64,000 nucleotides of DNA from an uncultured delta proteobacterium (lineage in GTDB: Bacteria; Desulfobacterota; RBG-13-43-22). A model generated the notes under the pieces. The model was not told the DNA's origin. It made no database searches and saw only the letters and a list, made by a program, of their open reading frames with translations. Numbering within the stretch: position 1 is the first letter of the stretch; every line of letters starts with the position of its first letter. Of this stretch, positions 1 through 64,000 are shown piece after piece. Both the position numbers and the translations under genes were made by a program. The stretch lies in contig CAVUPH010000020.1 in assembly GCA_963743305.1 (NCBI GenBank), forward strand, positions 132,813 to 196,812, given 5' to 3'.

Positions 1-397
1 GGGAGAAAGGACCTTCTGGGTGGATTGCGACGTCATCCAGGCCGACGGCGGGACTCGGACGGCCTCCATCACCGGGGCCTATGTGGCCCTGGTGGATGCC
101 GTTGAGTTTTTACGAAAAGAAATCTCGATCCCCCGGGACCCGATCCAGGATTCGGTGGCGGCCATCAGTGTGGGTCTGGTCAACGGGGAGATTTGCCTGG
201 ACCTCAACTATCGGGAAGACTCCTCCGCTGAAGTGGACTGCAATTTCGTTATGACCGGGCACGGGAGTTTCATCGAGATCCAGGGTACGGCCGAAGGCCG
301 CCCCTTTTCCCGGGAATCCTTTGACCAAATGACCCAATTGGCCGTTCAGGGGATTGATCGGTTAACGGCGTTTCAGCACCAGGTCCTGACCAAATGA
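1..397 (+). CDS. rph: Ribonuclease PH (5'-truncated by window edge)
   Basis: [27 protein letters not shown] and EIQGTAEG motifs; followed by rdgB. Confidence 0.95.
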
Positions 398-999
398 TTT
401 TGGTCCTGGCCACTCAAAACCAGGGCAAGATCCGGGAGATTGAAAAGTCGCTGGATTTGTCCCGTCTGAAGATTCGATCCCTTCAGGATTTCCCGGACCT
501 CCCCGAGGTGGTGGAAGACGGCCAAACCTTCTTGGAAAATGCCTTTAAAAAAGCTCAAGCCTGCGCCCGGGCCACCGGCTGCCCGGCCCTGGCCGATGAT
601 TCCGGACTGGAAGTGGACTGCCTGAACGGCGCCCCGGGCATTTATTCGGCCCGCTTTTCCGGAGAAGGGGCCACGGACGAAGCCAATAATCGAAAATTGC
701 TGTCTTTATTGGAAGGGCTTCCCGAGGAGAGACGGACCGCCCGCTTTGTCTGCCAGATGGTCCTCTATTTGCCGGAGGGTAAATGGATTCAGACCGAGGG
801 CTTTTGCCCGGGGATTATTGCCCCCGGACCGCGCGGAGAACACGGCTTCGGATACGACCCCGTTTTTTACCTGCCGGAATTCAATAGAACCATGGCCGAA
901 ATCTCCCTGGAGGATAAGAACCGGATCAGCCACCGCGCCCAGGCCCTGCAAAAAATTCGTCTCCATTTATGGACGATCCTGAAGACTCCCGGCGCTTAG
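394..999 (+). CDS. rdgB: Non-canonical purine NTP pyrophosphatase (RdgB/HAM1)
   Basis: [29 protein letters not shown] and SHR motifs. Confidence 0.95.
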
Positions 1000-1005
1000 C
1001 GCAGA

Positions 1006-1290
1006 AGGGAATCGGGAGATGGAAGAAGGAAGATAGAAGATGGAAGCAAAAAACAAATAAAACCGTTGAGAGATGGAGGCGATATTCACCTCTAAGAGCC
1101 CGTCAAGAAATAAGCTGTACGATGTCCCGGTATTTCCGTTCATGCTGAGCCTGTCGAAGCATGGCCGTATCGTTCACCCTTCGACTGCTCGACAGGCTCG
1201 CAGCTCAGGGCGAACGGTTGTAGTGTCGCTTTGTCAAGGGTATTTGTCTTTTCTTCCCTCTTCTATCTTCCCTCTCTCCTTTCTCTCCCC
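1006..1290. repeat. Purine-rich 7-nt-period tract (1006-1047) and inverted pyrimidine tract (1248-1290) enclosing a REP-like palindrome (1136-1217)
   Basis: gaagaag/gaagata/gaagatg units; complementary cttccct/cttctat units; ccgttcatgctgagcctgtcgaagc...cccttcgac...gctcagggcgaacgg inside. Confidence 0.7.
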
Positions 1291-1330
1291 TTGCCTAACC
1301 CCCCCACATTGTGCTAAGTTACCAGGCAGT

Positions 1331-1407
<77 letters not shown>

Positions 1408-1416
1408 CTTATTCCA

Positions 1417-1842
1417 ATGGATGAACTCTTTCAAATGGGCCGGACAGCCTTGGCCGCCCAGCCATTCAGCCGTTTGCTGGGTACGGAACTTAGTGTCTTC
1501 CGGCCGGGGGAAGCTGAATTGGCTTTGCAGATCCGCCCCGATCTCCTACAGCAACACGGCTTCGTCCATGGCGGGGTGATCGGCTACCTGACCGACAACG
1601 CCCTGACCTTCGCCGGCGGCTCAGTGTTGGGACCGGCCGTGGTGACCTCGGAGTATAAAATCAACTACCTTAAACCGGCCCGAGCAGGCCGGTTGGTCGC
1701 CCGAGCCACGGTCGTGGCCCCCGGCGCCCGCCAGGCCGTATGCCGGTGCGATGTATGGATTGTCACCGAGGAAGGTGAAGCCCTGTGCGCCACGGCCCAG
1801 GGAACGATCTCCTTATTGTCCGAACCACGGCCCAGGAAATAA
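1417..1842 (+). CDS. PaaI family thioesterase (hotdog fold)
   Basis: QQHGFVHGG motif; EYKINYLKPA. Confidence 0.9.
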   Translation: MDELFQMGRTALAAQPFSRLLGTELSVFRPGEAELALQIRPDLLQQHGFVHGGVIGYLTDNALTFAGGSVLGPAVVTSEYKINYLKPARAGRLVARATVVAPGARQAVCRCDVWIVTEEGEALCATAQGTISLLSEPRPRK

Positions 1843-1880
1843 TGGATGTTGGTTATAAAGTTGAGAAGGAGAATCAGGAC

Positions 1881-2276
1881 ATGCCGCGACTAATCCAGCA
1901 GGCGGCTTTCTTCCCGGTACCGCCGGATCGTTTGTTTGACATGTATCTGGATCCGGCCGCTCACGCGGCCTTCACAGGTGCCCCGGTAATAATCGGTGAT
2001 CAAGCGGGTGCGGCCTTTCAGGCCTTCGACGGCATGATTTCAGGGACCGTCTTGCAGGTGGTTCCGAAACGGCTGATCGTCCAGTCCTGGAGGGCGGCCC
2101 ACTGGAAGCCGGAGGAAATGGACTCTACGCTGATACTGACTTTCTGGCCGGAAGGGGAGGGTGCCCGGATCGAGTTGGTTCAGGTGAATGTGGCCGACCA
2201 CGACTTCGCCGGGGTCAGCCAGGGCTGGGAGAAGTACTATTGGTCACCCTGGCTGGAGTACCTGCAGGCCGGATAA
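1881..2276 (+). CDS. SRPBCC/AHSA1-like domain protein
   Basis: FDGMISG...RLIVQSWR...GWEKYYW pattern; AAGGAG RBS before ATG 1881. Confidence 0.8.
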   Translation: MPRLIQQAAFFPVPPDRLFDMYLDPAAHAAFTGAPVIIGDQAGAAFQAFDGMISGTVLQVVPKRLIVQSWRAAHWKPEEMDSTLILTFWPEGEGARIELVQVNVADHDFAGVSQGWEKYYWSPWLEYLQAG

Positions 2277-2384
2277 AATAATGCCGGGCATAAAAAAATA
2301 GGGCAGGTCCGTTTGGCTTGATCCACCCTATTTCCGTTGTCCGAAGCACGGCCCAAATCATAGACTACCCGCCCATCCGTGCAA

Positions 2385-2418
2385 GAAGCCCCCTGTACCA
2401 CAAGGTGCAGGGGGCTTC
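2385..2418. terminator. Hairpin between convergent genes (probable serC terminator)
   Basis: gaagccccctgtac-cacaag-gtgcagggggcttc. Confidence 0.55.
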
Positions 2419-2480
2419 CCGGTATATCTCTAAATGGTCTCAAGATGGTTCCAACCTCATAAAGCGTCAATTCCGCAGCA

Positions 2481-3566
2481 TTAACCGTTGGCCTTGGCAA
2501 ATTCCTTCATAAAATCCACCAGGGCCTGCACGCCTGCTTTGGTAGTGGCGTTGTAGAGGGAGGCCCGGCAGCCGCCCACGGAACGGTGTCCCTTGAGGCC
2601 GGCCAGATCGTGCTTCAGGGCTTCGGCGACGAATTTGGCCTCCAGTTCCTCGCTGGGCAGCCGGAAGGTGACATTCATCAGGGATCGGCTGTCCTTTTCC
2701 GCCGTTCCCCGATAGTACCCGGATTGATCGATATAGTTATAAAGAAGCGCCCCTTTTTCCTGGTTGATCTTTTCCATGGCTCCCAGACCGCCGATGGTCT
2801 CCTCCAGCCATTTCAGGACCAAATTGATGGTGTAAATGGTGAAGCAGGACGGCGTGTTGAACATGGAATTGTCCTTGGCGAAGGTGGTGTATTTCAGCAT
2901 GGTGGGCAGATTATCCGGGGTCCGTTCCAGCATATCCTGGCGAACGATGACCAGGGCGGTCCCGGCCGGCCCGATATTTTTCTGGGCGCCGGCGTAGATC
3001 AGGCCGAAGGGTTTGCCATCAAAAGGCCGGCTCATGATGTCCGAAGACATGTCGCAGACCAGGGGAACATTGCCGCTTTTCGGGAATACGGGCCACTGGG
3101 TTCCTTTAATGGTGTTGTTGGAGGTGAAATGGAGATAGGCTGCCTCCGGATCCACCGTGTATTCTTTGGGGATATAAGAGAAATTCTTATCTTCGGAAGA
3201 GGCGATGACCCGGACGTCCAGCTTCTGGATCTTGGCCTCCTTGATCGCCTTGGTGGCCCAGGTGCCGGTATTGATGTAGTCCACCGGTTTCCCCGGCAGG
3301 GCCAGGTTCATGGGGATCATGCAAAACTGCATACTGGCTCCCCCTTGCAGAAAGAGGACCTGATAGTCGTCTCCCAGATTAAGAAGCCTTTTGGTCCGGG
3401 TCACCGCCTCGTTGATCACCGCATCGAAGGGCTTGGAGCGATGGCTGATTTCGGTTATCGACATCCCTGTGCCCTTATAGTCTAAAAACTCCGCCTGAAT
3501 TTCCTCTAAAACGGGCAGCGGTAAGGCGGCGGGGCCGGCATTGAAGTTAAAAACTCTCTTTCCCAT
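2481..3566 (-). CDS. serC: Phosphoserine aminotransferase
   Basis: FNFNAGPAALP, LQGGAS, DMSS, AGAQKNIGPAG (PLP Lys) and GHRSVGG motifs. Confidence 0.97.
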   Translation of the reverse strand: MGKRVFNFNAGPAALPLPVLEEIQAEFLDYKGTGMSITEISHRSKPFDAVINEAVTRTKRLLNLGDDYQVLFLQGGASMQFCMIPMNLALPGKPVDYINTGTWATKAIKEAKIQKLDVRVIASSEDKNFSYIPKEYTVDPEAAYLHFTSNNTIKGTQWPVFPKSGNVPLVCDMSSDIMSRPFDGKPFGLIYAGAQKNIGPAGTALVIVRQDMLERTPDNLPTMLKYTTFAKDNSMFNTPSCFTIYTINLVLKWLEETIGGLGAMEKINQEKGALLYNYIDQSGYYRGTAEKDSRSLMNVTFRLPSEELEAKFVAEALKHDLAGLKGHRSVGGCRASLYNATTKAGVQALVDFMKEFAKANG

Positions 3567-3820
3567 GATTGGTCCTCCTTCTATAAATGAAATTAATTTT
3601 GCTTGGTTCCCAGGGTTATGAGGATGTGGGCGCATCCCTCAATAAACGGTTTTTATCATTGTTAGCACAGGCGGGGACACCTTGTGTAGCATTTTTTTAT
3701 TTAGCTTGAATTTATTGAAAAAATTGATTAAAGGAGATAAAGAACTCCTCTGAGATTACGGGGGTCCAACCCTCTCGACCCGACCATGCGATCATTATGC
3801 GGCGACCCGTTACCCGGCCA

Positions 3821-4332
3821 ATGAAAGTTTTCGTTATTCTTCTGGTTTCCGCGATTTTCCTTTTGTTGTCCTGCTCCAGCGGCAAATCCTTCCAGGATCT
3901 CCGGATTGAATTAGAAACCCTCCGGGTCTCCCGGACCTACCAGGACGCCTTTGATCTGGAAGGGACGCTAAAGGTTTTCAACCCGAATGACGTGGGCGCC
4001 AAGGTTTCCGGTTACCGCTACCGACTGGAGGTGGAAGGCCGGCGTCTTATGGGGGGGGAATCGCACCCTGCCGTTTGAAATTCCTCCTTTGAAGTCCTTT
4101 CGGGTGAAGGTCCCGGGGACGGTTTATTACCAGGACCTCCTGGCGGCGTGGGGACCGGGCGCTTTCCGGGCAGGGCTTCCACTACACCCTTTTCGGAACG
4201 CTTTACTTGGACACATTCATCGGCCCCTATTCCGTGCCATTCAGTCAGGAAGGGGTCTTGAATCTCTCCGAGATCCTGCAGGAAAAAACCCGTCAATTAT
4301 TCCAAGGTCTCCTGGATGGAAACTCCCCCTGA
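3821..4332 (+). CDS. LEA type 2 family lipoprotein (apparent frameshifts)
   Basis: Lipobox LLSC; LKVFNPN...YRLEVEG LEA_2 pattern continues in other frames; end approximate. Confidence 0.55.
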
Positions 4333-5933
4333 GGCTTCTTCCACCACCCAGGTAGCCAAGTCCGCCGGATCGGTAGGAGTTGCCGTTTTTTGCAGCCGGA
4401 TCCTGGGCCTGATCCGGGAACAGGTCATGGCCGTCCTTTTTGGGGCCGGCTATTACATGGACGCCTTCGTGGTGGCCTTTCGCATTCCCAACCTGCTGCG
4501 CGACTTATTCGCCGAAGGCGCCCTTTCGGCCGCCTTTGTCACCGTCTTCACCGATTATGGCCAGACCAAAGGCCGGGAGGCCACCTGGCGTCTGGCCAAC
4601 AATGTCCTGGTCACGCTGACCCTGCTTTTGACCCTGATCACCCTTCTGGGGATGTTCTTCTCCGAAGATATCATTCGGATCATGGCCCCGGATTTTGGGC
4701 GGGTGGCCGGCAAGATCGACCTGACCCGGCTGCTGGCCAACATCATGTTTCCCTTCCTGGTGCTGATCTCGATCGCGGCGGTGGTCATGGGCATCCTGAA
4801 CACCCGGGGGGTATTCTTCATCCCGGCCATGGCCTCCACTTTTTTCAATCTGGGCTCCATCCTCGGCGGGGTAGCCTGCGCCTGGTATGCCCCGGTCTTC
4901 GGCCAGCCGCGCATCGTCGGCATGGCCGTGGGCACCTTGATCGGGGGCCTGCTCCAGTTGCTCATCCAGATGCCCTCTTTAAACAAAACCGGGTTTGAAT
5001 GGCGACCCGTTTTCAATCCCTGGGACCCGGGGTTGCGGCGGATCATGGTTTTGATGATCCCGGCGGTGATCGGACTTTCCGCCACCCAGATCAACATTTT
5101 CATCAATACCAATTTTGCCGCCCGCTGCGCCGAGGGCAGCGTTTCCTGGCTCAACTACGCCTTTCGCCTGATGCAGTTTCCCATCGGGGTTTTCGGAGTG
5201 GCCATTTCCATCGCCACCCTGCCCCTGGTCTCCCGCCAGGCCTCCCGGGGCGATATGACTTCTCTGAAGGCCACCTACGTCTCCTCCCTGACCATGGCTT
5301 TCCTGCTGACCATCCCGGCCTCCTTCGGGCTGGCCTTCCTGGCCGAGCCCATCATCCGGCTCATTTTTGAACACGGCCGCTTTACCGCAATGGACACCCG
5401 GCATACGGCCGAGGCCCTGGCCTATTACGCCATCGGGCTCTTTGCCTATTCGTCGGTCAAGATCACCGTCCCTATTTTTTACGCCTTAAAGGACACCAAG
5501 TACCCGGTCATCGCCAGCTTTATTTCCGTGATCACCAACATCGTGATCATTTCCTTGACCCTGAATAGGTTCCAGCACAAGGCCATTGCCTTTTCCACCT
5601 CTATTACCATGATTCTTAACTTTGCTTTTCTGGGGACGATTCTCTACCGCAAGCTGGGGGGCTTCGACCTCCGGTATTTGTTTAAATCGTTGTGCAAGAT
5701 CACCGGGGCTTCCCTGGCCATGGGCGGATTGGCCTATGTCCTGAATCTGGAGTCGGGAAATCTCTGGGGAAGACCGCGCCTGCCGGGCCAGATGGCCGTC
5801 CTGGGTTTAGTGATCGCCACCGCCGGGTTGTTCTATTTCGGTGCTGGTCCACTGGTTGGGGATTCGGGAACTCAAAGAAATCCTGGACAAACTGAAGGAA
5901 CGATTGCGCCGTCCCCGCCAACTTTCACCTTGA
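4316..5933 (+). CDS. murJ: Lipid II flippase MurJ (frameshift near 3' end, ~5845)
   Basis: SRILGLIRE, DAFVVAFRIPNLLRDLFAEGALSAAF and YAFRLMQFPIGVFG; LGIRELKE tail lies in a shifted frame. Confidence 0.95.
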
Positions 5934-6009
5934 CAATTTTTGATAAATAATCAATAAAACAGTACAGCCGGTTGATCAAAAAGGTTCAGATTTGATCAAC
6001 CGACTGGGT

Positions 6010-6097
6010 GCCTGGGTGGCGGAATAGGTAGACGCAAGGGACTTAAAATCCCTCGGTCCTCGTGGCTGTACCGGTTCGATTCCGGTCCCAGGCACCA
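6010..6097 (+). tRNA. tRNA-Leu (TAA)
   Basis: gcctggg acceptor; aggga-ct-TAA-aa-tccct anticodon arm; long variable arm; ggttcgattcc; CCA. Confidence 0.97.
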
Positions 6098-6115
6098 TAA
6101 AATAATAGGAAAATG

Positions 6116-6158
6116 AAGGACTTAATGCTGTGCTGGTTTAAAGTCCTTTTCTTTTCTG
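6116..6158 (+). terminator. Putative intrinsic terminator after tRNA-Leu
   Basis: aaggactt...aagtcctt stem followed by ttcttttct. Confidence 0.55.
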
Positions 6159-6541
6159 TCCGGCGTTCTAAAATTTACCCCCATTTTACCCCCACTTTTT
6201 TTAGAATAAGTCCTTACCCCCAATCCTCCTGATCCGGAAACAAAAAGGCTGGCCAGGTCCTCAGCCGGCCCCGATAATCAGCGTCCGGATTCCTGTGCGG
6301 TTCGCGGTGCGACGTTCTGCCCGGACCAAACATTCCTCTGCCCGGTCTGGTCCCCGATGGTCAGGCTCAGCACCTTTTAAGGGCATTCCCTTCGATAGGC
6401 GACCGAAACCCTCCTCGACTCGGCCCTTGTCTTTTGGATAGCAAGAGGTAAAATAATAGCCAGGCAAAAGGCCATGCTATTGGGCGGAGTGTTCCCGGCA
6501 ACGAACACCTTTAACCCTGTCAAGGTATCTGCAAACGTGTA

Positions 6542-8188
6542 ATGATCACATCCATGAACATCGCCTGGTGGGTGCAGCGCTGGGGTGAACTCCATCCCCA
6601 GAAGTGCGCCATTATCTATGAGGAAGAGCGGATCACCTATCTGGAGCTTGACCGGAGGGCCAACCGGACCGGTTGTTGGCTGCAGTCCCTGGGCCTCGAG
6701 AAGGGGGACCGGGTGGCCGTCCTGCTGCCCAATGGCCCGGCCTTCATCGAACTCTATCTGGCCTGCGCCCGGCTGGGAGCCATCTTTGTGCCGCTCAATT
6801 TTCGGCTAGCCCCGCCGGAACTGGACTACACCCTCAAGAACGCGCGGCCGCGGCTGCTGGTGTTCGGCCGGGAGTTTGCCGACGCCGTGGCGGAACTCCG
6901 TCTCAGCCGCCAAAGGCCAGAGATGCTATTGGCCGGCGTCGGACGCGGTTATCGGTCGGACGAGATCCGGGATTATGAGGCCGAGACCCAAGTCTTTGGT
7001 GAAGAAAAACCCTTTCAGGCCAAATCCCCGGGCCCGGCCAGCGAGGAGGAGCCCCAGGTGATCATGTACACCTCGGGCACCACCGGCCTGCCCAAGGGGG
7101 CGGTTCTCTCCCACCGGAAGACCTTTTTCAACTGTCTAAATGCCGAGATTTTTTTTAAGTCCCATTTTGATGATATCATGCTCATCGTCCTTCCTCTGTT
7201 TCACTCCGGCGGTCTGTTCATTCAAGCCTCCCCCACCCTGTACAAAGGGGCCACCATGATCATTCATCCGAAATTCGATCCCCAACAGACCTTCGAGGAC
7301 ATTCAACGCTACCGGGTCACGAAGTTCCTCGGGGTCCCGACGATATACAAATCGCTGGCCCGGGCAGGAGAGGGAAAAATGCCGGACCTTTCTTCCCTGC
7401 AGGTCTGCGCCATCGGCGGAGAAAAGGCGGCTCCCGAAATGATGGCCCGTTTCCGGGAGGCGGGCTTTCCGCTCCGCCAAATCATGGGGCAAACCGAAAC
7501 CTCCATCCTGTTGTGGGCCTCGGAGGAGGATGTGATCCGTAAACCCGGTTCGGTGGGGCGGCCTGTCTTCCATGCCGAGGTTGAACTTGTTGATCGAGAC
7601 TGCCGGACAGTGAAGCCGGGGGAGGTGGGGGAGATCGTCGTCCGGGGATCAATCATGATGAACGAGTACTGGCAGGATCCGGTAAAAACCGCGGAGACCA
7701 TCCGGAATGGATGGCTCCATACCGGTGACCTGGCCCGCCGGGATGAGGAGGGGTATTATTATCTAGTAGACCGGGCCAAGGACCTCTATATCTCCGGCGG
7801 GGAAAATGTCTATCCGGCCGAGGTGGAACGGGTGCTGCGTCAGCATCCGGAGGTAGAAGACGCGGCCGTGATCGGGATCGCGGATGAGGTTTGGGGTGAA
7901 ACGGGCCACGCCTTTGTCATCCCAAAGGCCGAAGGCCGTCTCTCGTCCGAAGCGCTGATCGCCTTCTGCGAGGGGAAGCTGGCCCGCTTCAAATGGCCTA
8001 AAGAAGTAACCTTTTGCCGCGAATTTCCCCAGACCTCCTTGGGAAAGGTTCGAAAATCTGCTCTCCTCATAAACCCAGCGGATGACCCGATCCTGAGCAC
8101 TATCGGTCCGGGCTCCGGCGACCGGAAAGCGGTTGCCAGAAAGCAGGACACCCTCCTTTATGATGTTAAGCAGCAAGATCCCAAATGA
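6542..8188 (+). CDS. Long-chain acyl-CoA synthetase / AMP-dependent ligase
   Basis: YTSGTTGLPKG, GQTE, GWLHTGD, SGGENVYPAEVE and GKV motifs. Confidence 0.92.
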   Translation: MITSMNIAWWVQRWGELHPQKCAIIYEEERITYLELDRRANRTGCWLQSLGLEKGDRVAVLLPNGPAFIELYLACARLGAIFVPLNFRLAPPELDYTLKNARPRLLVFGREFADAVAELRLSRQRPEMLLAGVGRGYRSDEIRDYEAETQVFGEEKPFQAKSPGPASEEEPQVIMYTSGTTGLPKGAVLSHRKTFFNCLNAEIFFKSHFDDIMLIVLPLFHSGGLFIQASPTLYKGATMIIHPKFDPQQTFEDIQRYRVTKFLGVPTIYKSLARAGEGKMPDLSSLQVCAIGGEKAAPEMMARFREAGFPLRQIMGQTETSILLWASEEDVIRKPGSVGRPVFHAEVELVDRDCRTVKPGEVGEIVVRGSIMMNEYWQDPVKTAETIRNGWLHTGDLARRDEEGYYYLVDRAKDLYISGGENVYPAEVERVLRQHPEVEDAAVIGIADEVWGETGHAFVIPKAEGRLSSEALIAFCEGKLARFKWPKEVTFCREFPQTSLGKVRKSALLINPADDPILSTIGPGSGDRKAVARKQDTLLYDVKQQDPK

Positions 8189-8411
8189 AGCGCATTTTCT
8201 TTAATTTCGCTTTCTCTGGTGATCGACATTTCCTGACGATGCACTTTCAGGTCTTTTCGGGCATCTAGTGAAATCCGTTTCGGGGAAGACCTTTGGCCCT
8301 CTATTGCTTTAATACCCCTACCTCACCTGGAACTATCCCTTTGATAAGTTGAACGGACCGGCTCCCGACTATTTTTTACCAAGTCGTCTGCCGGAGAGGT
8401 GTATTTTTGTC

Positions 8412-8440
8412 TTGACATTAATATATCGAAACGATATGTA
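8412..8440 (+). promoter_or_regulatory. Sigma70 -35 (TTGACA) with adjacent palindromic operator ATATCG-AAA-CGATAT, probably PadR autoregulation
   Basis: TTGACA at 8412-8417; perfect inverted repeat 8423-8437 upstream of padR. Confidence 0.6.
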
Positions 8441-8471
8441 TCGTCATAACATATTACCGTAGAAAGGCACC

Positions 8472-9005
8472 ATGGACATCAAATCAATTCTTCTGGGATT
8501 TCTCAACCGTCAGCCTTTGACCGGCTATGATTTGAAGAAACGTTTTTCCATCTCCTTCTCTTTTTTTTCCGGTGCGAGCTATGGGTCCATCTATCCGGCC
8601 TTGAAGAAAATGGAAAGGGAGGGACTGGTAACACCACAGGTGGAAATTCAGGATGGGGCACCCAACCGCAAGGTCTATTCCATCACCGCTGCCGGACGTA
8701 AGGCATTTATTGAGGCGTTAACGGCCCCCTATCATTGGGAGATGCCGAAGAATACGTTTTTGATGCGCCTTTTTTTCTTCGCCCACCTCTCCCCGGAAGA
8801 ACGGAAAACGGCGGTTCGCAGTCACTTGGAATCCCTGAAAGAAACGCAACGACAGCTCAAATCGACCCGATCGGAGATCGAAGGCCGGGCCGACTTTTAC
8901 CAACTTCAATGCTACAACTTCGGACTACGGTTCTACCGGGACATCATCCGCAATGTATCCCAAGTGCTTCAGGTTCTGGAAAAGACACCGGAGAAGGAGC
9001 CATAA
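8472..9005 (+). CDS. PadR family transcriptional regulator
   Basis: TGYDLKK...GSIYPALKKME...RKVYSITAAG, plus a C-terminal helical domain. Confidence 0.92.
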   Translation: MDIKSILLGFLNRQPLTGYDLKKRFSISFSFFSGASYGSIYPALKKMEREGLVTPQVEIQDGAPNRKVYSITAAGRKAFIEALTAPYHWEMPKNTFLMRLFFFAHLSPEERKTAVRSHLESLKETQRQLKSTRSEIEGRADFYQLQCYNFGLRFYRDIIRNVSQVLQVLEKTPEKEP

Positions 9006-9008
9006 TCC

Positions 9009-10048
9009 ATGGAATGCATTAAGCCGGCCCAAACAGCTTTTTTTATATATCGCCCCGTTTCCGGCCCTGGCCTTTTTCAAAATTTGGGCCTCCTTTGAAC
9101 CCTCAGCCAGCAAGCCTGACCTGGATCAGCCTGCTTCTTTTAGCCTACTGTCTGGCCGTACTGGTCATCGCCCGGCGGTGGGACAAACCAACCTATTTCG
9201 ACTGGACCATCGCCGTTTATTTTGCGGTTATTTTTTTGTTTTTATTGATCGGACCGAATACCGCCGGACTTTTCCTTTCCCGTTATGCCGTCACCGGCAT
9301 CTATGCCTGTCTTTTCACGGCGGCCTTTTTCCCTCCCCTCTTGGGCCTGCCCCCCTTTACCTATCACTATGCCAAGAAATCCACCCCCCGGGATCTTTGG
9401 GAAAATCCGATTTTTATCCGAATCAACCGGATTATGACCTTTGTCTGGTCCGGGATATTCACGGTCCTGTCTGCTCTTAAGCCTCTATCCTTCTGTTTTC
9501 ACCAGGGCTTTGATACCGTTAACCTTGATCCTGGGATTGGGGATGCCCTTTAATTTTCGATTTCCTGACTATTATCTAAAAAAGATGGGCCTGCCCTCCC
9601 TGGCCGAGCAGAAGCGACTGGCGGCAGAGGCGTCGACCATCGTCCAGCAGGATCCTTCATCGGTCCTTCTACCGGAAAGCGCCTGGGAGAGCCGTTTCCC
9701 GGATGCCGGATTTATTCAACCCGGAGGCGGCGGGGCACCTGAATGCGGTTATCGGTTTCCTGGTGTCCGGCGCCGAGCACTTCGACGCCTACCTCGATTA
9801 TTCAGGCGGGCACCTGCCGTCTGGAAAATAGCCTTCCCGTCAACCCGATCTGCTCATCCGTACCCCGGCCGAAGTCTGGCTGGGTCGTCACCCGGGGGGA
9901 ATTGGACGGCCAGCAGGCTTTTTTTCAAAAGGCCTATCAGGCGGAGGGGGACCTGGGGCTACTGATCCGGATGAAAATCTTGTTCAGCGGCGGGGTCGCT
10001 GTGTCCGGCGGGAAAATACAAAGCGCAAAAACCGGATTTCCCGAATAG
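9009..10048 (+). CDS. Membrane protein with C-terminal SCP2 sterol-binding domain (multiple frameshifts)
   Basis: TM segments across ORFs 8953/9095/9441; GELDGQQAFFQKAYQAEGDLGLLIRM SCP2 tail. Confidence 0.6.
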
Positions 10049-10103
10049 GCATCTCAACAGTTGACTTATGGACGATCACTTTATTGTGTTGACCGGCAAC
10101 CTT

Positions 10104-10188
10104 CGTCATCCCCGAATGTTTTCGTCGGGGATCCAGTTTTTCCTGAGAAAAGCCTGGATTCCCGCTCAGAAGGGCTGCGGGAATGACG
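10104..10188. repeat. REP/RS3-like palindrome
   Basis: cgtcatccccg...cggggatccag...ctggattcccgc...gcgggaatgacg. Confidence 0.8.
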
Positions 10189-10263
10189 ATCTAGCGAGTT
10201 TTGTCTATTGAGACAATTTGTAAGCAATCAACCAACAAGCAAATCACCAGAAAGGAGCAGGCA

Positions 10264-11341
10264 ATGAAAGTATTGGCTTTGAACGCCAGTCCTCGAGGCG
10301 AAGGACAAAGCAAGACGGAATTTCTGTTAACTCTTCTAGTCCAAGGTATGCAGGAGGCCGGCGCTGAGGTAGAGGTCGTCGCGCTTCGCAAGAAAAAAAT
10401 CAAGTACTGCGTCGGCTGCTTCACCTGCTGGACCAAGACCCCGGGGGTCTGCATCCACCAGGACGACATGACCAACGAGTTGTTCCCCAAGTGGCTGGCG
10501 GCCGACCTGGTGGTCTATGCCTTCCCCCTGTACCATTACACCGTCAGCGCCGCCATGAAAACCTTTATCGAGCGCACCCTGCCGGTGGCCCTCCCGTTTT
10601 TTGAGCAGGGAGAGGCTGAGACCTATCACCCGCTGCGCCATGATTTTCCCAAGGCAGTGGTCTTGTCGGTGGCCGGTTTGCCGGAAATGTCCGTTTTTGA
10701 TCAGTTGTCCGCCTATATCCGTTTTCTCTTCGGATATCGAGCAAAAACATTGGTGGCGGAATTGTATCGGCCGGCGGCCGAAAGCCTGGCCACCCCGTTT
10801 TCCGGGAAAAGGCCCGGGAAATCCGGGAGGCCTTTGTGCAGGCCGGCCGGGAGATCGTCCAACAGGGTCATGGTCGCCCCGGAAACCATGGCCCTTCTGA
10901 CCCGGGACTTTATCGAAAACAAGGAAATGTTCACCCGAATGGGAAACGCTTTTTGGAAAACTTGCATTAGCGGAAGGGGTAACTCCCAGGGAATTTGAGG
11001 AAAGAGGTCTTGTCCCCCGGGCGGATTCCATTGAAACCTTTATGATGCTTTTGTCGATGGGCTTCAACCCCGAAGGAGCCGGGGACACCAAGGCCGTTAT
11101 TCAATTCAACTTTTCGGGGAAGTGGAAGGGCCCTGCTATTTCCGGATTGAAAACGGCCGGATTGAACCGCAAGTCGGGAAAGGCCGAGAAACCGGACCTG
11201 ACTATCGAAGCTCCTTTTGAGGTCTGGATGGACATCATGACCGGCAAGGCCGACGGCCAGCAGATGTTCATGGAACAGAAATACCGGGTGAACGGCGATC
11301 TGTCCTTGCTGATGCGGATGAACCAGTTTTTTGGGAAATAA
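10264..11341 (+). CDS. Flavodoxin-like NAD(P)H-dependent FMN reductase (iron-sulfur flavoprotein type) fused to SCP2 domain (frameshifts)
   Basis: MKVLALNASPR and CVGCFTCW...C motifs; DGQQMFMEQKYRVNGDLSLLMRM SCP2 tail. Confidence 0.75.
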
Positions 11342-11362
11342 ACCAAGCAAGTCAGGATCCTT

Positions 11363-11530
11363 AAATCCGAAATCCGAAGCACGAAATTCGAAACGAATTC
11401 GAATGATCAAAATCCAAATGAACGAAACATCTCCCCCCCCCTCCCTCGATGGGAGGGGGGCTTCGACATGAGCCCTTCGGCAGTGAGCTCAGGGCCGAAC
11501 TGCTCAGCCGAACGTCGGGGGGTGGGTGAA
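11363..11530. repeat. 7-nt-period tract (aaatccg/aaattcg) followed by nested REP palindromes
   Basis: aaatccgaaatccgaagcacgaaattcgaaac; ccctccctcgatgggaggggg interrupted by cttcgac..gctcag..gaac units. Confidence 0.7.
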
Positions 11531-11800
11531 TCCCGAATCTGAGCTAAAAAATTAAATGCTATTGGTTAAAAATTGGGCTGATTTTTCACCGGGGTCTTCT
11601 TTTCCGCGCCTCCTCCTCCCGAATAAACCCGATGACCTGCTCCGCTGTATATCCCCTCCGGGCCATACCTCCCATCCTTCCCGGCTCCTGAAAACTCTAT
11701 CTTAATTTCATTTCAGGAGCCGTTTAAAGGGGGCAGGTCAAGTTATCGGGATTTGTCTGGCAGACAGCCAATAACGGCCTCTACGGGTCTGGTAGCTCAT

Positions 11801-12289
11801 TTACGACCCGACAGGCGGTTCGTCCTTCAAAGCATCCGCAAACTTCCGCATGAGTCGCACCAGCTCATCGATGTCGTCTGCGTCCCACGTCTGGAAAATG
11901 GCGCGGCCAATCCTCTCGCGCGCGGCGTCGATGAGGTTGGTCATTGCCTTGCCTTTCGGGGTGATGTTGGCCTCGCGCACGCGGTGGTCGGTGGCTCTTC
12001 CCCGACGCTCCACCAGACCCAGGCTTTCGAGCTTGGCGACCTGACGGCTGACGGTGGTGTAGTTCCGCCCCGCGCGGTCGGCCAATTCCACCACGCCGAT
12101 CGGACCCAAGCGCTCGATGCCGACCAGCAGCGGAAACAGGGCGCGATCGAGCGCTAGGCCGGCTTCCCGAACAAGCCTCTCGTCACCTTGCGGGCGGTTC
12201 ATGACGCTGACGATGTCGATCAGCGCCCCGTGCAACGTTCGGATCTGTTCGGAAATATGTGCATAATGCACTTTTTTTCTTGACGGCAT
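11801..12289 (-). CDS. MarR family transcriptional regulator
   Basis: VVELADRAGRNYTTVSRQVAKLESLGLVER...DHRVREANITPKG wHTH; GGAGG RBS. Confidence 0.9.
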   Translation of the reverse strand: MPSRKKVHYAHISEQIRTLHGALIDIVSVMNRPQGDERLVREAGLALDRALFPLLVGIERLGPIGVVELADRAGRNYTTVSRQVAKLESLGLVERRGRATDHRVREANITPKGKAMTNLIDAARERIGRAIFQTWDADDIDELVRLMRKFADALKDEPPVGS

Positions 12290-12302
12290 CGGGGCCTCCT
12301 GG

Positions 12303-12325
12303 TATATGTGCATTATACACATATA
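12303..12325. promoter_or_regulatory. Probable MarR operator palindrome
   Basis: TATATGTG-cattata-CACATATA in the divergent region; related GTGCAT-A-ATGCAC at 12259-12271. Confidence 0.65.
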
Positions 12326-12493
12326 ATGGGGAAAGGAAAGGAAAAACGCCATGAACGCCGCAATCGCGCGAGGAACCGGGCCGGCGCCCGTCCCGGGGGA
12401 TTTTGCCGGGCCCGGGCCGCACTCCGGCGGGAACCGCCCGCCGGATCGAGGGGAGGGGCCCAAAATCCGGCATCGAAAGGGGGGGCTGGATTT

Positions 12494-12991
12494 ATGCCTA
12501 AGCTGATTCCGTTGCGCAACTGGGCGACACCGATGACCATCGGCGCCTTCTTCCTGATGTCGGCGACCGGCGTTCTGATGTTCTTCGAATGGGAACGGGG
12601 GCTGACGACCGTGGTGCATCAATGGTTCTCGTGGCTCTTTCTCGCCGGTGCCGGCGGTCACATCGCAGCCAATGTCCGCCCGTTCAAAAATCATCTCCAA
12701 TCCCGCTGGGGTAAAGCCAGTGTCGCCGCATTCCTGGTTGTCCTGGTTGCCTCCTTCTTCTCCTGGGGGCTCATAACCGGCCCCCAGTTGGCGAGACCCA
12801 TTGAACGAGCCTTGGTCGATGCCCCGCTGTCGGCTCTGGCGGCCGTGACCCGCACCGCGCCGGAGGCCCTAATGCGCAGGCTGAAGGCGCAGGGGATTGT
12901 CGCGACCGGACAGCAATCCATTCGCGACCTCTCCGGCGAGCACGGCCTAAGCGAGGACCGTTTGCTCGCGGTCGTGTTCCTGCCCGAATGA
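12494..12991 (+). CDS. DUF4405-like membrane protein (cytochrome b-like His pair)
   Basis: WATPMTIGAFFLMSATGVLMFF...VHQW...GHIAAN. Confidence 0.7.
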   Translation: MPKLIPLRNWATPMTIGAFFLMSATGVLMFFEWERGLTTVVHQWFSWLFLAGAGGHIAANVRPFKNHLQSRWGKASVAAFLVVLVASFFSWGLITGPQLARPIERALVDAPLSALAAVTRTAPEALMRRLKAQGIVATGQQSIRDLSGEHGLSEDRLLAVVFLPE

Positions 12992-13274
12992 GGATATCCC
13001 GCTCCGCCAGGTCCGCCACCTACGACTGTCATAGGCTCGGTGCTGCCGGACGGTCGATGCGCCTCCGAGTTCAGGCATCAGGTACCGAGAGGCATTTCTT
13101 CAAAAAAAAATCCTCTGGCACTTCTCAGGAGTCTACGCGCGTTAAAAATCAGAAGCAATTGGCGCCAAACCCAATTCATCACGCACTTTCACGATTGAAC
13201 GAGCCGGTATCCGGTTGCCGGGAGAGGTGGGTTCAAATCGACCCGGTCTGAGCACTAGCAGGCTCAAAAGTATT

Positions 13275-14825
13275 TTAAAAGCACCCCGGGGAGTTGGGGG
13301 TGTTGAAAGCAGGAAATTCTGAATCGATCGGCTCCTGCCCCTCCCCGGCTTTCAATTCCGTCTTTTCTTCCCTTTCCACCAGGTCCGGCTTGCGGGCGGC
13401 CAGGACCTCGTCCAAGCGTCCTACCGGCGTGGTGTGCGGCGCGGTCCGCAGCGATTCCGGGTCGGTTTCGGCCGTCCGGGCGATGTGCTCCATCGCTGCG
13501 ACGAAGGCGTCCAAATTCTCTCGGTTCTCGGTTTCGGTGGGCTCGATCATCAGGGCCTCCTTGACTACCAGCGGGAAATAGATCGTCGGGGGATGAAAGC
13601 CCTCGTCGATCAGGGCCTTGGCAATATCGACCGCCCGAACCCCGTACCGCTCGGCCTTGTCGGCCGCCGAGAAAACCACCTCGTGCAGGCAGTGCCCTTC
13701 CACGGCCGGTTGCCAGTTTTCAGACAGTTTTACCCGCAGGTAGTTGGCCGCCAGGACCGCGTCCTCGGCCACTTTTTTGAGACCCGGCCCCCCCAGGGCC
13801 AAAATATAGGCGTAGGCCTTGAGAATGACGCCGAAGTTGCCGTAGAAGGGCGCGATGTAGCCGATGGATTTCGGACGGTCATAGTCCAGGAAAAACGTTC
13901 CGTCGGCCCGCTGGACCACCCGGGAGACGGGCAGGTATTCGGTCAGCTTTTCCACCACCCCCACCGGGCCGGCCCCGGGACCGCCTCCCCCGTGGGGGGT
14001 CCCGAAGGTCTTGTGCAGATTCAAGTGGACGATATCAAAACCCAGATCCGCGGGTTTGGCCCGGCCCAGAATGGCGTTCAAGTTGGCCCCGTCGTAGTAC
14101 ATGAGGGCGTCGAACCGGTGGGCCGCGTCCGCTATCCGCTTGATGAAGGGGTTGAAGAGGCCGAGGGTGTTGGGGTTGGTCATCATCACCCCGGCGACGC
14201 GGTCGTTCAGCCGGTCCTCGAAGGTTTCCGGGGTCATGATTCCCTTGACCGTCGGCACGGGCAGCACCTCATACCCGGCAATGGCCGCACTGGCCGGATT
14301 GGTGCCGTGCGACTCATCCGGGGCCAGGATAATCGATTTATCGTTTCCCCGGTCCCGATGGTAGGCGGCCATCAACATCAGGCCGGTGAGTTCCCCGTGG
14401 GCTCCGGCCAGTGGCTGCAGGGTAAAGGCGTCCATGCCGGTAATCCGGCTCAGGAGCTGCTCGGTGTCGTAAAGGACCTGCAGCGCCCCCTGGGCCAGCA
14501 GACCGCCTCTTCGCAGTTGGGGCAGCAGGGGGTGGAGCTGGGCAAAGCCGGGAAGCCGGACCATTTCCTCCGTAAATTTCGGGTTGTATTTCATGGTGCA
14601 GGAACCCAGGGGGTAGGTCCCTACGTCGACCCCGAAATTGAGCCGGGAAAGATTGGTGAAGTGGCGCACCACGTCCACCTCAGCCATTTCCGGCAGCTCT
14701 GCCGGCCTGCTTCGGGAAAGTTCCGCTGGAAGCCGGCTAGCGGTAAAGGCCTCCGCCAGGATCCGCGGCCGGGGAAACATGACGGCCTGGCGGCCGGGAC
14801 GGCTTTTCTGGAAAATGGTTTTCAT
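13275..14825 (-). CDS. gcvPB: Glycine dehydrogenase subunit 2
   Basis: YPLGSCTMKYNP, QPLAGAHGE, HGTNPASA and HLNLHKTFGTPHGGGGPG motifs. Confidence 0.96.
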   Translation of the reverse strand: MKTIFQKSRPGRQAVMFPRPRILAEAFTASRLPAELSRSRPAELPEMAEVDVVRHFTNLSRLNFGVDVGTYPLGSCTMKYNPKFTEEMVRLPGFAQLHPLLPQLRRGGLLAQGALQVLYDTEQLLSRITGMDAFTLQPLAGAHGELTGLMLMAAYHRDRGNDKSIILAPDESHGTNPASAAIAGYEVLPVPTVKGIMTPETFEDRLNDRVAGVMMTNPNTLGLFNPFIKRIADAAHRFDALMYYDGANLNAILGRAKPADLGFDIVHLNLHKTFGTPHGGGGPGAGPVGVVEKLTEYLPVSRVVQRADGTFFLDYDRPKSIGYIAPFYGNFGVILKAYAYILALGGPGLKKVAEDAVLAANYLRVKLSENWQPAVEGHCLHEVVFSAADKAERYGVRAVDIAKALIDEGFHPPTIYFPLVVKEALMIEPTETENRENLDAFVAAMEHIARTAETDPESLRTAPHTTPVGRLDEVLAARKPDLVEREEKTELKAGEGQEPIDSEFPAFNTPNSPGCF

Positions 14826-16141
14826 AGTACCGCCTCCAGGGCTTCGGCGAAACGGCCGATCTCTTCCTTGGTCCGTTTTTCCGTGACGGTTACCAGTAAA
14901 TTATCCGCTTGATCCGGATAATAGCGCCCCAGGGGAAAGCCGGCGGCAAACCCCTTATCGATCAACCGGCTGACCGCCAAGCGGGCATCCAGGGGAAGCC
15001 GGAGGCGAAACTCGTTGAACCAGGGGCCTCGGTCCACCAGCGCCACTCCCGGGATGGCGGTCAAACGGGAACGGGCATAGGCCGCCAGAGCCAGGTTGAG
15101 CCGGGCCAGTTCCACCAGCCCGTTTTTTCCCAACAGACACAAGTGGATCAGAGCGGCCACGGCGCAAAGGGCTTGATTGGTGCAGATGTTGCTGGTGGCC
15201 TTTTCCCGGCGGATGTGCTGTTCCCGGGTTTGGAGGGTCAGGCAATAGCCGGTGCGTCCCTGCCCGTCCTTGGTGCGGCCCACCACCCGTCCGGGCATGG
15301 ACCGGATCAATTCCTGGCGGACGGCCATGATTCCCAGGTAAGGCCCGCCGAAAGAAAGGGGCAATCCCAGGGACTGGCCCTCCCCTACGGCGATGTCCGC
15401 ACCCATCTCCGCCGGCGTCTTACAAAGGCCCAGGGCCACCGGATAGCAGTTGAGGATGGCCAGGGCCCCCAGTTCATGGGCCTTGGAAAAATGAGTGGAA
15501 AAATCATGGAGGCGGCCGAAAAAGTCGGGGTTCTGCAGGATAACGGCGGCGGTGGCCTTATTGATAAAAGATTCGAGTGCGGCCGGATCTTCGAGGTCTT
15601 CTTCCACCAGATCGATCTTCAGGTTGGCGGTATACGATCGGAGCATGACCCGATAGATGGGGTTGACCGAGGTGCAGACCAGCAGTCGCCGCCGTCCGGT
15701 CCGGCGGACGGCGATCATGGCCGCCTCGAACAGGGCTGTCCCCCCGTCATAGAGCGAGGCGTTGGCGGCGTCCAGGCCGGTCAGGCGGCAGACGGCCGTC
15801 TGGTATTCGTAAATCGCCTGCAGGGTCCCCTGGGATATTTCCGCCTGATAGGGGGTATAGACCGTGTAAAATTCGCCGCGGCGGATCAGGGCATCCACGG
15901 CGGCCGGAGTGAAATGGTCGTAAAACCCCGCGCCCAGGAAACCGATCAGGCGATGGGCATTCAGGCCGGCCAGATACCGGAGGTGGTCCGTGACCTCCAA
16001 TTCGCTCAGGGGCTCGGGAAGATCCCAGGTTTTCGCTTGCAGTTCCTCGGGGATGACTGCAAAGAGTTCATCCACGGAATCAAGCCCCAGGACTCCTAGC
16101 ATCCCGGCCCGATCCCTGTCGGTGTGAGGGGTGAAGTCCAA
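14822..16141 (-). CDS. gcvPA: Glycine dehydrogenase subunit 1
   Basis: YTPYQAEISQGTLQ and TREQHIRREKATSNICTNQAL motifs. Confidence 0.96.
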   Translation of the reverse strand: MDFTPHTDRDRAGMLGVLGLDSVDELFAVIPEELQAKTWDLPEPLSELEVTDHLRYLAGLNAHRLIGFLGAGFYDHFTPAAVDALIRRGEFYTVYTPYQAEISQGTLQAIYEYQTAVCRLTGLDAANASLYDGGTALFEAAMIAVRRTGRRRLLVCTSVNPIYRVMLRSYTANLKIDLVEEDLEDPAALESFINKATAAVILQNPDFFGRLHDFSTHFSKAHELGALAILNCYPVALGLCKTPAEMGADIAVGEGQSLGLPLSFGGPYLGIMAVRQELIRSMPGRVVGRTKDGQGRTGYCLTLQTREQHIRREKATSNICTNQALCAVAALIHLCLLGKNGLVELARLNLALAAYARSRLTAIPGVALVDRGPWFNEFRLRLPLDARLAVSRLIDKGFAAGFPLGRYYPDQADNLLVTVTEKRTKEEIGRFAEALEAVL

Positions 16142-16144
16142 GGG

Positions 16145-16540
16145 TCAGACCCCTTTCTCCAGAAAGTCCCGGTAACCCCGGGCGGACATCAGTTCCGCCA
16201 CCTCTTCCGGATTGAATTCCTTGAGCTTGACCAGCCAGCCGCGGCCGTAACAATCCTGGTTGATCCATTCCGGATGCTCTCCCAGGTCTGAGTTAACTTC
16301 CGCCACTTCACCGGAAAGGGGAGCGTAAAAGTCCGCCGCCGTCTTGACGGATTCGATGGTCCCCAATTCTCCCATTCGGTCGACCCGTCGGCCGACTTCC
16401 GGGAGATCCACATAGGTGATATCACCCAACTGCTGTTGGGCGTGGTCCGTTATCCCCACCCAGGCCAGGGCGCCCTCGATTTTCACCCATTCATGCTCGG
16501 AGGTGTAGGTCAATTCTTCCGGAATCAAAATTTGCGTCAT
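16145..16540 (-). CDS. gcvH: Glycine cleavage system H protein
   Basis: HEWV, GITDHAQQQLGDI and IESVKTA (lipoyl Lys) motifs. Confidence 0.96.
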   Translation of the reverse strand: MTQILIPEELTYTSEHEWVKIEGALAWVGITDHAQQQLGDITYVDLPEVGRRVDRMGELGTIESVKTAADFYAPLSGEVAEVNSDLGEHPEWINQDCYGRGWLVKLKEFNPEEVAELMSARGYRDFLEKGV

Positions 16541-16579
16541 ATCGCTTCCTCCCTCTTAAATCCGATCTACCATCAGTAA

Positions 16580-16970
16580 TGACAACCTCGCAAAAAGTCC
16601 AAAAATCTGTCATGGCGAGCGAAGGGAAGCAATCCCCACCATAGTAGCTAGCTGATTCTGGGGGGGATTGCTTCGTCGCTTCACTCCTCGCAATGACAGC
16701 GCTGGGGACTTTTTGCGAACATATCAGTTATGGCGACCTCGCAAAAAGTCCAAAAAACGACTTTCTGCTCGGCGGGGGAGGGGAAGCCCTCCCCCGCCAT
16801 TTGAAGTGAATTCAAATGGTTCCACCCTCACCCCAGCCCGGCGCTTAATCGCGCTCGGGCTGTTGATGGACTTTTTGCAAGTCCATCAGATATGGCGACC
16901 TCGAAAAAAGCCCGTCAGTCACGGTTTGTCATTCTGAGTCCCGCGACAACGCGGGGCTCAGGATGACGGC
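16580..16970. mobile_element. Tandem array of three TIR-bounded MITE-like units
   Basis: Units 16580-16726, 16731-16888 and 16893-~16970; left ends TGRCRACCTCG(C/A)AAAAAGYCC; right ends GGACTTTTTGC..ATCA on the first two units. Confidence 0.75.
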
Positions 16971-17012
16971 AGGCGAAGGGCTCGGGACGACTGGCGCTGG
17001 GCCCAGAATCTT

Positions 17013-18191
17013 CTAATCGGAAAAAGCCCTCAGATATTGGCCCTCCCTTTTCAGAAAGCGGGGAACGATTTCCCCCGGGAGTTCCTTCTCCCGATACTCA
17101 ATGGTTACCCGATCCCCCGGGCGTTGGTTTCGGTCCAGATAGGCCAGGCCGATAGCCCGGATAAAGGTTTCTTCCCCGGGTCGGGACCCGTCGAATTCCC
17201 AGGCGGGGACCATCGTTCCGCTGGTCAATTCCCCCACTATCCGATCGTTAAATCGAACGGTCGATCCCTGCCGAATCATGCCTTTTCCCCGTACCTGCAC
17301 TTTCATAATCCTCCGGGGGACCAGGCTGAACGCCTCTGACCCTAGTTCCGCCGCCTGGGCGGCCAGGGCCTCCCGGCCCGGGAAATCACTCCGCTCCCGG
17401 GTCAGGCTTACGCCGCGCAGCGCCTGGGGTAAAGAAAGTAGAGGCCGCTCCGGGCGGAGTTCCTGCCCGTACAGCGGCAACCCGGCCTCCAGGCGCAGGG
17501 TGTCGCGGGCGCCCAAACCGGCGGGAAGGACACCCAGGGAATCCCCGGTCTTGACCAGGGTATCCCAAAAAGCACCCAAGGCATCGGTTGGAAGCATTAC
17601 TTCGAAGCCGACCGGTTCACCGGTGTAACCGGTTCGGGCGGTCAGCAATTCCAGCTTCCGCCAGCGAGACGTGGCGGTATGGCCGAACCCGGAGGGGGGG
17701 AGCCCTTCCACCCCTGACGCGGCTAGAAGCGCCTCGCTCTTTGGGCCCTGAACGGCCACCATCGACAACTCGGCGGTGACATCTTGAAGTCCCTTCTCGG
17801 ATCCCGCTTGTCGGTTAAGGATTTCCCAGTCCCTTTCCCGGTTGGCCGCGTTGACCACCAGCAGCGTTTTTTCCGGTGTGAATTGATAGAGGTAGGCATC
17901 GTCCAGCGGCCGCCCCTGCTCATCGGAAAACAGGGTGTATTGAGAAAAACCCGGTCGTAGACGGGAAGCGTCGTTGGTCAAGGTCCGGGTAAGGAGGGCC
18001 AACCCCTCCGGCCCTTTGATTAGGAAGCGGCCCAGGTGGCTGATATCGAACAGGGCGCCGAATTTCCGGCAGGCCAGGTGCTCGGCGAGGATGCCGGGAG
18101 GATAGCTGACCGGCAAGCTCCATCCGGCGAATTCGGCCATTCGCCCCTTATGGGCCTCATGCCAGGCATCCAGGGGAGTACGGTGAACCAA
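17013..18191 (-). CDS. gcvT: Aminomethyltransferase (glycine cleavage T protein)
   Basis: EFAGWSLP, LFDISHLG, RTGYTGE and GLGARDTLRLEAGLPLYG motifs. Confidence 0.95.
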   Translation of the reverse strand: MVHRTPLDAWHEAHKGRMAEFAGWSLPVSYPPGILAEHLACRKFGALFDISHLGRFLIKGPEGLALLTRTLTNDASRLRPGFSQYTLFSDEQGRPLDDAYLYQFTPEKTLLVVNAANRERDWEILNRQAGSEKGLQDVTAELSMVAVQGPKSEALLAASGVEGLPPSGFGHTATSRWRKLELLTARTGYTGEPVGFEVMLPTDALGAFWDTLVKTGDSLGVLPAGLGARDTLRLEAGLPLYGQELRPERPLLSLPQALRGVSLTRERSDFPGREALAAQAAELGSEAFSLVPRRIMKVQVRGKGMIRQGSTVRFNDRIVGELTSGTMVPAWEFDGSRPGEETFIRAIGLAYLDRNQRPGDRVTIEYREKELPGEIVPRFLKREGQYLRAFSD

Positions 18192-18218
18192 TAGGACCTC
18201 CCTTCTTGCGGGGAAAGA

Positions 18219-18749
18219 CTATTTGAACTTCGAGATGGCCGCTTTGAGGGCCTTTTCCACCTCTTTCCAGGCGCCCTCGATCCCCGTCTTCAGGTCTTCC
18301 CAGGCCCCTCCCGATGACTGGTGGAGTTCATCCAACTTGGCGCGAGCGTTTTTCTGTTTGACTTGCAGGTCGTCGATCAGTTTGCGGTATTCGTTTTTGG
18401 CCTCAGCGGCCGCCTGTTCCGCTTTAGCCTTCAGCCGGTCAATTTCCGGCTTCCATTCGTCAAATTGGGCCTGTAACCGTTGAATGTAGACTTCCTTTAA
18501 ACCGGGCGGCTCTTTTCCTTCAAAAGGGTTATACCCAGGCTTTTTGTACAAGCGGGCCTCGTTCCCTAGTATGTCCGGGCGATAGACCTTTTCGGCCCAT
18601 TCGGAAGGTTCCACCTCCTCAAAGGCTACCGACACGGTCTTTTCTTCACAAACGGCAATCTCCATGACCTCTCGGGTGACGGCCTCGGCCAGCCGTTTCT
18701 TCTGGTCCTCGGTCCGGCCGGGATGCAGTTTAATGATTACATGTGGCAT
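18219..18749 (-). CDS. PptA-like tautomerase fused to a coiled-coil domain
   Basis: N-terminal PHVIIKL..GRT..QK...LYKKPGY; C-terminal YIQRLQAQFDEW...AWEDLKTG. Confidence 0.75.
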   Translation of the reverse strand: MPHVIIKLHPGRTEDQKKRLAEAVTREVMEIAVCEEKTVSVAFEEVEPSEWAEKVYRPDILGNEARLYKKPGYNPFEGKEPPGLKEVYIQRLQAQFDEWKPEIDRLKAKAEQAAAEAKNEYRKLIDDLQVKQKNARAKLDELHQSSGGAWEDLKTGIEGAWKEVEKALKAAISKFK

Positions 18750-18882
18750 GTGGATGTCCTCCTCTCTTTATTTCATCTATACTAATACCACTTCTCTTAA
18801 TCCATTTCAAATTGTATATTCTTTCCCGGGGGCGCTTTTCGTCTTAAAGTATTTTATGGAAATATTAAGCCAACTAATTAAT

Positions 18883-19758
18883 CTAGCCAATTTTATAGGC
18901 TATGGTGGTCTTACTGACCCCAGGAATCAACCAACGCCCTTGACTAAACTGGCAGAGCCATTCCCCGGCCCCCCCGAAAAAAAAAGACGAAACCCTTCCC
19001 AGTCTGGAGGACGGCTTTGTCTTTCCAGAAATATAAGTTTTTATATCAATAAATCCAATAGTTGCAAGTTGTTTTTCAATAAAAAGTTTAGAAAAATCGA
19101 AGAGATGATAAGGGGTGTGATAAAGATCCAAGTTCCGGCTGAAAGGACCCAACAGGCGGACAATCGGGGTGGTATGAGGCCAACGAAGCAGCACTACTCC
19201 CCCCGGCCTTAAGAAACGAAAGACTTCCCGGAGCACCATTAGCGGATCCGGAAGATGTTCGATGACATAAAAGAGCGTTACCGCATCATAGCTATTTCCT
19301 GGAATTGAAGGATCAGGCAGGGGTGTGGATCGAATATTTAAGCCCGGGAAATGGCTCTGACAATAATTTCGGCCGGGTGGAGATATTTCGATGCCATCGG
19401 CCTGCCAGCCCCTATTGGCCATATATTGAAGAAAAAATCCATATCCGCTGCCCACGTCTAAAATCCTTCCGGGTTTACTCCGTTTTCCGATAATTTCGGC
19501 CGATTTTCGAATCACCTCCTCCTGGGACCGAGACCAGGACTGTATTTCATCCGGTTTCCCGGGCAGGTAGCTCTGATAAGCGGCGGTCAATTCCCGAGAA
19601 GAGGGCTGGGGGGCAATGAAGACTAAGGGACAGAATCCACACTGATAATAGGACCAGGAAGCCTTTTTCGCCACCAGTCGATCGGATGGAGTTCGGCAAA
19701 TCGGGCAGGGGGGAGGGAATATTTCTTTATTTTTATTATCAAAATCGATAAAATTCAT
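18883..19758 (-). CDS. Class I SAM-dependent methyltransferase with N-terminal Cys cluster
   Basis: CPIC...CGFC; ILDVGSGYG; YVIEHL; LRPGG. Confidence 0.85.
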   Translation of the reverse strand: MNFIDFDNKNKEIFPPPCPICRTPSDRLVAKKASWSYYQCGFCPLVFIAPQPSSRELTAAYQSYLPGKPDEIQSWSRSQEEVIRKSAEIIGKRSKPGRILDVGSGYGFFLQYMANRGWQADGIEISPPGRNYCQSHFPGLNIRSTPLPDPSIPGNSYDAVTLFYVIEHLPDPLMVLREVFRFLRPGGVVLLRWPHTTPIVRLLGPFSRNLDLYHTPYHLFDFSKLFIEKQLATIGFIDIKTYISGKTKPSSRLGRVSSFFFGGAGEWLCQFSQGRWLIPGVSKTTIAYKIG

Positions 19759-19765
19759 ATACTTT

Positions 19766-20090
19766 CGACGCTTCGCCCTTTTTTTGGGCTAGATACCTCC
19801 GCCTATCCGGTCCGACCGACGGGTCTCGGCGAATGGGTTTTCCCAAGGTACTCCGGGCTTCGAATCCGGGCCTAATTTACTAATCTTGTATGAAGCAGGC
19901 CCGAACCCGGAGGCCTTTGACGCCTTTCAGGCCAGCCCTGCCTGTAGACAGATTTGAAAACCCGGGGGCCGGGTTAGACCCTGAAAAGAAATAGGGAAAA
20001 CCCTTCCGCCGAGACCCGTCGGCCACGGAGGCCAGAATTTAGGTTAATCTACCCTGCATTGTGGCCAGCCACCCAAAAGCGCAAACGACC
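19766..20090. mobile_element. Structured ~330-nt dispersed element, copy 1 (left end missing)
   Basis: Homologous to 31821-32149; 29-bp stem 19816-19844/19994-20022. Confidence 0.75.
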
Positions 20091-20160
20091 ATATTTTCTT
20101 GACCGGACCGAGTCAATCCTTTATATCCTAATTCACCTTAGAATGAGAATCAGGTTTTTG

Positions 20161-20904
20161 ATGAAAATATTCTTTTATTATGTCATCTTTCCTCTCTACC
20201 GGCCTTTTTACTTAGTTGCGGTGATTATCGACACCCTGCTGCTCGGCCTTCTGATTATTATTCTTTCACCTTTGGACCCCTCGGGGAATTTTGTCCATTA
20301 TATAGGAAAGTTTTGGTCCAGGCTGAATATTTATCTGGGGTTCTGCCGGGTGAGGGTTCGGGGGAAGGAGTATATAGACCCTGAAAAAGCGTATATCGTC
20401 ATGTCTAATCACCAGAGCTTTTTCGATGTTTGCGCCTTGATCGCCTATCTTCCCCTGCAATTACGCTGGGTGGTCAAAGCTGAAATTCGAAAAATGCCGG
20501 TGTTTGGCTATGCCTTGCAGCGTATGGGCCATATTTATGTCGATCGGGCTCGGGGAGAAAGTATCCGCCTGAGCATCGAAAAGGCGACCCACAGCGTTAA
20601 GGGAAAAACCTCGGTGGCCTTTTTCCCGGAAGGGACGCGCAGCCAGGACGGGAAGCTCTTAAAATTCCGGAAGGGCGGCTTTATCCTGGCCCAGAAATCC
20701 GGTTGTCCGATTTTGCCCATCACCATCAATGGTTCCCGCTTCATGCTGCCGAAAGATACCCTGGATTGGCTGCCCGGTAAAATCGAGATCCGTATTCATC
20801 AGCCCCTTGAGCGTCCCAGCGCCCTGACTTTGGACGATAGCCTGCTGGCGGTGGAGAAGGCGATCCGGGAGGGACTGGATTTGGATTACGGCCGGCGGAG
20901 CTGA
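20161..20904 (+). CDS. PlsC-like lysophospholipid acyltransferase
   Basis: NHQSFFD and FFPEGTRS motifs. Confidence 0.9.
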   Translation: MKIFFYYVIFPLYRPFYLVAVIIDTLLLGLLIIILSPLDPSGNFVHYIGKFWSRLNIYLGFCRVRVRGKEYIDPEKAYIVMSNHQSFFDVCALIAYLPLQLRWVVKAEIRKMPVFGYALQRMGHIYVDRARGESIRLSIEKATHSVKGKTSVAFFPEGTRSQDGKLLKFRKGGFILAQKSGCPILPITINGSRFMLPKDTLDWLPGKIEIRIHQPLERPSALTLDDSLLAVEKAIREGLDLDYGRRS

Positions 20905-20927
20905 AACGTGCTGAAACCTTAAATAAA

Positions 20928-21822
20928 ATGCGATCCCATCCCTTTGACCATTACTTGGCCTATCAAGCCATTATTCAAACGGTGAAACGGATACCGCTGC
21001 CGTTGGCCTATAGTCTGGCCCGGGGCCTGGCCTCCTTTTTCTTCCTTTTGTTACCTGCTGATCGCCGGAATCTAATCGCCAATTTGACGGTGGTTTTTGG
21101 GGGGGACACCGCCAAGGCCCGTAAGACCTGCCTCAAGCTTTTTCAGAACTATGGCCAGTATCTTATTGATTATTTTTTGTTACCGAAACTTTCGTTTGAA
21201 AAGCTGAAAGATTTTTATTCCCCTCAAATTGGAGAGGCTTATTTACACAGCGCCATTCAAAACGGCAGAGGGGCCTTGCTGCTGACCGGCCATTTGGGCA
21301 ACTGGGAAATGGGAGGGGTACTTCTGCGATTCATGAATTACCCCCTGAATATTGTCACCCTTCCCCATAACACGCAACGGGCCAATGACTTGATCAAAGG
21401 CCTGCGACAGGAAAAACAGATCCGGACGATTGAATTGGGAGGGTCTCCACTGGGTCCCCTGAACATTCTGGCGGCTCTTAAAAGAAATGAGGTGGTCGCC
21501 CTGCTGGCGGACAAGGTTTTCTGGGGTAAGTGCGCCGAAGTCGCTTTTTTCGGGCATAGAGTGGCTTTTCCTTTGGGTCCATATTTGCTGGCCCAGGCCA
21601 GCGGGGCCGCCGTGCTTCCGGTTTTCATGCTCCGGAACCCGAATGGCCGCTATCAGGGATTTATAGAACCGCCTCTGACGATTGGAACCGACGCGGAAGA
21701 AACTGACCCTGCGGGGGGCGTTGGGGCAATTCGTCGGTCTTTTTGAACGGTACATCCGGCGTTATCCCGACCAATGGTACAATGCCGATCGGCTTTTCCC
21801 GGAGGCCGAAGGACGTTTCTAA
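20928..21822 (+). CDS. LpxL/PatA-family lipid acyltransferase (frameshift ~21710)
   Basis: HLGNWE, LLAD and FFG motifs; YPDQWY in the shifted frame. Confidence 0.85.
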
Positions 21823-21839
21823 ATTCTGGGGAGGTTGCC

Positions 21840-23141
21840 ATGAGTAGGAAAATTCTAATAATTATGCCCCGCTGGTCGGAAAAAAGCCTCTGGGGCGTCA
21901 TGGGTATAAAGTTTCCCTACTTGTCGTTGACCACCTTAGCCGCCCTGACTCCCCCGGATATTGAGGTCCGGATCATGGACGAGAACGTGGAACCCATTGA
22001 TTTTGATTACCGTCCTGATTTGGTGGGGATCTCTCTGATGACGCCCCTGGCCCTCAGGGGGTACGAAATCGCCGATCAATTTCGCACTCGGGGGGTCCCG
22101 GTAGTGGTGGGAGGGGTACACGCCACGATGTTGCCGGAAGAGGCGGCGGAGCATGCCGATGCCGTGGTTATCGGCGAAGGGGAAATCCTTTGGCCTGAGG
22201 TGCTGGCCGATTTTAGTAAAGGGGATCTTAAGAAATATTACCTGACCGATCGTCGGGCCCCCTTGAATGCTCTTCCCCTGCCGCGCCGGGATTTGCTGAG
22301 GCGGGGGGCCTACCTTTTCCAAAACACCCTGCAGACCACCCGAGGTTGTCCCAATGACTGTGATTTTTGCTCGGTAACCACCTTTTACGGCAACACCTAC
22401 CGTTTTCGACCGGTGGCTGAGGTGCTCAAGGAGATCGGGGCGCTTAAGGGCAACTTGATTTTTTTTGTCGATGACAATATTATCGGAAGCAGAACCTATG
22501 CCCAGGAACTATTTGAAGGGCTTAAACCGTTAAAAAAACGTTGGGTCAGTCAGGCTACTTTGAACATCTCCCGGGAAGAAAAATTGCTGGCCCTGGCCCG
22601 GGACAGTGGCTGTCTGGGATTGTTCGTGGGCTTTGAATCTTTATCCCAGGAGATCTTAAATGGGTTGGGCAAGTCCTTTTACCGGGTGGCGCAGTATGAA
22701 GCGGCTATCCGCCGCCTCCATGATTACGGTATCGGGATACAGGGGTCCTTTATTTTCGGGAATGACAACGACCCGCCGGACATTTTTTCCCGGGTGGTTC
22801 GGTTTTGCAACCGGAACCGGCTGGAGGCCGTGCTTTTTTCATTATTAACGCCCTTCCCGGGCACCCGGATTTTTCACCAATTGCTTAAAGAGAACCGGAT
22901 TCTCCATTTCGATTGGGAAAAATATGATATGAACCATGTGGTCTTTCGGCCCCAAGGGATGGATGCGGAAGCCCTGGAAAAAGGTTTTTTCGAGGCCTAT
23001 AAAAAAGTCTATTCGAGCGCTTCTTTGTTAAAACGATTGTTAAAGCCGGCCAAAAGTCTCTTGCTGTTCGGGCCCATGAACTTATCCATGCGGCAGTCCT
23101 GGAAAAGGATAAGACGCCAGGAAGGGTTGGATCGGACTTGA
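21840..23141 (+). CDS. B12-binding domain radical SAM protein
   Basis: VVGGVHAT, VVIGEGE, RGCPNDCDFC, FVDDN, GFES and TPFPGT motifs. Confidence 0.92.
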   Translation: MSRKILIIMPRWSEKSLWGVMGIKFPYLSLTTLAALTPPDIEVRIMDENVEPIDFDYRPDLVGISLMTPLALRGYEIADQFRTRGVPVVVGGVHATMLPEEAAEHADAVVIGEGEILWPEVLADFSKGDLKKYYLTDRRAPLNALPLPRRDLLRRGAYLFQNTLQTTRGCPNDCDFCSVTTFYGNTYRFRPVAEVLKEIGALKGNLIFFVDDNIIGSRTYAQELFEGLKPLKKRWVSQATLNISREEKLLALARDSGCLGLFVGFESLSQEILNGLGKSFYRVAQYEAAIRRLHDYGIGIQGSFIFGNDNDPPDIFSRVVRFCNRNRLEAVLFSLLTPFPGTRIFHQLLKENRILHFDWEKYDMNHVVFRPQGMDAEALEKGFFEAYKKVYSSASLLKRLLKPAKSLLLFGPMNLSMRQSWKRIRRQEGLDRT

Positions 23142-24193
23142 ACCCCTTTCGTCTCTTTAAAAAAAGAAACCTCTCCTCGAAACTTCATCCGGGGCAGTGC
23201 CTGGGTATTCCCCGGGGGATGATGTTTTACCACTTTTTTCCTCTTTGGAAGACATTTTGGAAAAATTTAGGCTTCCCGGTTTTGGTTTCTCCGGTTTCCA
23301 CTCCCGAAATGGTGGAAGCCGGCCAGGGGTTGACCCGGAGCGACCTCTGTCTGCCGATTAAAACCTATTTAGGCCATGTGCTCTGGTTGCGGGAAAAGGT
23401 GGACGCCCTTTTTCTCCCCCGACTGGTCAGTATCGAAGCCGGGGCCTATCTCTGCCCCAAGATTTTGGGTCTGAACGACGTGATCCGCAACGTGATCCCC
23501 GACCTGCCTCCCATCCTGGGGCCGATGGTCAACTACAAAGGCCCCCGGCGGGTCACCTTGGAAGAATCCTTTCTCTCTTTGTCGGCGGATCTGGGGTTGC
23601 CGGTTCGACGAATCAAGGAAGCCTATGCGGGGGCCTTTGAATTTTGGCAGAGGCATCAGAAAGAAGTGGGCGAGGCGCAGGGAATTCCCCGGGATCTCCT
23701 TCCGGAGGATCTGAGGGGAGATCTGGTTCGGTCCCCGGCGGAAGTCCCCAGGTTTCGACTGGGCGTGATCGGCCGGCCGTATCTGCTTTTTGATCCGGTA
23801 CTCAGCCACCGATTGATAAAAAGATTGGTCTCCTATTCCTGCGGGATAACTTTTTATGAGGGAATCCCGGCGGCCGAGCGGGAGGCCCAGGCCGGACACT
23901 TGTCCAAGCCGGTGTACTGGAGTCTGGGCCGGGAGCTGGTGGCGGCCTCATTATCCTTCAGCCGCTGGGAAAGGATCGACGGGTTGATCAACGTTTCTTC
24001 TTTTGCCTGCGGCCAGGACGCCTTTACTTCTTATCTCATCGATCATTATGCCCGCCTGGGTTCCGATAAGCCGGTCTTATCCCTGGTCCTGGACGAGCAT
24101 ACCTCCGCCGTGGGCCTCCAGACAAGGCTGGAAGCTTTTTTCGATCTATTGGAAAACCGCGCCCGGAAAGGGGAGGAGGTCTCCTGCATCTGA
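23138..24193 (+). CDS. DUF2229 / acyl-CoA dehydratase activase-related protein (PlsA reductase-domain-like)
   Basis: GIPRG, CLPIK..GHV, CPK, SFACGQD and DEHT..GLQTRLEAF motifs. Confidence 0.8.
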   Translation: MNPFRLFKKRNLSSKLHPGQCLGIPRGMMFYHFFPLWKTFWKNLGFPVLVSPVSTPEMVEAGQGLTRSDLCLPIKTYLGHVLWLREKVDALFLPRLVSIEAGAYLCPKILGLNDVIRNVIPDLPPILGPMVNYKGPRRVTLEESFLSLSADLGLPVRRIKEAYAGAFEFWQRHQKEVGEAQGIPRDLLPEDLRGDLVRSPAEVPRFRLGVIGRPYLLFDPVLSHRLIKRLVSYSCGITFYEGIPAAEREAQAGHLSKPVYWSLGRELVAASLSFSRWERIDGLINVSSFACGQDAFTSYLIDHYARLGSDKPVLSLVLDEHTSAVGLQTRLEAFFDLLENRARKGEEVSCI

Positions 24194-25275
24194 GCATTCC
24201 CCATATGGGGCTCCTTTATGTGGGTTATGCCAAAGTTCTGGAAAGTTACGGAGTGCAACTGATCGTTCCGCCCCGGCCCAATCAGGAGGCATTGCAACTG
24301 GGGACCAAGTATTCTCCGGAATGCGCCTGTCTGCCCTTTAAGCAAAACCTGGGGAATATGATCCAGGCCCTGGAACGAGGGGCCACCGATATCCTCATGC
24401 CCGGGGGTTTCGGCCCCTGCCGCTTCGGCTATTACGCGGTAATCCAGGAAATGATCCTGCGCCAGTTGGGATTTTCCTTTCGCATGGCCCGGGCCGACGA
24501 CCCGGACAGCCTGCAGGACATGGTAGCCACGATTAAAGCCATCAGCGGTATCCGGTCCAAGCGGGAAGCCTACCGGATGTTTTTTTTCATCCTGGAGAAG
24601 TTGGCCGCTCTCGATCATGCGCAGAAGAAATATCTGGAGATCAAACCCCTGGAAGAGGTCCGCGGGGCCGCCGATCGGGTTTTGGAAGAATCCGTTCAAC
24701 AGATTGACGGCTGTCTGACCTATCCCCAACTCTTGGCCGCCTGGTTAAGAATCCGACGTCGATTTGCCGCTATCCCTCGGAAACGGAGGAAATTACTGAA
24801 GGTCGGTTTGGTGGGGGAGATCTTCATGCTCCTGGACCCTTTCAGCAACATGAACATCGAGGAAAAATTATCCGGGATGGGGGTTCGGCTTTCCAAGTCG
24901 GTCTGGCTCAGCGACTGGTTGAATGACCGCTTCCGCTTCCGGCCCTTTCGCCGCAATCAGTTTCAACTGGCCTGGAAAAGGGCGCTCGATTATATGGAGT
25001 TTCCGGCCGGGGGGGAGAGCATCAAATCCGTGGGCAAGACCCTGCAGTATGCCCGGCGGGGGTATGACGGGATCATCCATCTCATGCCCTTTACCTGCAT
25101 GCCGGAACTGGTGGCCCAGACCGTTATCGCCCGCATCAGCCGGGATTACCGCCTACCGGTTTTGACCCTGATCTACGATGAACACACCTCTTCCACCGGA
25201 CTCCAGACCCGGCTGGAGGCCTTCATCGATCTTCTCTTCCAAAAGCGCCACGGTCGGAACCCCGTCGGGGCTTAG
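24184..25275 (+). CDS. 2-hydroxyacyl-CoA dehydratase-like 'CoA protein activase' (PlsR-like)
   Basis: PHMG, PECACLPFK, GPCRFGYY, VGEIF, PFTCMPE and DEHT..TRLEAF; start either CTG 24184 or ATG 24205. Confidence 0.8.
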   Translation: MHLSIPHMGLLYVGYAKVLESYGVQLIVPPRPNQEALQLGTKYSPECACLPFKQNLGNMIQALERGATDILMPGGFGPCRFGYYAVIQEMILRQLGFSFRMARADDPDSLQDMVATIKAISGIRSKREAYRMFFFILEKLAALDHAQKKYLEIKPLEEVRGAADRVLEESVQQIDGCLTYPQLLAAWLRIRRRFAAIPRKRRKLLKVGLVGEIFMLLDPFSNMNIEEKLSGMGVRLSKSVWLSDWLNDRFRFRPFRRNQFQLAWKRALDYMEFPAGGESIKSVGKTLQYARRGYDGIIHLMPFTCMPELVAQTVIARISRDYRLPVLTLIYDEHTSSTGLQTRLEAFIDLLFQKRHGRNPVGA

Positions 25276-25370
25276 AAACCTCCGTCTTCAGCCACCGCCA
25301 GGAAGTGAGCGGTTATTCTCCGGAACGGTTCCGCAGTGAACCATGGCCCGATCTCCAGCCCAACCCACCC

Positions 25371-25826
25371 TCAACCCTTTTTAGGCGGGGTCTGGATAAT
25401 CAGTACCGGTCGCGAGGTCAGCTTCAGAACCCTTTCGGTGACTGAACCGAATACCAATCGCTTCAAACCGGTTTGTCCTTGGGTGGCGATGACAATCAGG
25501 TCGACCGCTTTCTTGTCCGCCAGATCCACGATCTGGAGGGCCGCTTGCCCGGTGAGGGTCAAAGGGCGGACTTTGACTTTGGCGGGAACAACCTTGGCGA
25601 CCAGTTCCTTCAGTTGCCTCTTGGAACCGCTTTCCGCCTCGTCCAGGTATTGCCGGAGGTAGTTCAGCGGGAAGGTGTCCGCCGCCGAGATCGTCGGGAT
25701 GGGCTCCACTACGTTAACCACCAGTAATTCCGAAGAATAATCCAAAGCCATATCGGCGGCCACCTTCAGGGCTCTTGCCGCCGGGGCGCTGAAATCCGTG
25801 GGGCAAAGGATTTTTTTGAATTTCAT
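25371..25826 (-). CDS. Universal stress protein
   Basis: KKILCPTDFS; DLIVIATQG...FGSVTERV. Confidence 0.92.
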   Translation of the reverse strand: MKFKKILCPTDFSAPAARALKVAADMALDYSSELLVVNVVEPIPTISAADTFPLNYLRQYLDEAESGSKRQLKELVAKVVPAKVKVRPLTLTGQAALQIVDLADKKAVDLIVIATQGQTGLKRLVFGSVTERVLKLTSRPVLIIQTPPKKG

Positions 25827-25932
25827 GAGTTTCTCCCTTCCTTTTAAAAAGATTTAAAAGAGCGTTTTTTATGTTAGATTCTAAATAAATTATAGCATAC
25901 TGACCCGGTACGTCAAAATAAAGGAGGGAAAA

Positions 25933-26250
25933 ATGAAAAAGATCAATTTGTATCAGGCCAATGATTTTGGAGAACTGTCCTTGAAACGGCTGCTGGTCCA
26001 CGAGTCTCCGTATTTCAAAATCCTGAATTTTAATTTCAAGGCCGGCCAGTTTTTGCCGGTCCATGCCCACGATATCGAGGGGCAGGTCTGTCTGGTCGTC
26101 CTGGAGGGGTCTGGAAAATTCTTAGGCAAAGACAACACGGAGATGGCGGCGGAAAAGGGGGACGTGCTGATCTGCGATATCAGCGAGCCCCATGGTCTGG
26201 CGGCCGATACGGACTTGCGGTTGCTGGTCACCATCGCCCCCCCCATTTGA
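25933..26250 (+). CDS. Cupin domain protein
   Basis: PVHAH...VLEGSG...EPHG. Confidence 0.85.
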   Translation: MKKINLYQANDFGELSLKRLLVHESPYFKILNFNFKAGQFLPVHAHDIEGQVCLVVLEGSGKFLGKDNTEMAAEKGDVLICDISEPHGLAADTDLRLLVTIAPPI

Positions 26251-26324
26251 TGAGCCGTATTTATTAGATTAGATTCTTGCTTCCATTGTTAGAGACAATT
26301 TTCCAGAACAATGGAGGCAAGAAT

Positions 26325-26669
26325 CTAATTGCAGGCCCCTTCGTAGTTCGACGAAAGCTGATCGTTGGTCAGTTGCCAACAACCGCCCACTTTTTCGAAT
26401 TTCAGGGTGACCTGGGCCTTGATGCATTGATTATAGCCGGTTCCGCAATTCCAGATGCAGGTCCTGGCCCGATGGTCACCGGAACTAAAGTCAATGATGT
26501 TGCTGGTATCCAGGCAGACCAGGTTTTCGCAGTCGAAACTATAGCGGACTATTTTTTCGCTATTTTTGGAGTCATGGCTGCCTCCGGTCGAACTGGTGGA
26601 ACAACCGTAAAGGAAAACCAGACAGATTAAGGCCGCGGTTAAACTGCACCATTTTAAGCGAACGGACAC
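26325..26669 (-). CDS. Hypothetical Cys-rich lipoprotein
   Basis: Signal peptide with lipobox LYGC; 7 further Cys; AAGGAG RBS. Confidence 0.6.
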   Translation of the reverse strand: MSVRLKWCSLTAALICLVFLYGCSTSSTGGSHDSKNSEKIVRYSFDCENLVCLDTSNIIDFSSGDHRARTCIWNCGTGYNQCIKAQVTLKFEKVGGCWQLTNDQLSSNYEGACN

Positions 26670-26868
26670 TTTCTTGCTCCTTTCTGGGGGGGGTGAAAAG
26701 CCATCAACGGTTCCGGATTTATGACCCGTGCGTTATAGGTAAATTTCGGCGATTATAGCACAAACTTTAGAAAATCGTCCACAATCTGCATAATTTTCCG
26801 TATTGAAGAAATATTTTCCGGCTTCTCCTTTGATCCACTAATTCCCATCTGCTCTAAAAAATATATGA

Positions 26869-26912
26869 TATCAGATGGTTGTGTGATGAAAAGATCCTGG
26901 CATGGTTTTTGG
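26869..26912 (+). promoter_or_regulatory. IHF-like site plus near-consensus sigma54 -24/-12 promoter
   Basis: TATCAGATGGTTG (26869-26881); TGGCATG-N4-TTGG (26898-26912). Confidence 0.45.
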
Positions 26913-27005
26913 AAATAAACAGATTGCCGGTCAAGGATTATGTCCGGATGGCTGTTTCGGACATGGGAATCCGGGAAAAGACCAGGGCGGGAAAGGAGAA
27001 AAGGA

Positions 27006-27566
27006 ATGGTAGTAAATGCGCAGAGTATCGGCCAGACCCTGATGAACGTTTTTAGGCCCGATCAGGCTCAAGGTCTGCAGGCCGGGGAGACACCGGGAGG
27101 GAGTGAGGGGATCCCGGCGGGTAAAACCGGGAGTTCCTTTCAGGACATTTTTCAATTGATCGACGCCAATACGGATCTCAAACTGGGGACGGACGAATTA
27201 ACCATTATGTCCCATCTGTTTACGGAAGGGATGGTCTTGACGAAAGATGTGGATGGCGATGGGGCCTTGAGCGCTGAAGAAGCGGGCGTCCCGGCCAACC
27301 TGGTGACCGATGTGGATACCAACGGAGATAATCTAATTGACGGCAGGGAATTGGGTTCCCTGACCGATGATCTGCTGGGGGGCATTATCCAGGTCTTGGA
27401 TAAAGATCAGGATAAGGCTTTGAGCGTCAAGGAACTGGCCGCGCTGTTCTTTCTTTTCGGCTCCCCGAATGCTACCCCGCCGGTCGAACCGGTGGAAGGT
27501 GAGGGGGAAGGCGCCGTGGAAGGGGTGGAGCAGACCGCTGAACGTCAACCCTTAAGGAAAGTATAG
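27006..27566 (+). CDS. EF-hand domain protein
   Basis: Four loops: DANTDLKL, DVDGDGALSAEE, DTNGDNLIDGRE, DKDQDKALSVKE. Confidence 0.8.
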   Translation: MVVNAQSIGQTLMNVFRPDQAQGLQAGETPGGSEGIPAGKTGSSFQDIFQLIDANTDLKLGTDELTIMSHLFTEGMVLTKDVDGDGALSAEEAGVPANLVTDVDTNGDNLIDGRELGSLTDDLLGGIIQVLDKDQDKALSVKELAALFFLFGSPNATPPVEPVEGEGEGAVEGVEQTAERQPLRKV

Positions 27567-27595
27567 TGGCTGGCATATTCTACCAGAATTTTGCC

Positions 27596-27630
27596 TTCGA
27601 ATTTGTTTCGGATTTCGGGTTTCAAATTTC
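27596..27630. repeat. Reverse-orientation 7-nt-period tract related to 11363
   Basis: ttcgaatttgtttcggatttcgggtttcaaatttc. Confidence 0.55.
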
Positions 27631-27662
27631 TAACCAAAAATTCAAATAGTTTTGGTTAGTCC

Positions 27663-30133
27663 TTATAACTTAACCACCGGGATCAGTCGGGCCTGTTGAT
27701 CCGAAAGGAGAAAAATACTTTTTAACAGCCATTCCGGCCGGGCTTCGGGGCCCGGCCCGTCGGCTAAAATCCAGTGAATTTCAGTTTGGTTGTCAGCCAA
27801 AGGGGTCAGCCGGATTTCTTTAATCAGCGGCCTCAGGTCGATGATCCCTTCCCTTTTGCCGGAGCGTTGAATCGGCCAGGATTCGGCTGCCAGAAAAAGC
27901 TGCCAGGAACCTTCCTGTAAATTCCCGGTGTCTATCCGGGCTTGGTAGGACCGTCGTTCTTCTTTAGGAAAAGGAAGATTCAGCGCTACTTCCCGGACTT
28001 CGACCAGGTCGGTTCCGGGAAAAAAATTCCCGACCAGGCGCCGCTCCACTTCTTTGATTCCCATCGATCCCTGACACTGCACATCCACCCACTCCCCCAT
28101 GCTGCTCAATCCCACCGGCAGTGCCGGTCCAAAGGAGATTTTGGGCAGGGGGTGGAAGCCCTGAGAAAAAACCAGGGGCAGGCCGGCCCGTCTAAAGGCA
28201 CGGATCAAGGCCTCCTTCCATTCCAGGTGGCCCAAAAGACGGGCCGGTCCGGTTTTGGAAAGGCGGAGACGGAATTTCTTAATGTCCGGCGGGGCGGACG
28301 CCGCCGGTCCATTTAATTTCGGGGGAGTGAAATGATCGAAAACAATGGGTTTCACCTTGCGGTCCGGGCAAACCCCGCATTGCCGGCAGTCTCCCTGGCG
28401 GCAGTCCGGGGTTAGGTCTCCGCTTAACCCGCGCTGATATTCCTCCCAGAGAACCCTTCGCTGCACACCGGTTTCGATGAAGTCCCAGGGGAAAATAGTT
28501 TCCTGACTGTGGACACCAAATAAAGATCGAACATCGTAGCCGGTTTCTTCCAAGGCCTGCTCCCAGGCCGGCCAGTTAAAATAATCACCCCAGGCATCCA
28601 AGCGGGCGCCGTTTCGATAGGCCCGCTCGATCGTCCGTCCCAGGCGTCGATCCCCGCGGGAACACAATCCCTCCAAAAGGCTTTGACGGGGATCGTTCCA
28701 TCTCACCTGGATGGTTTTGCCCCGCAGGGCCTTCTGGATAAAGGCGATCCGTTTCCGGCTCTCTTCCCGGTCAATTGGGCCGCCCATTGAAAAGGAGTGT
28801 GCGGTTTGGGGATAAAGGTGGAAATCCCCAGGTTGATTTGCGGACGGGGAGTGACGGTTCGGGCGGCTTTCTGAATTTTTTTTACCAGGTCGACCAGGCC
28901 CTGAAGGTCCTCCTGAGTCTCGGTGGGCAGGCCGATCATAAAATAAAGCTTCAATACCCGCCAGCCGGCCTTGAACACCGCTTGAACCGTATTCAGGATG
29001 TCGGGTTCGCTGATATTCTTGTTGATCACGTCCCGCAACCGCTGGGTCCCGGCTTCGGGGGCCAGGGTGAAGCCGGTTTTTCGAACCCGCGAGATTTGGT
29101 CGATCATTTTGGGGCTCAAGGTGTCCACCCGCAGGGAGGGAAGGGAAAAGGCCACCCGTTCAGGTTCCCAGCGCTCCATCAGGGCCGGGAGGAGTTGATC
29201 CAGGCAGCCGTAGTCGCCGCTGCTTAAGGAGAGGAGTGTGGCTTCATCATACCCGCTTCGGGATAAGCCCTTTTCAAAAAGCTGCCAGACTTTTTCCGGC
29301 GACCGTTCCCGTACCGGCCGATAGATGATCCCGGCCTGACAGAAGCGGCAGCCCCGGGTGCAGCCCCGGGTGATCTCGACGCTCAAACGGTCGTGAATGA
29401 CACGGTGGTAGGGCAGGGGGCTGACTTCCGGGTAACCCACCTGATTGATATCGGCCACCAGACGTTTGCGGATTCGATTTTCGGCTTGCGGCGGATGATC
29501 CGGCTCCAGGGCCTGGACCGCCGGAGCATAGACCCCCTCCAGTCCGGCCAGGGCCTGAAGGATTTCCGGTCGTCCGGATCCGCCGGCCTTCCAGGATAAC
29601 CAGGTGTCACAGATTTCTTCGATGACCTCCTCTCCGTCGCCAATGACCAGCAGGTCAAAAAAATCAGCCAGTGGTTCGGGATTAAAAACGCAAGGTCCTC
29701 CGGCGATCACCAGCGGATGTTCAACGGTCCGATCCCGGGACCTGAGCGGGAGGCCGCCTAAGGCCAGCATCTGCAGGACATTGGTATAGCCCAGTTCATA
29801 GGGGAGGCTGAAACCGATCAGGTCAAAATCCTTCAAGGGGGTGCCTGATTCCAGGGAGCTCAGGGGCAGGGAGCGCTCCTCCAAAATCCGGGAAAGATCA
29901 GGCGCCGGGGCAAAAAAACGCTCCGCCCAAACCTCCGGGCGGGTGTTGAGGAGATGGTAGAGGATTTTAATCCCCAAGTGCGACATGCCCACTTCATACA
30001 AGTCGGGAAAGGCCAGGGCAAAACGCAACCGGACATTTTTAAGATCCTTGTGAGCCGAGAAAAGCTCCTGTCCCAAGTAGCGGCTGGGTTTTTGGACCTC
30101 CGGGAGAAGGTCCGCCAGCGAACAGGGATCCAT
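27663..30133 (-). CDS. TIGR03960-type radical SAM protein fused to TIGR03936-type radical SAM-linked domain (frameshift ~28790)
   Basis: FPDLYEVGMSHLG, RGCTRGCRFC and PKPHTPFQW; C-terminal FSQGFHPLPKISFGPALPVG. Confidence 0.88.
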
Positions 30134-30136
30134 GAA

Positions 30137-31729
30137 TCAGATTTCCTTCAGAAAGCCGTCGAGGCCCTTTTCGGTCTTCTTCAGGAACGTCTTGAGTTCC
30201 CGGATTTTCCCTTTTTTCAAGGTCGGCATTTTTCCGAGGAGGCCGTGCAGTCCTTCCAGACGGGTTTCCAGCAGGGCGTAAAGGGCCATCAGCTCCTCGC
30301 TTTCCTTGGTCAGTTCAACGGGTCTTTCCGTGGGAATCGCCAAGGGGATTGTCTCCAGCCACTGTGGGACTTGGGCGGTGAAGGGGAAGTTTTTTTGAAT
30401 GGCGGCGGCCAAGGCCAGGCTGGCCGATTCTTCGCCATGGATGACGTACACTTGGAGACCGGGATTCTTAAAGTGACCCAGCCAGGCCAGTAATTCCTTT
30501 TGGTCGGCGTGCGCTGAGAAACCGCCAATCGTATGGATTTTGGCCCGGACGGCTACCTCCTCCTGAAAGATGCGTACTTTTTTAGCCCCATTGACGATGG
30601 CCCGGCCCAAGGTCCCTTCGGCCTGGAAGCCGATGATGACGATTTGGACCCCGGGCTTCCAAAGATTATGTTTCAGATGGTGTTTAATTCGGCCGGCATT
30701 GCACATGCCGCTGGCGGCGATGATGATCCCCGGACCTTGATGGCGGTTAATCGCCATGGATTCCTCCGGGGTGCGGGAATAAACCAGGGTGGGTATTTCA
30801 AACGGATTTTTACCTCCGCCGATCATCCGGGCCGTAGAAGGATTGAAATAGTCCGGGTGCTGTTTAAAAATCTCGGTGGCCGAAATGGCCAGGGGGCTGT
30901 CCAGATAAATCGGGAGGGAAGGGATCTGTCCTTTTTCCAGGAACTCGTTTAAGGTCAAAAGAATCTCTTGGGTGCGTTCTACGGCAAAGGCCGGAATGAT
31001 GACCTTTTCACCGTACTTGATGCCTTCCCGGATGGCTTCCAGTAATTCTTCTTTACTGGCCTCATGGGTCTTGTGGAGGCGGTTCCCGTAGGTGGATTCA
31101 ATAAAACAATAATCGGCCTCTTCCACAGTCTCTTTTTCGCTGACGATCAAGGCATTTTCCCGGCCGATGTCGCCGGAAAAGACGATTTTTCCCTCCACTC
31201 CCCGCTCCTGGTAATAGAGTTCCAAAAAGGACGCGCCCAGGATATGTCCGGCGTTCCGGAAACGAAAGCGGATATCCGGGCTGAGAGGGATATCGGTATT
31301 CCGCTCAACGGGCTCGAAATATTTGAGGCAGGCCTCGGCATCTTCCAGGGTATAAAGAGGCTCTACCGGTTTTTGACCGGAGCGAAGTCTTTTTCGCGAC
31401 TGCCATTCCGCGTCCATCTCTTGGATATGGGCGCTGTCTTTGAGCATGATCCGGCAAAGGTCAAAGGTGGCCTCGGTGCAGAGGATTTTTCCCCGGAAGC
31501 CTTCTTTGACCAGACGGGGAAGCAGACCGCAGTGGTCGATATGGGCGTGGGTCAAGAGCACATAGTGCAGTTGTTGCGGCCGGTGCCGGCTAAAGGAATA
31601 GTTGCGCCGTTCGATCTCTCGGCCGCCTTGAAACATGCCGCAGTCGACTAAAAAGCGGAGACGTTCGTTTTCCACCAAAAAACAGGAGCCGGTCACCGTT
31701 CGGGTGGCTCCCAGACAGGTCACTTGCAT
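30137..31729 (-). CDS. MBL-fold beta-CASP ribonuclease
   Basis: VTGSC, THAHIDH, AGHILG, ESTYGNR, AVERTQE and FSAHAD motifs. Confidence 0.92.
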   Translation of the reverse strand: MQVTCLGATRTVTGSCFLVENERLRFLVDCGMFQGGREIERRNYSFSRHRPQQLHYVLLTHAHIDHCGLLPRLVKEGFRGKILCTEATFDLCRIMLKDSAHIQEMDAEWQSRKRLRSGQKPVEPLYTLEDAEACLKYFEPVERNTDIPLSPDIRFRFRNAGHILGASFLELYYQERGVEGKIVFSGDIGRENALIVSEKETVEEADYCFIESTYGNRLHKTHEASKEELLEAIREGIKYGEKVIIPAFAVERTQEILLTLNEFLEKGQIPSLPIYLDSPLAISATEIFKQHPDYFNPSTARMIGGGKNPFEIPTLVYSRTPEESMAINRHQGPGIIIAASGMCNAGRIKHHLKHNLWKPGVQIVIIGFQAEGTLGRAIVNGAKKVRIFQEEVAVRAKIHTIGGFSAHADQKELLAWLGHFKNPGLQVYVIHGEESASLALAAAIQKNFPFTAQVPQWLETIPLAIPTERPVELTKESEELMALYALLETRLEGLHGLLGKMPTLKKGKIRELKTFLKKTEKGLDGFLKEI

Positions 31730-31820
31730 GAGGGTTGATCCTTTCTTAGCAAAGGCTTGACAGCGCTATTTAAATCATATAAGCAGATAGACGAGATTTC
31801 AACGAAAAATTGCGTTCTTA

Positions 31821-32149
31821 GGGCGTCTAAGGATCTTAACCGCGGCGCGACGTCTTAAAACGACGCTTCTTCCCTTTGGGTGGGTCCCCCCATAGCGGGT
31901 ATGGCCGCGGGGTCTCAGGCGAAAGGGTTTTCCAAAAGTACTCCGGACTTCGAATCCGGGCCTAGATTACAGACGTTATTTAAAGCAGGCTCATCCTCCG
32001 AGTCCCTTGAGGCCTTCCAGGCCGGCCCTGCCCCCTGGAAGATTTGAAAACTTGGGGGCCGGGTTAGAACCTATAAAGTCCCGCCTGAGGGCGGGGGAAA
32101 ACCCTTTCGCCGAGACGCCGCGGCCACCCACCCAAAAGTGCAAACAACC
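31821..32149. mobile_element. Structured ~330-nt MITE-like element, copy 2, flanked by TTA
   Basis: TTA at 31818-31820 and 32150-32152; ~31-bp stem 31902-31933/32096-32126. Confidence 0.75.
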
Positions 32150-32165
32150 TTAGAAGGAACTAGTT

Positions 32166-32831
32166 ATGCTGGAGCAAAAGTCAGACCGACAATACGTAAT
32201 CGACGACCTGACCATAAAGGATACCTGGCGGATGTTCCGTATCCTGGCCGAGTTTGTAGACGGCTTTGAAACCCTGGCCCAGATCCACCCGGCGGTTTCC
32301 ATTTTCGGTTCGGCTCGTTCCAAGCCGGGGGATCGCTCTTACGAGCAGGCCGTGGAGATTGCGCGCCTGCTGGTTAAGAACGGGTTCAACGTCATCTCCG
32401 GCGGCGGGCCGGGGATCATGGAAGCAGCCAATAAGGGGGCGGCCGAAGCGGGAGGCAAGTCGGTGGGACTGAACATTGAGTTGCCCTACGAACAAAAACC
32501 CAACCCTTACGCCAATATCCGTTTGAACTTTCGTTATTTTTTTATTCGCAAGGTCATGTTCATCAAATATGCCGTGGCCTATGTGATCTTGCCCGGAGGT
32601 TTCGGCACCCTGGATGAATTTTCCGAGGCCATCACGTTGATTCAAACCAAACGGATCAAACCTTTCCCGGTGATCCTGGTGGACAAGAGTTATTGGAAGG
32701 GTCTGCTGGACTGGATGCGCAAAACGGCCTGCCCGGAGTGCATGATTGACGCCGACGACCTGGATATCATCCGGGTGATCGACGAACCGGAGGAAGTTGT
32801 TCGGACTATCAAAAAGGTCATCATCCTCTAA
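32166..32831 (+). CDS. LOG family (TIGR00730) protein
   Basis: FGSAR, GGGPGIMEA and PGGFGTLDE motifs. Confidence 0.92.
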   Translation: MLEQKSDRQYVIDDLTIKDTWRMFRILAEFVDGFETLAQIHPAVSIFGSARSKPGDRSYEQAVEIARLLVKNGFNVISGGGPGIMEAANKGAAEAGGKSVGLNIELPYEQKPNPYANIRLNFRYFFIRKVMFIKYAVAYVILPGGFGTLDEFSEAITLIQTKRIKPFPVILVDKSYWKGLLDWMRKTACPECMIDADDLDIIRVIDEPEEVVRTIKKVIIL

Positions 32832-32838
32832 TAACAAG

Positions 32839-32935
32839 ATGAACATTGAACATCGAACGTCCAACATCGAATCTTCAATGGTGGTTAGTTTTTTATTCGA
32901 TGTTGGACGTTCGATGTTCAATGTTGGAAGTTCAT
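32839..32935. repeat. Inverted heptamer (AACATCG) repeat element A
   Basis: atgaacattgaacatcgaacgtccaacatcgaa ... ttcgatgttggacgttcgatgttcaatgtt. Confidence 0.85.
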
Positions 32936-32977
32936 TTTCATGCTTCGGGGTGCCCGCTCCGGGCAGATGGTTTTACG

Positions 32978-34714
32978 ATGGAAAACAAGGAAGTCGCGCG
33001 GGTGCTGGCTGAAATCGCCGAGTTGCTGGAACTGGCCGGGGAGAACCCGTTCAAAATCAGGGCCTATACCCAGGGTGCCCGAATCATCGAGGCCCAGGAT
33101 CAAACCGTTTCCGAACTGATCGCCGCCGGCGAACTGGCCCGGATCAAGGGCATCGGGTCCACCCTCTCCCAGCAGATCACCCAACTGGTTCGGGAGGGCG
33201 CCATTCCTTTACACCTGGAGTTGAAAAAAACTTTCCCCCAGGGCATCCGGGAGCTGCTCCGCGTCCCGGGGCTCGGCCCCAAAAAAGTGAAAGAATTGAT
33301 CGATCAACTGGGTATCCGTTCCCTGGGAGAACTGGAATACGCCGGACACGAAAACCGGCTGGTCCCTCTGCCCGGGTTCGGAAAAAAATCCCAGGAGAAT
33401 ATCCTCAGAGGGATCGAACACTTGAAGAAATTTCAGGGACGGTTCCTCTTCGGGGAGGTCTATCCGCAGGCCCGGGCGCTACTCGAAAAAATCCTCAAAC
33501 ACCCCCAAACCCTCCGGGCGGACATTGCCGGGAGCCTACGCCGGCGCAAGGAAATCGTCAAGGACATCGATCTGGTGGCGGAAAGCCGAAAGCCGGAAGT
33601 CCTGATGGACTTTTTCACTTCCCTTCCCCTGGTGGCGCAAATAACGGCGAAAGGCTCGACCAAAGCGGCGGTCCAGCTCAAGACCGGTATTCAGGCCGAT
33701 CTGCGGGTGGTGGGTCCCGGGGGGTTCCCTTTTGCCCTGCACCACTTTACGGGCAGCAAGGAACATCACATCGCCTTGAGGTCCCTGGCCAACGAAATGG
33801 ACCTCAAGATCAATGAGTACGGGCTGTTCAAAGAAGAAAGGCCGATTGCCTGCCACGATGAGGCCGCGCTTTACGCCCGGCTGGGTCTGAACTACATCCC
33901 GCCCGAGCTGCGGGAGGATTGGGGAGAAATCGAGGCCGCCCGAAGGAAAGAGCTTCCTCGCCTGCTGGAGGAAAAAGACCTCCGGGGAGCCTTTCACTTT
34001 CATACGCACCTGAGCGACGGCACGCCCACTTTGAGCCAATGGGTCCAGGCGGCCCAATCCAAAGGATACCGCTACCTGGGCATTTCCGACCACAGTCAAT
34101 CGGCGTTTTATGCCGGCGGCTTGAAAGTGGAGCAACTGAAACGGCAGGAAGAGGAAATACGGCGTTTAAACGAAAGTCAAAAACAGGTACATCTTTTTTG
34201 GGGAATCGAGTCGGACATCCAGCCCGACGGGTCATTGGATTACCCGGATAAAGAACTCGCCCGCTTCGATTTTATTATTGCCTCCATCCATTCCAAGTTC
34301 AATATGACCGAAGCGCAGATGACCCGTCGAATCATCCGGGCGCTGGAGAATCCCTTGACCACCATGCTGGGCCATCCCACCGGCCGGCTGCTCCTGGCCC
34401 GGGATCCGTATCCGCTGGATATGGAGGCGGTCCTTCAGGCGGCCGCTCGCCAGGGGGTACTGATCGAGTTGAACGCCAATCCCCACCGGCTGGATTTGGA
34501 TTGGCGGCTGATGAAAAAAGCCAAGGACTTAGGGCTCCAGGTGGTGATCAATCCCGATGCCCATCATCTAGAGGGGTTGGATGACGTGGGTTACGGGGTG
34601 GGCATAGCCCGCAAAGGCTGGCTGACCAAAGAGGATGTCTTTAATACCAGGGAGGCGGAGGAAGTGGCGGATTATCTGGAGAAACGAAGGAGGAAAATAG
34701 AGGAAGGCGGTTGA
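32978..34714 (+). CDS. polX: DNA polymerase X with PHP domain
   Basis: GSLRR..DID, DLRVV and FTGSKEH; PHP motifs HFHT..SDG, DHS, HPTGR, DAH. Confidence 0.93.
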   Translation: MENKEVARVLAEIAELLELAGENPFKIRAYTQGARIIEAQDQTVSELIAAGELARIKGIGSTLSQQITQLVREGAIPLHLELKKTFPQGIRELLRVPGLGPKKVKELIDQLGIRSLGELEYAGHENRLVPLPGFGKKSQENILRGIEHLKKFQGRFLFGEVYPQARALLEKILKHPQTLRADIAGSLRRRKEIVKDIDLVAESRKPEVLMDFFTSLPLVAQITAKGSTKAAVQLKTGIQADLRVVGPGGFPFALHHFTGSKEHHIALRSLANEMDLKINEYGLFKEERPIACHDEAALYARLGLNYIPPELREDWGEIEAARRKELPRLLEEKDLRGAFHFHTHLSDGTPTLSQWVQAAQSKGYRYLGISDHSQSAFYAGGLKVEQLKRQEEEIRRLNESQKQVHLFWGIESDIQPDGSLDYPDKELARFDFIIASIHSKFNMTEAQMTRRIIRALENPLTTMLGHPTGRLLLARDPYPLDMEAVLQAAARQGVLIELNANPHRLDLDWRLMKKAKDLGLQVVINPDAHHLEGLDDVGYGVGIARKGWLTKEDVFNTREAEEVADYLEKRRRKIEEGG

Positions 34715-34757
34715 AGGAGCCGGAATAATCACGAGACCCTTTCTTTTTGGTACTACA

Positions 34758-34841
<84 letters not shown>

Positions 34842-34918
34842 TTTTTATGCCCTTGGCACCGTCCATCCAGCGCAAGAACAACTTAACGCACGTTTTTTCT
34901 CATAGTAAGGCGTCAACT

Positions 34919-35666
34919 ATGAAACCCGAAGACAAAATCAAAGATCATTCTCCCTGCCCTGGATAAACTTTATCCCCAGGCCCAAACCGCCCTTTCCTCC
35001 AAAAATCCCTTGGAGATGCTGGTAGCCACTATTCTCTCGGCCCAGTGCACGGATAAAAAGGTGAACGAGGTGACTCGGGTCTTGTTTAAGAAATACCGGA
35101 GCGCCCGCGATTATGCGGAGGCCGACCTGGCTGAATTGGAGGCGGATATCCGGCCTACCGGCTTTTTCCACAACAAGGCCAAAAGCCTCAAAAATTGCTG
35201 TGCGGAATTAATCCGGCGTCATCAGGGACAGGTGCCTCGGACCTTGGAGGAACTGATCGCCCTCCCGGGGATTGGGCGAAAAACGGCCAATGTGGTCCTG
35301 GGAAGCGCTTTTGGGATTCCGGGGGTCGTGGTGGACACCCATGTGGGTCGGATCGTCCAGCGTCTGGGACTGATCCGGGAAAAGGACCCGGTAAAAATCG
35401 AGCTGGCCTTAATGCCCTTGATTCCCGAAGACCGCTGGATCCTTTTCTCCCATCAACTGATCGCGCACGGGCGGTCCCTGTGCCCGGCCCGGTCTCCCCG
35501 CTGCCCGGAATGCCCTTTGCGGAAGGCTTGTGATTATGGGGGGGCGGAAGACAAGATGGAAGAGGGAAGAGGGAAGATGGGAGAAAAGAGAAGAGAGGGG
35601 GAGGGGGCGATCGCGGAGCGCGACGTTAAGGGGAAAAAAAGAGAGGGCGGAGGTAAAGACTGGTAG
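34919..35666 (+). CDS. nth: Endonuclease III (frameshift near start; low-complexity tail)
   Basis: LSAQCTD, LPGIGRKTANVV, VDTHV and C-X6-C-X2-C-X5-C Fe-S motif. Confidence 0.9.
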
Positions 35667-35679
35667 GAATAATGGAAGG

Positions 35680-36396
35680 ATGGATAAGATCGAGAGTGAA
35701 ATTCCGGTAGTCGAGATTGTTAATCTGTACAAGTCCTATTGGCGGGGCAACCAGCGGATACCGGTTCTGGAGGACCTTAGCCTCACCATTCCGGAAGGGG
35801 AATTTATAGCCCTCATGGGTCCTTCGGGTTCCGGCAAAACCACCCTGCTTAATTTAATCGCCGGGATCGATCAGGCCGATCAGGGCGCGATCAAAGTGGC
35901 CGGGACCGACATCACCCGATTGGGCGAAACCGAATTGGCGGCCTGGCGTTCCCGCCACATCGGTTTTGTTTTTCAGTTTTATAATCTGCTTCCGGTCCTG
36001 ACCGCCTATGAAAATGTGGAACTCCCCCTGCTGTTAAGTGAGCTGTCCAGAAAAGCACGCCGCCGACATGTGGAAACGGCCTTGCGGGTTGTCGGTCTGG
36101 AGGACCGCCGGGACCACTATCCTCAGCAGTTATCGGGCGGGCAACAGCAGCGGGTGGCCATCGCCCGGGCGATCATCACCGATCCGACCATCGTGGTGGC
36201 CGACGAACCCACGGGAGACCTGGACAAGGTTTCGGCCCGGGAGATCCTGCTATTGATGGAGGGGCTTAATCGGGAGTTCGGGAAAACCATCATCATGGTC
36301 ACCCACGACCCCCGGGCAGCCAAGGCGGCGCGCTTACAGTTTTTTTTGGATAAGGGGACGCTGAATCCCCAGTCGAAGGCGGACTCGTCGTTTTAA
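35680..36396 (+). CDS. ABC transporter ATP-binding protein (LolD/MacB-like)
   Basis: GPSGSGKT, LSGGQQQR, DEPTGDLD and VTHD motifs. Confidence 0.92.
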   Translation: MDKIESEIPVVEIVNLYKSYWRGNQRIPVLEDLSLTIPEGEFIALMGPSGSGKTTLLNLIAGIDQADQGAIKVAGTDITRLGETELAAWRSRHIGFVFQFYNLLPVLTAYENVELPLLLSELSRKARRRHVETALRVVGLEDRRDHYPQQLSGGQQQRVAIARAIITDPTIVVADEPTGDLDKVSAREILLLMEGLNREFGKTIIMVTHDPRAAKAARLQFFLDKGTLNPQSKADSSF

Positions 36397-36428
36397 AACG
36401 GCATATTTATGTCTTTTTGTTTTATGGG

Positions 36429-36457
36429 TTGACATAGAGAAATTGGTGGAGCATACT
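36429..36457 (+). promoter_or_regulatory. Sigma70 promoter of vapBC
   Basis: TTGACA-17 nt-CATACT, ending 6 nt before ATG 36464. Confidence 0.65.
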
Positions 36458-36463
36458 TTTTTT

Positions 36464-36736
36464 ATGAGGACCACGATTGAAATTGACATCGACCTAATAA
36501 GAGAACTTAAGGAGCAGGGACACCGGGAGGGCAAATCATTGCGAAAAATGGTGAATGCGGCCCTTCGACGGGGTTTAAACAGTTCAACCGTTTCACGTTC
36601 TCCAAGGAGATATAAATGTCCGGCTTGGCCTATGGGGAACCCGCCGGGCTCTATAATAGACCTGGATAAGGCCCTCGCCCGGTCCGGAGCGCTGGAGGAT
36701 GTCGAGATACTAAGAAAACTGGAGCTGCGGAAATAA
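36464..36736 (+). CDS. VapB-like antitoxin
   Basis: MRTTIEIDIDL...VNAALRRGL RHH-like pattern upstream of a PIN gene. Confidence 0.8.
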   Translation: MRTTIEIDIDLIRELKEQGHREGKSLRKMVNAALRRGLNSSTVSRSPRRYKCPAWPMGNPPGSIIDLDKALARSGALEDVEILRKLELRK

Positions 36737-36743
36737 AAGCACG

Positions 36744-37172
36744 GTGAAGCTGGTCGACTTAAATTTGCTCCTTTATGCGGTCAACATCGACAGCCATCCC
36801 CATCAAAAGGCGAAGGCTTGGCTGGAAGAGGTGTTGTCGGGGGATGAACCTGTCGCTATTTCCTGGGTGGTTTTATTGGGGTTTTTGAGAATTTCGACCA
36901 ACCCCCATATTTTCCCCAATTCCTTGTCGGTTGAGATTGCCTTGGAGATTGTTGAAAGCTGGATGGCCCAACCCAATGTGCAACTGCTATCGCCCCAAAA
37001 GGGTCACTGGAAAATTCTCCGGTCCCTAATGGTTGAATCGGGGACTGCGGGAAACCTCGTCACCGATACCCATTTGGCGGCCCTGGCCATAGAAAACGGC
37101 GCGGAACTTTGTTCGACGGACAGCGATTTCGCTCGCTTCCCCAGATTGCATTGGACCAATCCGCTCCGGTAA
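36744..37172 (+). CDS. VapC PIN-domain toxin
   Basis: VDLNLLLYA, GFLRISTNP, GNLVTDTHLAALAIE and STDSDF motifs. Confidence 0.9.
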   Translation: MKLVDLNLLLYAVNIDSHPHQKAKAWLEEVLSGDEPVAISWVVLLGFLRISTNPHIFPNSLSVEIALEIVESWMAQPNVQLLSPQKGHWKILRSLMVESGTAGNLVTDTHLAALAIENGAELCSTDSDFARFPRLHWTNPLR

Positions 37173-37343
37173 GGTCAGCATTTTAAGCTCCTTTCAGTGA
37201 TTCCCTAGATGCGGATTGCTTATATTCCTTTCTATGCTATAATAGCAAACTTTTTGTAACCTAATATTACAAAAACCTTTGGTTTTTAAAATAAAGATTC
37301 CCTGAGCGTTCCCGGGAATCTTTGTTTTTAAAAGGAGAATCCC

Positions 37344-37592
37344 ATGCCCATCTTTGAATTTGTGTGTGAGCATTGCCGCCGGAATTTTGAGCTCTTGGCC
37401 ACTCGGAGCGAAGACCAGGTCGCCCCGGTCTGCCCCCACTGTCAGTCGCCGGAGATCAGGCGAGTGCTCTCCAAAGTCAATGCCCGAGTAGCCTCCAGCA
37501 CCTCGCCGACGTCTTCCCTGCCCCAGGTCCAATCCCGGAATTGCGCCTCCGGTCATTGCAGCACCATCGAAATCCCCGGACCGACTAAGTAG
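37344..37592 (+). CDS. FmdB family zinc-ribbon protein
   Basis: MPIFEFVCEHC...CPHCQS. Confidence 0.88.
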   Translation: MPIFEFVCEHCRRNFELLATRSEDQVAPVCPHCQSPEIRRVLSKVNARVASSTSPTSSLPQVQSRNCASGHCSTIEIPGPTK

Positions 37593-37717
37593 GGGATGTT
37601 TATTTATAATTCAACAGGTTATCCTATTTGTTTAAAGCGTTTTCCATGGGAAACTTCATTCTGGAAAGCTTGACAATACAGCGGAAGTGTATTAAAGGCA
37701 TATACCTAGCCAAAAAT

Positions 37718-37921
37718 ATGAGCGAACTACTGACGGTCATAGGGCTGATACTGGTTTTGGAAGGGTTGCCCTATTTCGCCTTTCCGGAAAAATTCAAGAT
37801 TTGGATCCTGAAGATGGTGGAGATGCCGGAAGGGCAACTCCGGATCTACGGTCTGGTTTCCATGTTGATCGGTTTGCTGCTGGTCTTCGTGGCCCGACGT
37901 TCTCCTTGGCTGAGCGGATGA
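37718..37921 (+). CDS. DUF2065 membrane protein
   Basis: GLILVLEGLPYFAFP...LRIYG. Confidence 0.85.
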   Translation: MSELLTVIGLILVLEGLPYFAFPEKFKIWILKMVEMPEGQLRIYGLVSMLIGLLLVFVARRSPWLSG

Positions 37922-37937
37922 AGGCGGTGATCTGAGG

Positions 37938-38999
37938 ATGGGAGCCTCCCTCGCGGACTTTGATTTTGAACTCCCCACCCGGTTGATCGCCCAGGAACCC
38001 AGCTCGTATCGGGACCAATCGCGATTATTCGTGTTGGGACGTCGTTCCGGTGGAACGGCCCACCGTCTTTTTTACACTATCGTTGAAAACCTGCAAAGCG
38101 GAGACGTCCTGGTCATCAATGACACCCGGGTGATTCCGGCCAAATTAACCGGGCGCAAAGACTCCGGGGGGCGGGTAGAATGTCTGGTTCTGAATTATCC
38201 GGATTCACCGGTTGAGAAAAGCTATGCCAGCCTCTGTTTGCTGAAGAGTTCGAGGAAACCGAGGGTCGGGGAGCGGTTCACTTTCGGCGAATGGGGTTCC
38301 GGTGAAATCCTGCCCCCAGCGCCCAACGGGACCGCTCGGGTGCTGTTTCGTTTCCCCGGATCATTCGAAGCCTTCCTGGATCTCGCCGGGCAACCCCCCC
38401 TGCCGCCCTACATTCGTCGGAAGGAAGAGACGGGCGCCTGCCAGGAGCGCGACTTGGAGCGCTATCAGACGGTCTATGCCGAAAAACCGGGGGCGGTGGC
38501 GGCCCCGACCGCCGGGTTGCATTTCTCTCCGGAGCTGTTAACCCGGATCAGGGCCAAAGGGGTCTTTATAGCCCCGGTCACCCTACACGTCGGCTACGGG
38601 ACCTTTGCTCCCATCAAAGGCGACGACCCGACTCAGCACCGGATGCACGCCGAGTTTTATCATGTTTCCCCCGAGACCGCCCGTGTTATTCAGGAACAAA
38701 AGCGGAAAGGGAAACGAGTCTTCGCCACGGGGACTACCAGTCTGCGGGTTCTGGAATACGTGGCCGCCAAACAGGGAAACCTGGTGGCGGCTCAAGGGGA
38801 ATGCGATCTTTTCATCACCCCCGGCTATGACTTTAAAATTGTGGATGCCTTGATCACGAATTTTCACTTGCCTCGGACGACGCTGATTTTACTGGTGGCG
38901 GCCTTTGCCGGGCGCGAGAATATCCTCAGGGCCTATCGGGAGGCTATTGAACAAAATTACCGGTTTTACAGCTTTGGCGATGCCATGTTGATCGTCTAG
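37938..38999 (+). CDS. queA: SAM:tRNA ribosyltransferase-isomerase
   Basis: LIAQEP, NDTRVIPA, LPPYI, AAPTAGLHF and YRFYSFGD motifs. Confidence 0.97.
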   Translation: MGASLADFDFELPTRLIAQEPSSYRDQSRLFVLGRRSGGTAHRLFYTIVENLQSGDVLVINDTRVIPAKLTGRKDSGGRVECLVLNYPDSPVEKSYASLCLLKSSRKPRVGERFTFGEWGSGEILPPAPNGTARVLFRFPGSFEAFLDLAGQPPLPPYIRRKEETGACQERDLERYQTVYAEKPGAVAAPTAGLHFSPELLTRIRAKGVFIAPVTLHVGYGTFAPIKGDDPTQHRMHAEFYHVSPETARVIQEQKRKGKRVFATGTTSLRVLEYVAAKQGNLVAAQGECDLFITPGYDFKIVDALITNFHLPRTTLILLVAAFAGRENILRAYREAIEQNYRFYSFGDAMLIV

Positions 39000-40100
<1,101 letters not shown>

Positions 40101-40130
40101 CCTCGCACACTAAAGAAAGGAGTCGTCATT

Positions 40131-40487
40131 ATGGATTGGTTACTTTCAGCGGCTGAAGCCATGGGCCTTCCCGGAACGGGATCCGGAGGATCGGCGGGAG
40201 GAGGGGGATTGATGGGTTTGCTGCCCTTAGTCCTGATGTTTGCCATTTTCTATTTTTTGTTGATCCGTCCCCAGCAGAAGAAGGCTAAACAACATAAGGA
40301 TATGTTGAGCAACCTGAAACGGGGTGACTCGATTATCACCACCGGGGGAATTTACGGACGCATCGTCGAAGTCAATGACACTAGTATGACCGTCGAAGTG
40401 GCGGATAAGGTCCGGGTCAAGGTCGGGAAAGGATTTGTCCACGGTATCGCCGGCAGCAGTCCGGAAGCCCCTCCGCTCCCCAAATAA
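40131..40487 (+). CDS. yajC: Preprotein translocase subunit YajC
   Basis: FYFLLIRPQQKK, GDSIITTGGIYG; follows tgt. Confidence 0.95.
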   Translation: MDWLLSAAEAMGLPGTGSGGSAGGGGLMGLLPLVLMFAIFYFLLIRPQQKKAKQHKDMLSNLKRGDSIITTGGIYGRIVEVNDTSMTVEVADKVRVKVGKGFVHGIAGSSPEAPPLPK

Positions 40488-40535
40488 CGGGGTCCCGCCG
40501 CGAACTGCACCTGCGATCGCTGAGGGTAAACGTAG

Positions 40536-41642
40536 TTGACACGGGATCCCCGATATGCCTGGCTGGCCTTATGCCGGATCTCCGGTATCGGCCGGGTTCT
40601 CTACCGGCGTTTGATTGATCGCTTCGGCGCGCCTTCCGTCGTTTTTCAGTCCGACCCCCGGGAACTCCTGGAAGTTGAGGGACTGAGGGAGCAGACCGCC
40701 CAGAACATCCTTCATTTTACAGGGGATGACGCGGTGAAGCGGGAGATCGAGGTCTTGGACAGACTGAAGATCCACCTGCTTACCTTGAGGGATCCCCTTT
40801 ATCCACGGCTATTGGCTGAAATTCACGACCCGCCGCCTTATCTCTATTATCAAGGCCGTGTCTCAGCGCAGGACAGTCGGGTAATGGCCATGGTGGGGTC
40901 CCGGAACGGCAGTCCTTACGGGATCAAGGTGACCGAACGGTTGGCCTACAGTCTGGCGCAACAAGGCTTGACGATTGCCAGCGGGCTGGCCCGGGGCATC
41001 GATACGGCCGCCCACGAGGGGGCCCTGTTGGCTAAGGGGCGCACTGTGGCGGTGCTGGGTTCCGGCCTGGATCAGATTTACCCGCCGGAGAATAGAAAGC
41101 TGGCGGAACGGATCGTGGAAACCGGGATGATCTGTTCGGAATTCCCTCCGGGGACCCTCCCGGAGCGGCAGAATTTTCCGGTGCGTAACCGGATCATCAG
41201 CGGCCTGTCTTTGGGAGTGGTGATTGTGGAAGCCGGCTTGCGCAGCGGTTCCCTGATTACGGCCCGATTGGCCCTGGAGCAGGGGCGGGAGGTCTTTGCC
41301 GTGCCCGGCAGCATTGAGTCTTTCAAAAGTTCCGGGACACATCGTCTGATCAAACAGGGGGCCAAGTTGGTGGAGCATGCCCAGGATATCCTGGAGGAAA
41401 TCCCGGAGGCGGCTACCGCCCGGCCGATGCTCCCGAACGAACAAGAGTTTTCCAGGCCCGTACCCGCCCTCACCCCGGAAGAGGAGCTGATTTGGAAAGC
41501 GCTGGCCGACGGACCGGTACAAGTGGATCCTTTGGCCCGCCAAACCGGACTGGGGATAGGCGTCCTCTTGTCTCGGTTGTTGGAAATGGAAATCAAGGGC
41601 TGGGTCAAACAGTTGCCCGGTAAATTTTTTGAAATAAGATAG
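40536..41642 (+). CDS. dprA: DNA-processing protein DprA
   Basis: VGSR, SGLARGID, FPVRNRIISG and SGSLITA motifs. Confidence 0.95.
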   Translation: MTRDPRYAWLALCRISGIGRVLYRRLIDRFGAPSVVFQSDPRELLEVEGLREQTAQNILHFTGDDAVKREIEVLDRLKIHLLTLRDPLYPRLLAEIHDPPPYLYYQGRVSAQDSRVMAMVGSRNGSPYGIKVTERLAYSLAQQGLTIASGLARGIDTAAHEGALLAKGRTVAVLGSGLDQIYPPENRKLAERIVETGMICSEFPPGTLPERQNFPVRNRIISGLSLGVVIVEAGLRSGSLITARLALEQGREVFAVPGSIESFKSSGTHRLIKQGAKLVEHAQDILEEIPEAATARPMLPNEQEFSRPVPALTPEEELIWKALADGPVQVDPLARQTGLGIGVLLSRLLEMEIKGWVKQLPGKFFEIR

Positions 41643-41652
41643 GAACCATTGA

Positions 41653-44130
41653 ATGGAAAAGTCTCTGTTGATCGTGGAGTCCCCGACCAAGGTTCGGACC
41701 ATAAAAAAATACTTAGGCCCCGATTTCGATGTCCGGGCTTCCCTGGGACACCTGAAGGACCTGCCTCCCAATCTGCTGGGAGTGGATGTGGAACATGATT
41801 TCAAACCGGAATTCCAAATCATCTCCGGGAAGAATAAGGTCCTGAAAGACCTGAGACAGGCCGCCCAGAAAGTGAAGCGTATTTATTTGGCCCCCGACCC
41901 GGACCGTGAAGGCGAAGCGATTGCCTGGCATATCGCCGAAGAATTGGCCGATCCGAAAAAAGAGTTCCATCGGGTTTTATTTCATGAATTGTCCCAGCGG
42001 GCCATTCAAGAAGCCATTCAGCATCCGGAACCGCTGAATGAGAATCGGTTCCAATCCCAGTTGGCCCGCAGGATTCTGGACCGTTTGGTAGGGTATCAGA
42101 TTTCCCCCCTGCTCTGGCAGAAAGTCAAGCGGGGGCTAAGCGCCGGCCGGGTCCAATCGGTTGCCGTGCGCCTGATCTGTGACCGGGAGAAGGAAATACA
42201 GGCCTTTAACTCCAGAGAGTACTGGTCGATCACGGCGCTGCTGAGCCCGGAAGAGGGGGTGGCCCGAGCTGCGGACGAAAGTCCGCCGTCCACTTTTGAG
42301 GCCAAGCTCCTCAAAATTCAGGGCAAGGCGGCCAAGATCGCCAACCAGGAGCAGGCCGATCGGGTCGTGGCCCAACTTTCAGGGGAATCTTTCCGGGTCA
42401 CCCGAGTCGATCGGAAAGAGCGACTGCGAAACCCCTCCGCCCCCTTCACCACCAGCCAGTTGCAGCAGGAGGCCTTTCGGAAACTCCGTTTTCCGGCTAA
42501 AAAGACCATGTTTTTAGCCCAACGGCTTTACGAAGGGGTAGAGGTGGGCGACCAGGGGTTGGTAGGGCTGATTACCTATATGCGTACCGATTCCACCCGG
42601 GTCTCCAAAGAGGCCCTGGAGGCTGTTCGAGGCCATATCGCGGCGCAATACGGCCCGGAGTACCTGCCGGCTCGTCCCTTAAGCTACCCCAATAAAAAGG
42701 GGGCCCAGGACGCGCACGAGGCCATCCGGCCCACCTCCCTGGATCATACTCCGGACCGGATCGCCTCTTTTCTGGAGAAGGATCTGCTGGGCCTTTATCG
42801 GTTGATCTGGAATCGTTTTGTCGCCAGTCAGATGAAGCCGGCCAAAATCGACCAGACCTCCGTGGATATTGCCGCCGGAGAGGGGCTCTTCAGGGCCACC
42901 GGCTCGATCCTGAAATTTCCCGGTTTTACCAAGGTCTATGTGGCCGGCAAAGACCTGACCGAAGGAGAGACGGTGGAAGAGGACAAGGCCGCTCAACTTC
43001 CCGACCTCCGAATGGAACAACTGCTGACGCTCTGGTCTCTGAACCCCAAACAACATTTTACGCAGCCTCCTGCTCGTTATACCGAGGCCACGCTGGTCAA
43101 AGAGTTGGAGGAAAAGGGGATCGGCCGACCCAGCACCTACGCCGCCATCATCTCCACTATTCAGGATAAGGAGTACGCCAACAAAGAGAAACAATTTTTC
43201 CGTCCCACGGAGCTCGGATTTTTGGTGACCGATCTGCTGGTAAAAAATTTCCCCGATATCCTGGATGTCCAGTTTACCTCCCAAATGGAGAATAATCTCG
43301 ATCTGATCGAAGAAGGGAAAATGAACTGGATCCGGGTGTTGGAGAATTTTTACCAGCCTTTCACGGAAGCGCTGGTTAAGGCCAAGGCTGAAATGAAACA
43401 AGTCAAGGGTCTGGGGTTAAAAACCGATATCGTCTGTCCCCAATGCAGCCAACCGATGACCATTCGCCTGGGGAAAAACGGGCCTTTTTTAGCCTGTTCC
43501 GCCTATCCTCAATGTAAGCAGACCCTGAATTTTACCCGTGACGAGCGGGGTAAGATCCAACCCCAGGAAGAGGCCCCCGAGGCATCCTCGGAAAAAAACT
43601 GCCCCCAATGCGAGAAGCCGATGGTGGTTCGGAAAGGCAGGTTCGGCGCCTTCTGGGCCTGTTCCGGGTATCCCCAGTGCCGGGAAACCCAGCCGCTGAT
43701 CCCCGGCGGACAGGCCCCGGTCGCCTCGGCGGCCGTCCCCACCGGCCAGGTTTGCCCCGAATGCGGCGGGGCCATGCTTCTGAAAAAGAATCGATTTGGC
43801 GGTGAATTTCTGGCCTGCGAGAAATATCCAAAGTGCAAGACCGCCCGGTCGCTGGAAACGGATATTCCCTGCGCCACTCCGAACTGCACGGGGAAACTGG
43901 TGCCGCGGATGACGAAGAGGGGGTTGCGCTTTTACGGCTGTAGCCGTTACCCGGAATGCAATTTTCTTCTCTGGGGAAAACCGGTCCAGCAGCCCTGTCC
44001 GGAGTGCCAGTCACCGCTGTTGGTGGAAAAGACCAGCAAACGGGAGGGAACCTACCTGGCTTGCCCGAATAAAGAATGTGGCTATAAAGAAAGCAGGGCG
44101 CAGGAGGATTCAGGGCCGGGAGGGGAATGA
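41653..44130 (+). CDS. topA: DNA topoisomerase I with C-terminal zinc ribbons
   Basis: IVESPTK, DPDREGE, SAGRVQS, ITYMRTD and GIGRPSTY motifs. Confidence 0.97.
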   Translation: MEKSLLIVESPTKVRTIKKYLGPDFDVRASLGHLKDLPPNLLGVDVEHDFKPEFQIISGKNKVLKDLRQAAQKVKRIYLAPDPDREGEAIAWHIAEELADPKKEFHRVLFHELSQRAIQEAIQHPEPLNENRFQSQLARRILDRLVGYQISPLLWQKVKRGLSAGRVQSVAVRLICDREKEIQAFNSREYWSITALLSPEEGVARAADESPPSTFEAKLLKIQGKAAKIANQEQADRVVAQLSGESFRVTRVDRKERLRNPSAPFTTSQLQQEAFRKLRFPAKKTMFLAQRLYEGVEVGDQGLVGLITYMRTDSTRVSKEALEAVRGHIAAQYGPEYLPARPLSYPNKKGAQDAHEAIRPTSLDHTPDRIASFLEKDLLGLYRLIWNRFVASQMKPAKIDQTSVDIAAGEGLFRATGSILKFPGFTKVYVAGKDLTEGETVEEDKAAQLPDLRMEQLLTLWSLNPKQHFTQPPARYTEATLVKELEEKGIGRPSTYAAIISTIQDKEYANKEKQFFRPTELGFLVTDLLVKNFPDILDVQFTSQMENNLDLIEEGKMNWIRVLENFYQPFTEALVKAKAEMKQVKGLGLKTDIVCPQCSQPMTIRLGKNGPFLACSAYPQCKQTLNFTRDERGKIQPQEEAPEASSEKNCPQCEKPMVVRKGRFGAFWACSGYPQCRETQPLIPGGQAPVASAAVPTGQVCPECGGAMLLKKNRFGGEFLACEKYPKCKTARSLETDIPCATPNCTGKLVPRMTKRGLRFYGCSRYPECNFLLWGKPVQQPCPECQSPLLVEKTSKREGTYLACPNKECGYKESRAQEDSGPGGE

Positions 44131-44141
44131 CGAAAAGGGCC

Positions 44142-44276
44142 CGTTTATATGGTTTATTTCGTTATTTCGTTTGTTTCGTTAAACACCAAACAACCCAAGG
44201 ATAGCGGTCTCAAAATAATATGACAGGATTCTTTGCAACCAAATAAACGAAATCAACCAAATAAACCAAACAAACC
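44142..44276. repeat. Inverted 9-nt-period repeat element
   Basis: cgtttatat ggtttattt cgttattt cgtttgttt ... caaccaaat aaacgaaat caaccaaat aaaccaaac. Confidence 0.8.
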
Positions 44277-44278
44277 TC

Positions 44279-45601
44279 TTGGCATCCAATAAATTGCTGA
44301 TCATCGGCGCCGGTTTGGCGGGCTGTGAGGCGGCCTGGCAGGCCGCCCGTCGGGGGATCGACCTGGAATTGTGGGAGATGAAACCCCGGCGATTCAGCCC
44401 GGCGCACCATTCAGCCGATCTGGCTGAATTGGTCTGCAGCAATTCCCTCCGTTCCTCTGACCTTCAAAACGCCGCGGGGCTGCTCAAGGAGGAGATGCGT
44501 CTCCTGGGGTCCCTGGTAATGGAATCGGCCCGGATCAACCGAGTCCCGGCCGGGAAAGCCCTGGCCGTGGACCGAGAGGGATTCGCCCGGTACATCACCC
44601 GGAGGATCCGGGAAAATTCGAAAATGCAATTGGTCTCCCGGGAAGCGTCGGAACTTCCGCCCTGGCGTCCCCTGATTCTGGCGACCGGTCCTTTGACGAC
44701 GGATGAACTGGCCTCCGCGCTGGCCTCTTTTCTGGGGAGGGAGCATCTGCATTTCTATGATGCCATTGCTCCGATTGTTTACGCCGAAACCATCGATGAG
44801 ACCAAAGCCTACCGGGCCTCCCGGTATGGCCACGGAGGGGATGATTATATCAACTGTCCGCTGTCCGAAGACGAGTATCGTCTTTTTGTCAGCCGACTGC
44901 TGGAGGCCGAACAAATACCCCTCCATCCTTTTGAATCCCAAAATTATTTTGAAGGCTGCCTCCCGATTGAAGTGATGGCCCGGCGCGGGGAAGAAACCCT
45001 GCGTTACGGTCCAATGAAGCCCGTAGGACTGCCCGATCCCCGGACAGGGAAGATCCCTCAGGCCGTGGTTCAACTGCGCCAGGACAACGCCGACGGTTCG
45101 CTTTACAATATGGTGGGCTTTCAAACCAAACTCAGGTGGAAAGACCAGGAGCGGGTCTTCCGTCTGATCCCCGGCCTGGAACAGGCCGAATTCGCCCGCT
45201 TGGGAAGCGTCCACCGGAATACCTTTGTGGACGGGCCCCGGGTATTGCTTCCCACCCTGCAGTTGAAGACGGACCCGGAAATATTATTAGCCGGTCAGAT
45301 CACCGGAGTGGAAGGGTACGTGGAATCAGCGGCCATGGGGATCCTGGCCGGGATCAATGCCGTCCGGCTGATGGCCGGCCGGCCTCCGGTGGTTCCGCCT
45401 CCGACGACCGCCCTAGGGGCACTGAGCGGGCATATCGGTCGGGAGGGCCCATCGGATTTTCAACCCATGAATATCAATTTTGGCCTTTTCCCAAGCCTGC
45501 CGGGCAGGATCCGTCGCCGGGAAAGAGGCGCTCATCATGCGAGCAGGGCGTTGGAGGATTTTCGAGCCTGGATGGCGGATGAGGGGCTGGACAGCGAATA
45601 A
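44279..45601 (+). CDS. trmFO: Folate-dependent tRNA (uracil-5) methyltransferase
   Basis: GAGLAGCEAA, ELVCSNS, FEGCLPIE, GFQT and GQITGVEGY motifs. Confidence 0.96.
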   Translation: MASNKLLIIGAGLAGCEAAWQAARRGIDLELWEMKPRRFSPAHHSADLAELVCSNSLRSSDLQNAAGLLKEEMRLLGSLVMESARINRVPAGKALAVDREGFARYITRRIRENSKMQLVSREASELPPWRPLILATGPLTTDELASALASFLGREHLHFYDAIAPIVYAETIDETKAYRASRYGHGGDDYINCPLSEDEYRLFVSRLLEAEQIPLHPFESQNYFEGCLPIEVMARRGEETLRYGPMKPVGLPDPRTGKIPQAVVQLRQDNADGSLYNMVGFQTKLRWKDQERVFRLIPGLEQAEFARLGSVHRNTFVDGPRVLLPTLQLKTDPEILLAGQITGVEGYVESAAMGILAGINAVRLMAGRPPVVPPPTTALGALSGHIGREGPSDFQPMNINFGLFPSLPGRIRRRERGAHHASRALEDFRAWMADEGLDSE

Positions 45602-45741
45602 TGAACATCGAACATCGAACATCGAACGTCCAATCTCGAATGAAGAACGAACCTCCCTTGCCGAGGAGGGAACACTTATTTCTGTTTCTTCATCTTTTCC
45701 CTTTAACCATTCGATGTTGGACGTTCGATGTTCGATGTTCA
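45601..45741. repeat. Inverted heptamer repeat element C
   Basis: (aacatcg)n arms with a core homologous to elements D and E. Confidence 0.85.
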
Positions 45742-45743
45742 AT

Positions 45744-46157
45744 TTAGTAAATGAGGGGAGCGGCCAGGGTCTCCGGTTCGTCCGCACCATCGGCCCGGTT
45801 TCGAAAGGCCACCAGATACAGCACGGTCTTTCCTATGTTTTTGACCGCGTGTTTGACTCGGGGCGGGATGATCAGATAGGTATGCTGGTCGGCCAACTGT
45901 TTTTGCTGAATGGCGTCCGAACCTTCATCCTGCCAGACGACCAGGAAAGGGCCGCCGCAGAAAAGGAGCCATTCCGTGACCCGGGGATGGACGTGGTTTC
46001 CCCGGATGGAGCCCGGTTCCAGGGAGACGGTGTGGAAGGAAGCCCAGTCGAGGGATAATCCGGCCGCCAGGGGGCTTTCGGCAAAAGGAGTAAAAGTCCA
46101 GCCCCGCGGTTCCAGCCGAAACCGGTCCGGCAGGGAAACAATTCGCAATGCATTCAT
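45744..46157 (-). CDS. Cupin-fold (WxcM/FdtA-like) protein
   Basis: PGSIRGNHVH...E...IPPRVKHA. Confidence 0.65.
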   Translation of the reverse strand: MNALRIVSLPDRFRLEPRGWTFTPFAESPLAAGLSLDWASFHTVSLEPGSIRGNHVHPRVTEWLLFCGGPFLVVWQDEGSDAIQQKQLADQHTYLIIPPRVKHAVKNIGKTVLYLVAFRNRADGADEPETLAAPLIY

Positions 46158-47176
46158 CGGCCGCTCCTATTTTAATCATTCATCAAGGGGCCCTGGGAGA
46201 CCTGCTGCTGTCCCTCCCGGCCCTCTATTCTCTGAAAACCTACCATAAAAACAATCCTTGGACCCTGGTGGGCCACACGGCCAACCTGGCTTTGCTTGAT
46301 CAGCGTTTCTACGCCCGGGCCATCCGTTCCCACCATGAAAAGGAATGGGCCTGTTTGTACGAGGAGAATCCCCTGCTTCCGGAACGGTTCCGTCTTTTTC
46401 TGGAAGCATTCGAGCGGGTATACATTTTTGCGCCCCAACCCCCGGAAGCGGTGATTCGAAATCTAAAAACCTGCGGCGCTTTCCCGGTGGACTGGATCCC
46501 CTCCTTCCCGGAGCCCAAGCGAAAAGAGTCCGTTCCCGCAGTGCAGCAGAGGGTTTTGGCGGCCCGGGGTATCCCCTGGGTTTCCCCGCAAAAACTCCTT
46601 TTCCCCACCGATCAGGATCGGCAGGCGGGTCTTCAGGTCCTCGACCGTATTGGAATCGGGGGCAGGCCGGAAGTTCTTCCCTGGGCCATTCATCCCGGCA
46701 GCGGCAGCCGGTCCAAAAACTGGCCCTTAGAGAAATTTCTGACTCTGGCCGATCAACTCCAAGCCCAACAGAAATGGGGGCCTTTCTTTATCCTGGGACC
46801 GGCGGAGGAAGAAGTTTCTCCGGGGATGGCGGAAACTATTCAGGCCCGGGGATTTCCGCTGGTTCGCCACCTTCCCGTAACCGTGCTGGCGGGACTCCTC
46901 GAACTTTCCTCCGGCTATTTGGGCAATGATTCCGGGATCTCTCATCTGGCGGCCGCCCTGGACCTTCCCAGCTTTGTTCTGTTCGGCCCCACCGATCCGA
47001 GACTTTGGGGCCCGGCGGGTAAAAGGGTCGTAATCCTCCGCTCCCAGGACTCCGGCGAGCCAGGCCGAGCGAAGGATTCTCTCTCGAAGGCCGAAGCAGG
47101 CGGTTGGGAGGGAATCCAGGTTTCGGATGTGCTGGCCGCGATCCTACGAAGTTCCCTTAAATCTTCCTTTAAATAG
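46148..47176 (+). CDS. Glycosyltransferase family 9 protein
   Basis: GALGD, IHPGSG..KNWP, GNDSGISHLAAA and LFGPT motifs. Confidence 0.88.
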   Translation: MHSSAAPILIIHQGALGDLLLSLPALYSLKTYHKNNPWTLVGHTANLALLDQRFYARAIRSHHEKEWACLYEENPLLPERFRLFLEAFERVYIFAPQPPEAVIRNLKTCGAFPVDWIPSFPEPKRKESVPAVQQRVLAARGIPWVSPQKLLFPTDQDRQAGLQVLDRIGIGGRPEVLPWAIHPGSGSRSKNWPLEKFLTLADQLQAQQKWGPFFILGPAEEEVSPGMAETIQARGFPLVRHLPVTVLAGLLELSSGYLGNDSGISHLAAALDLPSFVLFGPTDPRLWGPAGKRVVILRSQDSGEPGRAKDSLSKAEAGGWEGIQVSDVLAAILRSSLKSSFK

Positions 47177-47178
47177 AA

Positions 47179-47715
47179 TTAATCTTCCTTCTTTGGAAAG
47201 AGGGAGGAGCGGGGGATTTCCAGGCTTCCCGGGTGACCGCCACGGTCATCGGATTTAATCGGGAACTTTTGTCGATTCAGCGCTAGAAAAAAACCGCCTC
47301 TTTCGTCTTCTTCGATGTTTTGGGCGATCTGATAATAGGCGGCCCGAAGAAATCGGGCCGGTATCTGTCCGCCCTTCACTAATCCGTATAAGACGTTCTC
47401 CCCGCTGAGCCATAAGGTTCGGGGGTCCAGGACTTCCTGCCGTTCGTCGTTCAAGGTCAAAAGGAGCGCTTCGTTTTCCTCAGGGCCGGCTGGTATTCGA
47501 TCCACCCCCAGGATGACCAGGGGGGTATCCTCCACCTCGAGGACACACTTCTGATTGTTTAGATGGACCAGGTAACGGCCTTCCTCGTCTTTTTCCAGGT
47601 TCTGAATCAACCAGAGAAAGATGGGGCGATGGATGATCTCGGCGCCCTCATGAAACCATTTACCTTCTTTCCCGACAAAGATCATACAGGGAGGAAGGGG
47701 CTCCGGGGTGTTCAT
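47179..47715 (-). CDS. DUF1285-like protein
   Basis: GKWFHEG, VEDTP and ARFLRAAYY motifs. Confidence 0.7.
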   Translation of the reverse strand: MNTPEPLPPCMIFVGKEGKWFHEGAEIIHRPIFLWLIQNLEKDEEGRYLVHLNNQKCVLEVEDTPLVILGVDRIPAGPEENEALLLTLNDERQEVLDPRTLWLSGENVLYGLVKGGQIPARFLRAAYYQIAQNIEEDERGGFFLALNRQKFPIKSDDRGGHPGSLEIPRSSLFPKKED

Positions 47716-47870
47716 CGGGACGGGGCCTCGCTGGAGTGCCGGGCGTTGAAATTATTGAACAGACCGCCGGCCAACATCATCGGGGTCTCCGTGATCGCTG
47801 CGACAGCCCTGGTTTTCCCCCTCACGGAGACCTGATCGATGTTTCTTCCGCTAACCATAGAGGAACCCTC

Positions 47871-48320
47871 CTAAAAAGATTTCTGGCTGTCCAGGAGCAG
47901 CGTGACCGGCCCGTCATTGACAAGCCGGACCTCCATCATCTCCTGAAAACGGCCGCTGGCCACGGACAGGCCGGCTTCCTTTGCCTTTTGGATAAATAGG
48001 TTGTAAAGCGGTTCAGCCTTTTCGGGGGGGGCGGAATGAGAAAAGGAAGGCCTTCGTCCTTTCCGGCTATCACCCCAGAGGGTGAACTGGGAAACAATCA
48101 GCAGAGAACCATGAATATCCAGCAACGAAAGGTTGAACCGGCTGTGACCATCGGCAAAGATCCGCAGGTGCAGGACTTTCTCCACCAGATAGCGCACATC
48201 CTCCTCCGTGTCGTCCCGACCGACCCCTAGAAATATCAACAGACCGAGGCCGATCTCCCCCACGGTTTCATTTTGAATTCGAACGGAAGCCTGTTTGACG
48301 CGCTGGACGACTAGACGCAA
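47871..48320 (-). CDS. dtd: D-aminoacyl-tRNA deacylase
   Basis: VVQRV, SQFTL, GRRPSF and NDGPVT motifs. Confidence 0.96.
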   Translation of the reverse strand: MRLVVQRVKQASVRIQNETVGEIGLGLLIFLGVGRDDTEEDVRYLVEKVLHLRIFADGHSRFNLSLLDIHGSLLIVSQFTLWGDSRKGRRPSFSHSAPPEKAEPLYNLFIQKAKEAGLSVASGRFQEMMEVRLVNDGPVTLLLDSQKSF

Positions 48321-48513
48321 AGGAGAACCCCCTGGTGTATATCCATTCGATCCGGTCCTGAGGCAGTATAGGACCAGGAAATTCCGGGGGTCAAGGAAAA
48401 AGCTGCCCCGAAAAGTTGCTATTTCCTCGCGGTCAATTTTTACTTGGCATTCAAATTAGATAACCTTATAGTATCGTCCGGTAAACCAAGATCATCGCCA
48501 TAAAGGAGCATCC

Positions 48514-49738
48514 ATGAAAAAGTTGTTCTTTATCCTTTTAGGATTGTCTTTCTTGGGGCTTATCGGGTTGTCTCTGGCGGCTGATCCCGCCGGGAAAACG
48601 AATCCGGCCGAAAAGGCGGTCCCGGTCAAGAAATCGCCCCCCGCGGCGAAGAGTCTCCCCGTTGAAAAAAACATTCAAGAAGGACAACCCGCCGCCACGA
48701 AAGATGCGGGTGCCCCCAAGAAAGGCCAGTCCGGCGACAGCCGGCGTCTGGAAAATTTTAAGTCCAGTCTCCACCATACCGGCCGGGGACTGGCTTTTTG
48801 GTACGGAAAAGAACAAAAGGGTCTGGAACTCCTGACCGGGCAGCCGTATGAAAAATTGGCTTGCCGGCAATGCCATGTCGGATCCTGTCAGGGGTGTCAC
48901 CAACCGCTGAAAAAAGTCAATGCTCAGGCGGCCAAAATGGGTCCGGTGGATCAGGAAACCTGTCTGAAATGCCATGACCGTCTGGCGGGGCTGCAGCAAC
49001 AGATGCGGGAGATGAAAAAGGAAGATGTCCATACCGCCCGGGGCATGACCTGCCAGGACTGTCACACCACCCGGGAAATGCATGGAGACGGGAAGGTCTA
49101 TCAGTCCCAAAAGCAGCCGGGGGCGATGGATGCCCGCTGCGAACGGTGTCATCAGGAAATCACCCAAAACTACTCCCACCGGAAGCATGGGGGGAAAGTC
49201 TCCTGCCAGGCCTGTCACGCCCAAATGGTTTTGAACAGGACGAGCACCCAGTTCGAATTGCTGGCTAAGGAGGGGAAACGGAAGAGCCTTCCCCAAACCG
49301 ACTGGATTTTTCTGATGAGTCGGGGACGGGAATTGTCCGCCGCCGGTTTAGAGACCTGGGTGCTCCCGGACGGAAAGATTTTTATGGTCCTTTACCCCGG
49401 ACGGCAGCCACAGCATCGGCAAGACAGGCCGAAAATGCGCCGAGTGCCACGCCAGCCCCTGGATGCTTCAGGCCCAGAAGGGAAAAATGAATTTATCCTG
49501 GATGGAAAAAGGGGAGATACAAAGAGCAAAAGGACTTATCCCGGTGCTGGAGGGCGTCGTCTACAACCTGGCCCATCAGAAATTTGAAAATGAAAAATGG
49601 ATGCCCTTGGACCCTCCCGGTCCTGCAACCGTTCAATATGCCGGATATGCGGAAGCGGTTTCGGAGAAGCATTTCCGAAAAATGCTGAAGTTCAAGAGTG
49701 AAGAGTCAGGGTCCAAGGACAAAAAGAGAAAGAAATAA
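48514..49738 (+). CDS. Exported multiheme c-type cytochrome (7 CxxCH; frameshift ~49400)
   Basis: Signal peptide; CRQCH, CQGCH, CLKCH, CQDCH, CERCH, CQACH, and CAECH in the shifted frame. Confidence 0.85.
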
Positions 49739-49742
49739 ACCG

Positions 49743-51169
49743 ATGAATCATCATCTGCCCCAGCCCATTCATCATATCCACCTCATGGGTATCTGCGGGA
49801 CCGGCATGGGGTCCCTGGCCGGGATGCTGAAGGAGAGGGGATACCGGATCACCGGTTCCGACCAGACGGTCTATCCGCCCATGAGCACGTTTCTGGAAAA
49901 CCTGGGGATCCCCGTCCGGTTGGGATACCGCGCCGAAAATCTCAGCCCGCCCCCGGACCTGGTCATCGTCGGCAATGTGATTACCCGAAGCAATCCCGAA
50001 GCCCAGGAATTGATTCGTCTGGACCTGCCCTGTCTTTCCCTGCCCCAGGCCCTGGCCCACTTTTTTCTAAATGGAAAAATTCCTTTGGTCATAACCGGCA
50101 CCCACGGGAAGACCACTACCTCGGCTCTACTGGCCTCCCTGTTGGATCAGGCCGGACTTTCTCCGGGGTTCATGGTGGGGGGGATACTTAAAGGTTTTGA
50201 GCGGAACTACCAGATCGGGTCCGGACCCTACTTTGTCATCGAGGGAGATGAATACGACACCGCTTTTTTTGACAAGGGACCTAAATTCCTTCACTACCGG
50301 CCCCAATACGCCGTCCTGACCGGCATTGAATTCGATCACGCCGATATTTATCCGGATCTGAAGTCCATCCAGGAGGCCTTTGCCCGGTTTGTCGCCCTTC
50401 TGCCCCCAAAGGGGCTGCTGACGGTTTACGGTCCGGATTCCCGGATTCGGGAGATCATTGGACCGGGCCGCCTGTCCGGTGGAGACCTATGGCCTGGAAG
50501 GGGATTGGGACTGGCAGGCGAGAAATGTCCGGACCCATCTCTCCGGAAGCACCTTTGACGTGTATCCAGCGAGGGATTTTTTTCCGAAGCTTCGATTCTC
50601 CTCTAGTGGGGGAACACAATGCCCTGAACACCTTGTCTTTGGTCCCCCTGCTCTCCCGGCTGGGGTTAAGCCCGGAAGTCATGGCCCGGGGGGTGGCCGC
50701 GTTTCAGGGGGTCCATCGCCGACAGGAGGTGCGGGGGGTGAAGGCCGGGGTCACGGTCATCGATGATTTTGCCCACCATCCGACGGCGGTCCGCTTGACC
50801 GTTCAGGCCCTTCGGGACCAGTATCTGGGGCGGCGGCTGATCGCCGTCTTTGAGCCCAGAACCAACACCAGCCGGCGTTCGGTCTTCCAATCCGAATACC
50901 CTCGGGCCTTTGAGGGCGCCGACCGGATCATCATTCGCGAAGCGCCGGACTTGGCCAAGATTCCGGAAGGAGAACGATTTTCCTCCCGTAAACTGGTCGA
51001 GGATCTGAGGAGCCTGGACCGGCAAGCCGACTATTTTTCGGATACGGATGCCATTCTGGAGTTTCTAACGGGGGAACTTCGCAGCGGAGATGTGGTCCTG
51101 ATTATGTCCAACGGCGGTTTTGACAACCTGCACCAGCGACTCCTGGACAGTCTGGAAAGAGAGGTCTGA
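49743..51169 (+). CDS. mpl: Murein peptide ligase (frameshifted ~50460-50580)
   Basis: GICGTGMGSLA, GTHGKTTT, EGDEYDTAFFDK, DDFAHHPTA and MSNGGF motifs. Confidence 0.92.
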
Positions 51170-51262
51170 CGGACTCGTAAAAGTCCTCCCCGCCAAAGGC
51201 GGGGTTAAGCGCCGGACTGGGGCAGGGGTGGCACCATTTGAATTCACTTTGCGAGGTTATCA
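51167..51262 (+). mobile_element. Internally deleted copy of the TIR-shell MITE
   Basis: tgacggactcgtaaaagtcc ... ttaagcgccgg..ccatttgaattcac tttgcgaggttatca. Confidence 0.75.
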
Positions 51263-51268
51263 GGTCTC

Positions 51269-52036
51269 ATGAAAATAAAGATACTCGGTTCTTCGGGTTC
51301 GGTGGCCCCGGGGCAAAACACGGCCGCTTTTCTGATCGATGATTTCCTGCTGCTGGATGCCGGGACGATCTCCCTCTCCCTCGACCGGGATGCCCAGTTC
51401 AAGATATCCCATATTTTTCTGACCCATGCCCATCTGGATCACGTCAAGGGTATCCCCTTCCTGGTGGACAACCTGGTGATGGCCCGCCCCAAGGCCCAGG
51501 TGACCGTCCTGAGCGGTCCGGAGGTCCTCCGGACCTTAAAAAGGCATATTTTCAATAACCGTATCTGGCCGGATTTTACCCGCATTCCCAGCGTGGAACA
51601 TCCGGTGTTGCGTTTCCAGGAAGTTTCCACCCGCTCCCCTTTCATCATCGGGGATTATAGAATTTATGCGGCCAGGGTCAACCACGTGGTCCCGGCCTAC
51701 GGCTATTTAGTGGAGGATAAGAACGGCCATGGGCTGGTCTATACCGGGGACTCCGGTCCGACGGAGGCCATTTGGAAACGCATGAAAGGCCATCAGGTCA
51801 ACGTCCTGATCGTGGAAGTTTCTTTTCCCAATTCGCAAGGGAAACTGGCCCGGAGATCGGGTCACTTGACGCCGGCGCTCCTCAAGAAAGAGATTCAGAA
51901 AATGCCCGTCCGTCCTGAAAAGATTTACATCTGTCATCCGAAACCCGTCTATCGACAGACCATCGAAAAAGAATTGGCCGGCCTTAAAGGGGTATCCCTG
52001 GCGATCCTGGAGGACGGGATGGAGATTCAAACCTAA
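51269..52036 (+). CDS. MBL-fold 3',5'-cyclic nucleotide phosphodiesterase (class II-like)
   Basis: LDAGT, THAHLDH, HIFNNRIWPDF, EVSFPN and GHLTP motifs. Confidence 0.85.
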   Translation: MKIKILGSSGSVAPGQNTAAFLIDDFLLLDAGTISLSLDRDAQFKISHIFLTHAHLDHVKGIPFLVDNLVMARPKAQVTVLSGPEVLRTLKRHIFNNRIWPDFTRIPSVEHPVLRFQEVSTRSPFIIGDYRIYAARVNHVVPAYGYLVEDKNGHGLVYTGDSGPTEAIWKRMKGHQVNVLIVEVSFPNSQGKLARRSGHLTPALLKKEIQKMPVRPEKIYICHPKPVYRQTIEKELAGLKGVSLAILEDGMEIQT

Positions 52037-52077
52037 ATATTTGCGACGGGATATTCAGGTCAGCGGGGGGGAGATTT

Positions 52078-52241
52078 GAGTGTACGAGTGCGTGTACGAG
52101 TACGGAAGCCTATAATGCGCAAAGCAGAAAACTGGAGGGCAAAGGGCTTTTGGCGGATGCTCGTTGCCTGGCAGCGGAGCCTGACGGAGGAATAGTCGAG
52201 CAAGCGTGCCGGCGCCTTACTCGTACACGTACTCGTACACG
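52078..52241. repeat. Inverted 6-nt-period repeat element (gagtac/gtgtac)
   Basis: gagtgtacgagtgcgtgtacgagtacg ... tactcgtacacgtactcgtacacg. Confidence 0.75.
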
Positions 52242-52345
52242 CCGGTCTCTCTTCGGGGATTGATAGCAGAGTCTGTTAATAACGGGATGACCTGGGTGCT
52301 GCCAAGGCTTTTTACCGGCAACCAGCAACGCCTTTTATTTCATAC

Positions 52346-54032
52346 CTATCCTCTGGTCAACCGCCGGTACTTGATCCGGTGCGGCTGGTCGGCTGCGGCC
52401 CCCAGTCGGGCCTTGCGGTCCGCCTCGTATTCGGTGTAGTTGCCGTCAAACCAGAGGACCTTGCTTTCCCCTTCAAAAGCCAGAATATGGGTGACGATCC
52501 GATCCAGGAACCAGCGGTCGTGGCTGATCACCAGGGCGCAGCCGCCGAAATTCTCCAGGGCCTCTTCCAGAGCCCGCATGGTGTTCACGTCCAGATCGTT
52601 GGTCGGTTCGTCCAGCAGGAGTACATTGGCGCCTTCCTTCAACATCCGCGCCAAGTGGACCCGATTCCGCTCCCCGCCGGAAATCAGGCCGACTTTTTTT
52701 TGCTGATCGCTGCCGGAAAAATTAAACCGGGCCACGTAAGCCCGGGAGTTGACCTCCCTGACCCCCAGTTTAATGGTATCCTGTCCCCCGGAAATCATTT
52801 CCCAGATCGTTTTTTCGGGGTCGAGCACCTCCCGGCTCTGATCCACGTAGGCGAGTGTCACCGTTTCCCCGATCCGCAGGGTGCCGGAATCCGGCGTTTC
52901 CTGCCCGGTGATCAGGCGAAAGAGGGTGGTTTTGCCGGCGCCGTTGGGACCGATGACCCCGACGATCGCCCCGGGGGGACGCTGAAGGTAACCCGGTCCA
53001 GGAGCAGGTTGTCCCATAGGCCTTGTCGACCTTTTCCGCCTCGATGACCACGTTGCCCGAGGCGCGGGCCCGGCGGGATATAGATCTCCAGTTCTTTTTC
53101 TCTCTTTTCGCTCTCCTGACCCACCAGGTTCTCATAGGAGGTGATGCGGGCCTTGGCTTTGGCATGCCGTCCTTTGGGGGACATGCGGATCCATTCCAGC
53201 TCCCGCTGCAGCGTCCGCTGGCGTTGGGTTTCGCTTTTTTCCTCCAGGCGCAGGCGGTTCTGTTTTTGTTCCAGCCAGGAGGAATAGTTGCCCTTCCAGG
53301 GGATGCCCTCGCCCCGGTCCAGTTCCAGGATCCAGCCGGCCACGTTGTCCAGGAAATAGCGGTCGTGGGTGACGGCAATGACGGTGCCGGCATAGCGCTG
53401 CAGATGGCTTTCCAGCCAGGCCACGGATTCGGCGTCGAGATGGTTGGTCGGTTCGTCCAGGAGCAGGATGTCCGGTTTCTGCAGAAGGAGACGGCAGAGG
53501 GCCACCCGACGCCTTTCGCCGCCGGAGAGGATCTTGACCGGCGTATCCCCGGGAGGGCAGCGCAGGGCCTCCATGGCCAGATCCAGTCGGGAATCCAGGT
53601 CCCAGGCATCCAGGGCGTCCAGCTTCTCCTGGACCTGTCCCTGGCGTTCGATGAGCTGATCCATTTCCTCAGTCGGACATGCGGTTCGGCAAACTGCTCG
53701 TTGATGCGGTTAAACTCGTTGAGCAGGTCCACGGTCGCCTGGACCCCTTGTTCCACGATTTCCTTCACGGTCCGGGTATCATCCAAGTGGGGTTCCTGTT
53801 CCAGAAAACCCACGGTATACCCGGGGGAGAGGATGGTCTGGCCGTTGAAATCCGGATCGACCCCGGCCAGGATCCGCAGCAGGGAACTCTTGCCCGACCC
53901 GTTCAAACCCAGCACCCCGATCTTGGCGCCGTAAAAATAGGACAAGGAGATGTCCTTCAGGATCGGTTTCTTGTCATAATATTTGCTCACTCTGATCATC
54001 GTATAGATGACTTTGTTCGGTTCGCTGGCCAT
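52346..54032 (-). CDS. ettA: Energy-dependent translational throttle ABC-F ATPase (frameshifts)
   Basis: [41 protein letters not shown] and PHRIKYRRL across three frames. Confidence 0.93.
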
Positions 54033-54115
54033 GGGGCGGTTTTTCTCCTTTATCGGTTATTTCTTCGTGTTAGATTCGATTATTGACTATTCGGCGGCTA
54101 ATAAGCAAATAGAAA

Positions 54116-54150
54116 TAAAAAAGGAGCCGCCCCGCAGGGGCAAACTCCTT
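54116..54150 (-). terminator. Intrinsic terminator after tRNA-Lys
   Basis: Minus strand aaggag..gcccc-tgc-ggggc..ctcctt followed by a T-run. Confidence 0.7.
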
Positions 54151-54158
54151 GGAATTTG

Positions 54159-54234
54159 TGGTGGGCCGTCGGGGGCTCGAACCCCAAACCTACTGATTAA
54201 GAGTCAGTTGCTCTACCAGTTGAGCTAACGGCCC
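54159..54234 (-). tRNA. tRNA-Lys (CTT)
   Basis: Reverse complement gggccgttagctcaactggtagagcaactgact-CTT-aatcag...ggttcgagccc...cggcccacca. Confidence 0.97.
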
Positions 54235-54314
54235 GAAAAATTAATTTTTTTACCACAATCGTCAATTAATGACAAGAAAAAATTTAAGAGTGGTTGATCG
54301 GAAGCAGGCGGGAG

Positions 54315-54390
54315 GGGATGGGAAGAAAGAAGATGGAAGAGGGGAGAGGGAAGCAAAAGAAAAGAGAAGAGAGAAGAGAGAAGAGAGAAA
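54315..54390. repeat. Purine-rich 7-nt-period tract
   Basis: gaagaaa gaagatg gaagagg ... (gaagaga)3; related tracts at 35552-35600 and, reverse-complemented, 61841-61892. Confidence 0.65.
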
Positions 54391-54407
54391 TAACAGAGGG
54401 GTTGGAT

Positions 54408-54671
54408 TTAGGGGAGTTTATTCTTCTGGATTCCCTCTATACAGGCGAAGATCCTTTCCAGGCGGCTCTGAGGTAACCCGCCAAAGGCTTCCTGGAGGAC
54501 CTCCCGGGGAAAGTGTTCCTTTAAAAAAGTCCCCACCTCCATCCGGGTTTCCCAGCAATTTATGAAATTGCGACAGGGGAGGTCGGACTGGACCCGTCGG
54601 CAGTAATTGAAAGTCATCATGGTTCCCATCTGGGGGCAATAGATTTCCAGAAGATCGTGTTCGTCAAGCAT
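54408..54671 (-). CDS. Small Cys-containing hypothetical protein
   Basis: GGAGG RBS; CPQMG..FNYC..LPC..CW pattern. Confidence 0.6.
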   Translation of the reverse strand: MLDEHDLLEIYCPQMGTMMTFNYCRRVQSDLPCRNFINCWETRMEVGTFLKEHFPREVLQEAFGGLPQSRLERIFACIEGIQKNKLP

Positions 54672-54726
54672 GACAGTACCTCCGGGATAGCCGGTCAAAG
54701 CCGACCGGCTATCCCTAATTTAACGT

Positions 54727-56097
54727 TTATCTAGGAGGGCATTTGGGGAAATTCTCCAGAGCCAACAAGGACTGTTGAATCTCATCATCAGGCATTTCAT
54801 AATCGGAAAGTTTTCCTTCAAAATAGGCATTATAGGCCATCAGGTCCACCAGACCGTGGCCGCTCCAGTTGACCAGGATGGTCTTGGCTTTGCCCTCTTC
54901 CTTGCACTTCTTGGCCTCCTGAATAACCGCGGCCAGGGCGTGGTTGGTTTCCGGGGCGGGGATAAAGCCTTCGGTCCGGGCCCAGGTAACCCCGGCGGCG
55001 AAGGTTTCCAATTGGAATACCGCCCGCGGTTCGATCATCTTATCGAGGATTAACTGGGATACAATGGGGGCCATGCCGTGGTAACGAAGCCCGCCGGCAT
55101 GGATGGGGGCCGGTACAAAGGCATGTCCCAGGCTGTGCATGGGCAGCAGGGGGTCATCTGAACGGTATCGCCGAAATCATAGACAAAGGGCCCTTTGGTC
55201 ATGGTCGGGCAGGAGGCCGGTTCCACGGCAATCACCTGGACCTGTTTGCCGTTGATTTTGTCCAGAATGAAGGGCAGGGCCAGTCCGGCGAAATTACTTC
55301 CCCCGCCGGCGCAGCCGATGACGATGTCGGGATATTCCCCGATTTTTTCCATCTGCTTCTGGGCCTCCAGGCCGATGATGGTCTGGTGCAGCATCACGTG
55401 GTTCAAGACGCTGCCCAGGGCATACTTGGTATCCGGGGTGGTCACGGCGTCTTCCACGGCTTCGCTGATGGCGATGCCCAGGCTGCCCGGGGTGTCGGGA
55501 TTCTGCTCCAGGATCTTCCGTCCGGCATTGGTGTCCGGGCTGGGGCTGGGCACACAGGTGGCCCCCCAGGTGTTCATCATCAGGCGACGGTAGGGTTTCT
55601 GGTCGAAGCTGATCCGCACCATATAGACCTTGACTTCCAGACCATAGAGTGCCCCGGCAAAGCTCATGGCGCTGCCCCACTGTCCGGCGCCGGTTTCAGT
55701 GGAGATCCGCTTGGTGCCGAAGACCTTGTTGTAATACGCTTGGGGAATGGACGGTATTCGGCTTGTGACTGCCCGCCGGGCTGACTCCCTCATGCTTGAA
55801 ATAAATCTTGGCCGGGGTTTGGAGAAATTGTTCCAGACCGTAGGCTCGGCCCAGTGGGCTAGGCCGATAATAGGCGTATTTTTCCAGAACCGGTTCCGGG
55901 ATGTCGATCCAGCGTTCGGGGCTGACCTCCTGTTCAATCAGATTCATGGGGAATATGGGGGCCAGATCATCCGGGCCCACCGGCTGTCCCGTGCCGGGGT
56001 GCAGGGGAGGGAGCATCCCATTGGGCATGTCGGGTAAGATGTTGTACCACTGCCTGGGCATTTCGTCTTCGGTCAAAAGCACTTTTTTTTGCAACAT
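54727..56097 (-). CDS. trpB2: Tryptophan synthase beta chain 2 (TrpB-like; two frameshifts)
   Basis: [26 protein letters not shown] and HAGGLRYHG motifs. Confidence 0.92.
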
Positions 56098-56402
56098 GGT
56101 TCCTCCTTGAAGTAGGTAGTAATAGTACTAAACCTCTGGGACGATGGTTATGCTTCCCAAGCACCTCCTTTCCTTATATTGAACCAAGCTAACTATATAC
56201 AAGGTCCGGAATGCCTGTCAATTTATTTTGAACCTGTTTTTCCGTATTCTCTCGACCATTGCTTTTTTCGGGCAGAAGGACTATAAAATTAACTTTAGAT
56301 TTCGAGGGAGAGTCGGTTTCTTTTAAAGACCACATATTAATAATCAATAATCTAGTTGTTAATTATCGAACCGGTTCGTTTCTATTTTCGTACTAACTGA
56401 CC

Positions 56403-56993
56403 ATGCCCCCTTTCTCTCTTATATTGGCCTCGGAGTCCCCGAGGCGGCAGGCCTTGCTGAACGATCTGGGAATACCTTTCCGAGTAGTTGCCCCCCGGGT
56501 AGAGGAGATTCCCAGGGCGGGTGAGCAGCCGGCCGTTTTTTCGAAGCGCATGGCCCAGGAAAAGGCCAGAACGGTTTCACAACAATACCCCGAAGATTGG
56601 GTTTTAGGGGCCGATACGGTGGTCAGTCTGGGAAAGCGCCTTTTGGGGAAACCGGATTCGCTCCGGGAGGCCAAGAAGTTTTTGGAGGCTTTAAACAACC
56701 GGACCCACGAAGTGATCACCAGTTTCTGTTTGATCAACCAATCGCTCAAGAAGGCCCTGGCCCGGAGCGTCTATACCCGGGTAACCTTTAAGCATTTTTC
56801 CCGTCGGGAGATCGACTGGTATCTGCAGACCGGGGAACCACTGGATAAGGCCGGGGCCTATGCCATCCAGGGGCGGGGATCTTTTTTGGTCCGCGAGATT
56901 AAAGGGTCTTACACCAACGTGGTCGGTTTGCCTTTGACGGAAGTTCTGGAGACGCTGGAGAAAAATGCCGGGTTTAGACTGGGGGAGGGATGA
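56403..56993 (+). CDS. maf: Maf family NTP pyrophosphatase
   Basis: LASESPRR, GADTVV, DKAGAYAIQG and NVVGLPL motifs. Confidence 0.95.
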   Translation: MPPFSLILASESPRRQALLNDLGIPFRVVAPRVEEIPRAGEQPAVFSKRMAQEKARTVSQQYPEDWVLGADTVVSLGKRLLGKPDSLREAKKFLEALNNRTHEVITSFCLINQSLKKALARSVYTRVTFKHFSRREIDWYLQTGEPLDKAGAYAIQGRGSFLVREIKGSYTNVVGLPLTEVLETLEKNAGFRLGEG

Positions 56994-57147
56994 TGGACTC
57001 GTAGAGAGTCCATCATCAGCCCGAGTGTGATTAAGCGCCGGGCTGGGGTGGGGGTGGAACCATTGGAATTCACTTCCAATGGCGGGGGAGGGGGAGCCCT
57101 CCCCCGCCGAGCAGAAAGTCGTTTTTTTGACTTTTTGCGAGGTGATT
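56991..57147 (+). mobile_element. Full copy of the TIR-shell MITE (reverse complement of 16731-16888)
   Basis: tgatggactcgta...ccattggaattcacttccaatggcggggga...gactttttgcgagg. Confidence 0.85.
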
Positions 57148-57160
57148 TAAGGAGAAATAG

Positions 57161-57844
57161 ATGAACGGGATCAATGACAATATCCAGCGGGTTCGGGAGC
57201 GCATGGAGCGGGCCTGCTCCCGTTCAGGACGTCGACTGGACGAGGTTTTGTTGGTGGCTGTATCTAAGACCCTGCCGGCCGAGCGAATCCGGGAAGCCCT
57301 GGATGCCGGGCTGACCCATTTCGGAGAAAATTATATTCAGGAGGCCCAGAAAAAAATTGAAGAACTCCAGGGAGGGGCCTGGCATTTTATCGGCCACCTT
57401 CAGCGGAACAAGGCGCGGACGGCGGTCAAACTTTTTTCAATGATCGAAACCGTAGATCGACTTCCTCTGGCCGAGGAATTGGACCGTCAGGCCCGGGAGG
57501 CGGGAAAAGTCCTGGAAGTCCTCATTCAGGTCAACGAAGCGGAAGAGGAAAGCAAATCCGGGCTCCCGCCCGACAAGGTCCCGGCGTTGCTGGAAGCCCT
57601 CTTTTCATTGCCCGGTCTGCGGATCCGGGGCCTAATGGCCATCCCGCCTTATGACCCGGACCCGGAGAGTTCGCGCCCCTGGTTTCGGTCTCTTTATCGA
57701 TGGCGGGAGAAGTGGCAAAATCAGTTTCCCTCTCTGGACCTGTCCCAGCTTTCCCTGGGCATGTCCCATGATTTTGAAACAGCTATAGAAGAGGGGGCCA
57801 CGCTGATCCGAGTGGGCACCGCCCTTTTTGGGGCCCGAGGGTGA
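57161..57844 (+). CDS. yggS: PLP homeostasis protein YggS
   Basis: AVSKT, FGENYIQE, WHFIGHLQRNK and SLGMSHDF motifs. Confidence 0.95.
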   Translation: MNGINDNIQRVRERMERACSRSGRRLDEVLLVAVSKTLPAERIREALDAGLTHFGENYIQEAQKKIEELQGGAWHFIGHLQRNKARTAVKLFSMIETVDRLPLAEELDRQAREAGKVLEVLIQVNEAEEESKSGLPPDKVPALLEALFSLPGLRIRGLMAIPPYDPDPESSRPWFRSLYRWREKWQNQFPSLDLSQLSLGMSHDFETAIEEGATLIRVGTALFGARG

Positions 57845-57944
57845 AATTCTCCGGCGTAGTAGATTCCCGGGTTTATGGTTTACAACGGCCACGGTTTATG
57901 GCATAAAATTGGATTATTTTAAAATCGACAGGAGCTGAAAGCTT

Positions 57945-59297
57945 ATGGCCATCCTTGCCCCCTTTCGCGGGTTGATTTATAATCCCGAAAAAATCACCGA
58001 CCTTTCCAGGGTCATCACCCCTCCCTACGATGTCATTTCCCCCCAGCAGCAGGAGGCCCTATACGCCCGGCACCCCTATAACATGATCCAATTGGACCTG
58101 GGGAAGAACCTTCCCGGAGACAGCCCTACCTACAATCAGTATACCCGGGCCGCCCAACTTTTAAAGAAATGGCAAAAGGAAAAAGTGCTGGTTCGAGAAC
58201 CGAAGCCGGCCATTTATCTGTACCGGATTCATTATCCTTTCCCGGGGCAAGGACTACGTCAACGCACCGGCTTCATCGCTCTCTTGGGCTTGGAACCCTT
58301 CGACTCCGGCATGGTCCGTCCCCATGAAAAGACCTTTTCGGGAATCAAGGTCGATCGCTTCCACTTGCTGGACCATTGCCAGGCCCAGTTCTGCCCGATT
58401 TTTTCCTTTTATTCGGACCCGGAAAATCAGGTGGTGGAGCTGCTTACTTCCCGGGCCCATCCTGAACCGTTTATTGACTATCAGGATGACGACGGCATCC
58501 GGCACCAACTCTGGCGGGTGACCGATAAGGCGGTTCTGAAAAAGGTTCAAAAGGATTTTCAGGAAAAGTTCGTCTACATTGCCGATGGGCACCATCGCTA
58601 TGAAACCGGCCTGGCCTATAAGCAGGCCATGCAGGAGCGGTATCCCGACAGCCCTCCGGGCGCACCCTTCAACTTCACCCTCATGTTTCTCTGTAATATG
58701 CACGACCCCGGGTTGACCATCCTCCCCACCCATCGCGTTCTTTGCCAGTTTCCCGAGGAACGATTGGCTCATTTTGAAAAGGATATCGCCGAGGACTTCC
58801 TGGTGGAAAGGTTTCCCTTTGAGAAGGCGAACCGGAAAAAAGTGAAGCAGGCGTTTTTAACCCGAATGAAGGAGAAAGCCCGGGAGGGGCACGTGCTGGG
58901 AGTTTTTTCCGCCGCCCCCTCAACCCTCTATCTGCTGACCCTGAAAAGGGCTTGCTTGGAAGGAGCTTGCGCGGAAGACCTCCACCCGATCCTCCGGAAG
59001 TTGGACGTGATGATCCTGAGCCGCCTGGTTTTGCAGAAAGTGCTAGGGATCAAACCCGAAGAACTGGATCGGGAAAACCTGATCGAATACCGCCATGATA
59101 CCCGGGAGGCTATGGCCTTAGTGGAATCAGGGTGCTGCCGGATGGCCCTTTTATTAAGTCCCCCGCCCATCCAGCGGATCCAGGAAGTGGCCGAAGCCGG
59201 CTTGGTCATGCCCCGCAAATCCACCTTTTTTTACCCCAAAACTCCCACCGGGTTGGTGATCAATATCATGAAACCCAATGAAACCATCATGGTCTGA
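57945..59297 (+). CDS. DUF1015 family protein
   Basis: PPYDVI, PHEKT, IADGHHRYET and MPRKSTFFYPK motifs. Confidence 0.92.
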   Translation: MAILAPFRGLIYNPEKITDLSRVITPPYDVISPQQQEALYARHPYNMIQLDLGKNLPGDSPTYNQYTRAAQLLKKWQKEKVLVREPKPAIYLYRIHYPFPGQGLRQRTGFIALLGLEPFDSGMVRPHEKTFSGIKVDRFHLLDHCQAQFCPIFSFYSDPENQVVELLTSRAHPEPFIDYQDDDGIRHQLWRVTDKAVLKKVQKDFQEKFVYIADGHHRYETGLAYKQAMQERYPDSPPGAPFNFTLMFLCNMHDPGLTILPTHRVLCQFPEERLAHFEKDIAEDFLVERFPFEKANRKKVKQAFLTRMKEKAREGHVLGVFSAAPSTLYLLTLKRACLEGACAEDLHPILRKLDVMILSRLVLQKVLGIKPEELDRENLIEYRHDTREAMALVESGCCRMALLLSPPPIQRIQEVAEAGLVMPRKSTFFYPKTPTGLVINIMKPNETIMV

Positions 59298-60036
59298 GAT
59301 AGCCGGCGGCTCAGGGGAGGATGAAACCTTAGACGTCTGGGCCCCGGCGGATCTTCGGCTGATCCAGAAGAAAGGCGGCTATCGTTTCGCTCTCGATTCC
59401 CTGCTTCTTTCCGATTTTACCCGTCTGAAATCCAAGGATCGCGTTCTGGAGTTAGGGATCGGCTGCGGGATTGTCTCTTTAGGGCTTTTTCGAAAATATC
59501 CGGAAATTTGCCTGGTAGGTCTGGAACTCCAGGCCGGGTTCGTTGAGCTGGCCCGCCGTAACCTGGGTTTAAACCAGGCCGAGAATCGCATTTCCCTGGT
59601 CCGGGGGGACATTCGTTCCCTGCCTTATCTCTTTCGGCCGGGCTCCTTTGACGCCGTGGTGACCAATCCCCCCTACCGACCGCTCCGTACCGGTCGAATC
59701 AATCCCCACTCTGAGAAGGCCCTGGCCCGACACGAGATAGCAATCGATCTGGAGCATCTCCTGGCCGCCAGTCGACAGGTCTTGAAAAAAGGAGGGAGAT
59801 TTTTTCTGATCTACCCGGTCCGTAGGCTGCCCGCTCTTTTAGCCCTGTCCCGGCAAAATCACCTGGAACCCAAGCGCTTGCGCCTGGTGCACCCCCTGGC
59901 CGACCGGGATGCCGATTGGGTGCTGCTGGAGGCGGTTAAGGAAGGGGGCGAAGAACTTAAGGTCCTGCCTGTTTTGGTGGTTTACGAGAAGCCCGGTATT
60001 TACTCGCCCGAGGTTCGGGATCTGCTGGGGCGCTGA
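59278..60036 (+). CDS. tRNA1(Val) A37 N6-methyltransferase-like
   Basis: GYRFALDSLLL, LELGIGCG, TNPPY and ARHE motifs. Confidence 0.85.
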   Translation: MKPSWSEIAGGSGEDETLDVWAPADLRLIQKKGGYRFALDSLLLSDFTRLKSKDRVLELGIGCGIVSLGLFRKYPEICLVGLELQAGFVELARRNLGLNQAENRISLVRGDIRSLPYLFRPGSFDAVVTNPPYRPLRTGRINPHSEKALARHEIAIDLEHLLAASRQVLKKGGRFFLIYPVRRLPALLALSRQNHLEPKRLRLVHPLADRDADWVLLEAVKEGGEELKVLPVLVVYEKPGIYSPEVRDLLGR

Positions 60037-60502
60037 AGCGAAGGCTTTTTTCCATCAAGGCTTGGATCCTATCCCGCAGTTCAGGGTTTTTAATATCCTG
60101 AGACACCTGGTGGATGGATTTTTTCTCTTTACGGGAGAGGGCCCGAGGGTTTTCGGGCAGGTTGTTTTTCGTTTCGTTCCTGTTCCGTTCCTGTGGCGGG
60201 AGGTCCCCGGTTTTGAGGCGTACCTCTTTAATAAGGGTTTGATTCAGGCGTCGATTGATTTCCTGCCGGAGGGGTTCTTTTAAAAACTGGAATTGCTGGG
60301 CGGCGGCCGGGTTGGAAACTACGACCTGGAGAGTCCCTTCCTTGAGTCCTTCCAGACAGGTGTAGGGCCGCAAGGCCTCCGGGATCATTTCCGACCAGAG
60401 TTCGATCACTTGCGGGACAACCGGATCAATCGGCAGCCCCCCGCCGTTGATGAGCCCCTGGAGAATCGTTCCCAGGGACTGCATTTTTTTGTCTGGTTTC
60501 AT
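59957..60502 (-). CDS. DUF721/DciA family protein
   Basis: W..M...GTLQVVVSNPAAAQQFQFLK; AGGAGG RBS. Confidence 0.7.
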   Translation of the reverse strand: MKPDKKMQSLGTILQGLINGGGLPIDPVVPQVIELWSEMIPEALRPYTCLEGLKEGTLQVVVSNPAAAQQFQFLKEPLRQEINRRLNQTLIKEVRLKTGDLPPQERNRNETKNNLPENPRALSRKEKKSIHQVSQDIKNPELRDRIQALMEKSLRFSAPADPEPRASKYRASRKPPKQAGP

Positions 60503-60517
60503 AAAACCTCCTCTTAT

Positions 60518-60835
60518 ACCCAGGGTGGGCAACCACGAGGCATGAAAATACACGGAATTGCCAGCAAAAACGTCATTGCGAGAGAGTGGAGCGACGAAGC
60601 AATCCCCCAACTGGCTCCCGGGTTCCTCTAAGTTGTCGATGGGGATTGCTTCGCTTCGCTCGCAATGACCGGAGCTGGGGCTATTTTCGTATTAAATGAA
60701 CGTCGAACATCGAACATCGAAGGTCCAACCTTGAATGAATAACAAACCTTCATTGCCGACCCGAGAGCGGCCATTTCTTTTTCTTAATCGTCTCCTATTA
60801 AACATTCGAAGTTGGATGTTCGATGTTGGACGTTC
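60518..60835. repeat. Composite repeat block: REP palindrome (60571-60669) inside a second shell, plus heptamer element D (60696-60835)
   Basis: gtcattgcgag..gaagcaatcccc...ggggattgcttcg..ctcgcaatgac, then aacatcg arms. Confidence 0.8.
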
Positions 60836-60838
60836 CCC

Positions 60839-61654
60839 TCACCACTCCATCCTCCTGAATGCCCGGCAGGTGTTTTGGTAGAGGACCGGAGCCAGTTCCG
60901 CCACAGGAATTCCCCTGATTTCCGCCAATCGTTCGGCCGTGTGTACCAAGTAGGCGGGTTCGTTTCGTTTCCCCCGGAACGGGTGGGGGGGCAGGAAAGG
61001 CGCGTCGGTTTCCAGGAGGAGTGACTCAAGGGGAGCCCGGCGGACGACTTCTTCCAGGGAAGAGCCTTTCTTATAGGTCAAGGCGCCGGTTACGGATAGA
61101 AAAAAATTCCAATCCAGGCAGCGCCGGGCCATGGCCCAATCCCCGGAAAAACAGTGGAAGAGACCGCCGATCTCCCAGGCCTTTTCCTCGGCCAAGATTT
61201 GGAGTGTCTCCTCATGGGCCTGGCGGTCATGAATCACGATCGGCAAGGAAACTTCCCGGGCCAATTGCAGGCATCGTCGGAAGCAGGCCTTTTGGTGTTC
61301 CCTCGGGGAGTAATTTCGAAAAAAATCCAACCCGATCTCGCCGATAGCCACCACCTTGGGATCTCCAGCCAGGACCCGTAATTCCGAAAGGGCCGGTTCA
61401 TCAGCGGCTGAGGCTTCATGGGGATGAAGGCCGACGGTAGCCCAGATATGGGGGTTGGTCTTGGCCAAGACCAGGGCCTGCCGGCTGCTTTCCAAATCGA
61501 TCCCGATGGTGATTATGGCGGCCAACTTCCGTTCCCAGGCCCTTTCCAGCACCTTCGGACGATCCGCATCAAAGTCCCCCATATCCAAATGGGCATGAGT
61601 GTCGATCCAGACGGGAGGGGTGGGCGCTGAGTGAGAAGTGGTTTTTTCAGTCAT
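60839..61654 (-). CDS. tatD: TatD family hydrolase
   Basis: DTHAH, GLHPH, GEIGLD, HDR, HCFSG and ETDAP motifs. Confidence 0.94.
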   Translation of the reverse strand: MTEKTTSHSAPTPPVWIDTHAHLDMGDFDADRPKVLERAWERKLAAIITIGIDLESSRQALVLAKTNPHIWATVGLHPHEASAADEPALSELRVLAGDPKVVAIGEIGLDFFRNYSPREHQKACFRRCLQLAREVSLPIVIHDRQAHEETLQILAEEKAWEIGGLFHCFSGDWAMARRCLDWNFFLSVTGALTYKKGSSLEEVVRRAPLESLLLETDAPFLPPHPFRGKRNEPAYLVHTAERLAEIRGIPVAELAPVLYQNTCRAFRRMEW

Positions 61655-61667
61655 TGTCGTATTAAAA

Positions 61668-61892
61668 ATGAACATCGAACACTGAACATCGAACGCCCAA
61701 CCTCGAATGAAAAACAAACCTTTATTGCCGAACAGGGAACACCCGTTTCTGTATTTTTTCCCATTGAACATTCGATGTTGGACGTTCGATGTTCGATGTT
61801 CATTGCATTTTGAAATTTGCACTTTGCATTACTCATTACTTTTTTCTCTCTTCTGTTGTCTTTTCTTCCCTCTTCTCTCTTCCATCCCCCCC
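61668..61892. repeat. Heptamer element E followed by ttgcatt-type and pyrimidine-rich heptamer tracts
   Basis: aacatcg arms 61668-61803; ttgcatt ttgaaat ttgcact ttgcatt; cttctct/cttccct units. Confidence 0.8.
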
Positions 61893-63962
61893 CTAGCGGC
61901 CCGGTTTCTGCCGGTACATGTTGAGATCCGCTTGGCGCAGGATTTGATCATATTCTTGGCAATCCGAATGATCTCCCAGAGAAACCGTCAAATAACGGGT
62001 TTGGTTGTTTTGGTCTAAGACGCTCAAGTTTTTCAGGGTGACTATCAGCCGTTCCCGTACAAAGGCCAGTTGCTCCGGGTCGGTCCGGGGCAGGATCACC
62101 ACGAATTCGTCCCCTCCGAAGCGGGCCACGATATCCGTGGTCCGCAGGCAGCTCTTGATGATTTCGGCGGTCTTTTTTAAGACCTGATCTCCCACTAAAT
62201 GCCCATAGCGATCATTCACTTCCTTGAACCGATCAATATCCAGCAGAATCATACTAAGATGATCCCGGTAACGGCGGGCCTTGGCGACCTCTTCTTCCAG
62301 TCTTTTTTCCAGGTATTGGCGATTATAGACCCCGGTGAGACCATCCTTGGTGGCCAGTTCGGAAAGTTTGGCCTCGAGGGCTTTATGCTCGCTTAGATCC
62401 TGGATGGACTCGATGGCCCCCCATAGTTCACCCGCCTGATCATAGATGGGGGCAGACATGAAATGCAGATAGCGGTCTTTCCCCCCGAGGGATTCAAAAA
62501 ATTCCTCGGCTTCAAAGCCCCCCGTCAACAAGGGATAAGCCCGCAATTTCTTATCCCCGTAGAGGCGGCCTAGGAGGGCCAGGTTTTGAGACAGGATGAG
62601 GTTGGCCAGGACCGGGCGTTCGACCGGATAAAAGGGTTTCCAGATATCCCGGCTGCCCGTTATTTCTTCACCTGAAACGCCGGTCAACTCGACACAGGCC
62701 CGATTCCAAAAGACCACCCGGTGGTCCCGGTCCAGTACAAAGGTCGGGATGGGACTGCCGTTGACCAGTTCCTCCATGATCGCCTTTTCCCGGGTTAAAA
62801 CGGCCTCCAGGGTCTTTTGCTGGGTCAAGTCATGGAAAAAACCGACACTGCCGATTTCCCGGTCCCCTTCATAGAGAAGGCTTCCGGAAAGACGCATGGG
62901 CAGCGCCGTACCGTCCTTGGTCAGCAATTCCGTCCGGTAATCCATCAGCTTGCCGACCCCCCCGAAGTCCGGGCTGCGCAAGGCCTCTTTAACCTCGTGG
63001 GCCTTGCCGGGAGGATACAACCGGGTAACATGGATCCGGCCAATGACTTCTTCCGGGGCATAGCCGATAATCTTGCCCGCCCCCTCATTGAAAGTTATGA
63101 CCTGGCCTCGCGGATCCACCGAGATAATCCCGTCCATGGAGCTTTGGATCAACGATTGCTCAAAGTCCAAACTGCGGCGCAGTTCCTTCTCCAGGTTTCT
63201 CTTGCCCGTCACATCCCGGAGCATGACCGTGATCCCGGCTTGGGTTCCCCCCTCGTCCAGGTAACGAAAGGAAGTCAGGCTGATGTCCAAAAGGGCCCCC
63301 GATTTGGTCAAGCGAAGGGTTTCAAAGTCCTGGAGCACTTCGCCTCCCAGGACTTTCCGGATACCCTCCCGGGTGGGCGCCATTTCGGATTCAGGGACAA
63401 AGGGGATTTTTTGCCCGGAGAGTTCCGGCAACGTCCAGCCAAAGGTCTGTTCGAAGGCCGGATTAAGATAACGAACCGTCCCCTCAAAGTTGTAAATCAC
63501 CAAAGGGATAGGGCAAGTCCTCAAAAAGGACTGGAAGGTTTCCTCCAGCTTCAGCAGTTTTATTTCCTTGGTGATATCCCGGGCGATCCCCACCAGTCCG
63601 GCCACGCGGCCGTTTTGAACGAAAGGCGCTTCGTTCACCTCCAACAGCAGTCGTCGGCCGTTTTTATGGCGAATTTCGACCGGGTAGGGCGGACATTTTT
63701 TCCCTTTTTCCAGGGCCTCCCGGGTCAAGACATGGACCCGCTCATTCAGGGGATTGGCGGTCATGAAAGTGCTGTAATGGACCTTCCATTCCTCCTGGCT
63801 GTAGCCGGTGATCTTACTGACTCCCGGGGAGACATGCAGGAAATGCCCTTCGGCATCGTGGAGGTACACAAAGGCCTCGGAGGACTCGTTCAGGAGCTGG
63901 AGGACTTCCAGAAAGGGAAGGCCATCCTCTGACGGCAAGGGGGTGTCGGTGTGCTGATCCAC
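61893..63962 (-). CDS. Multi-PAS diguanylate cyclase
   Basis: About four PAS-PAC repeats; DGLTGVYNR, DIDRFK, RTTD I-site and GGDEF. Confidence 0.93.
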   Translation of the reverse strand: MDQHTDTPLPSEDGLPFLEVLQLLNESSEAFVYLHDAEGHFLHVSPGVSKITGYSQEEWKVHYSTFMTANPLNERVHVLTREALEKGKKCPPYPVEIRHKNGRRLLLEVNEAPFVQNGRVAGLVGIARDITKEIKLLKLEETFQSFLRTCPIPLVIYNFEGTVRYLNPAFEQTFGWTLPELSGQKIPFVPESEMAPTREGIRKVLGGEVLQDFETLRLTKSGALLDISLTSFRYLDEGGTQAGITVMLRDVTGKRNLEKELRRSLDFEQSLIQSSMDGIISVDPRGQVITFNEGAGKIIGYAPEEVIGRIHVTRLYPPGKAHEVKEALRSPDFGGVGKLMDYRTELLTKDGTALPMRLSGSLLYEGDREIGSVGFFHDLTQQKTLEAVLTREKAIMEELVNGSPIPTFVLDRDHRVVFWNRACVELTGVSGEEITGSRDIWKPFYPVERPVLANLILSQNLALLGRLYGDKKLRAYPLLTGGFEAEEFFESLGGKDRYLHFMSAPIYDQAGELWGAIESIQDLSEHKALEAKLSELATKDGLTGVYNRQYLEKRLEEEVAKARRYRDHLSMILLDIDRFKEVNDRYGHLVGDQVLKKTAEIIKSCLRTTDIVARFGGDEFVVILPRTDPEQLAFVRERLIVTLKNLSVLDQNNQTRYLTVSLGDHSDCQEYDQILRQADLNMYRQKPGR

Positions 63963-64000
63963 GGATTGTTCCTTTATAGGTACTTTAGCTCTTACATGTT

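Follow-up and report, generated by a model that had tools for sequence, protein, structure and literature searches.

A conserved, probable lipid-remodelling operon with a putative ATPase-less, two-subunit DUF2229-type radical enzyme in an anaerobic Desulfobacterota MAG

Reductases of the PlsAR/Ger type are described as acting on glycerolipid esters (PMC13159169), and in Clostridium perfringens the enzyme is reported to be split into PlsA and PlsR (PMC12838417). This plasmalogen synthase, its fused PlsAR forms and the glycerol ester reductase Ger of Thermotoga maritima (Tmari_0479) and Desulfatibacillum alkenivorans (SHJ90043) served as our reference systems; with such enzymes anaerobes convert esters of their membrane lipids to ethers. 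A further group comprises the 2-hydroxyacyl-CoA dehydratases HgdAB/HadBC (activator HgdC/HadI), the class I benzoyl-CoA reductases BzdNO/MbdON and double-cubane cluster proteins, which combine a heterodimer of homologous subunits carrying Cys triads with a separate ASKHA-type ATPase activator. Lipids are also the target of class B radical SAM enzymes (HpnP, HpnR, HpnJ, BchE-type), and Gmm, Grs and Tes/Mss are other lipid radical SAM enzymes. Deltaproteobacterial clusters that combine genes for ketosynthases, an amine oxidase and B12 radical SAM enzymes have been termed 'ladderane-like'; their function was given as unknown, with the synthesis of unusual polyunsaturated chains as a proposal (PMC2649909, Rattray et al. 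2009). Outside the anammox phyla their function is likewise stated to be unknown (PMC9902471).

Here we analysed a 64-kb stretch of DNA (the window) from an anaerobic, sulfate-reducer-type Desulfobacterota MAG that carries a conserved lipid-remodelling operon (Table 1). Open reading frames and Pfam matches confirmed the first-pass annotation of five co-oriented genes for a PlsC-type and an LpxL/PatA-type acyltransferase, a B12 radical SAM enzyme and two DUF2229/HgdD-like proteins, here called D1 and D2. The proposed tight packing was borne out by a gap of 23 bp between the acyltransferase genes, a 4-nt overlap (TTGA) of the radical SAM gene with D1 and a gap of 11 bp between D1 and D2. One spacing had to be corrected: the radical SAM reading frame is open from 21774, but translation most likely starts at the ATG at 21840, which is preceded by a GGGGAGG Shine-Dalgarno site, and this start leaves 93 bp downstream of the LpxL-type gene. 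The PlsC-type frame starts with ATG and is open from a TTG at 20059. The divergent intergenic region presumably houses promoters for the methyltransferase gene and the operon; sigma-70-like matches in it are weak and a comparison with Rfam gave no match. Across the window, promoter matches are weak and terminator-like sites are fewer than in shuffled sequence. The gene set is not a chance assembly, since it recurs in relatives and, in other order, in other phyla.

Table 1. Features of the predicted operon and its divergent flank (positions in the window)
Feature	Position	Strand	Length	Basis
Class-I SAM methyltransferase, divergent to operon	18883..19758	-	291 aa	Methyltransf_23 1.1e-20 (Pfam)
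Divergent intergenic region, putative promoter region	19759..20160	.	~400 bp	sequence read
PlsC-type 1-acyl-glycerol-3-phosphate acyltransferase family protein	20161..20904	+	247 aa	PF01553 3.2e-29
LpxL/PatA-family (lysophospholipid/lipid A-type) acyltransferase	20928..21746	+	272 aa	PF03279 2.1e-33 (Lip_A_acyltrans)
Cobalamin-binding (class B) radical SAM enzyme, DUF4070 C-terminal domain	21840..23141	+	433 aa	Pfam
D1, first subunit of ATPase-less DUF2229/HAD-BCR-type radical enzyme	23138..24193	+	351 aa	DUF2229 1.4e-40
D2, second subunit	24205..25275	+	356 aa	DUF2229 2.1e-9 (N-terminal 60 aa) + weak HGD-D

D1 and D2 had been read as the reductase part of PlsA/PlsR/Ger-type enzymes, and their collinearity with a fused protein of the same genome supports this. 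That PlsAR/Ger (BBD)-type protein has 1402 aa with two BcrAD_BadFG domains, DUF2229 and HGD-D; D1 aligns with its residues 673-986 (28% identity, E 4e-29) and D2 with residues 1019-1398 (28%, E 2e-37), whereas the two ATPase domains have no counterpart in the pair. Judged by alignment, D1 corresponds to Red1 in the fused PlsAR/Ger-type proteins and D2 to Red2/PlsR. With the reference systems the pair has in common DUF2229-type halves in the same order, the (D-E-H)...TRLEAF motif and three Cys per half, as well as the need for a BcrAD_BadFG-type ATPase, occurrence in anaerobes and lipid-related neighbours (PMC13159169, PMC12838417). In contrast to them, the predicted D1 and D2 proteins lack fused ATPase domains and hence the defining BBD architecture, appear to depend on a single-domain activase in trans and are encoded next to genes for a B12 radical SAM enzyme, for acyltransferases and for a methyltransferase.

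The pair might be a redundant, disassembled Ger/PlsAR isozyme that catalyzes the same sn-1 ester-to-ether reaction and whose operon position is meaningless. Domain order and Cys ligands are indeed the same, another split is known from C. perfringens PlsA/PlsR (PMC12838417), and of the 27 D1 columns conserved to at least 95% in the ATPase-less set, 22 have the same residue in 80% or more of the fused Red1 sequences, all three Cys and the DEH motif included. However, D2 differs from fused Red2 in 17 of 43 conserved columns, so its chemistry may differ from that of PlsAR/Ger: the charged residues E39, K46, E301 and E326 are conserved among ATPase-less sequences but exchanged for others in the fused proteins, and D2 retains a DEH motif that is missing from fused Red2. 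The ATPase-less proteins form a deep clade of their own (SH-aLRT 100 and 99; 3.88 changes per column on the branch to the fused forms) in trees from 'quick' searches, in which the fused entries are uncharacterised, recognised by architecture only and mostly from the same phylum. The idea of a split copy of PlsA/PlsR/Ger thus gives way to a separate lineage alongside a fused copy. All 8 split-carrying genomes among 41 relatives also encode the fused ~1400-aa form, which argues against plain redundancy, and the tight, recurrent radical SAM/methyltransferase/acyltransferase linkage is not seen where this genome encodes its fused protein. We consider an isozyme of this kind very unlikely; D1/D2 probably act on a substrate or position other than that of the fused enzyme.

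Both subunits are predicted to have the 2-hydroxyacyl-CoA dehydratase/benzoyl-CoA reductase fold. Foldseek searches with the AF2 models (pLDDT 90 for D1 and 79.8 for D2) returned HadB/C, DCCP, MbdON and BzdNO as best matches of D1 (E 8e-8 to 7e-5) and HadB/C for D2, with overall E values of 8e-8 to 1e-4 and TM scores of 0.43-0.61. Nevertheless, identity to HgdAB/HadBC, BzdNO/MbdON and double-cubane proteins is only 10-16%, a sequence-level comparison with the PDB gave no match, and D1/D2 sit among lipid genes rather than in the setting of amino-acid fermentation or aromatic degradation. The HGD-D match of D2 scored 21.9 bits, below the cut-off of 28.4. With this score and the strong DUF2229 match, the pair does not resemble amino-acid-fermentation dehydratases. 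As a simple label 'HgdD-like' does not hold for the fifth protein, which represents the second of the two halves of a DUF2229-type reductase. The C-terminal DEHTS..GLQTRLEAF noted earlier in both proteins was recovered by BLASTP of D1 against D2, which aligned 73 residues at 45% identity (E 3e-13). The conserved Cys were found as well, three being invariant per subunit (C71, C106 and C291 in 24 D1 sequences; C42, C72 and C298 in 15 D2 sequences), and each subunit probably binds a three-Cys [4Fe-4S] cluster. The predicted D1-D2 interface scored 0.79 against 0.50 for the best control; 58 of 80 solved complexes attain that mark, compared to 2 of 110 mismatched pairs. The pass may reflect likeness to solved complexes such as HadBC and BzdNO. 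Model runs agreed in at least 92% of contacts, with a partner pLDDT of at least 83 and the Cys regions inside the interface. In 19 loci, D1 and D2 form a single ORF of ~740 aa.

By its sequence, the pair would need an activase encoded elsewhere. The window encodes no activase ATPase gene, and the stand-alone activase of this genome lies on another contig (G000:C33:42548-43501). A single-domain BcrAD_BadFG ATPase (Pfam 2e-49; TIGR00241 201.8 bits, cut-off 125.4) is present in 55 of 80 D2-anchored loci, and the C33 activase is the orthologue of these locus-linked ATPases in this genome (64-67% identity). Among the 41 relatives, stand-alone orthologues occur in 7 of 8 with split D2 compared to 1 of 33 without; no stand-alone activase was seen in G005, a D1/D2 carrier that is 89% complete. 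The C33 activase resembles the Act domains of the fused protein (48-51% identity) more than the other activases of the genome (30-41%).

The divergent methyltransferase, which had been suggested as a possible partner of the operon, is a conserved one: the other five such operons (L028-L031 and L023) each have an orthologue with 57-90% identity divergently next to PlsC. It has a Cys-rich stretch at the N-terminus and reached no NCBIfam cut-off; genes of its family adjoin D1/D2 in 21 of 80 loci. The PlsC-type protein, encoded by one of two PF01553 genes in this genome, carries NHQSFFD (HX4D) and FPEGTRS motifs, exceeds the TIGR00530 cut-off (112.2 versus 102.95 bits) and is 64-96% identical to its counterparts in the five operons. 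The LpxL-type protein carries an HLGNWE (HX4E) motif, and its best NCBIfam match, PIM acyltransferase, reached 96 bits versus a cut-off of 209. Its place in the operon stood for the window and L028 but not for the other four of six operons, as the gene is missing between PlsC and the radical SAM gene in L029, L030, L031 and L023. It is a variable member, inserted in this strain. LpxL-family genes occur in 20 of the 80 D2-anchored loci, and a second PF03279 gene of this genome lies at G000:C37.

The radical SAM enzyme matched Radical_SAM (2.4e-14), B12-binding (2e-11), DUF4070 (2.4e-5) and Radical_SAM_N2 in Pfam and carries the motif CPNDCDFC. In common with HpnP, HpnR, HpnJ and BchE-type enzymes, it begins with a B12-binding domain, followed by a CxxxCxxC core and a DUF4070 tail, and it is encoded among lipid genes. 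Yet comparison with curated NCBIfam families did not uphold the suggested kinship with HpnP-like lipid enzymes: the scores lie below every cut-off considered (HpnP, HpnR, HpnJ, BchE, TIGR04072), equivalogs being missed by far (best HpnJ, 93 versus 578 bits). In 37 of 80 loci a homologue with 44-60% identity lies no more than 10 kb from D1/D2, and its nearest homologues elsewhere (50-55% identity) adjoin ketosynthases and amine oxidases.

This context would suit a pathway on ACP-bound chains and counts against our main reading. D1/D2 and the activase could then be a dehydratase or reductase for acyl-ACP or acyl-CoA in a 'ladderane-like' fatty-acid pathway, in which ketyl chemistry would, for instance, eliminate a hydroxyl group or serve to reduce an enoyl or a conjugated system, and the acyltransferases would then attach the unusual chain to a lipid anchor. 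The characterised relatives with solved structures (HadBC, BzdNO, MbdON) all use CoA thioesters, and D1/D2 of Nitrospirota, of NC10 and of many Desulfobacterota have within 10 kb a FabD-like transacylase gene and hallmarks of the 'ladderane-like' clusters of deltaproteobacteria and anammox bacteria (antiSMASH class 'ladderane'), namely paired FabF-like ketosynthases, phytoene-desaturase-like amine oxidase and B12 radical SAM (PMC2649909). The window operon, in contrast, has no ketosynthase or amine-oxidase genes and its radical SAM enzyme scored 75.5 bits against the TIGR04072 cut-off of 360. Ketosynthase, ACP and FabD genes are absent from the operon and the rest of the genome's neighbourhood, tblastn (E 1e-15) found no MMPL, LolA or SRPBCC homologues in the genome, and all 12 Bacillota loci have the triad of D1, D2 and activase without any fatty-acid genes. 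The strongest sequence relatives, moreover, are the PlsAR/Ger-type reductase domains, enzymes of glycerolipid esters (PMC13159169). Taken together, a fatty-acid role appears unlikely. The words 'activase' and 'hydroxyglutaryl' are absent from the main text of PMC2649909, which places the link between D1/D2 and an activase outside that description. We found no published description of the split D1/D2 family; part of the wider neighbourhood had already been termed 'ladderane-like' (PMC2649909).

Our preferred reading is a lipid-remodelling operon with an ATP-driven D1/D2 enzyme that generates a ketyl radical on a lipid carbonyl, and we regard it as moderately probable. What the analysis itself establishes is which genes are present, their homology and synteny, the conserved Cys, the predicted fold, the phyletic link to the activase and the separate clade. 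D1 and D2 would form a heterodimer, the catalytic part of a radical enzyme of the HAD/BCR superfamily, with the Red1/Red2 halves of fused PlsAR/Ger as closest relatives; the pair belongs to a separate, ancient ATPase-less lineage. The C33 activase would hydrolyse ATP to provide D1-D2 with a low-potential electron, which by analogy would be passed on to a lipid carbonyl, where a ketyl radical would form. This step may end in ester reduction or elimination, converting an ester to an alkyl or alk-1-enyl ether, or in a near step. The acyltransferases could supply or re-acylate the lipid backbone, and the radical SAM enzyme and methyltransferase could change the chain or head group by methylation or C-C bond formation at an unactivated carbon. 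That this is a lipid operon whose HAD/BCR-type enzyme is activated in trans is highly probable; ester-to-ether chemistry on a glycerolipid, putative in substrate, chemistry and product, is a tentative proposal with somewhat less than an even chance. Overall, the first-pass interpretation was partly borne out. The operon points to an undescribed oxygen-free route of membrane-lipid remodelling.

All 6 operons, which come from three genera and differ in their flanks, keep the core of divergent methyltransferase, PlsC, radical SAM, D1 and D2, and radical SAM and lipid acyltransferase genes recur with D1/D2 in other genomes. At least two genes of a lipid-family set (B12 radical SAM, methyltransferase, LpxL-type acyltransferase, PlsC, SRPBCC, MMPL, LolA, ketosynthase, FabD-like, amine oxidase) were present in several gene orders in 45 of the 80 loci compared, which are mutually related and not independent (31/36 Desulfobacterota-type, 11/21 Nitrospirota, 1/1 NC10). 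No lipid genes were found near D1/D2 in any of the 12 Bacillota loci or in Nitrospiria loci, indicating that the link to lipids comes from context and is limited to certain lineages; the Coatesbacteria context is also non-lipid. The adjacency could then be incidental and D1/D2 act on a non-lipid substrate, for example in small-molecule or aromatic reduction like double-cubane cluster proteins (DCCP) or benzoyl-CoA reductases; DCCP and benzoyl-CoA reductase subunits are among the best fold matches. A double cubane cluster has six Cys, but each subunit has three invariant ones. The overlap with the radical SAM gene, the short D1-D2 gap, the joint recurrence of the operon families in varied orders across at least three phyla and the lack of aromatic-degradation genes in the window also render incidental adjacency very improbable. 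D1-D2-activase triads also stand alone where the context is non-lipid, and split forms are the only ones in the Desulfovirgula and Natroniella genomes. This would suit an enzyme whose substrates are ordinary membrane lipids, like PlsAR/Ger (PMC13159169).

Our analysis indicates that D1 and D2, the two ATPase-less DUF2229/HgdD-like proteins at the end of the five-gene operon, constitute a trans-activated, predicted heterodimeric enzyme of the HAD/BCR superfamily with putative Fe-S clusters, whose nearest relatives are the reductase modules of PlsAR/Ger. Their genes are linked in the operon with those of a pair of lipid acyltransferases and with genes for a class B radical SAM enzyme (rSAM) and a methyltransferase (MT). 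In the source genome G000, a 4.9-Mb MAG (43 contigs, 90% complete), the five co-oriented genes and one divergent gene are set between a minus-strand glycine-cleavage operon with a tautomerase gene (13275-18749) and downstream housekeeping genes. The gene set at 20161-25275 proposed in the first-pass annotation was borne out by ORFs, Pfam and NCBIfam matches and tight junctions, rSAM and D1 overlapping by 4 nt and D1 and D2 lying 11 bp apart.

Genes of the operon and the divergent methyltransferase gene, with the matches on which their assignment is based
Gene	Position	Strand	Basis
MT	18883-19758	-	class-I SAM methyltransferase (Pfam, NCBIfam)
PlsC-type acyltransferase	20161-20904	+	TIGR00530 112.2 bits vs cut-off 102.95; HX4D motif
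LpxL/PatA-family acyltransferase (LpxL-AT)	20928-21746	+	PF03279 2.1e-33
rSAM	21840-23141	+	B12-binding PF02310 2e-11, PF04055 2.4e-14, DUF4070
D1	23138-24193	+	DUF2229 (PF09989) 1.4e-40; HGD-D 17.7 bits vs cut-off 28.4
D2	24205-25275	+	DUF2229 2.1e-9 over N-terminal 60 aa; HGD-D 21.9 bits vs cut-off 28.4

The first acyltransferase exceeds its family cut-off and carries the HX4D motif as NHQSFFD in translation, which by sequence makes it a putative 1-acyl-sn-glycerol-3-phosphate acyltransferase of the PlsC family. LpxL-AT does not reach equivalog status, all 15 NCBIfam models staying under their cut-offs (best 96.1 against 209), and a stronger PF03279 gene of G000 lies on contig C37 (1.2e-52). 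An N-terminal B12-binding domain together with a CxxxCxxC core (CPNDCDFC) identifies rSAM as a class B radical SAM protein; its start is most likely ATG 21840, behind GGGGAGG. The sole strong Shine-Dalgarno-like run before D2, GGGGAGGAGG (24170-24179), is located 25 nt upstream of ATG 24205, yet 10 nt upstream of the in-frame CTG 24190, and D2 homologues start about 7 residues earlier than this ATG. The true D2 start may thus be a non-canonical codon that overlaps the end of D1. Promoter-like sites numbered 15 against 6.4 in shuffles, those in the intergenic region all being weak, and terminator-like sites 7 against 14.2. Neither a cobalamin riboswitch nor another RNA family reached gathering score at 18000-28000.

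The BBD architecture reportedly comprises two N-terminal BcrAD_BadFG (PF01869) activation domains with DUF2229 in one polypeptide, as attributed to Sahonero-Canavesi 2022. One report presents it as the defining feature of Ger/PlsA (PMC13159169), and another names the reduction halves Red1 and Red2 (PMC12838417). On contig C10, G000 encodes a fused protein of this type (1402 aa), in which a pair of BcrAD_BadFG ATPase domains is joined to DUF2229 and HGD-D. BLASTP aligns this protein collinearly and at 28% identity with both subunits, over its residues 673-986 for D1 (E 4e-29) and over its residues 1019-1398 for D2 (E 2e-37), so that D1 and D2 correspond to the two reduction halves. They share with PlsAR/Ger the succession of DUF2229 and HGD-D-like segments in collinear Red1-Red2 order, but the BBD architecture is absent, D1 (P0004) and D2 (P0005) both being without PF01869. 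The two genes adjoin in most of the best 80 of 496 loci, and 19 related loci encode them as one ORF of ~740 aa without ATPase. Cysteines C71, C106 and C291 of D1 (24 sequences) and C42, C72 and C298 of D2 (15 sequences) are invariant. The common tail DEHTS..GLQTRLEAF that had been noticed in both proteins was confirmed by their comparison.

Searching PDB sequences with D1 and D2 gave no meaningful match (E 0.6). AlphaFold (AF2) models of D1 and D2 (pLDDT 90 and 79.8) have their best Foldseek matches, at probability 1.00, in 3o3m/3o3n/3o3o, 7yyl/6eno, 9g87/9gai and 8s02, which cover 2-hydroxyisocaproyl-CoA dehydratase, the double-cubane cluster protein and class I benzoyl-CoA reductase catalytic subunits (E 8e-8 to 1e-4, TM-score 0.43-0.61, identity 10-16%). 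The predicted fold is thus that of the catalytic subunits of the HAD/BCR superfamily, which D1/D2 also resemble in pairing two homologous subunits as a predicted heterodimer, each with cysteines as putative Fe-S ligands. The modelled D1-D2 complex scored 0.79 against 0.50 for the best control; of 80 solved complexes 58 reached that mark, as did 2 of 110 mismatched pairs. Contacts agreed between runs to at least 92%, with partner pLDDT of at least 83. The cysteine-bearing segments are predicted to sit in the interface. Since similar complexes (HadBC) have already been solved, this score indicates likeness rather than proof. A reading of D1/D2 as amino-acid-fermentation dehydratase was ruled out: HGD-D stays under cut-off, DUF2229 is strong and no fermentation genes are nearby.

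Maximum-likelihood trees (IQ-TREE quick mode) were built from 85 D2/Red2 rows, after removal of near-copies from 112, and from 82 of 106 D1/Red1 rows. All fused forms (18 and 16 rows) fall on one side of a branch and the ATPase-less forms on the opposite side, with SH-aLRT values of 100 and 99; in the D2 tree this branch amounts to 3.88 changes per column. D1/D2 thus do not group with the fused PlsAR/Ger-type proteins in these quick trees, whose fused rows are mostly from one phylum and uncharacterised, three of them on very long branches, and which leave out the characterised PlsA, PlsR and Ger. Shorter PlsR-type proteins sought with the fused Red2 region were mostly contig-end fragments and MAG proteins. 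D1 and D2 of the window are placed in a starred clade with D1-D2 fusions of Syntrophobacterales and Desulfobacterales. For D1, the ATPase-less set has 27 columns of at least 95% conservation, and in 22 of them at least 80% of fused Red1 domains carry the same residue, including the three cysteines, K75, H80, Y215, D219, W261 and D319-E320-H321. For D2, only 26 of 43 conserved columns are common to fused Red2, which has G, I, G and G in place of E39, K46, E301 and E326 (of the DEH motif); this divergence suggests a different or additional active site in the second subunit. All eight of the eight relatives with the split form also carry the fused form, the Desulfovirgula and Natroniella genomes have split forms only, and a genus with 14 sampled genomes has the fused form only. 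Because D1/D2 coexist with the fused enzyme and D2 has diverged, a position or substrate other than that of Ger/PlsAR is favoured.

No PF01869 match was found in the window, and none of the eight in G000 is on its contig, C20. Using D2 relatives in species genomes as anchors, we obtained 496 confirmed stretches and kept the best 80 loci, whose ORFs were called, clustered and named by Pfam family. A 326-aa single-domain BcrAD_BadFG ATPase, which passes TIGR00241 (201.8 bits, cut-off 125.4), is encoded in 55 of these best 80 of 496 loci, usually adjoining D2. It is missing from four loci of the window's own type (L028-L031); in G000 its orthologue is located amid housekeeping genes at C33:42548-43501 (64-67% identity). 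Among 41 relatives searched with both queries (at least 55% identity, ORF of 319-344 aa), a stand-alone activase was present in 7 of 8 genomes with split D2 as opposed to 1 of 33 without it. The split-D2 genome in which it was not found, G005, is 89% complete, and the single carrier without split D2, G004, is 76% complete. Elsewhere among the relatives the top match was the second ATPase domain of the fused protein, and in G031 one activase copy lies directly upstream of D1-D2. As in the HAD/BCR superfamily, D1/D2 thus have a dedicated activase of the ASKHA type (HgdC/BcrAD class). It is 48-51% identical to the ATPase domains of the fused protein but only 30-41% to the other activases of G000, which argues that D1, D2 and the activase together are paralogous to the fused system rather than a fragment split from it. 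The first-pass annotation had described the pair as split PlsA/PlsR-like reductase domains; the likeness to Red1 and Red2 stands, whereas the notion of a split gives way to a paralogous system in a clade separate from the fused forms.

The neighbourhood was followed across genomes; the operon core recurs in relatives and its families are reshuffled in other phyla. Six of six operons, which represent three genera of the family (L028, L029, L030, L031 from G007, L023 from G005 and the window itself), keep the divergent MT and the order PlsC-rSAM-D1-D2; LpxL-AT is present in two of the six, and the flanks differ in G005. Syntrophobacterales have the order LpxL-AT, B12 rSAM, SRPBCC, MT, PEGA, D1D2, activase and MMPL. 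In Syntrophaceae and Syntrophorhabdus two tandem D pairs are followed by LpxL-AT, SRPBCC, B12 rSAM, MMPL and amine oxidase, and in Nitrospirota, with a similar arrangement in NC10, D1, D2 and activase precede LolA, two ketosynthases and B12 rSAMs. At least two lipid-type families occur in 45 of the best 80 of 496 loci, namely in 31 of the 36 loci titled as Desulfobacterota-type, in 11 of 21 from Nitrospirota and in none of 12 from Bacillota. These counts are not independent because the loci are related to one another, and more weight falls on the range of gene orders seen among the phyla. MMPL, LolA and SRPBCC homologues were not found in G000 (whole-genome tblastn, E 1e-15), which accordingly has a reduced version of this neighbourhood. 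In Bacillota a D1-D2-activase triad follows spoVAC-D-E and precedes lysA, with no lipid genes nearby, and in Nitrospiria the triad stands before amidase, RNase PH and Ham1. Such stand-alone triads in non-lipid contexts favour a substrate present in every cell, namely membrane lipids.

The radical SAM protein of the operon stays below the NCBIfam cut-offs of HpnJ (93.1/577.6), BchE (87.3/481), HpnR (80.4/650) and TIGR04072 (75.5/360); neither it nor nine homologues from related loci reached the cut-off of any of these families or of HpnP, and an ESM Atlas search returned generic 'B12-binding radical SAM' clusters only. A search anchored on it gave matches at E<=1e-60 in 87 of 201 genomes of the phylum, often as several paralogues. 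The best of these (50-55% identity) adjoin ketosynthases, amine oxidases, MMPL and LpxL-type genes, and these neighbourhoods are the 'ladderane-like' clusters of deltaproteobacteria. Clusters of this kind were noted in deltaproteobacteria by Rattray et al. (PMC2649909) and are described in a later report as expressed in several phyla with function unknown (PMC9902471). Here the main rival to a lipid substrate has to be weighed, namely that D1/D2 acts on acyl-ACP or acyl-CoA intermediates of a specialised fatty-acid pathway. The 'ladderane-like' FAS cluster combines several FabF paralogues with a phytoene-desaturase-like amine oxidase and a radical SAM protein; ketosynthases or the amine oxidase are present in related loci of Nitrospirota, NC10 and some Desulfobacterota, but the window contains no ketosynthase or amine oxidase gene and does not match this cluster type. 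At C22:29980-40499, G000 has a separate, second lipid-like cluster of the order KAS-rSAM-FabD-KAS, with KAS denoting ketosynthase and the FabD-like protein being a transacylase, whose B12 rSAM is 40-42% identical to that of the window.

For action on membrane lipids, a scheme can be drawn from the gene content. An activase dimer, reduced by ferredoxin or flavodoxin, would spend ATP to inject an electron into D1/D2, which would generate a ketyl radical at the ester carbonyl of a lipid and turn the ester into an ether or vinyl ether, or carry out a related reduction or elimination. The acyltransferases would supply the acylated backbone, and rSAM and MT could decorate the chain. Anaerobic bacterial synthesis of non-plasmalogen ether lipids, diethers and branched tetraethers is solved only in part. 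Under anoxic conditions PlsAR/Ger turn the sn-1 acyl ester of a glycerolipid into an alk-1-enyl or alkyl ether, and for Ger activity is reported at the sn-1 position alone (PMC13159169). It is a long shot, yet conceivable, that D1/D2 and the stand-alone activase are a second, unrecognised anaerobic ether-lipid machinery able to form ether bonds that Ger/PlsAR cannot, for instance the one at sn-2 in the dialkyl glycerol diethers found in sulfate reducers, and that in Desulfobacterota, Nitrospirota and NC10 it works with rSAM and MT to build ether lipids with methyl branches or bridges (brGDGT-type building blocks). If so, it would provide an anaerobic genetic marker for brGDGT-type palaeoclimate biomarkers, and part of the 'ladderane-like' clusters would receive an assigned function.

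We found no description in the literature of the ATPase-less DUF2229 pair, its stand-alone activase or the linkage to B12 rSAM lipid clusters, the supplementary Ger architecture lists and Jackson et al. 2021 aside. The accessible portions of PMC13159169, PMC11868695, PMC12838417, PMC9702350, PMC13459092 and a 2026 sponge preprint present only fused forms, or PlsA with separate PlsR, with ATPase domains. Producers are sought through full-length fused Ger/PlsA homologues, according to PMC11868695 and the sponge preprint, and the ATPase-less family escapes screens built in this way. The family is large: of 7149 candidates of 195-623 aa, 3857 belong to it at E<=1e-10, with 496 confirmed stretches among species genomes, and in three phyla it sits in lipid-gene clusters. 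Should it form or modify ether lipids, the known range of possible producers in sediments, soils and anoxic waters would have to be revised, and 'ladderane-like' clusters outside the anammox bacteria would acquire a function that can be tested. Two carriers in culture, Desulfovirgula thermocuniculi DSM 16036 and Natroniella sulfidigena AHT3, have the split form only, making the role of the family directly testable.

Several further observations concern gene arrangement. The tandem D pairs of the Syntrophaceae/Syntrophorhabdus type stand in mirror order D2'-D1'-D1-D2 (L056, L065, L066, L068, L070, L071, L078, L094), with a SPASM radical SAM gene and an activase ahead of them; in the D2 tree the second pair joins the Bacillota-type clade. 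The Bacillota triads (L093, L096, L098, L101, L102, L104-L107, from Pelotomaculum, Desulfotomaculum, Desulfovirgula and Natroniella) follow the sigF and spoVAC-spoVAD-spoVAE operons and precede lysA, a CBS/poly(A)-polymerase-like protein and tRNA synthetase genes of the trpS/tyrS type. Counterparts of a SPASM radical SAM gene (65%), a small conserved ORF and an ATP-grasp gene (49%), which in G000 lie together at C36:47095-50515, flank D1D2 clusters in Syntrophobacterales; the set looks like an unrelated RiPP-like module that is a mere neighbour of the lipid cluster elsewhere. Downstream of D2 in the window, the stretches 25336-26630 and 26940-27566 hold small ORFs without Pfam match and, after them, an EF-hand protein (208 aa), an order kept in L028-L031. 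At 27663-30133 (minus strand), the ORFs of a DUF2344 protein (374 aa) and a Radical_SAM_N2/Radical_SAM protein (476 aa) overlap in different frames, whereas one 823-aa ORF takes their place in L028 and L029, which are near-identical relatives; this points to a frameshift or assembly error in G000. On contig C10, the fused gene (L009:5099-9307, minus strand) is followed by RNase G and preceded by a gene for a radical SAM protein of 306 aa whose C-terminal domain is MarR-like (L009:9334-10254, minus strand), with which it might itself form a lipid module.
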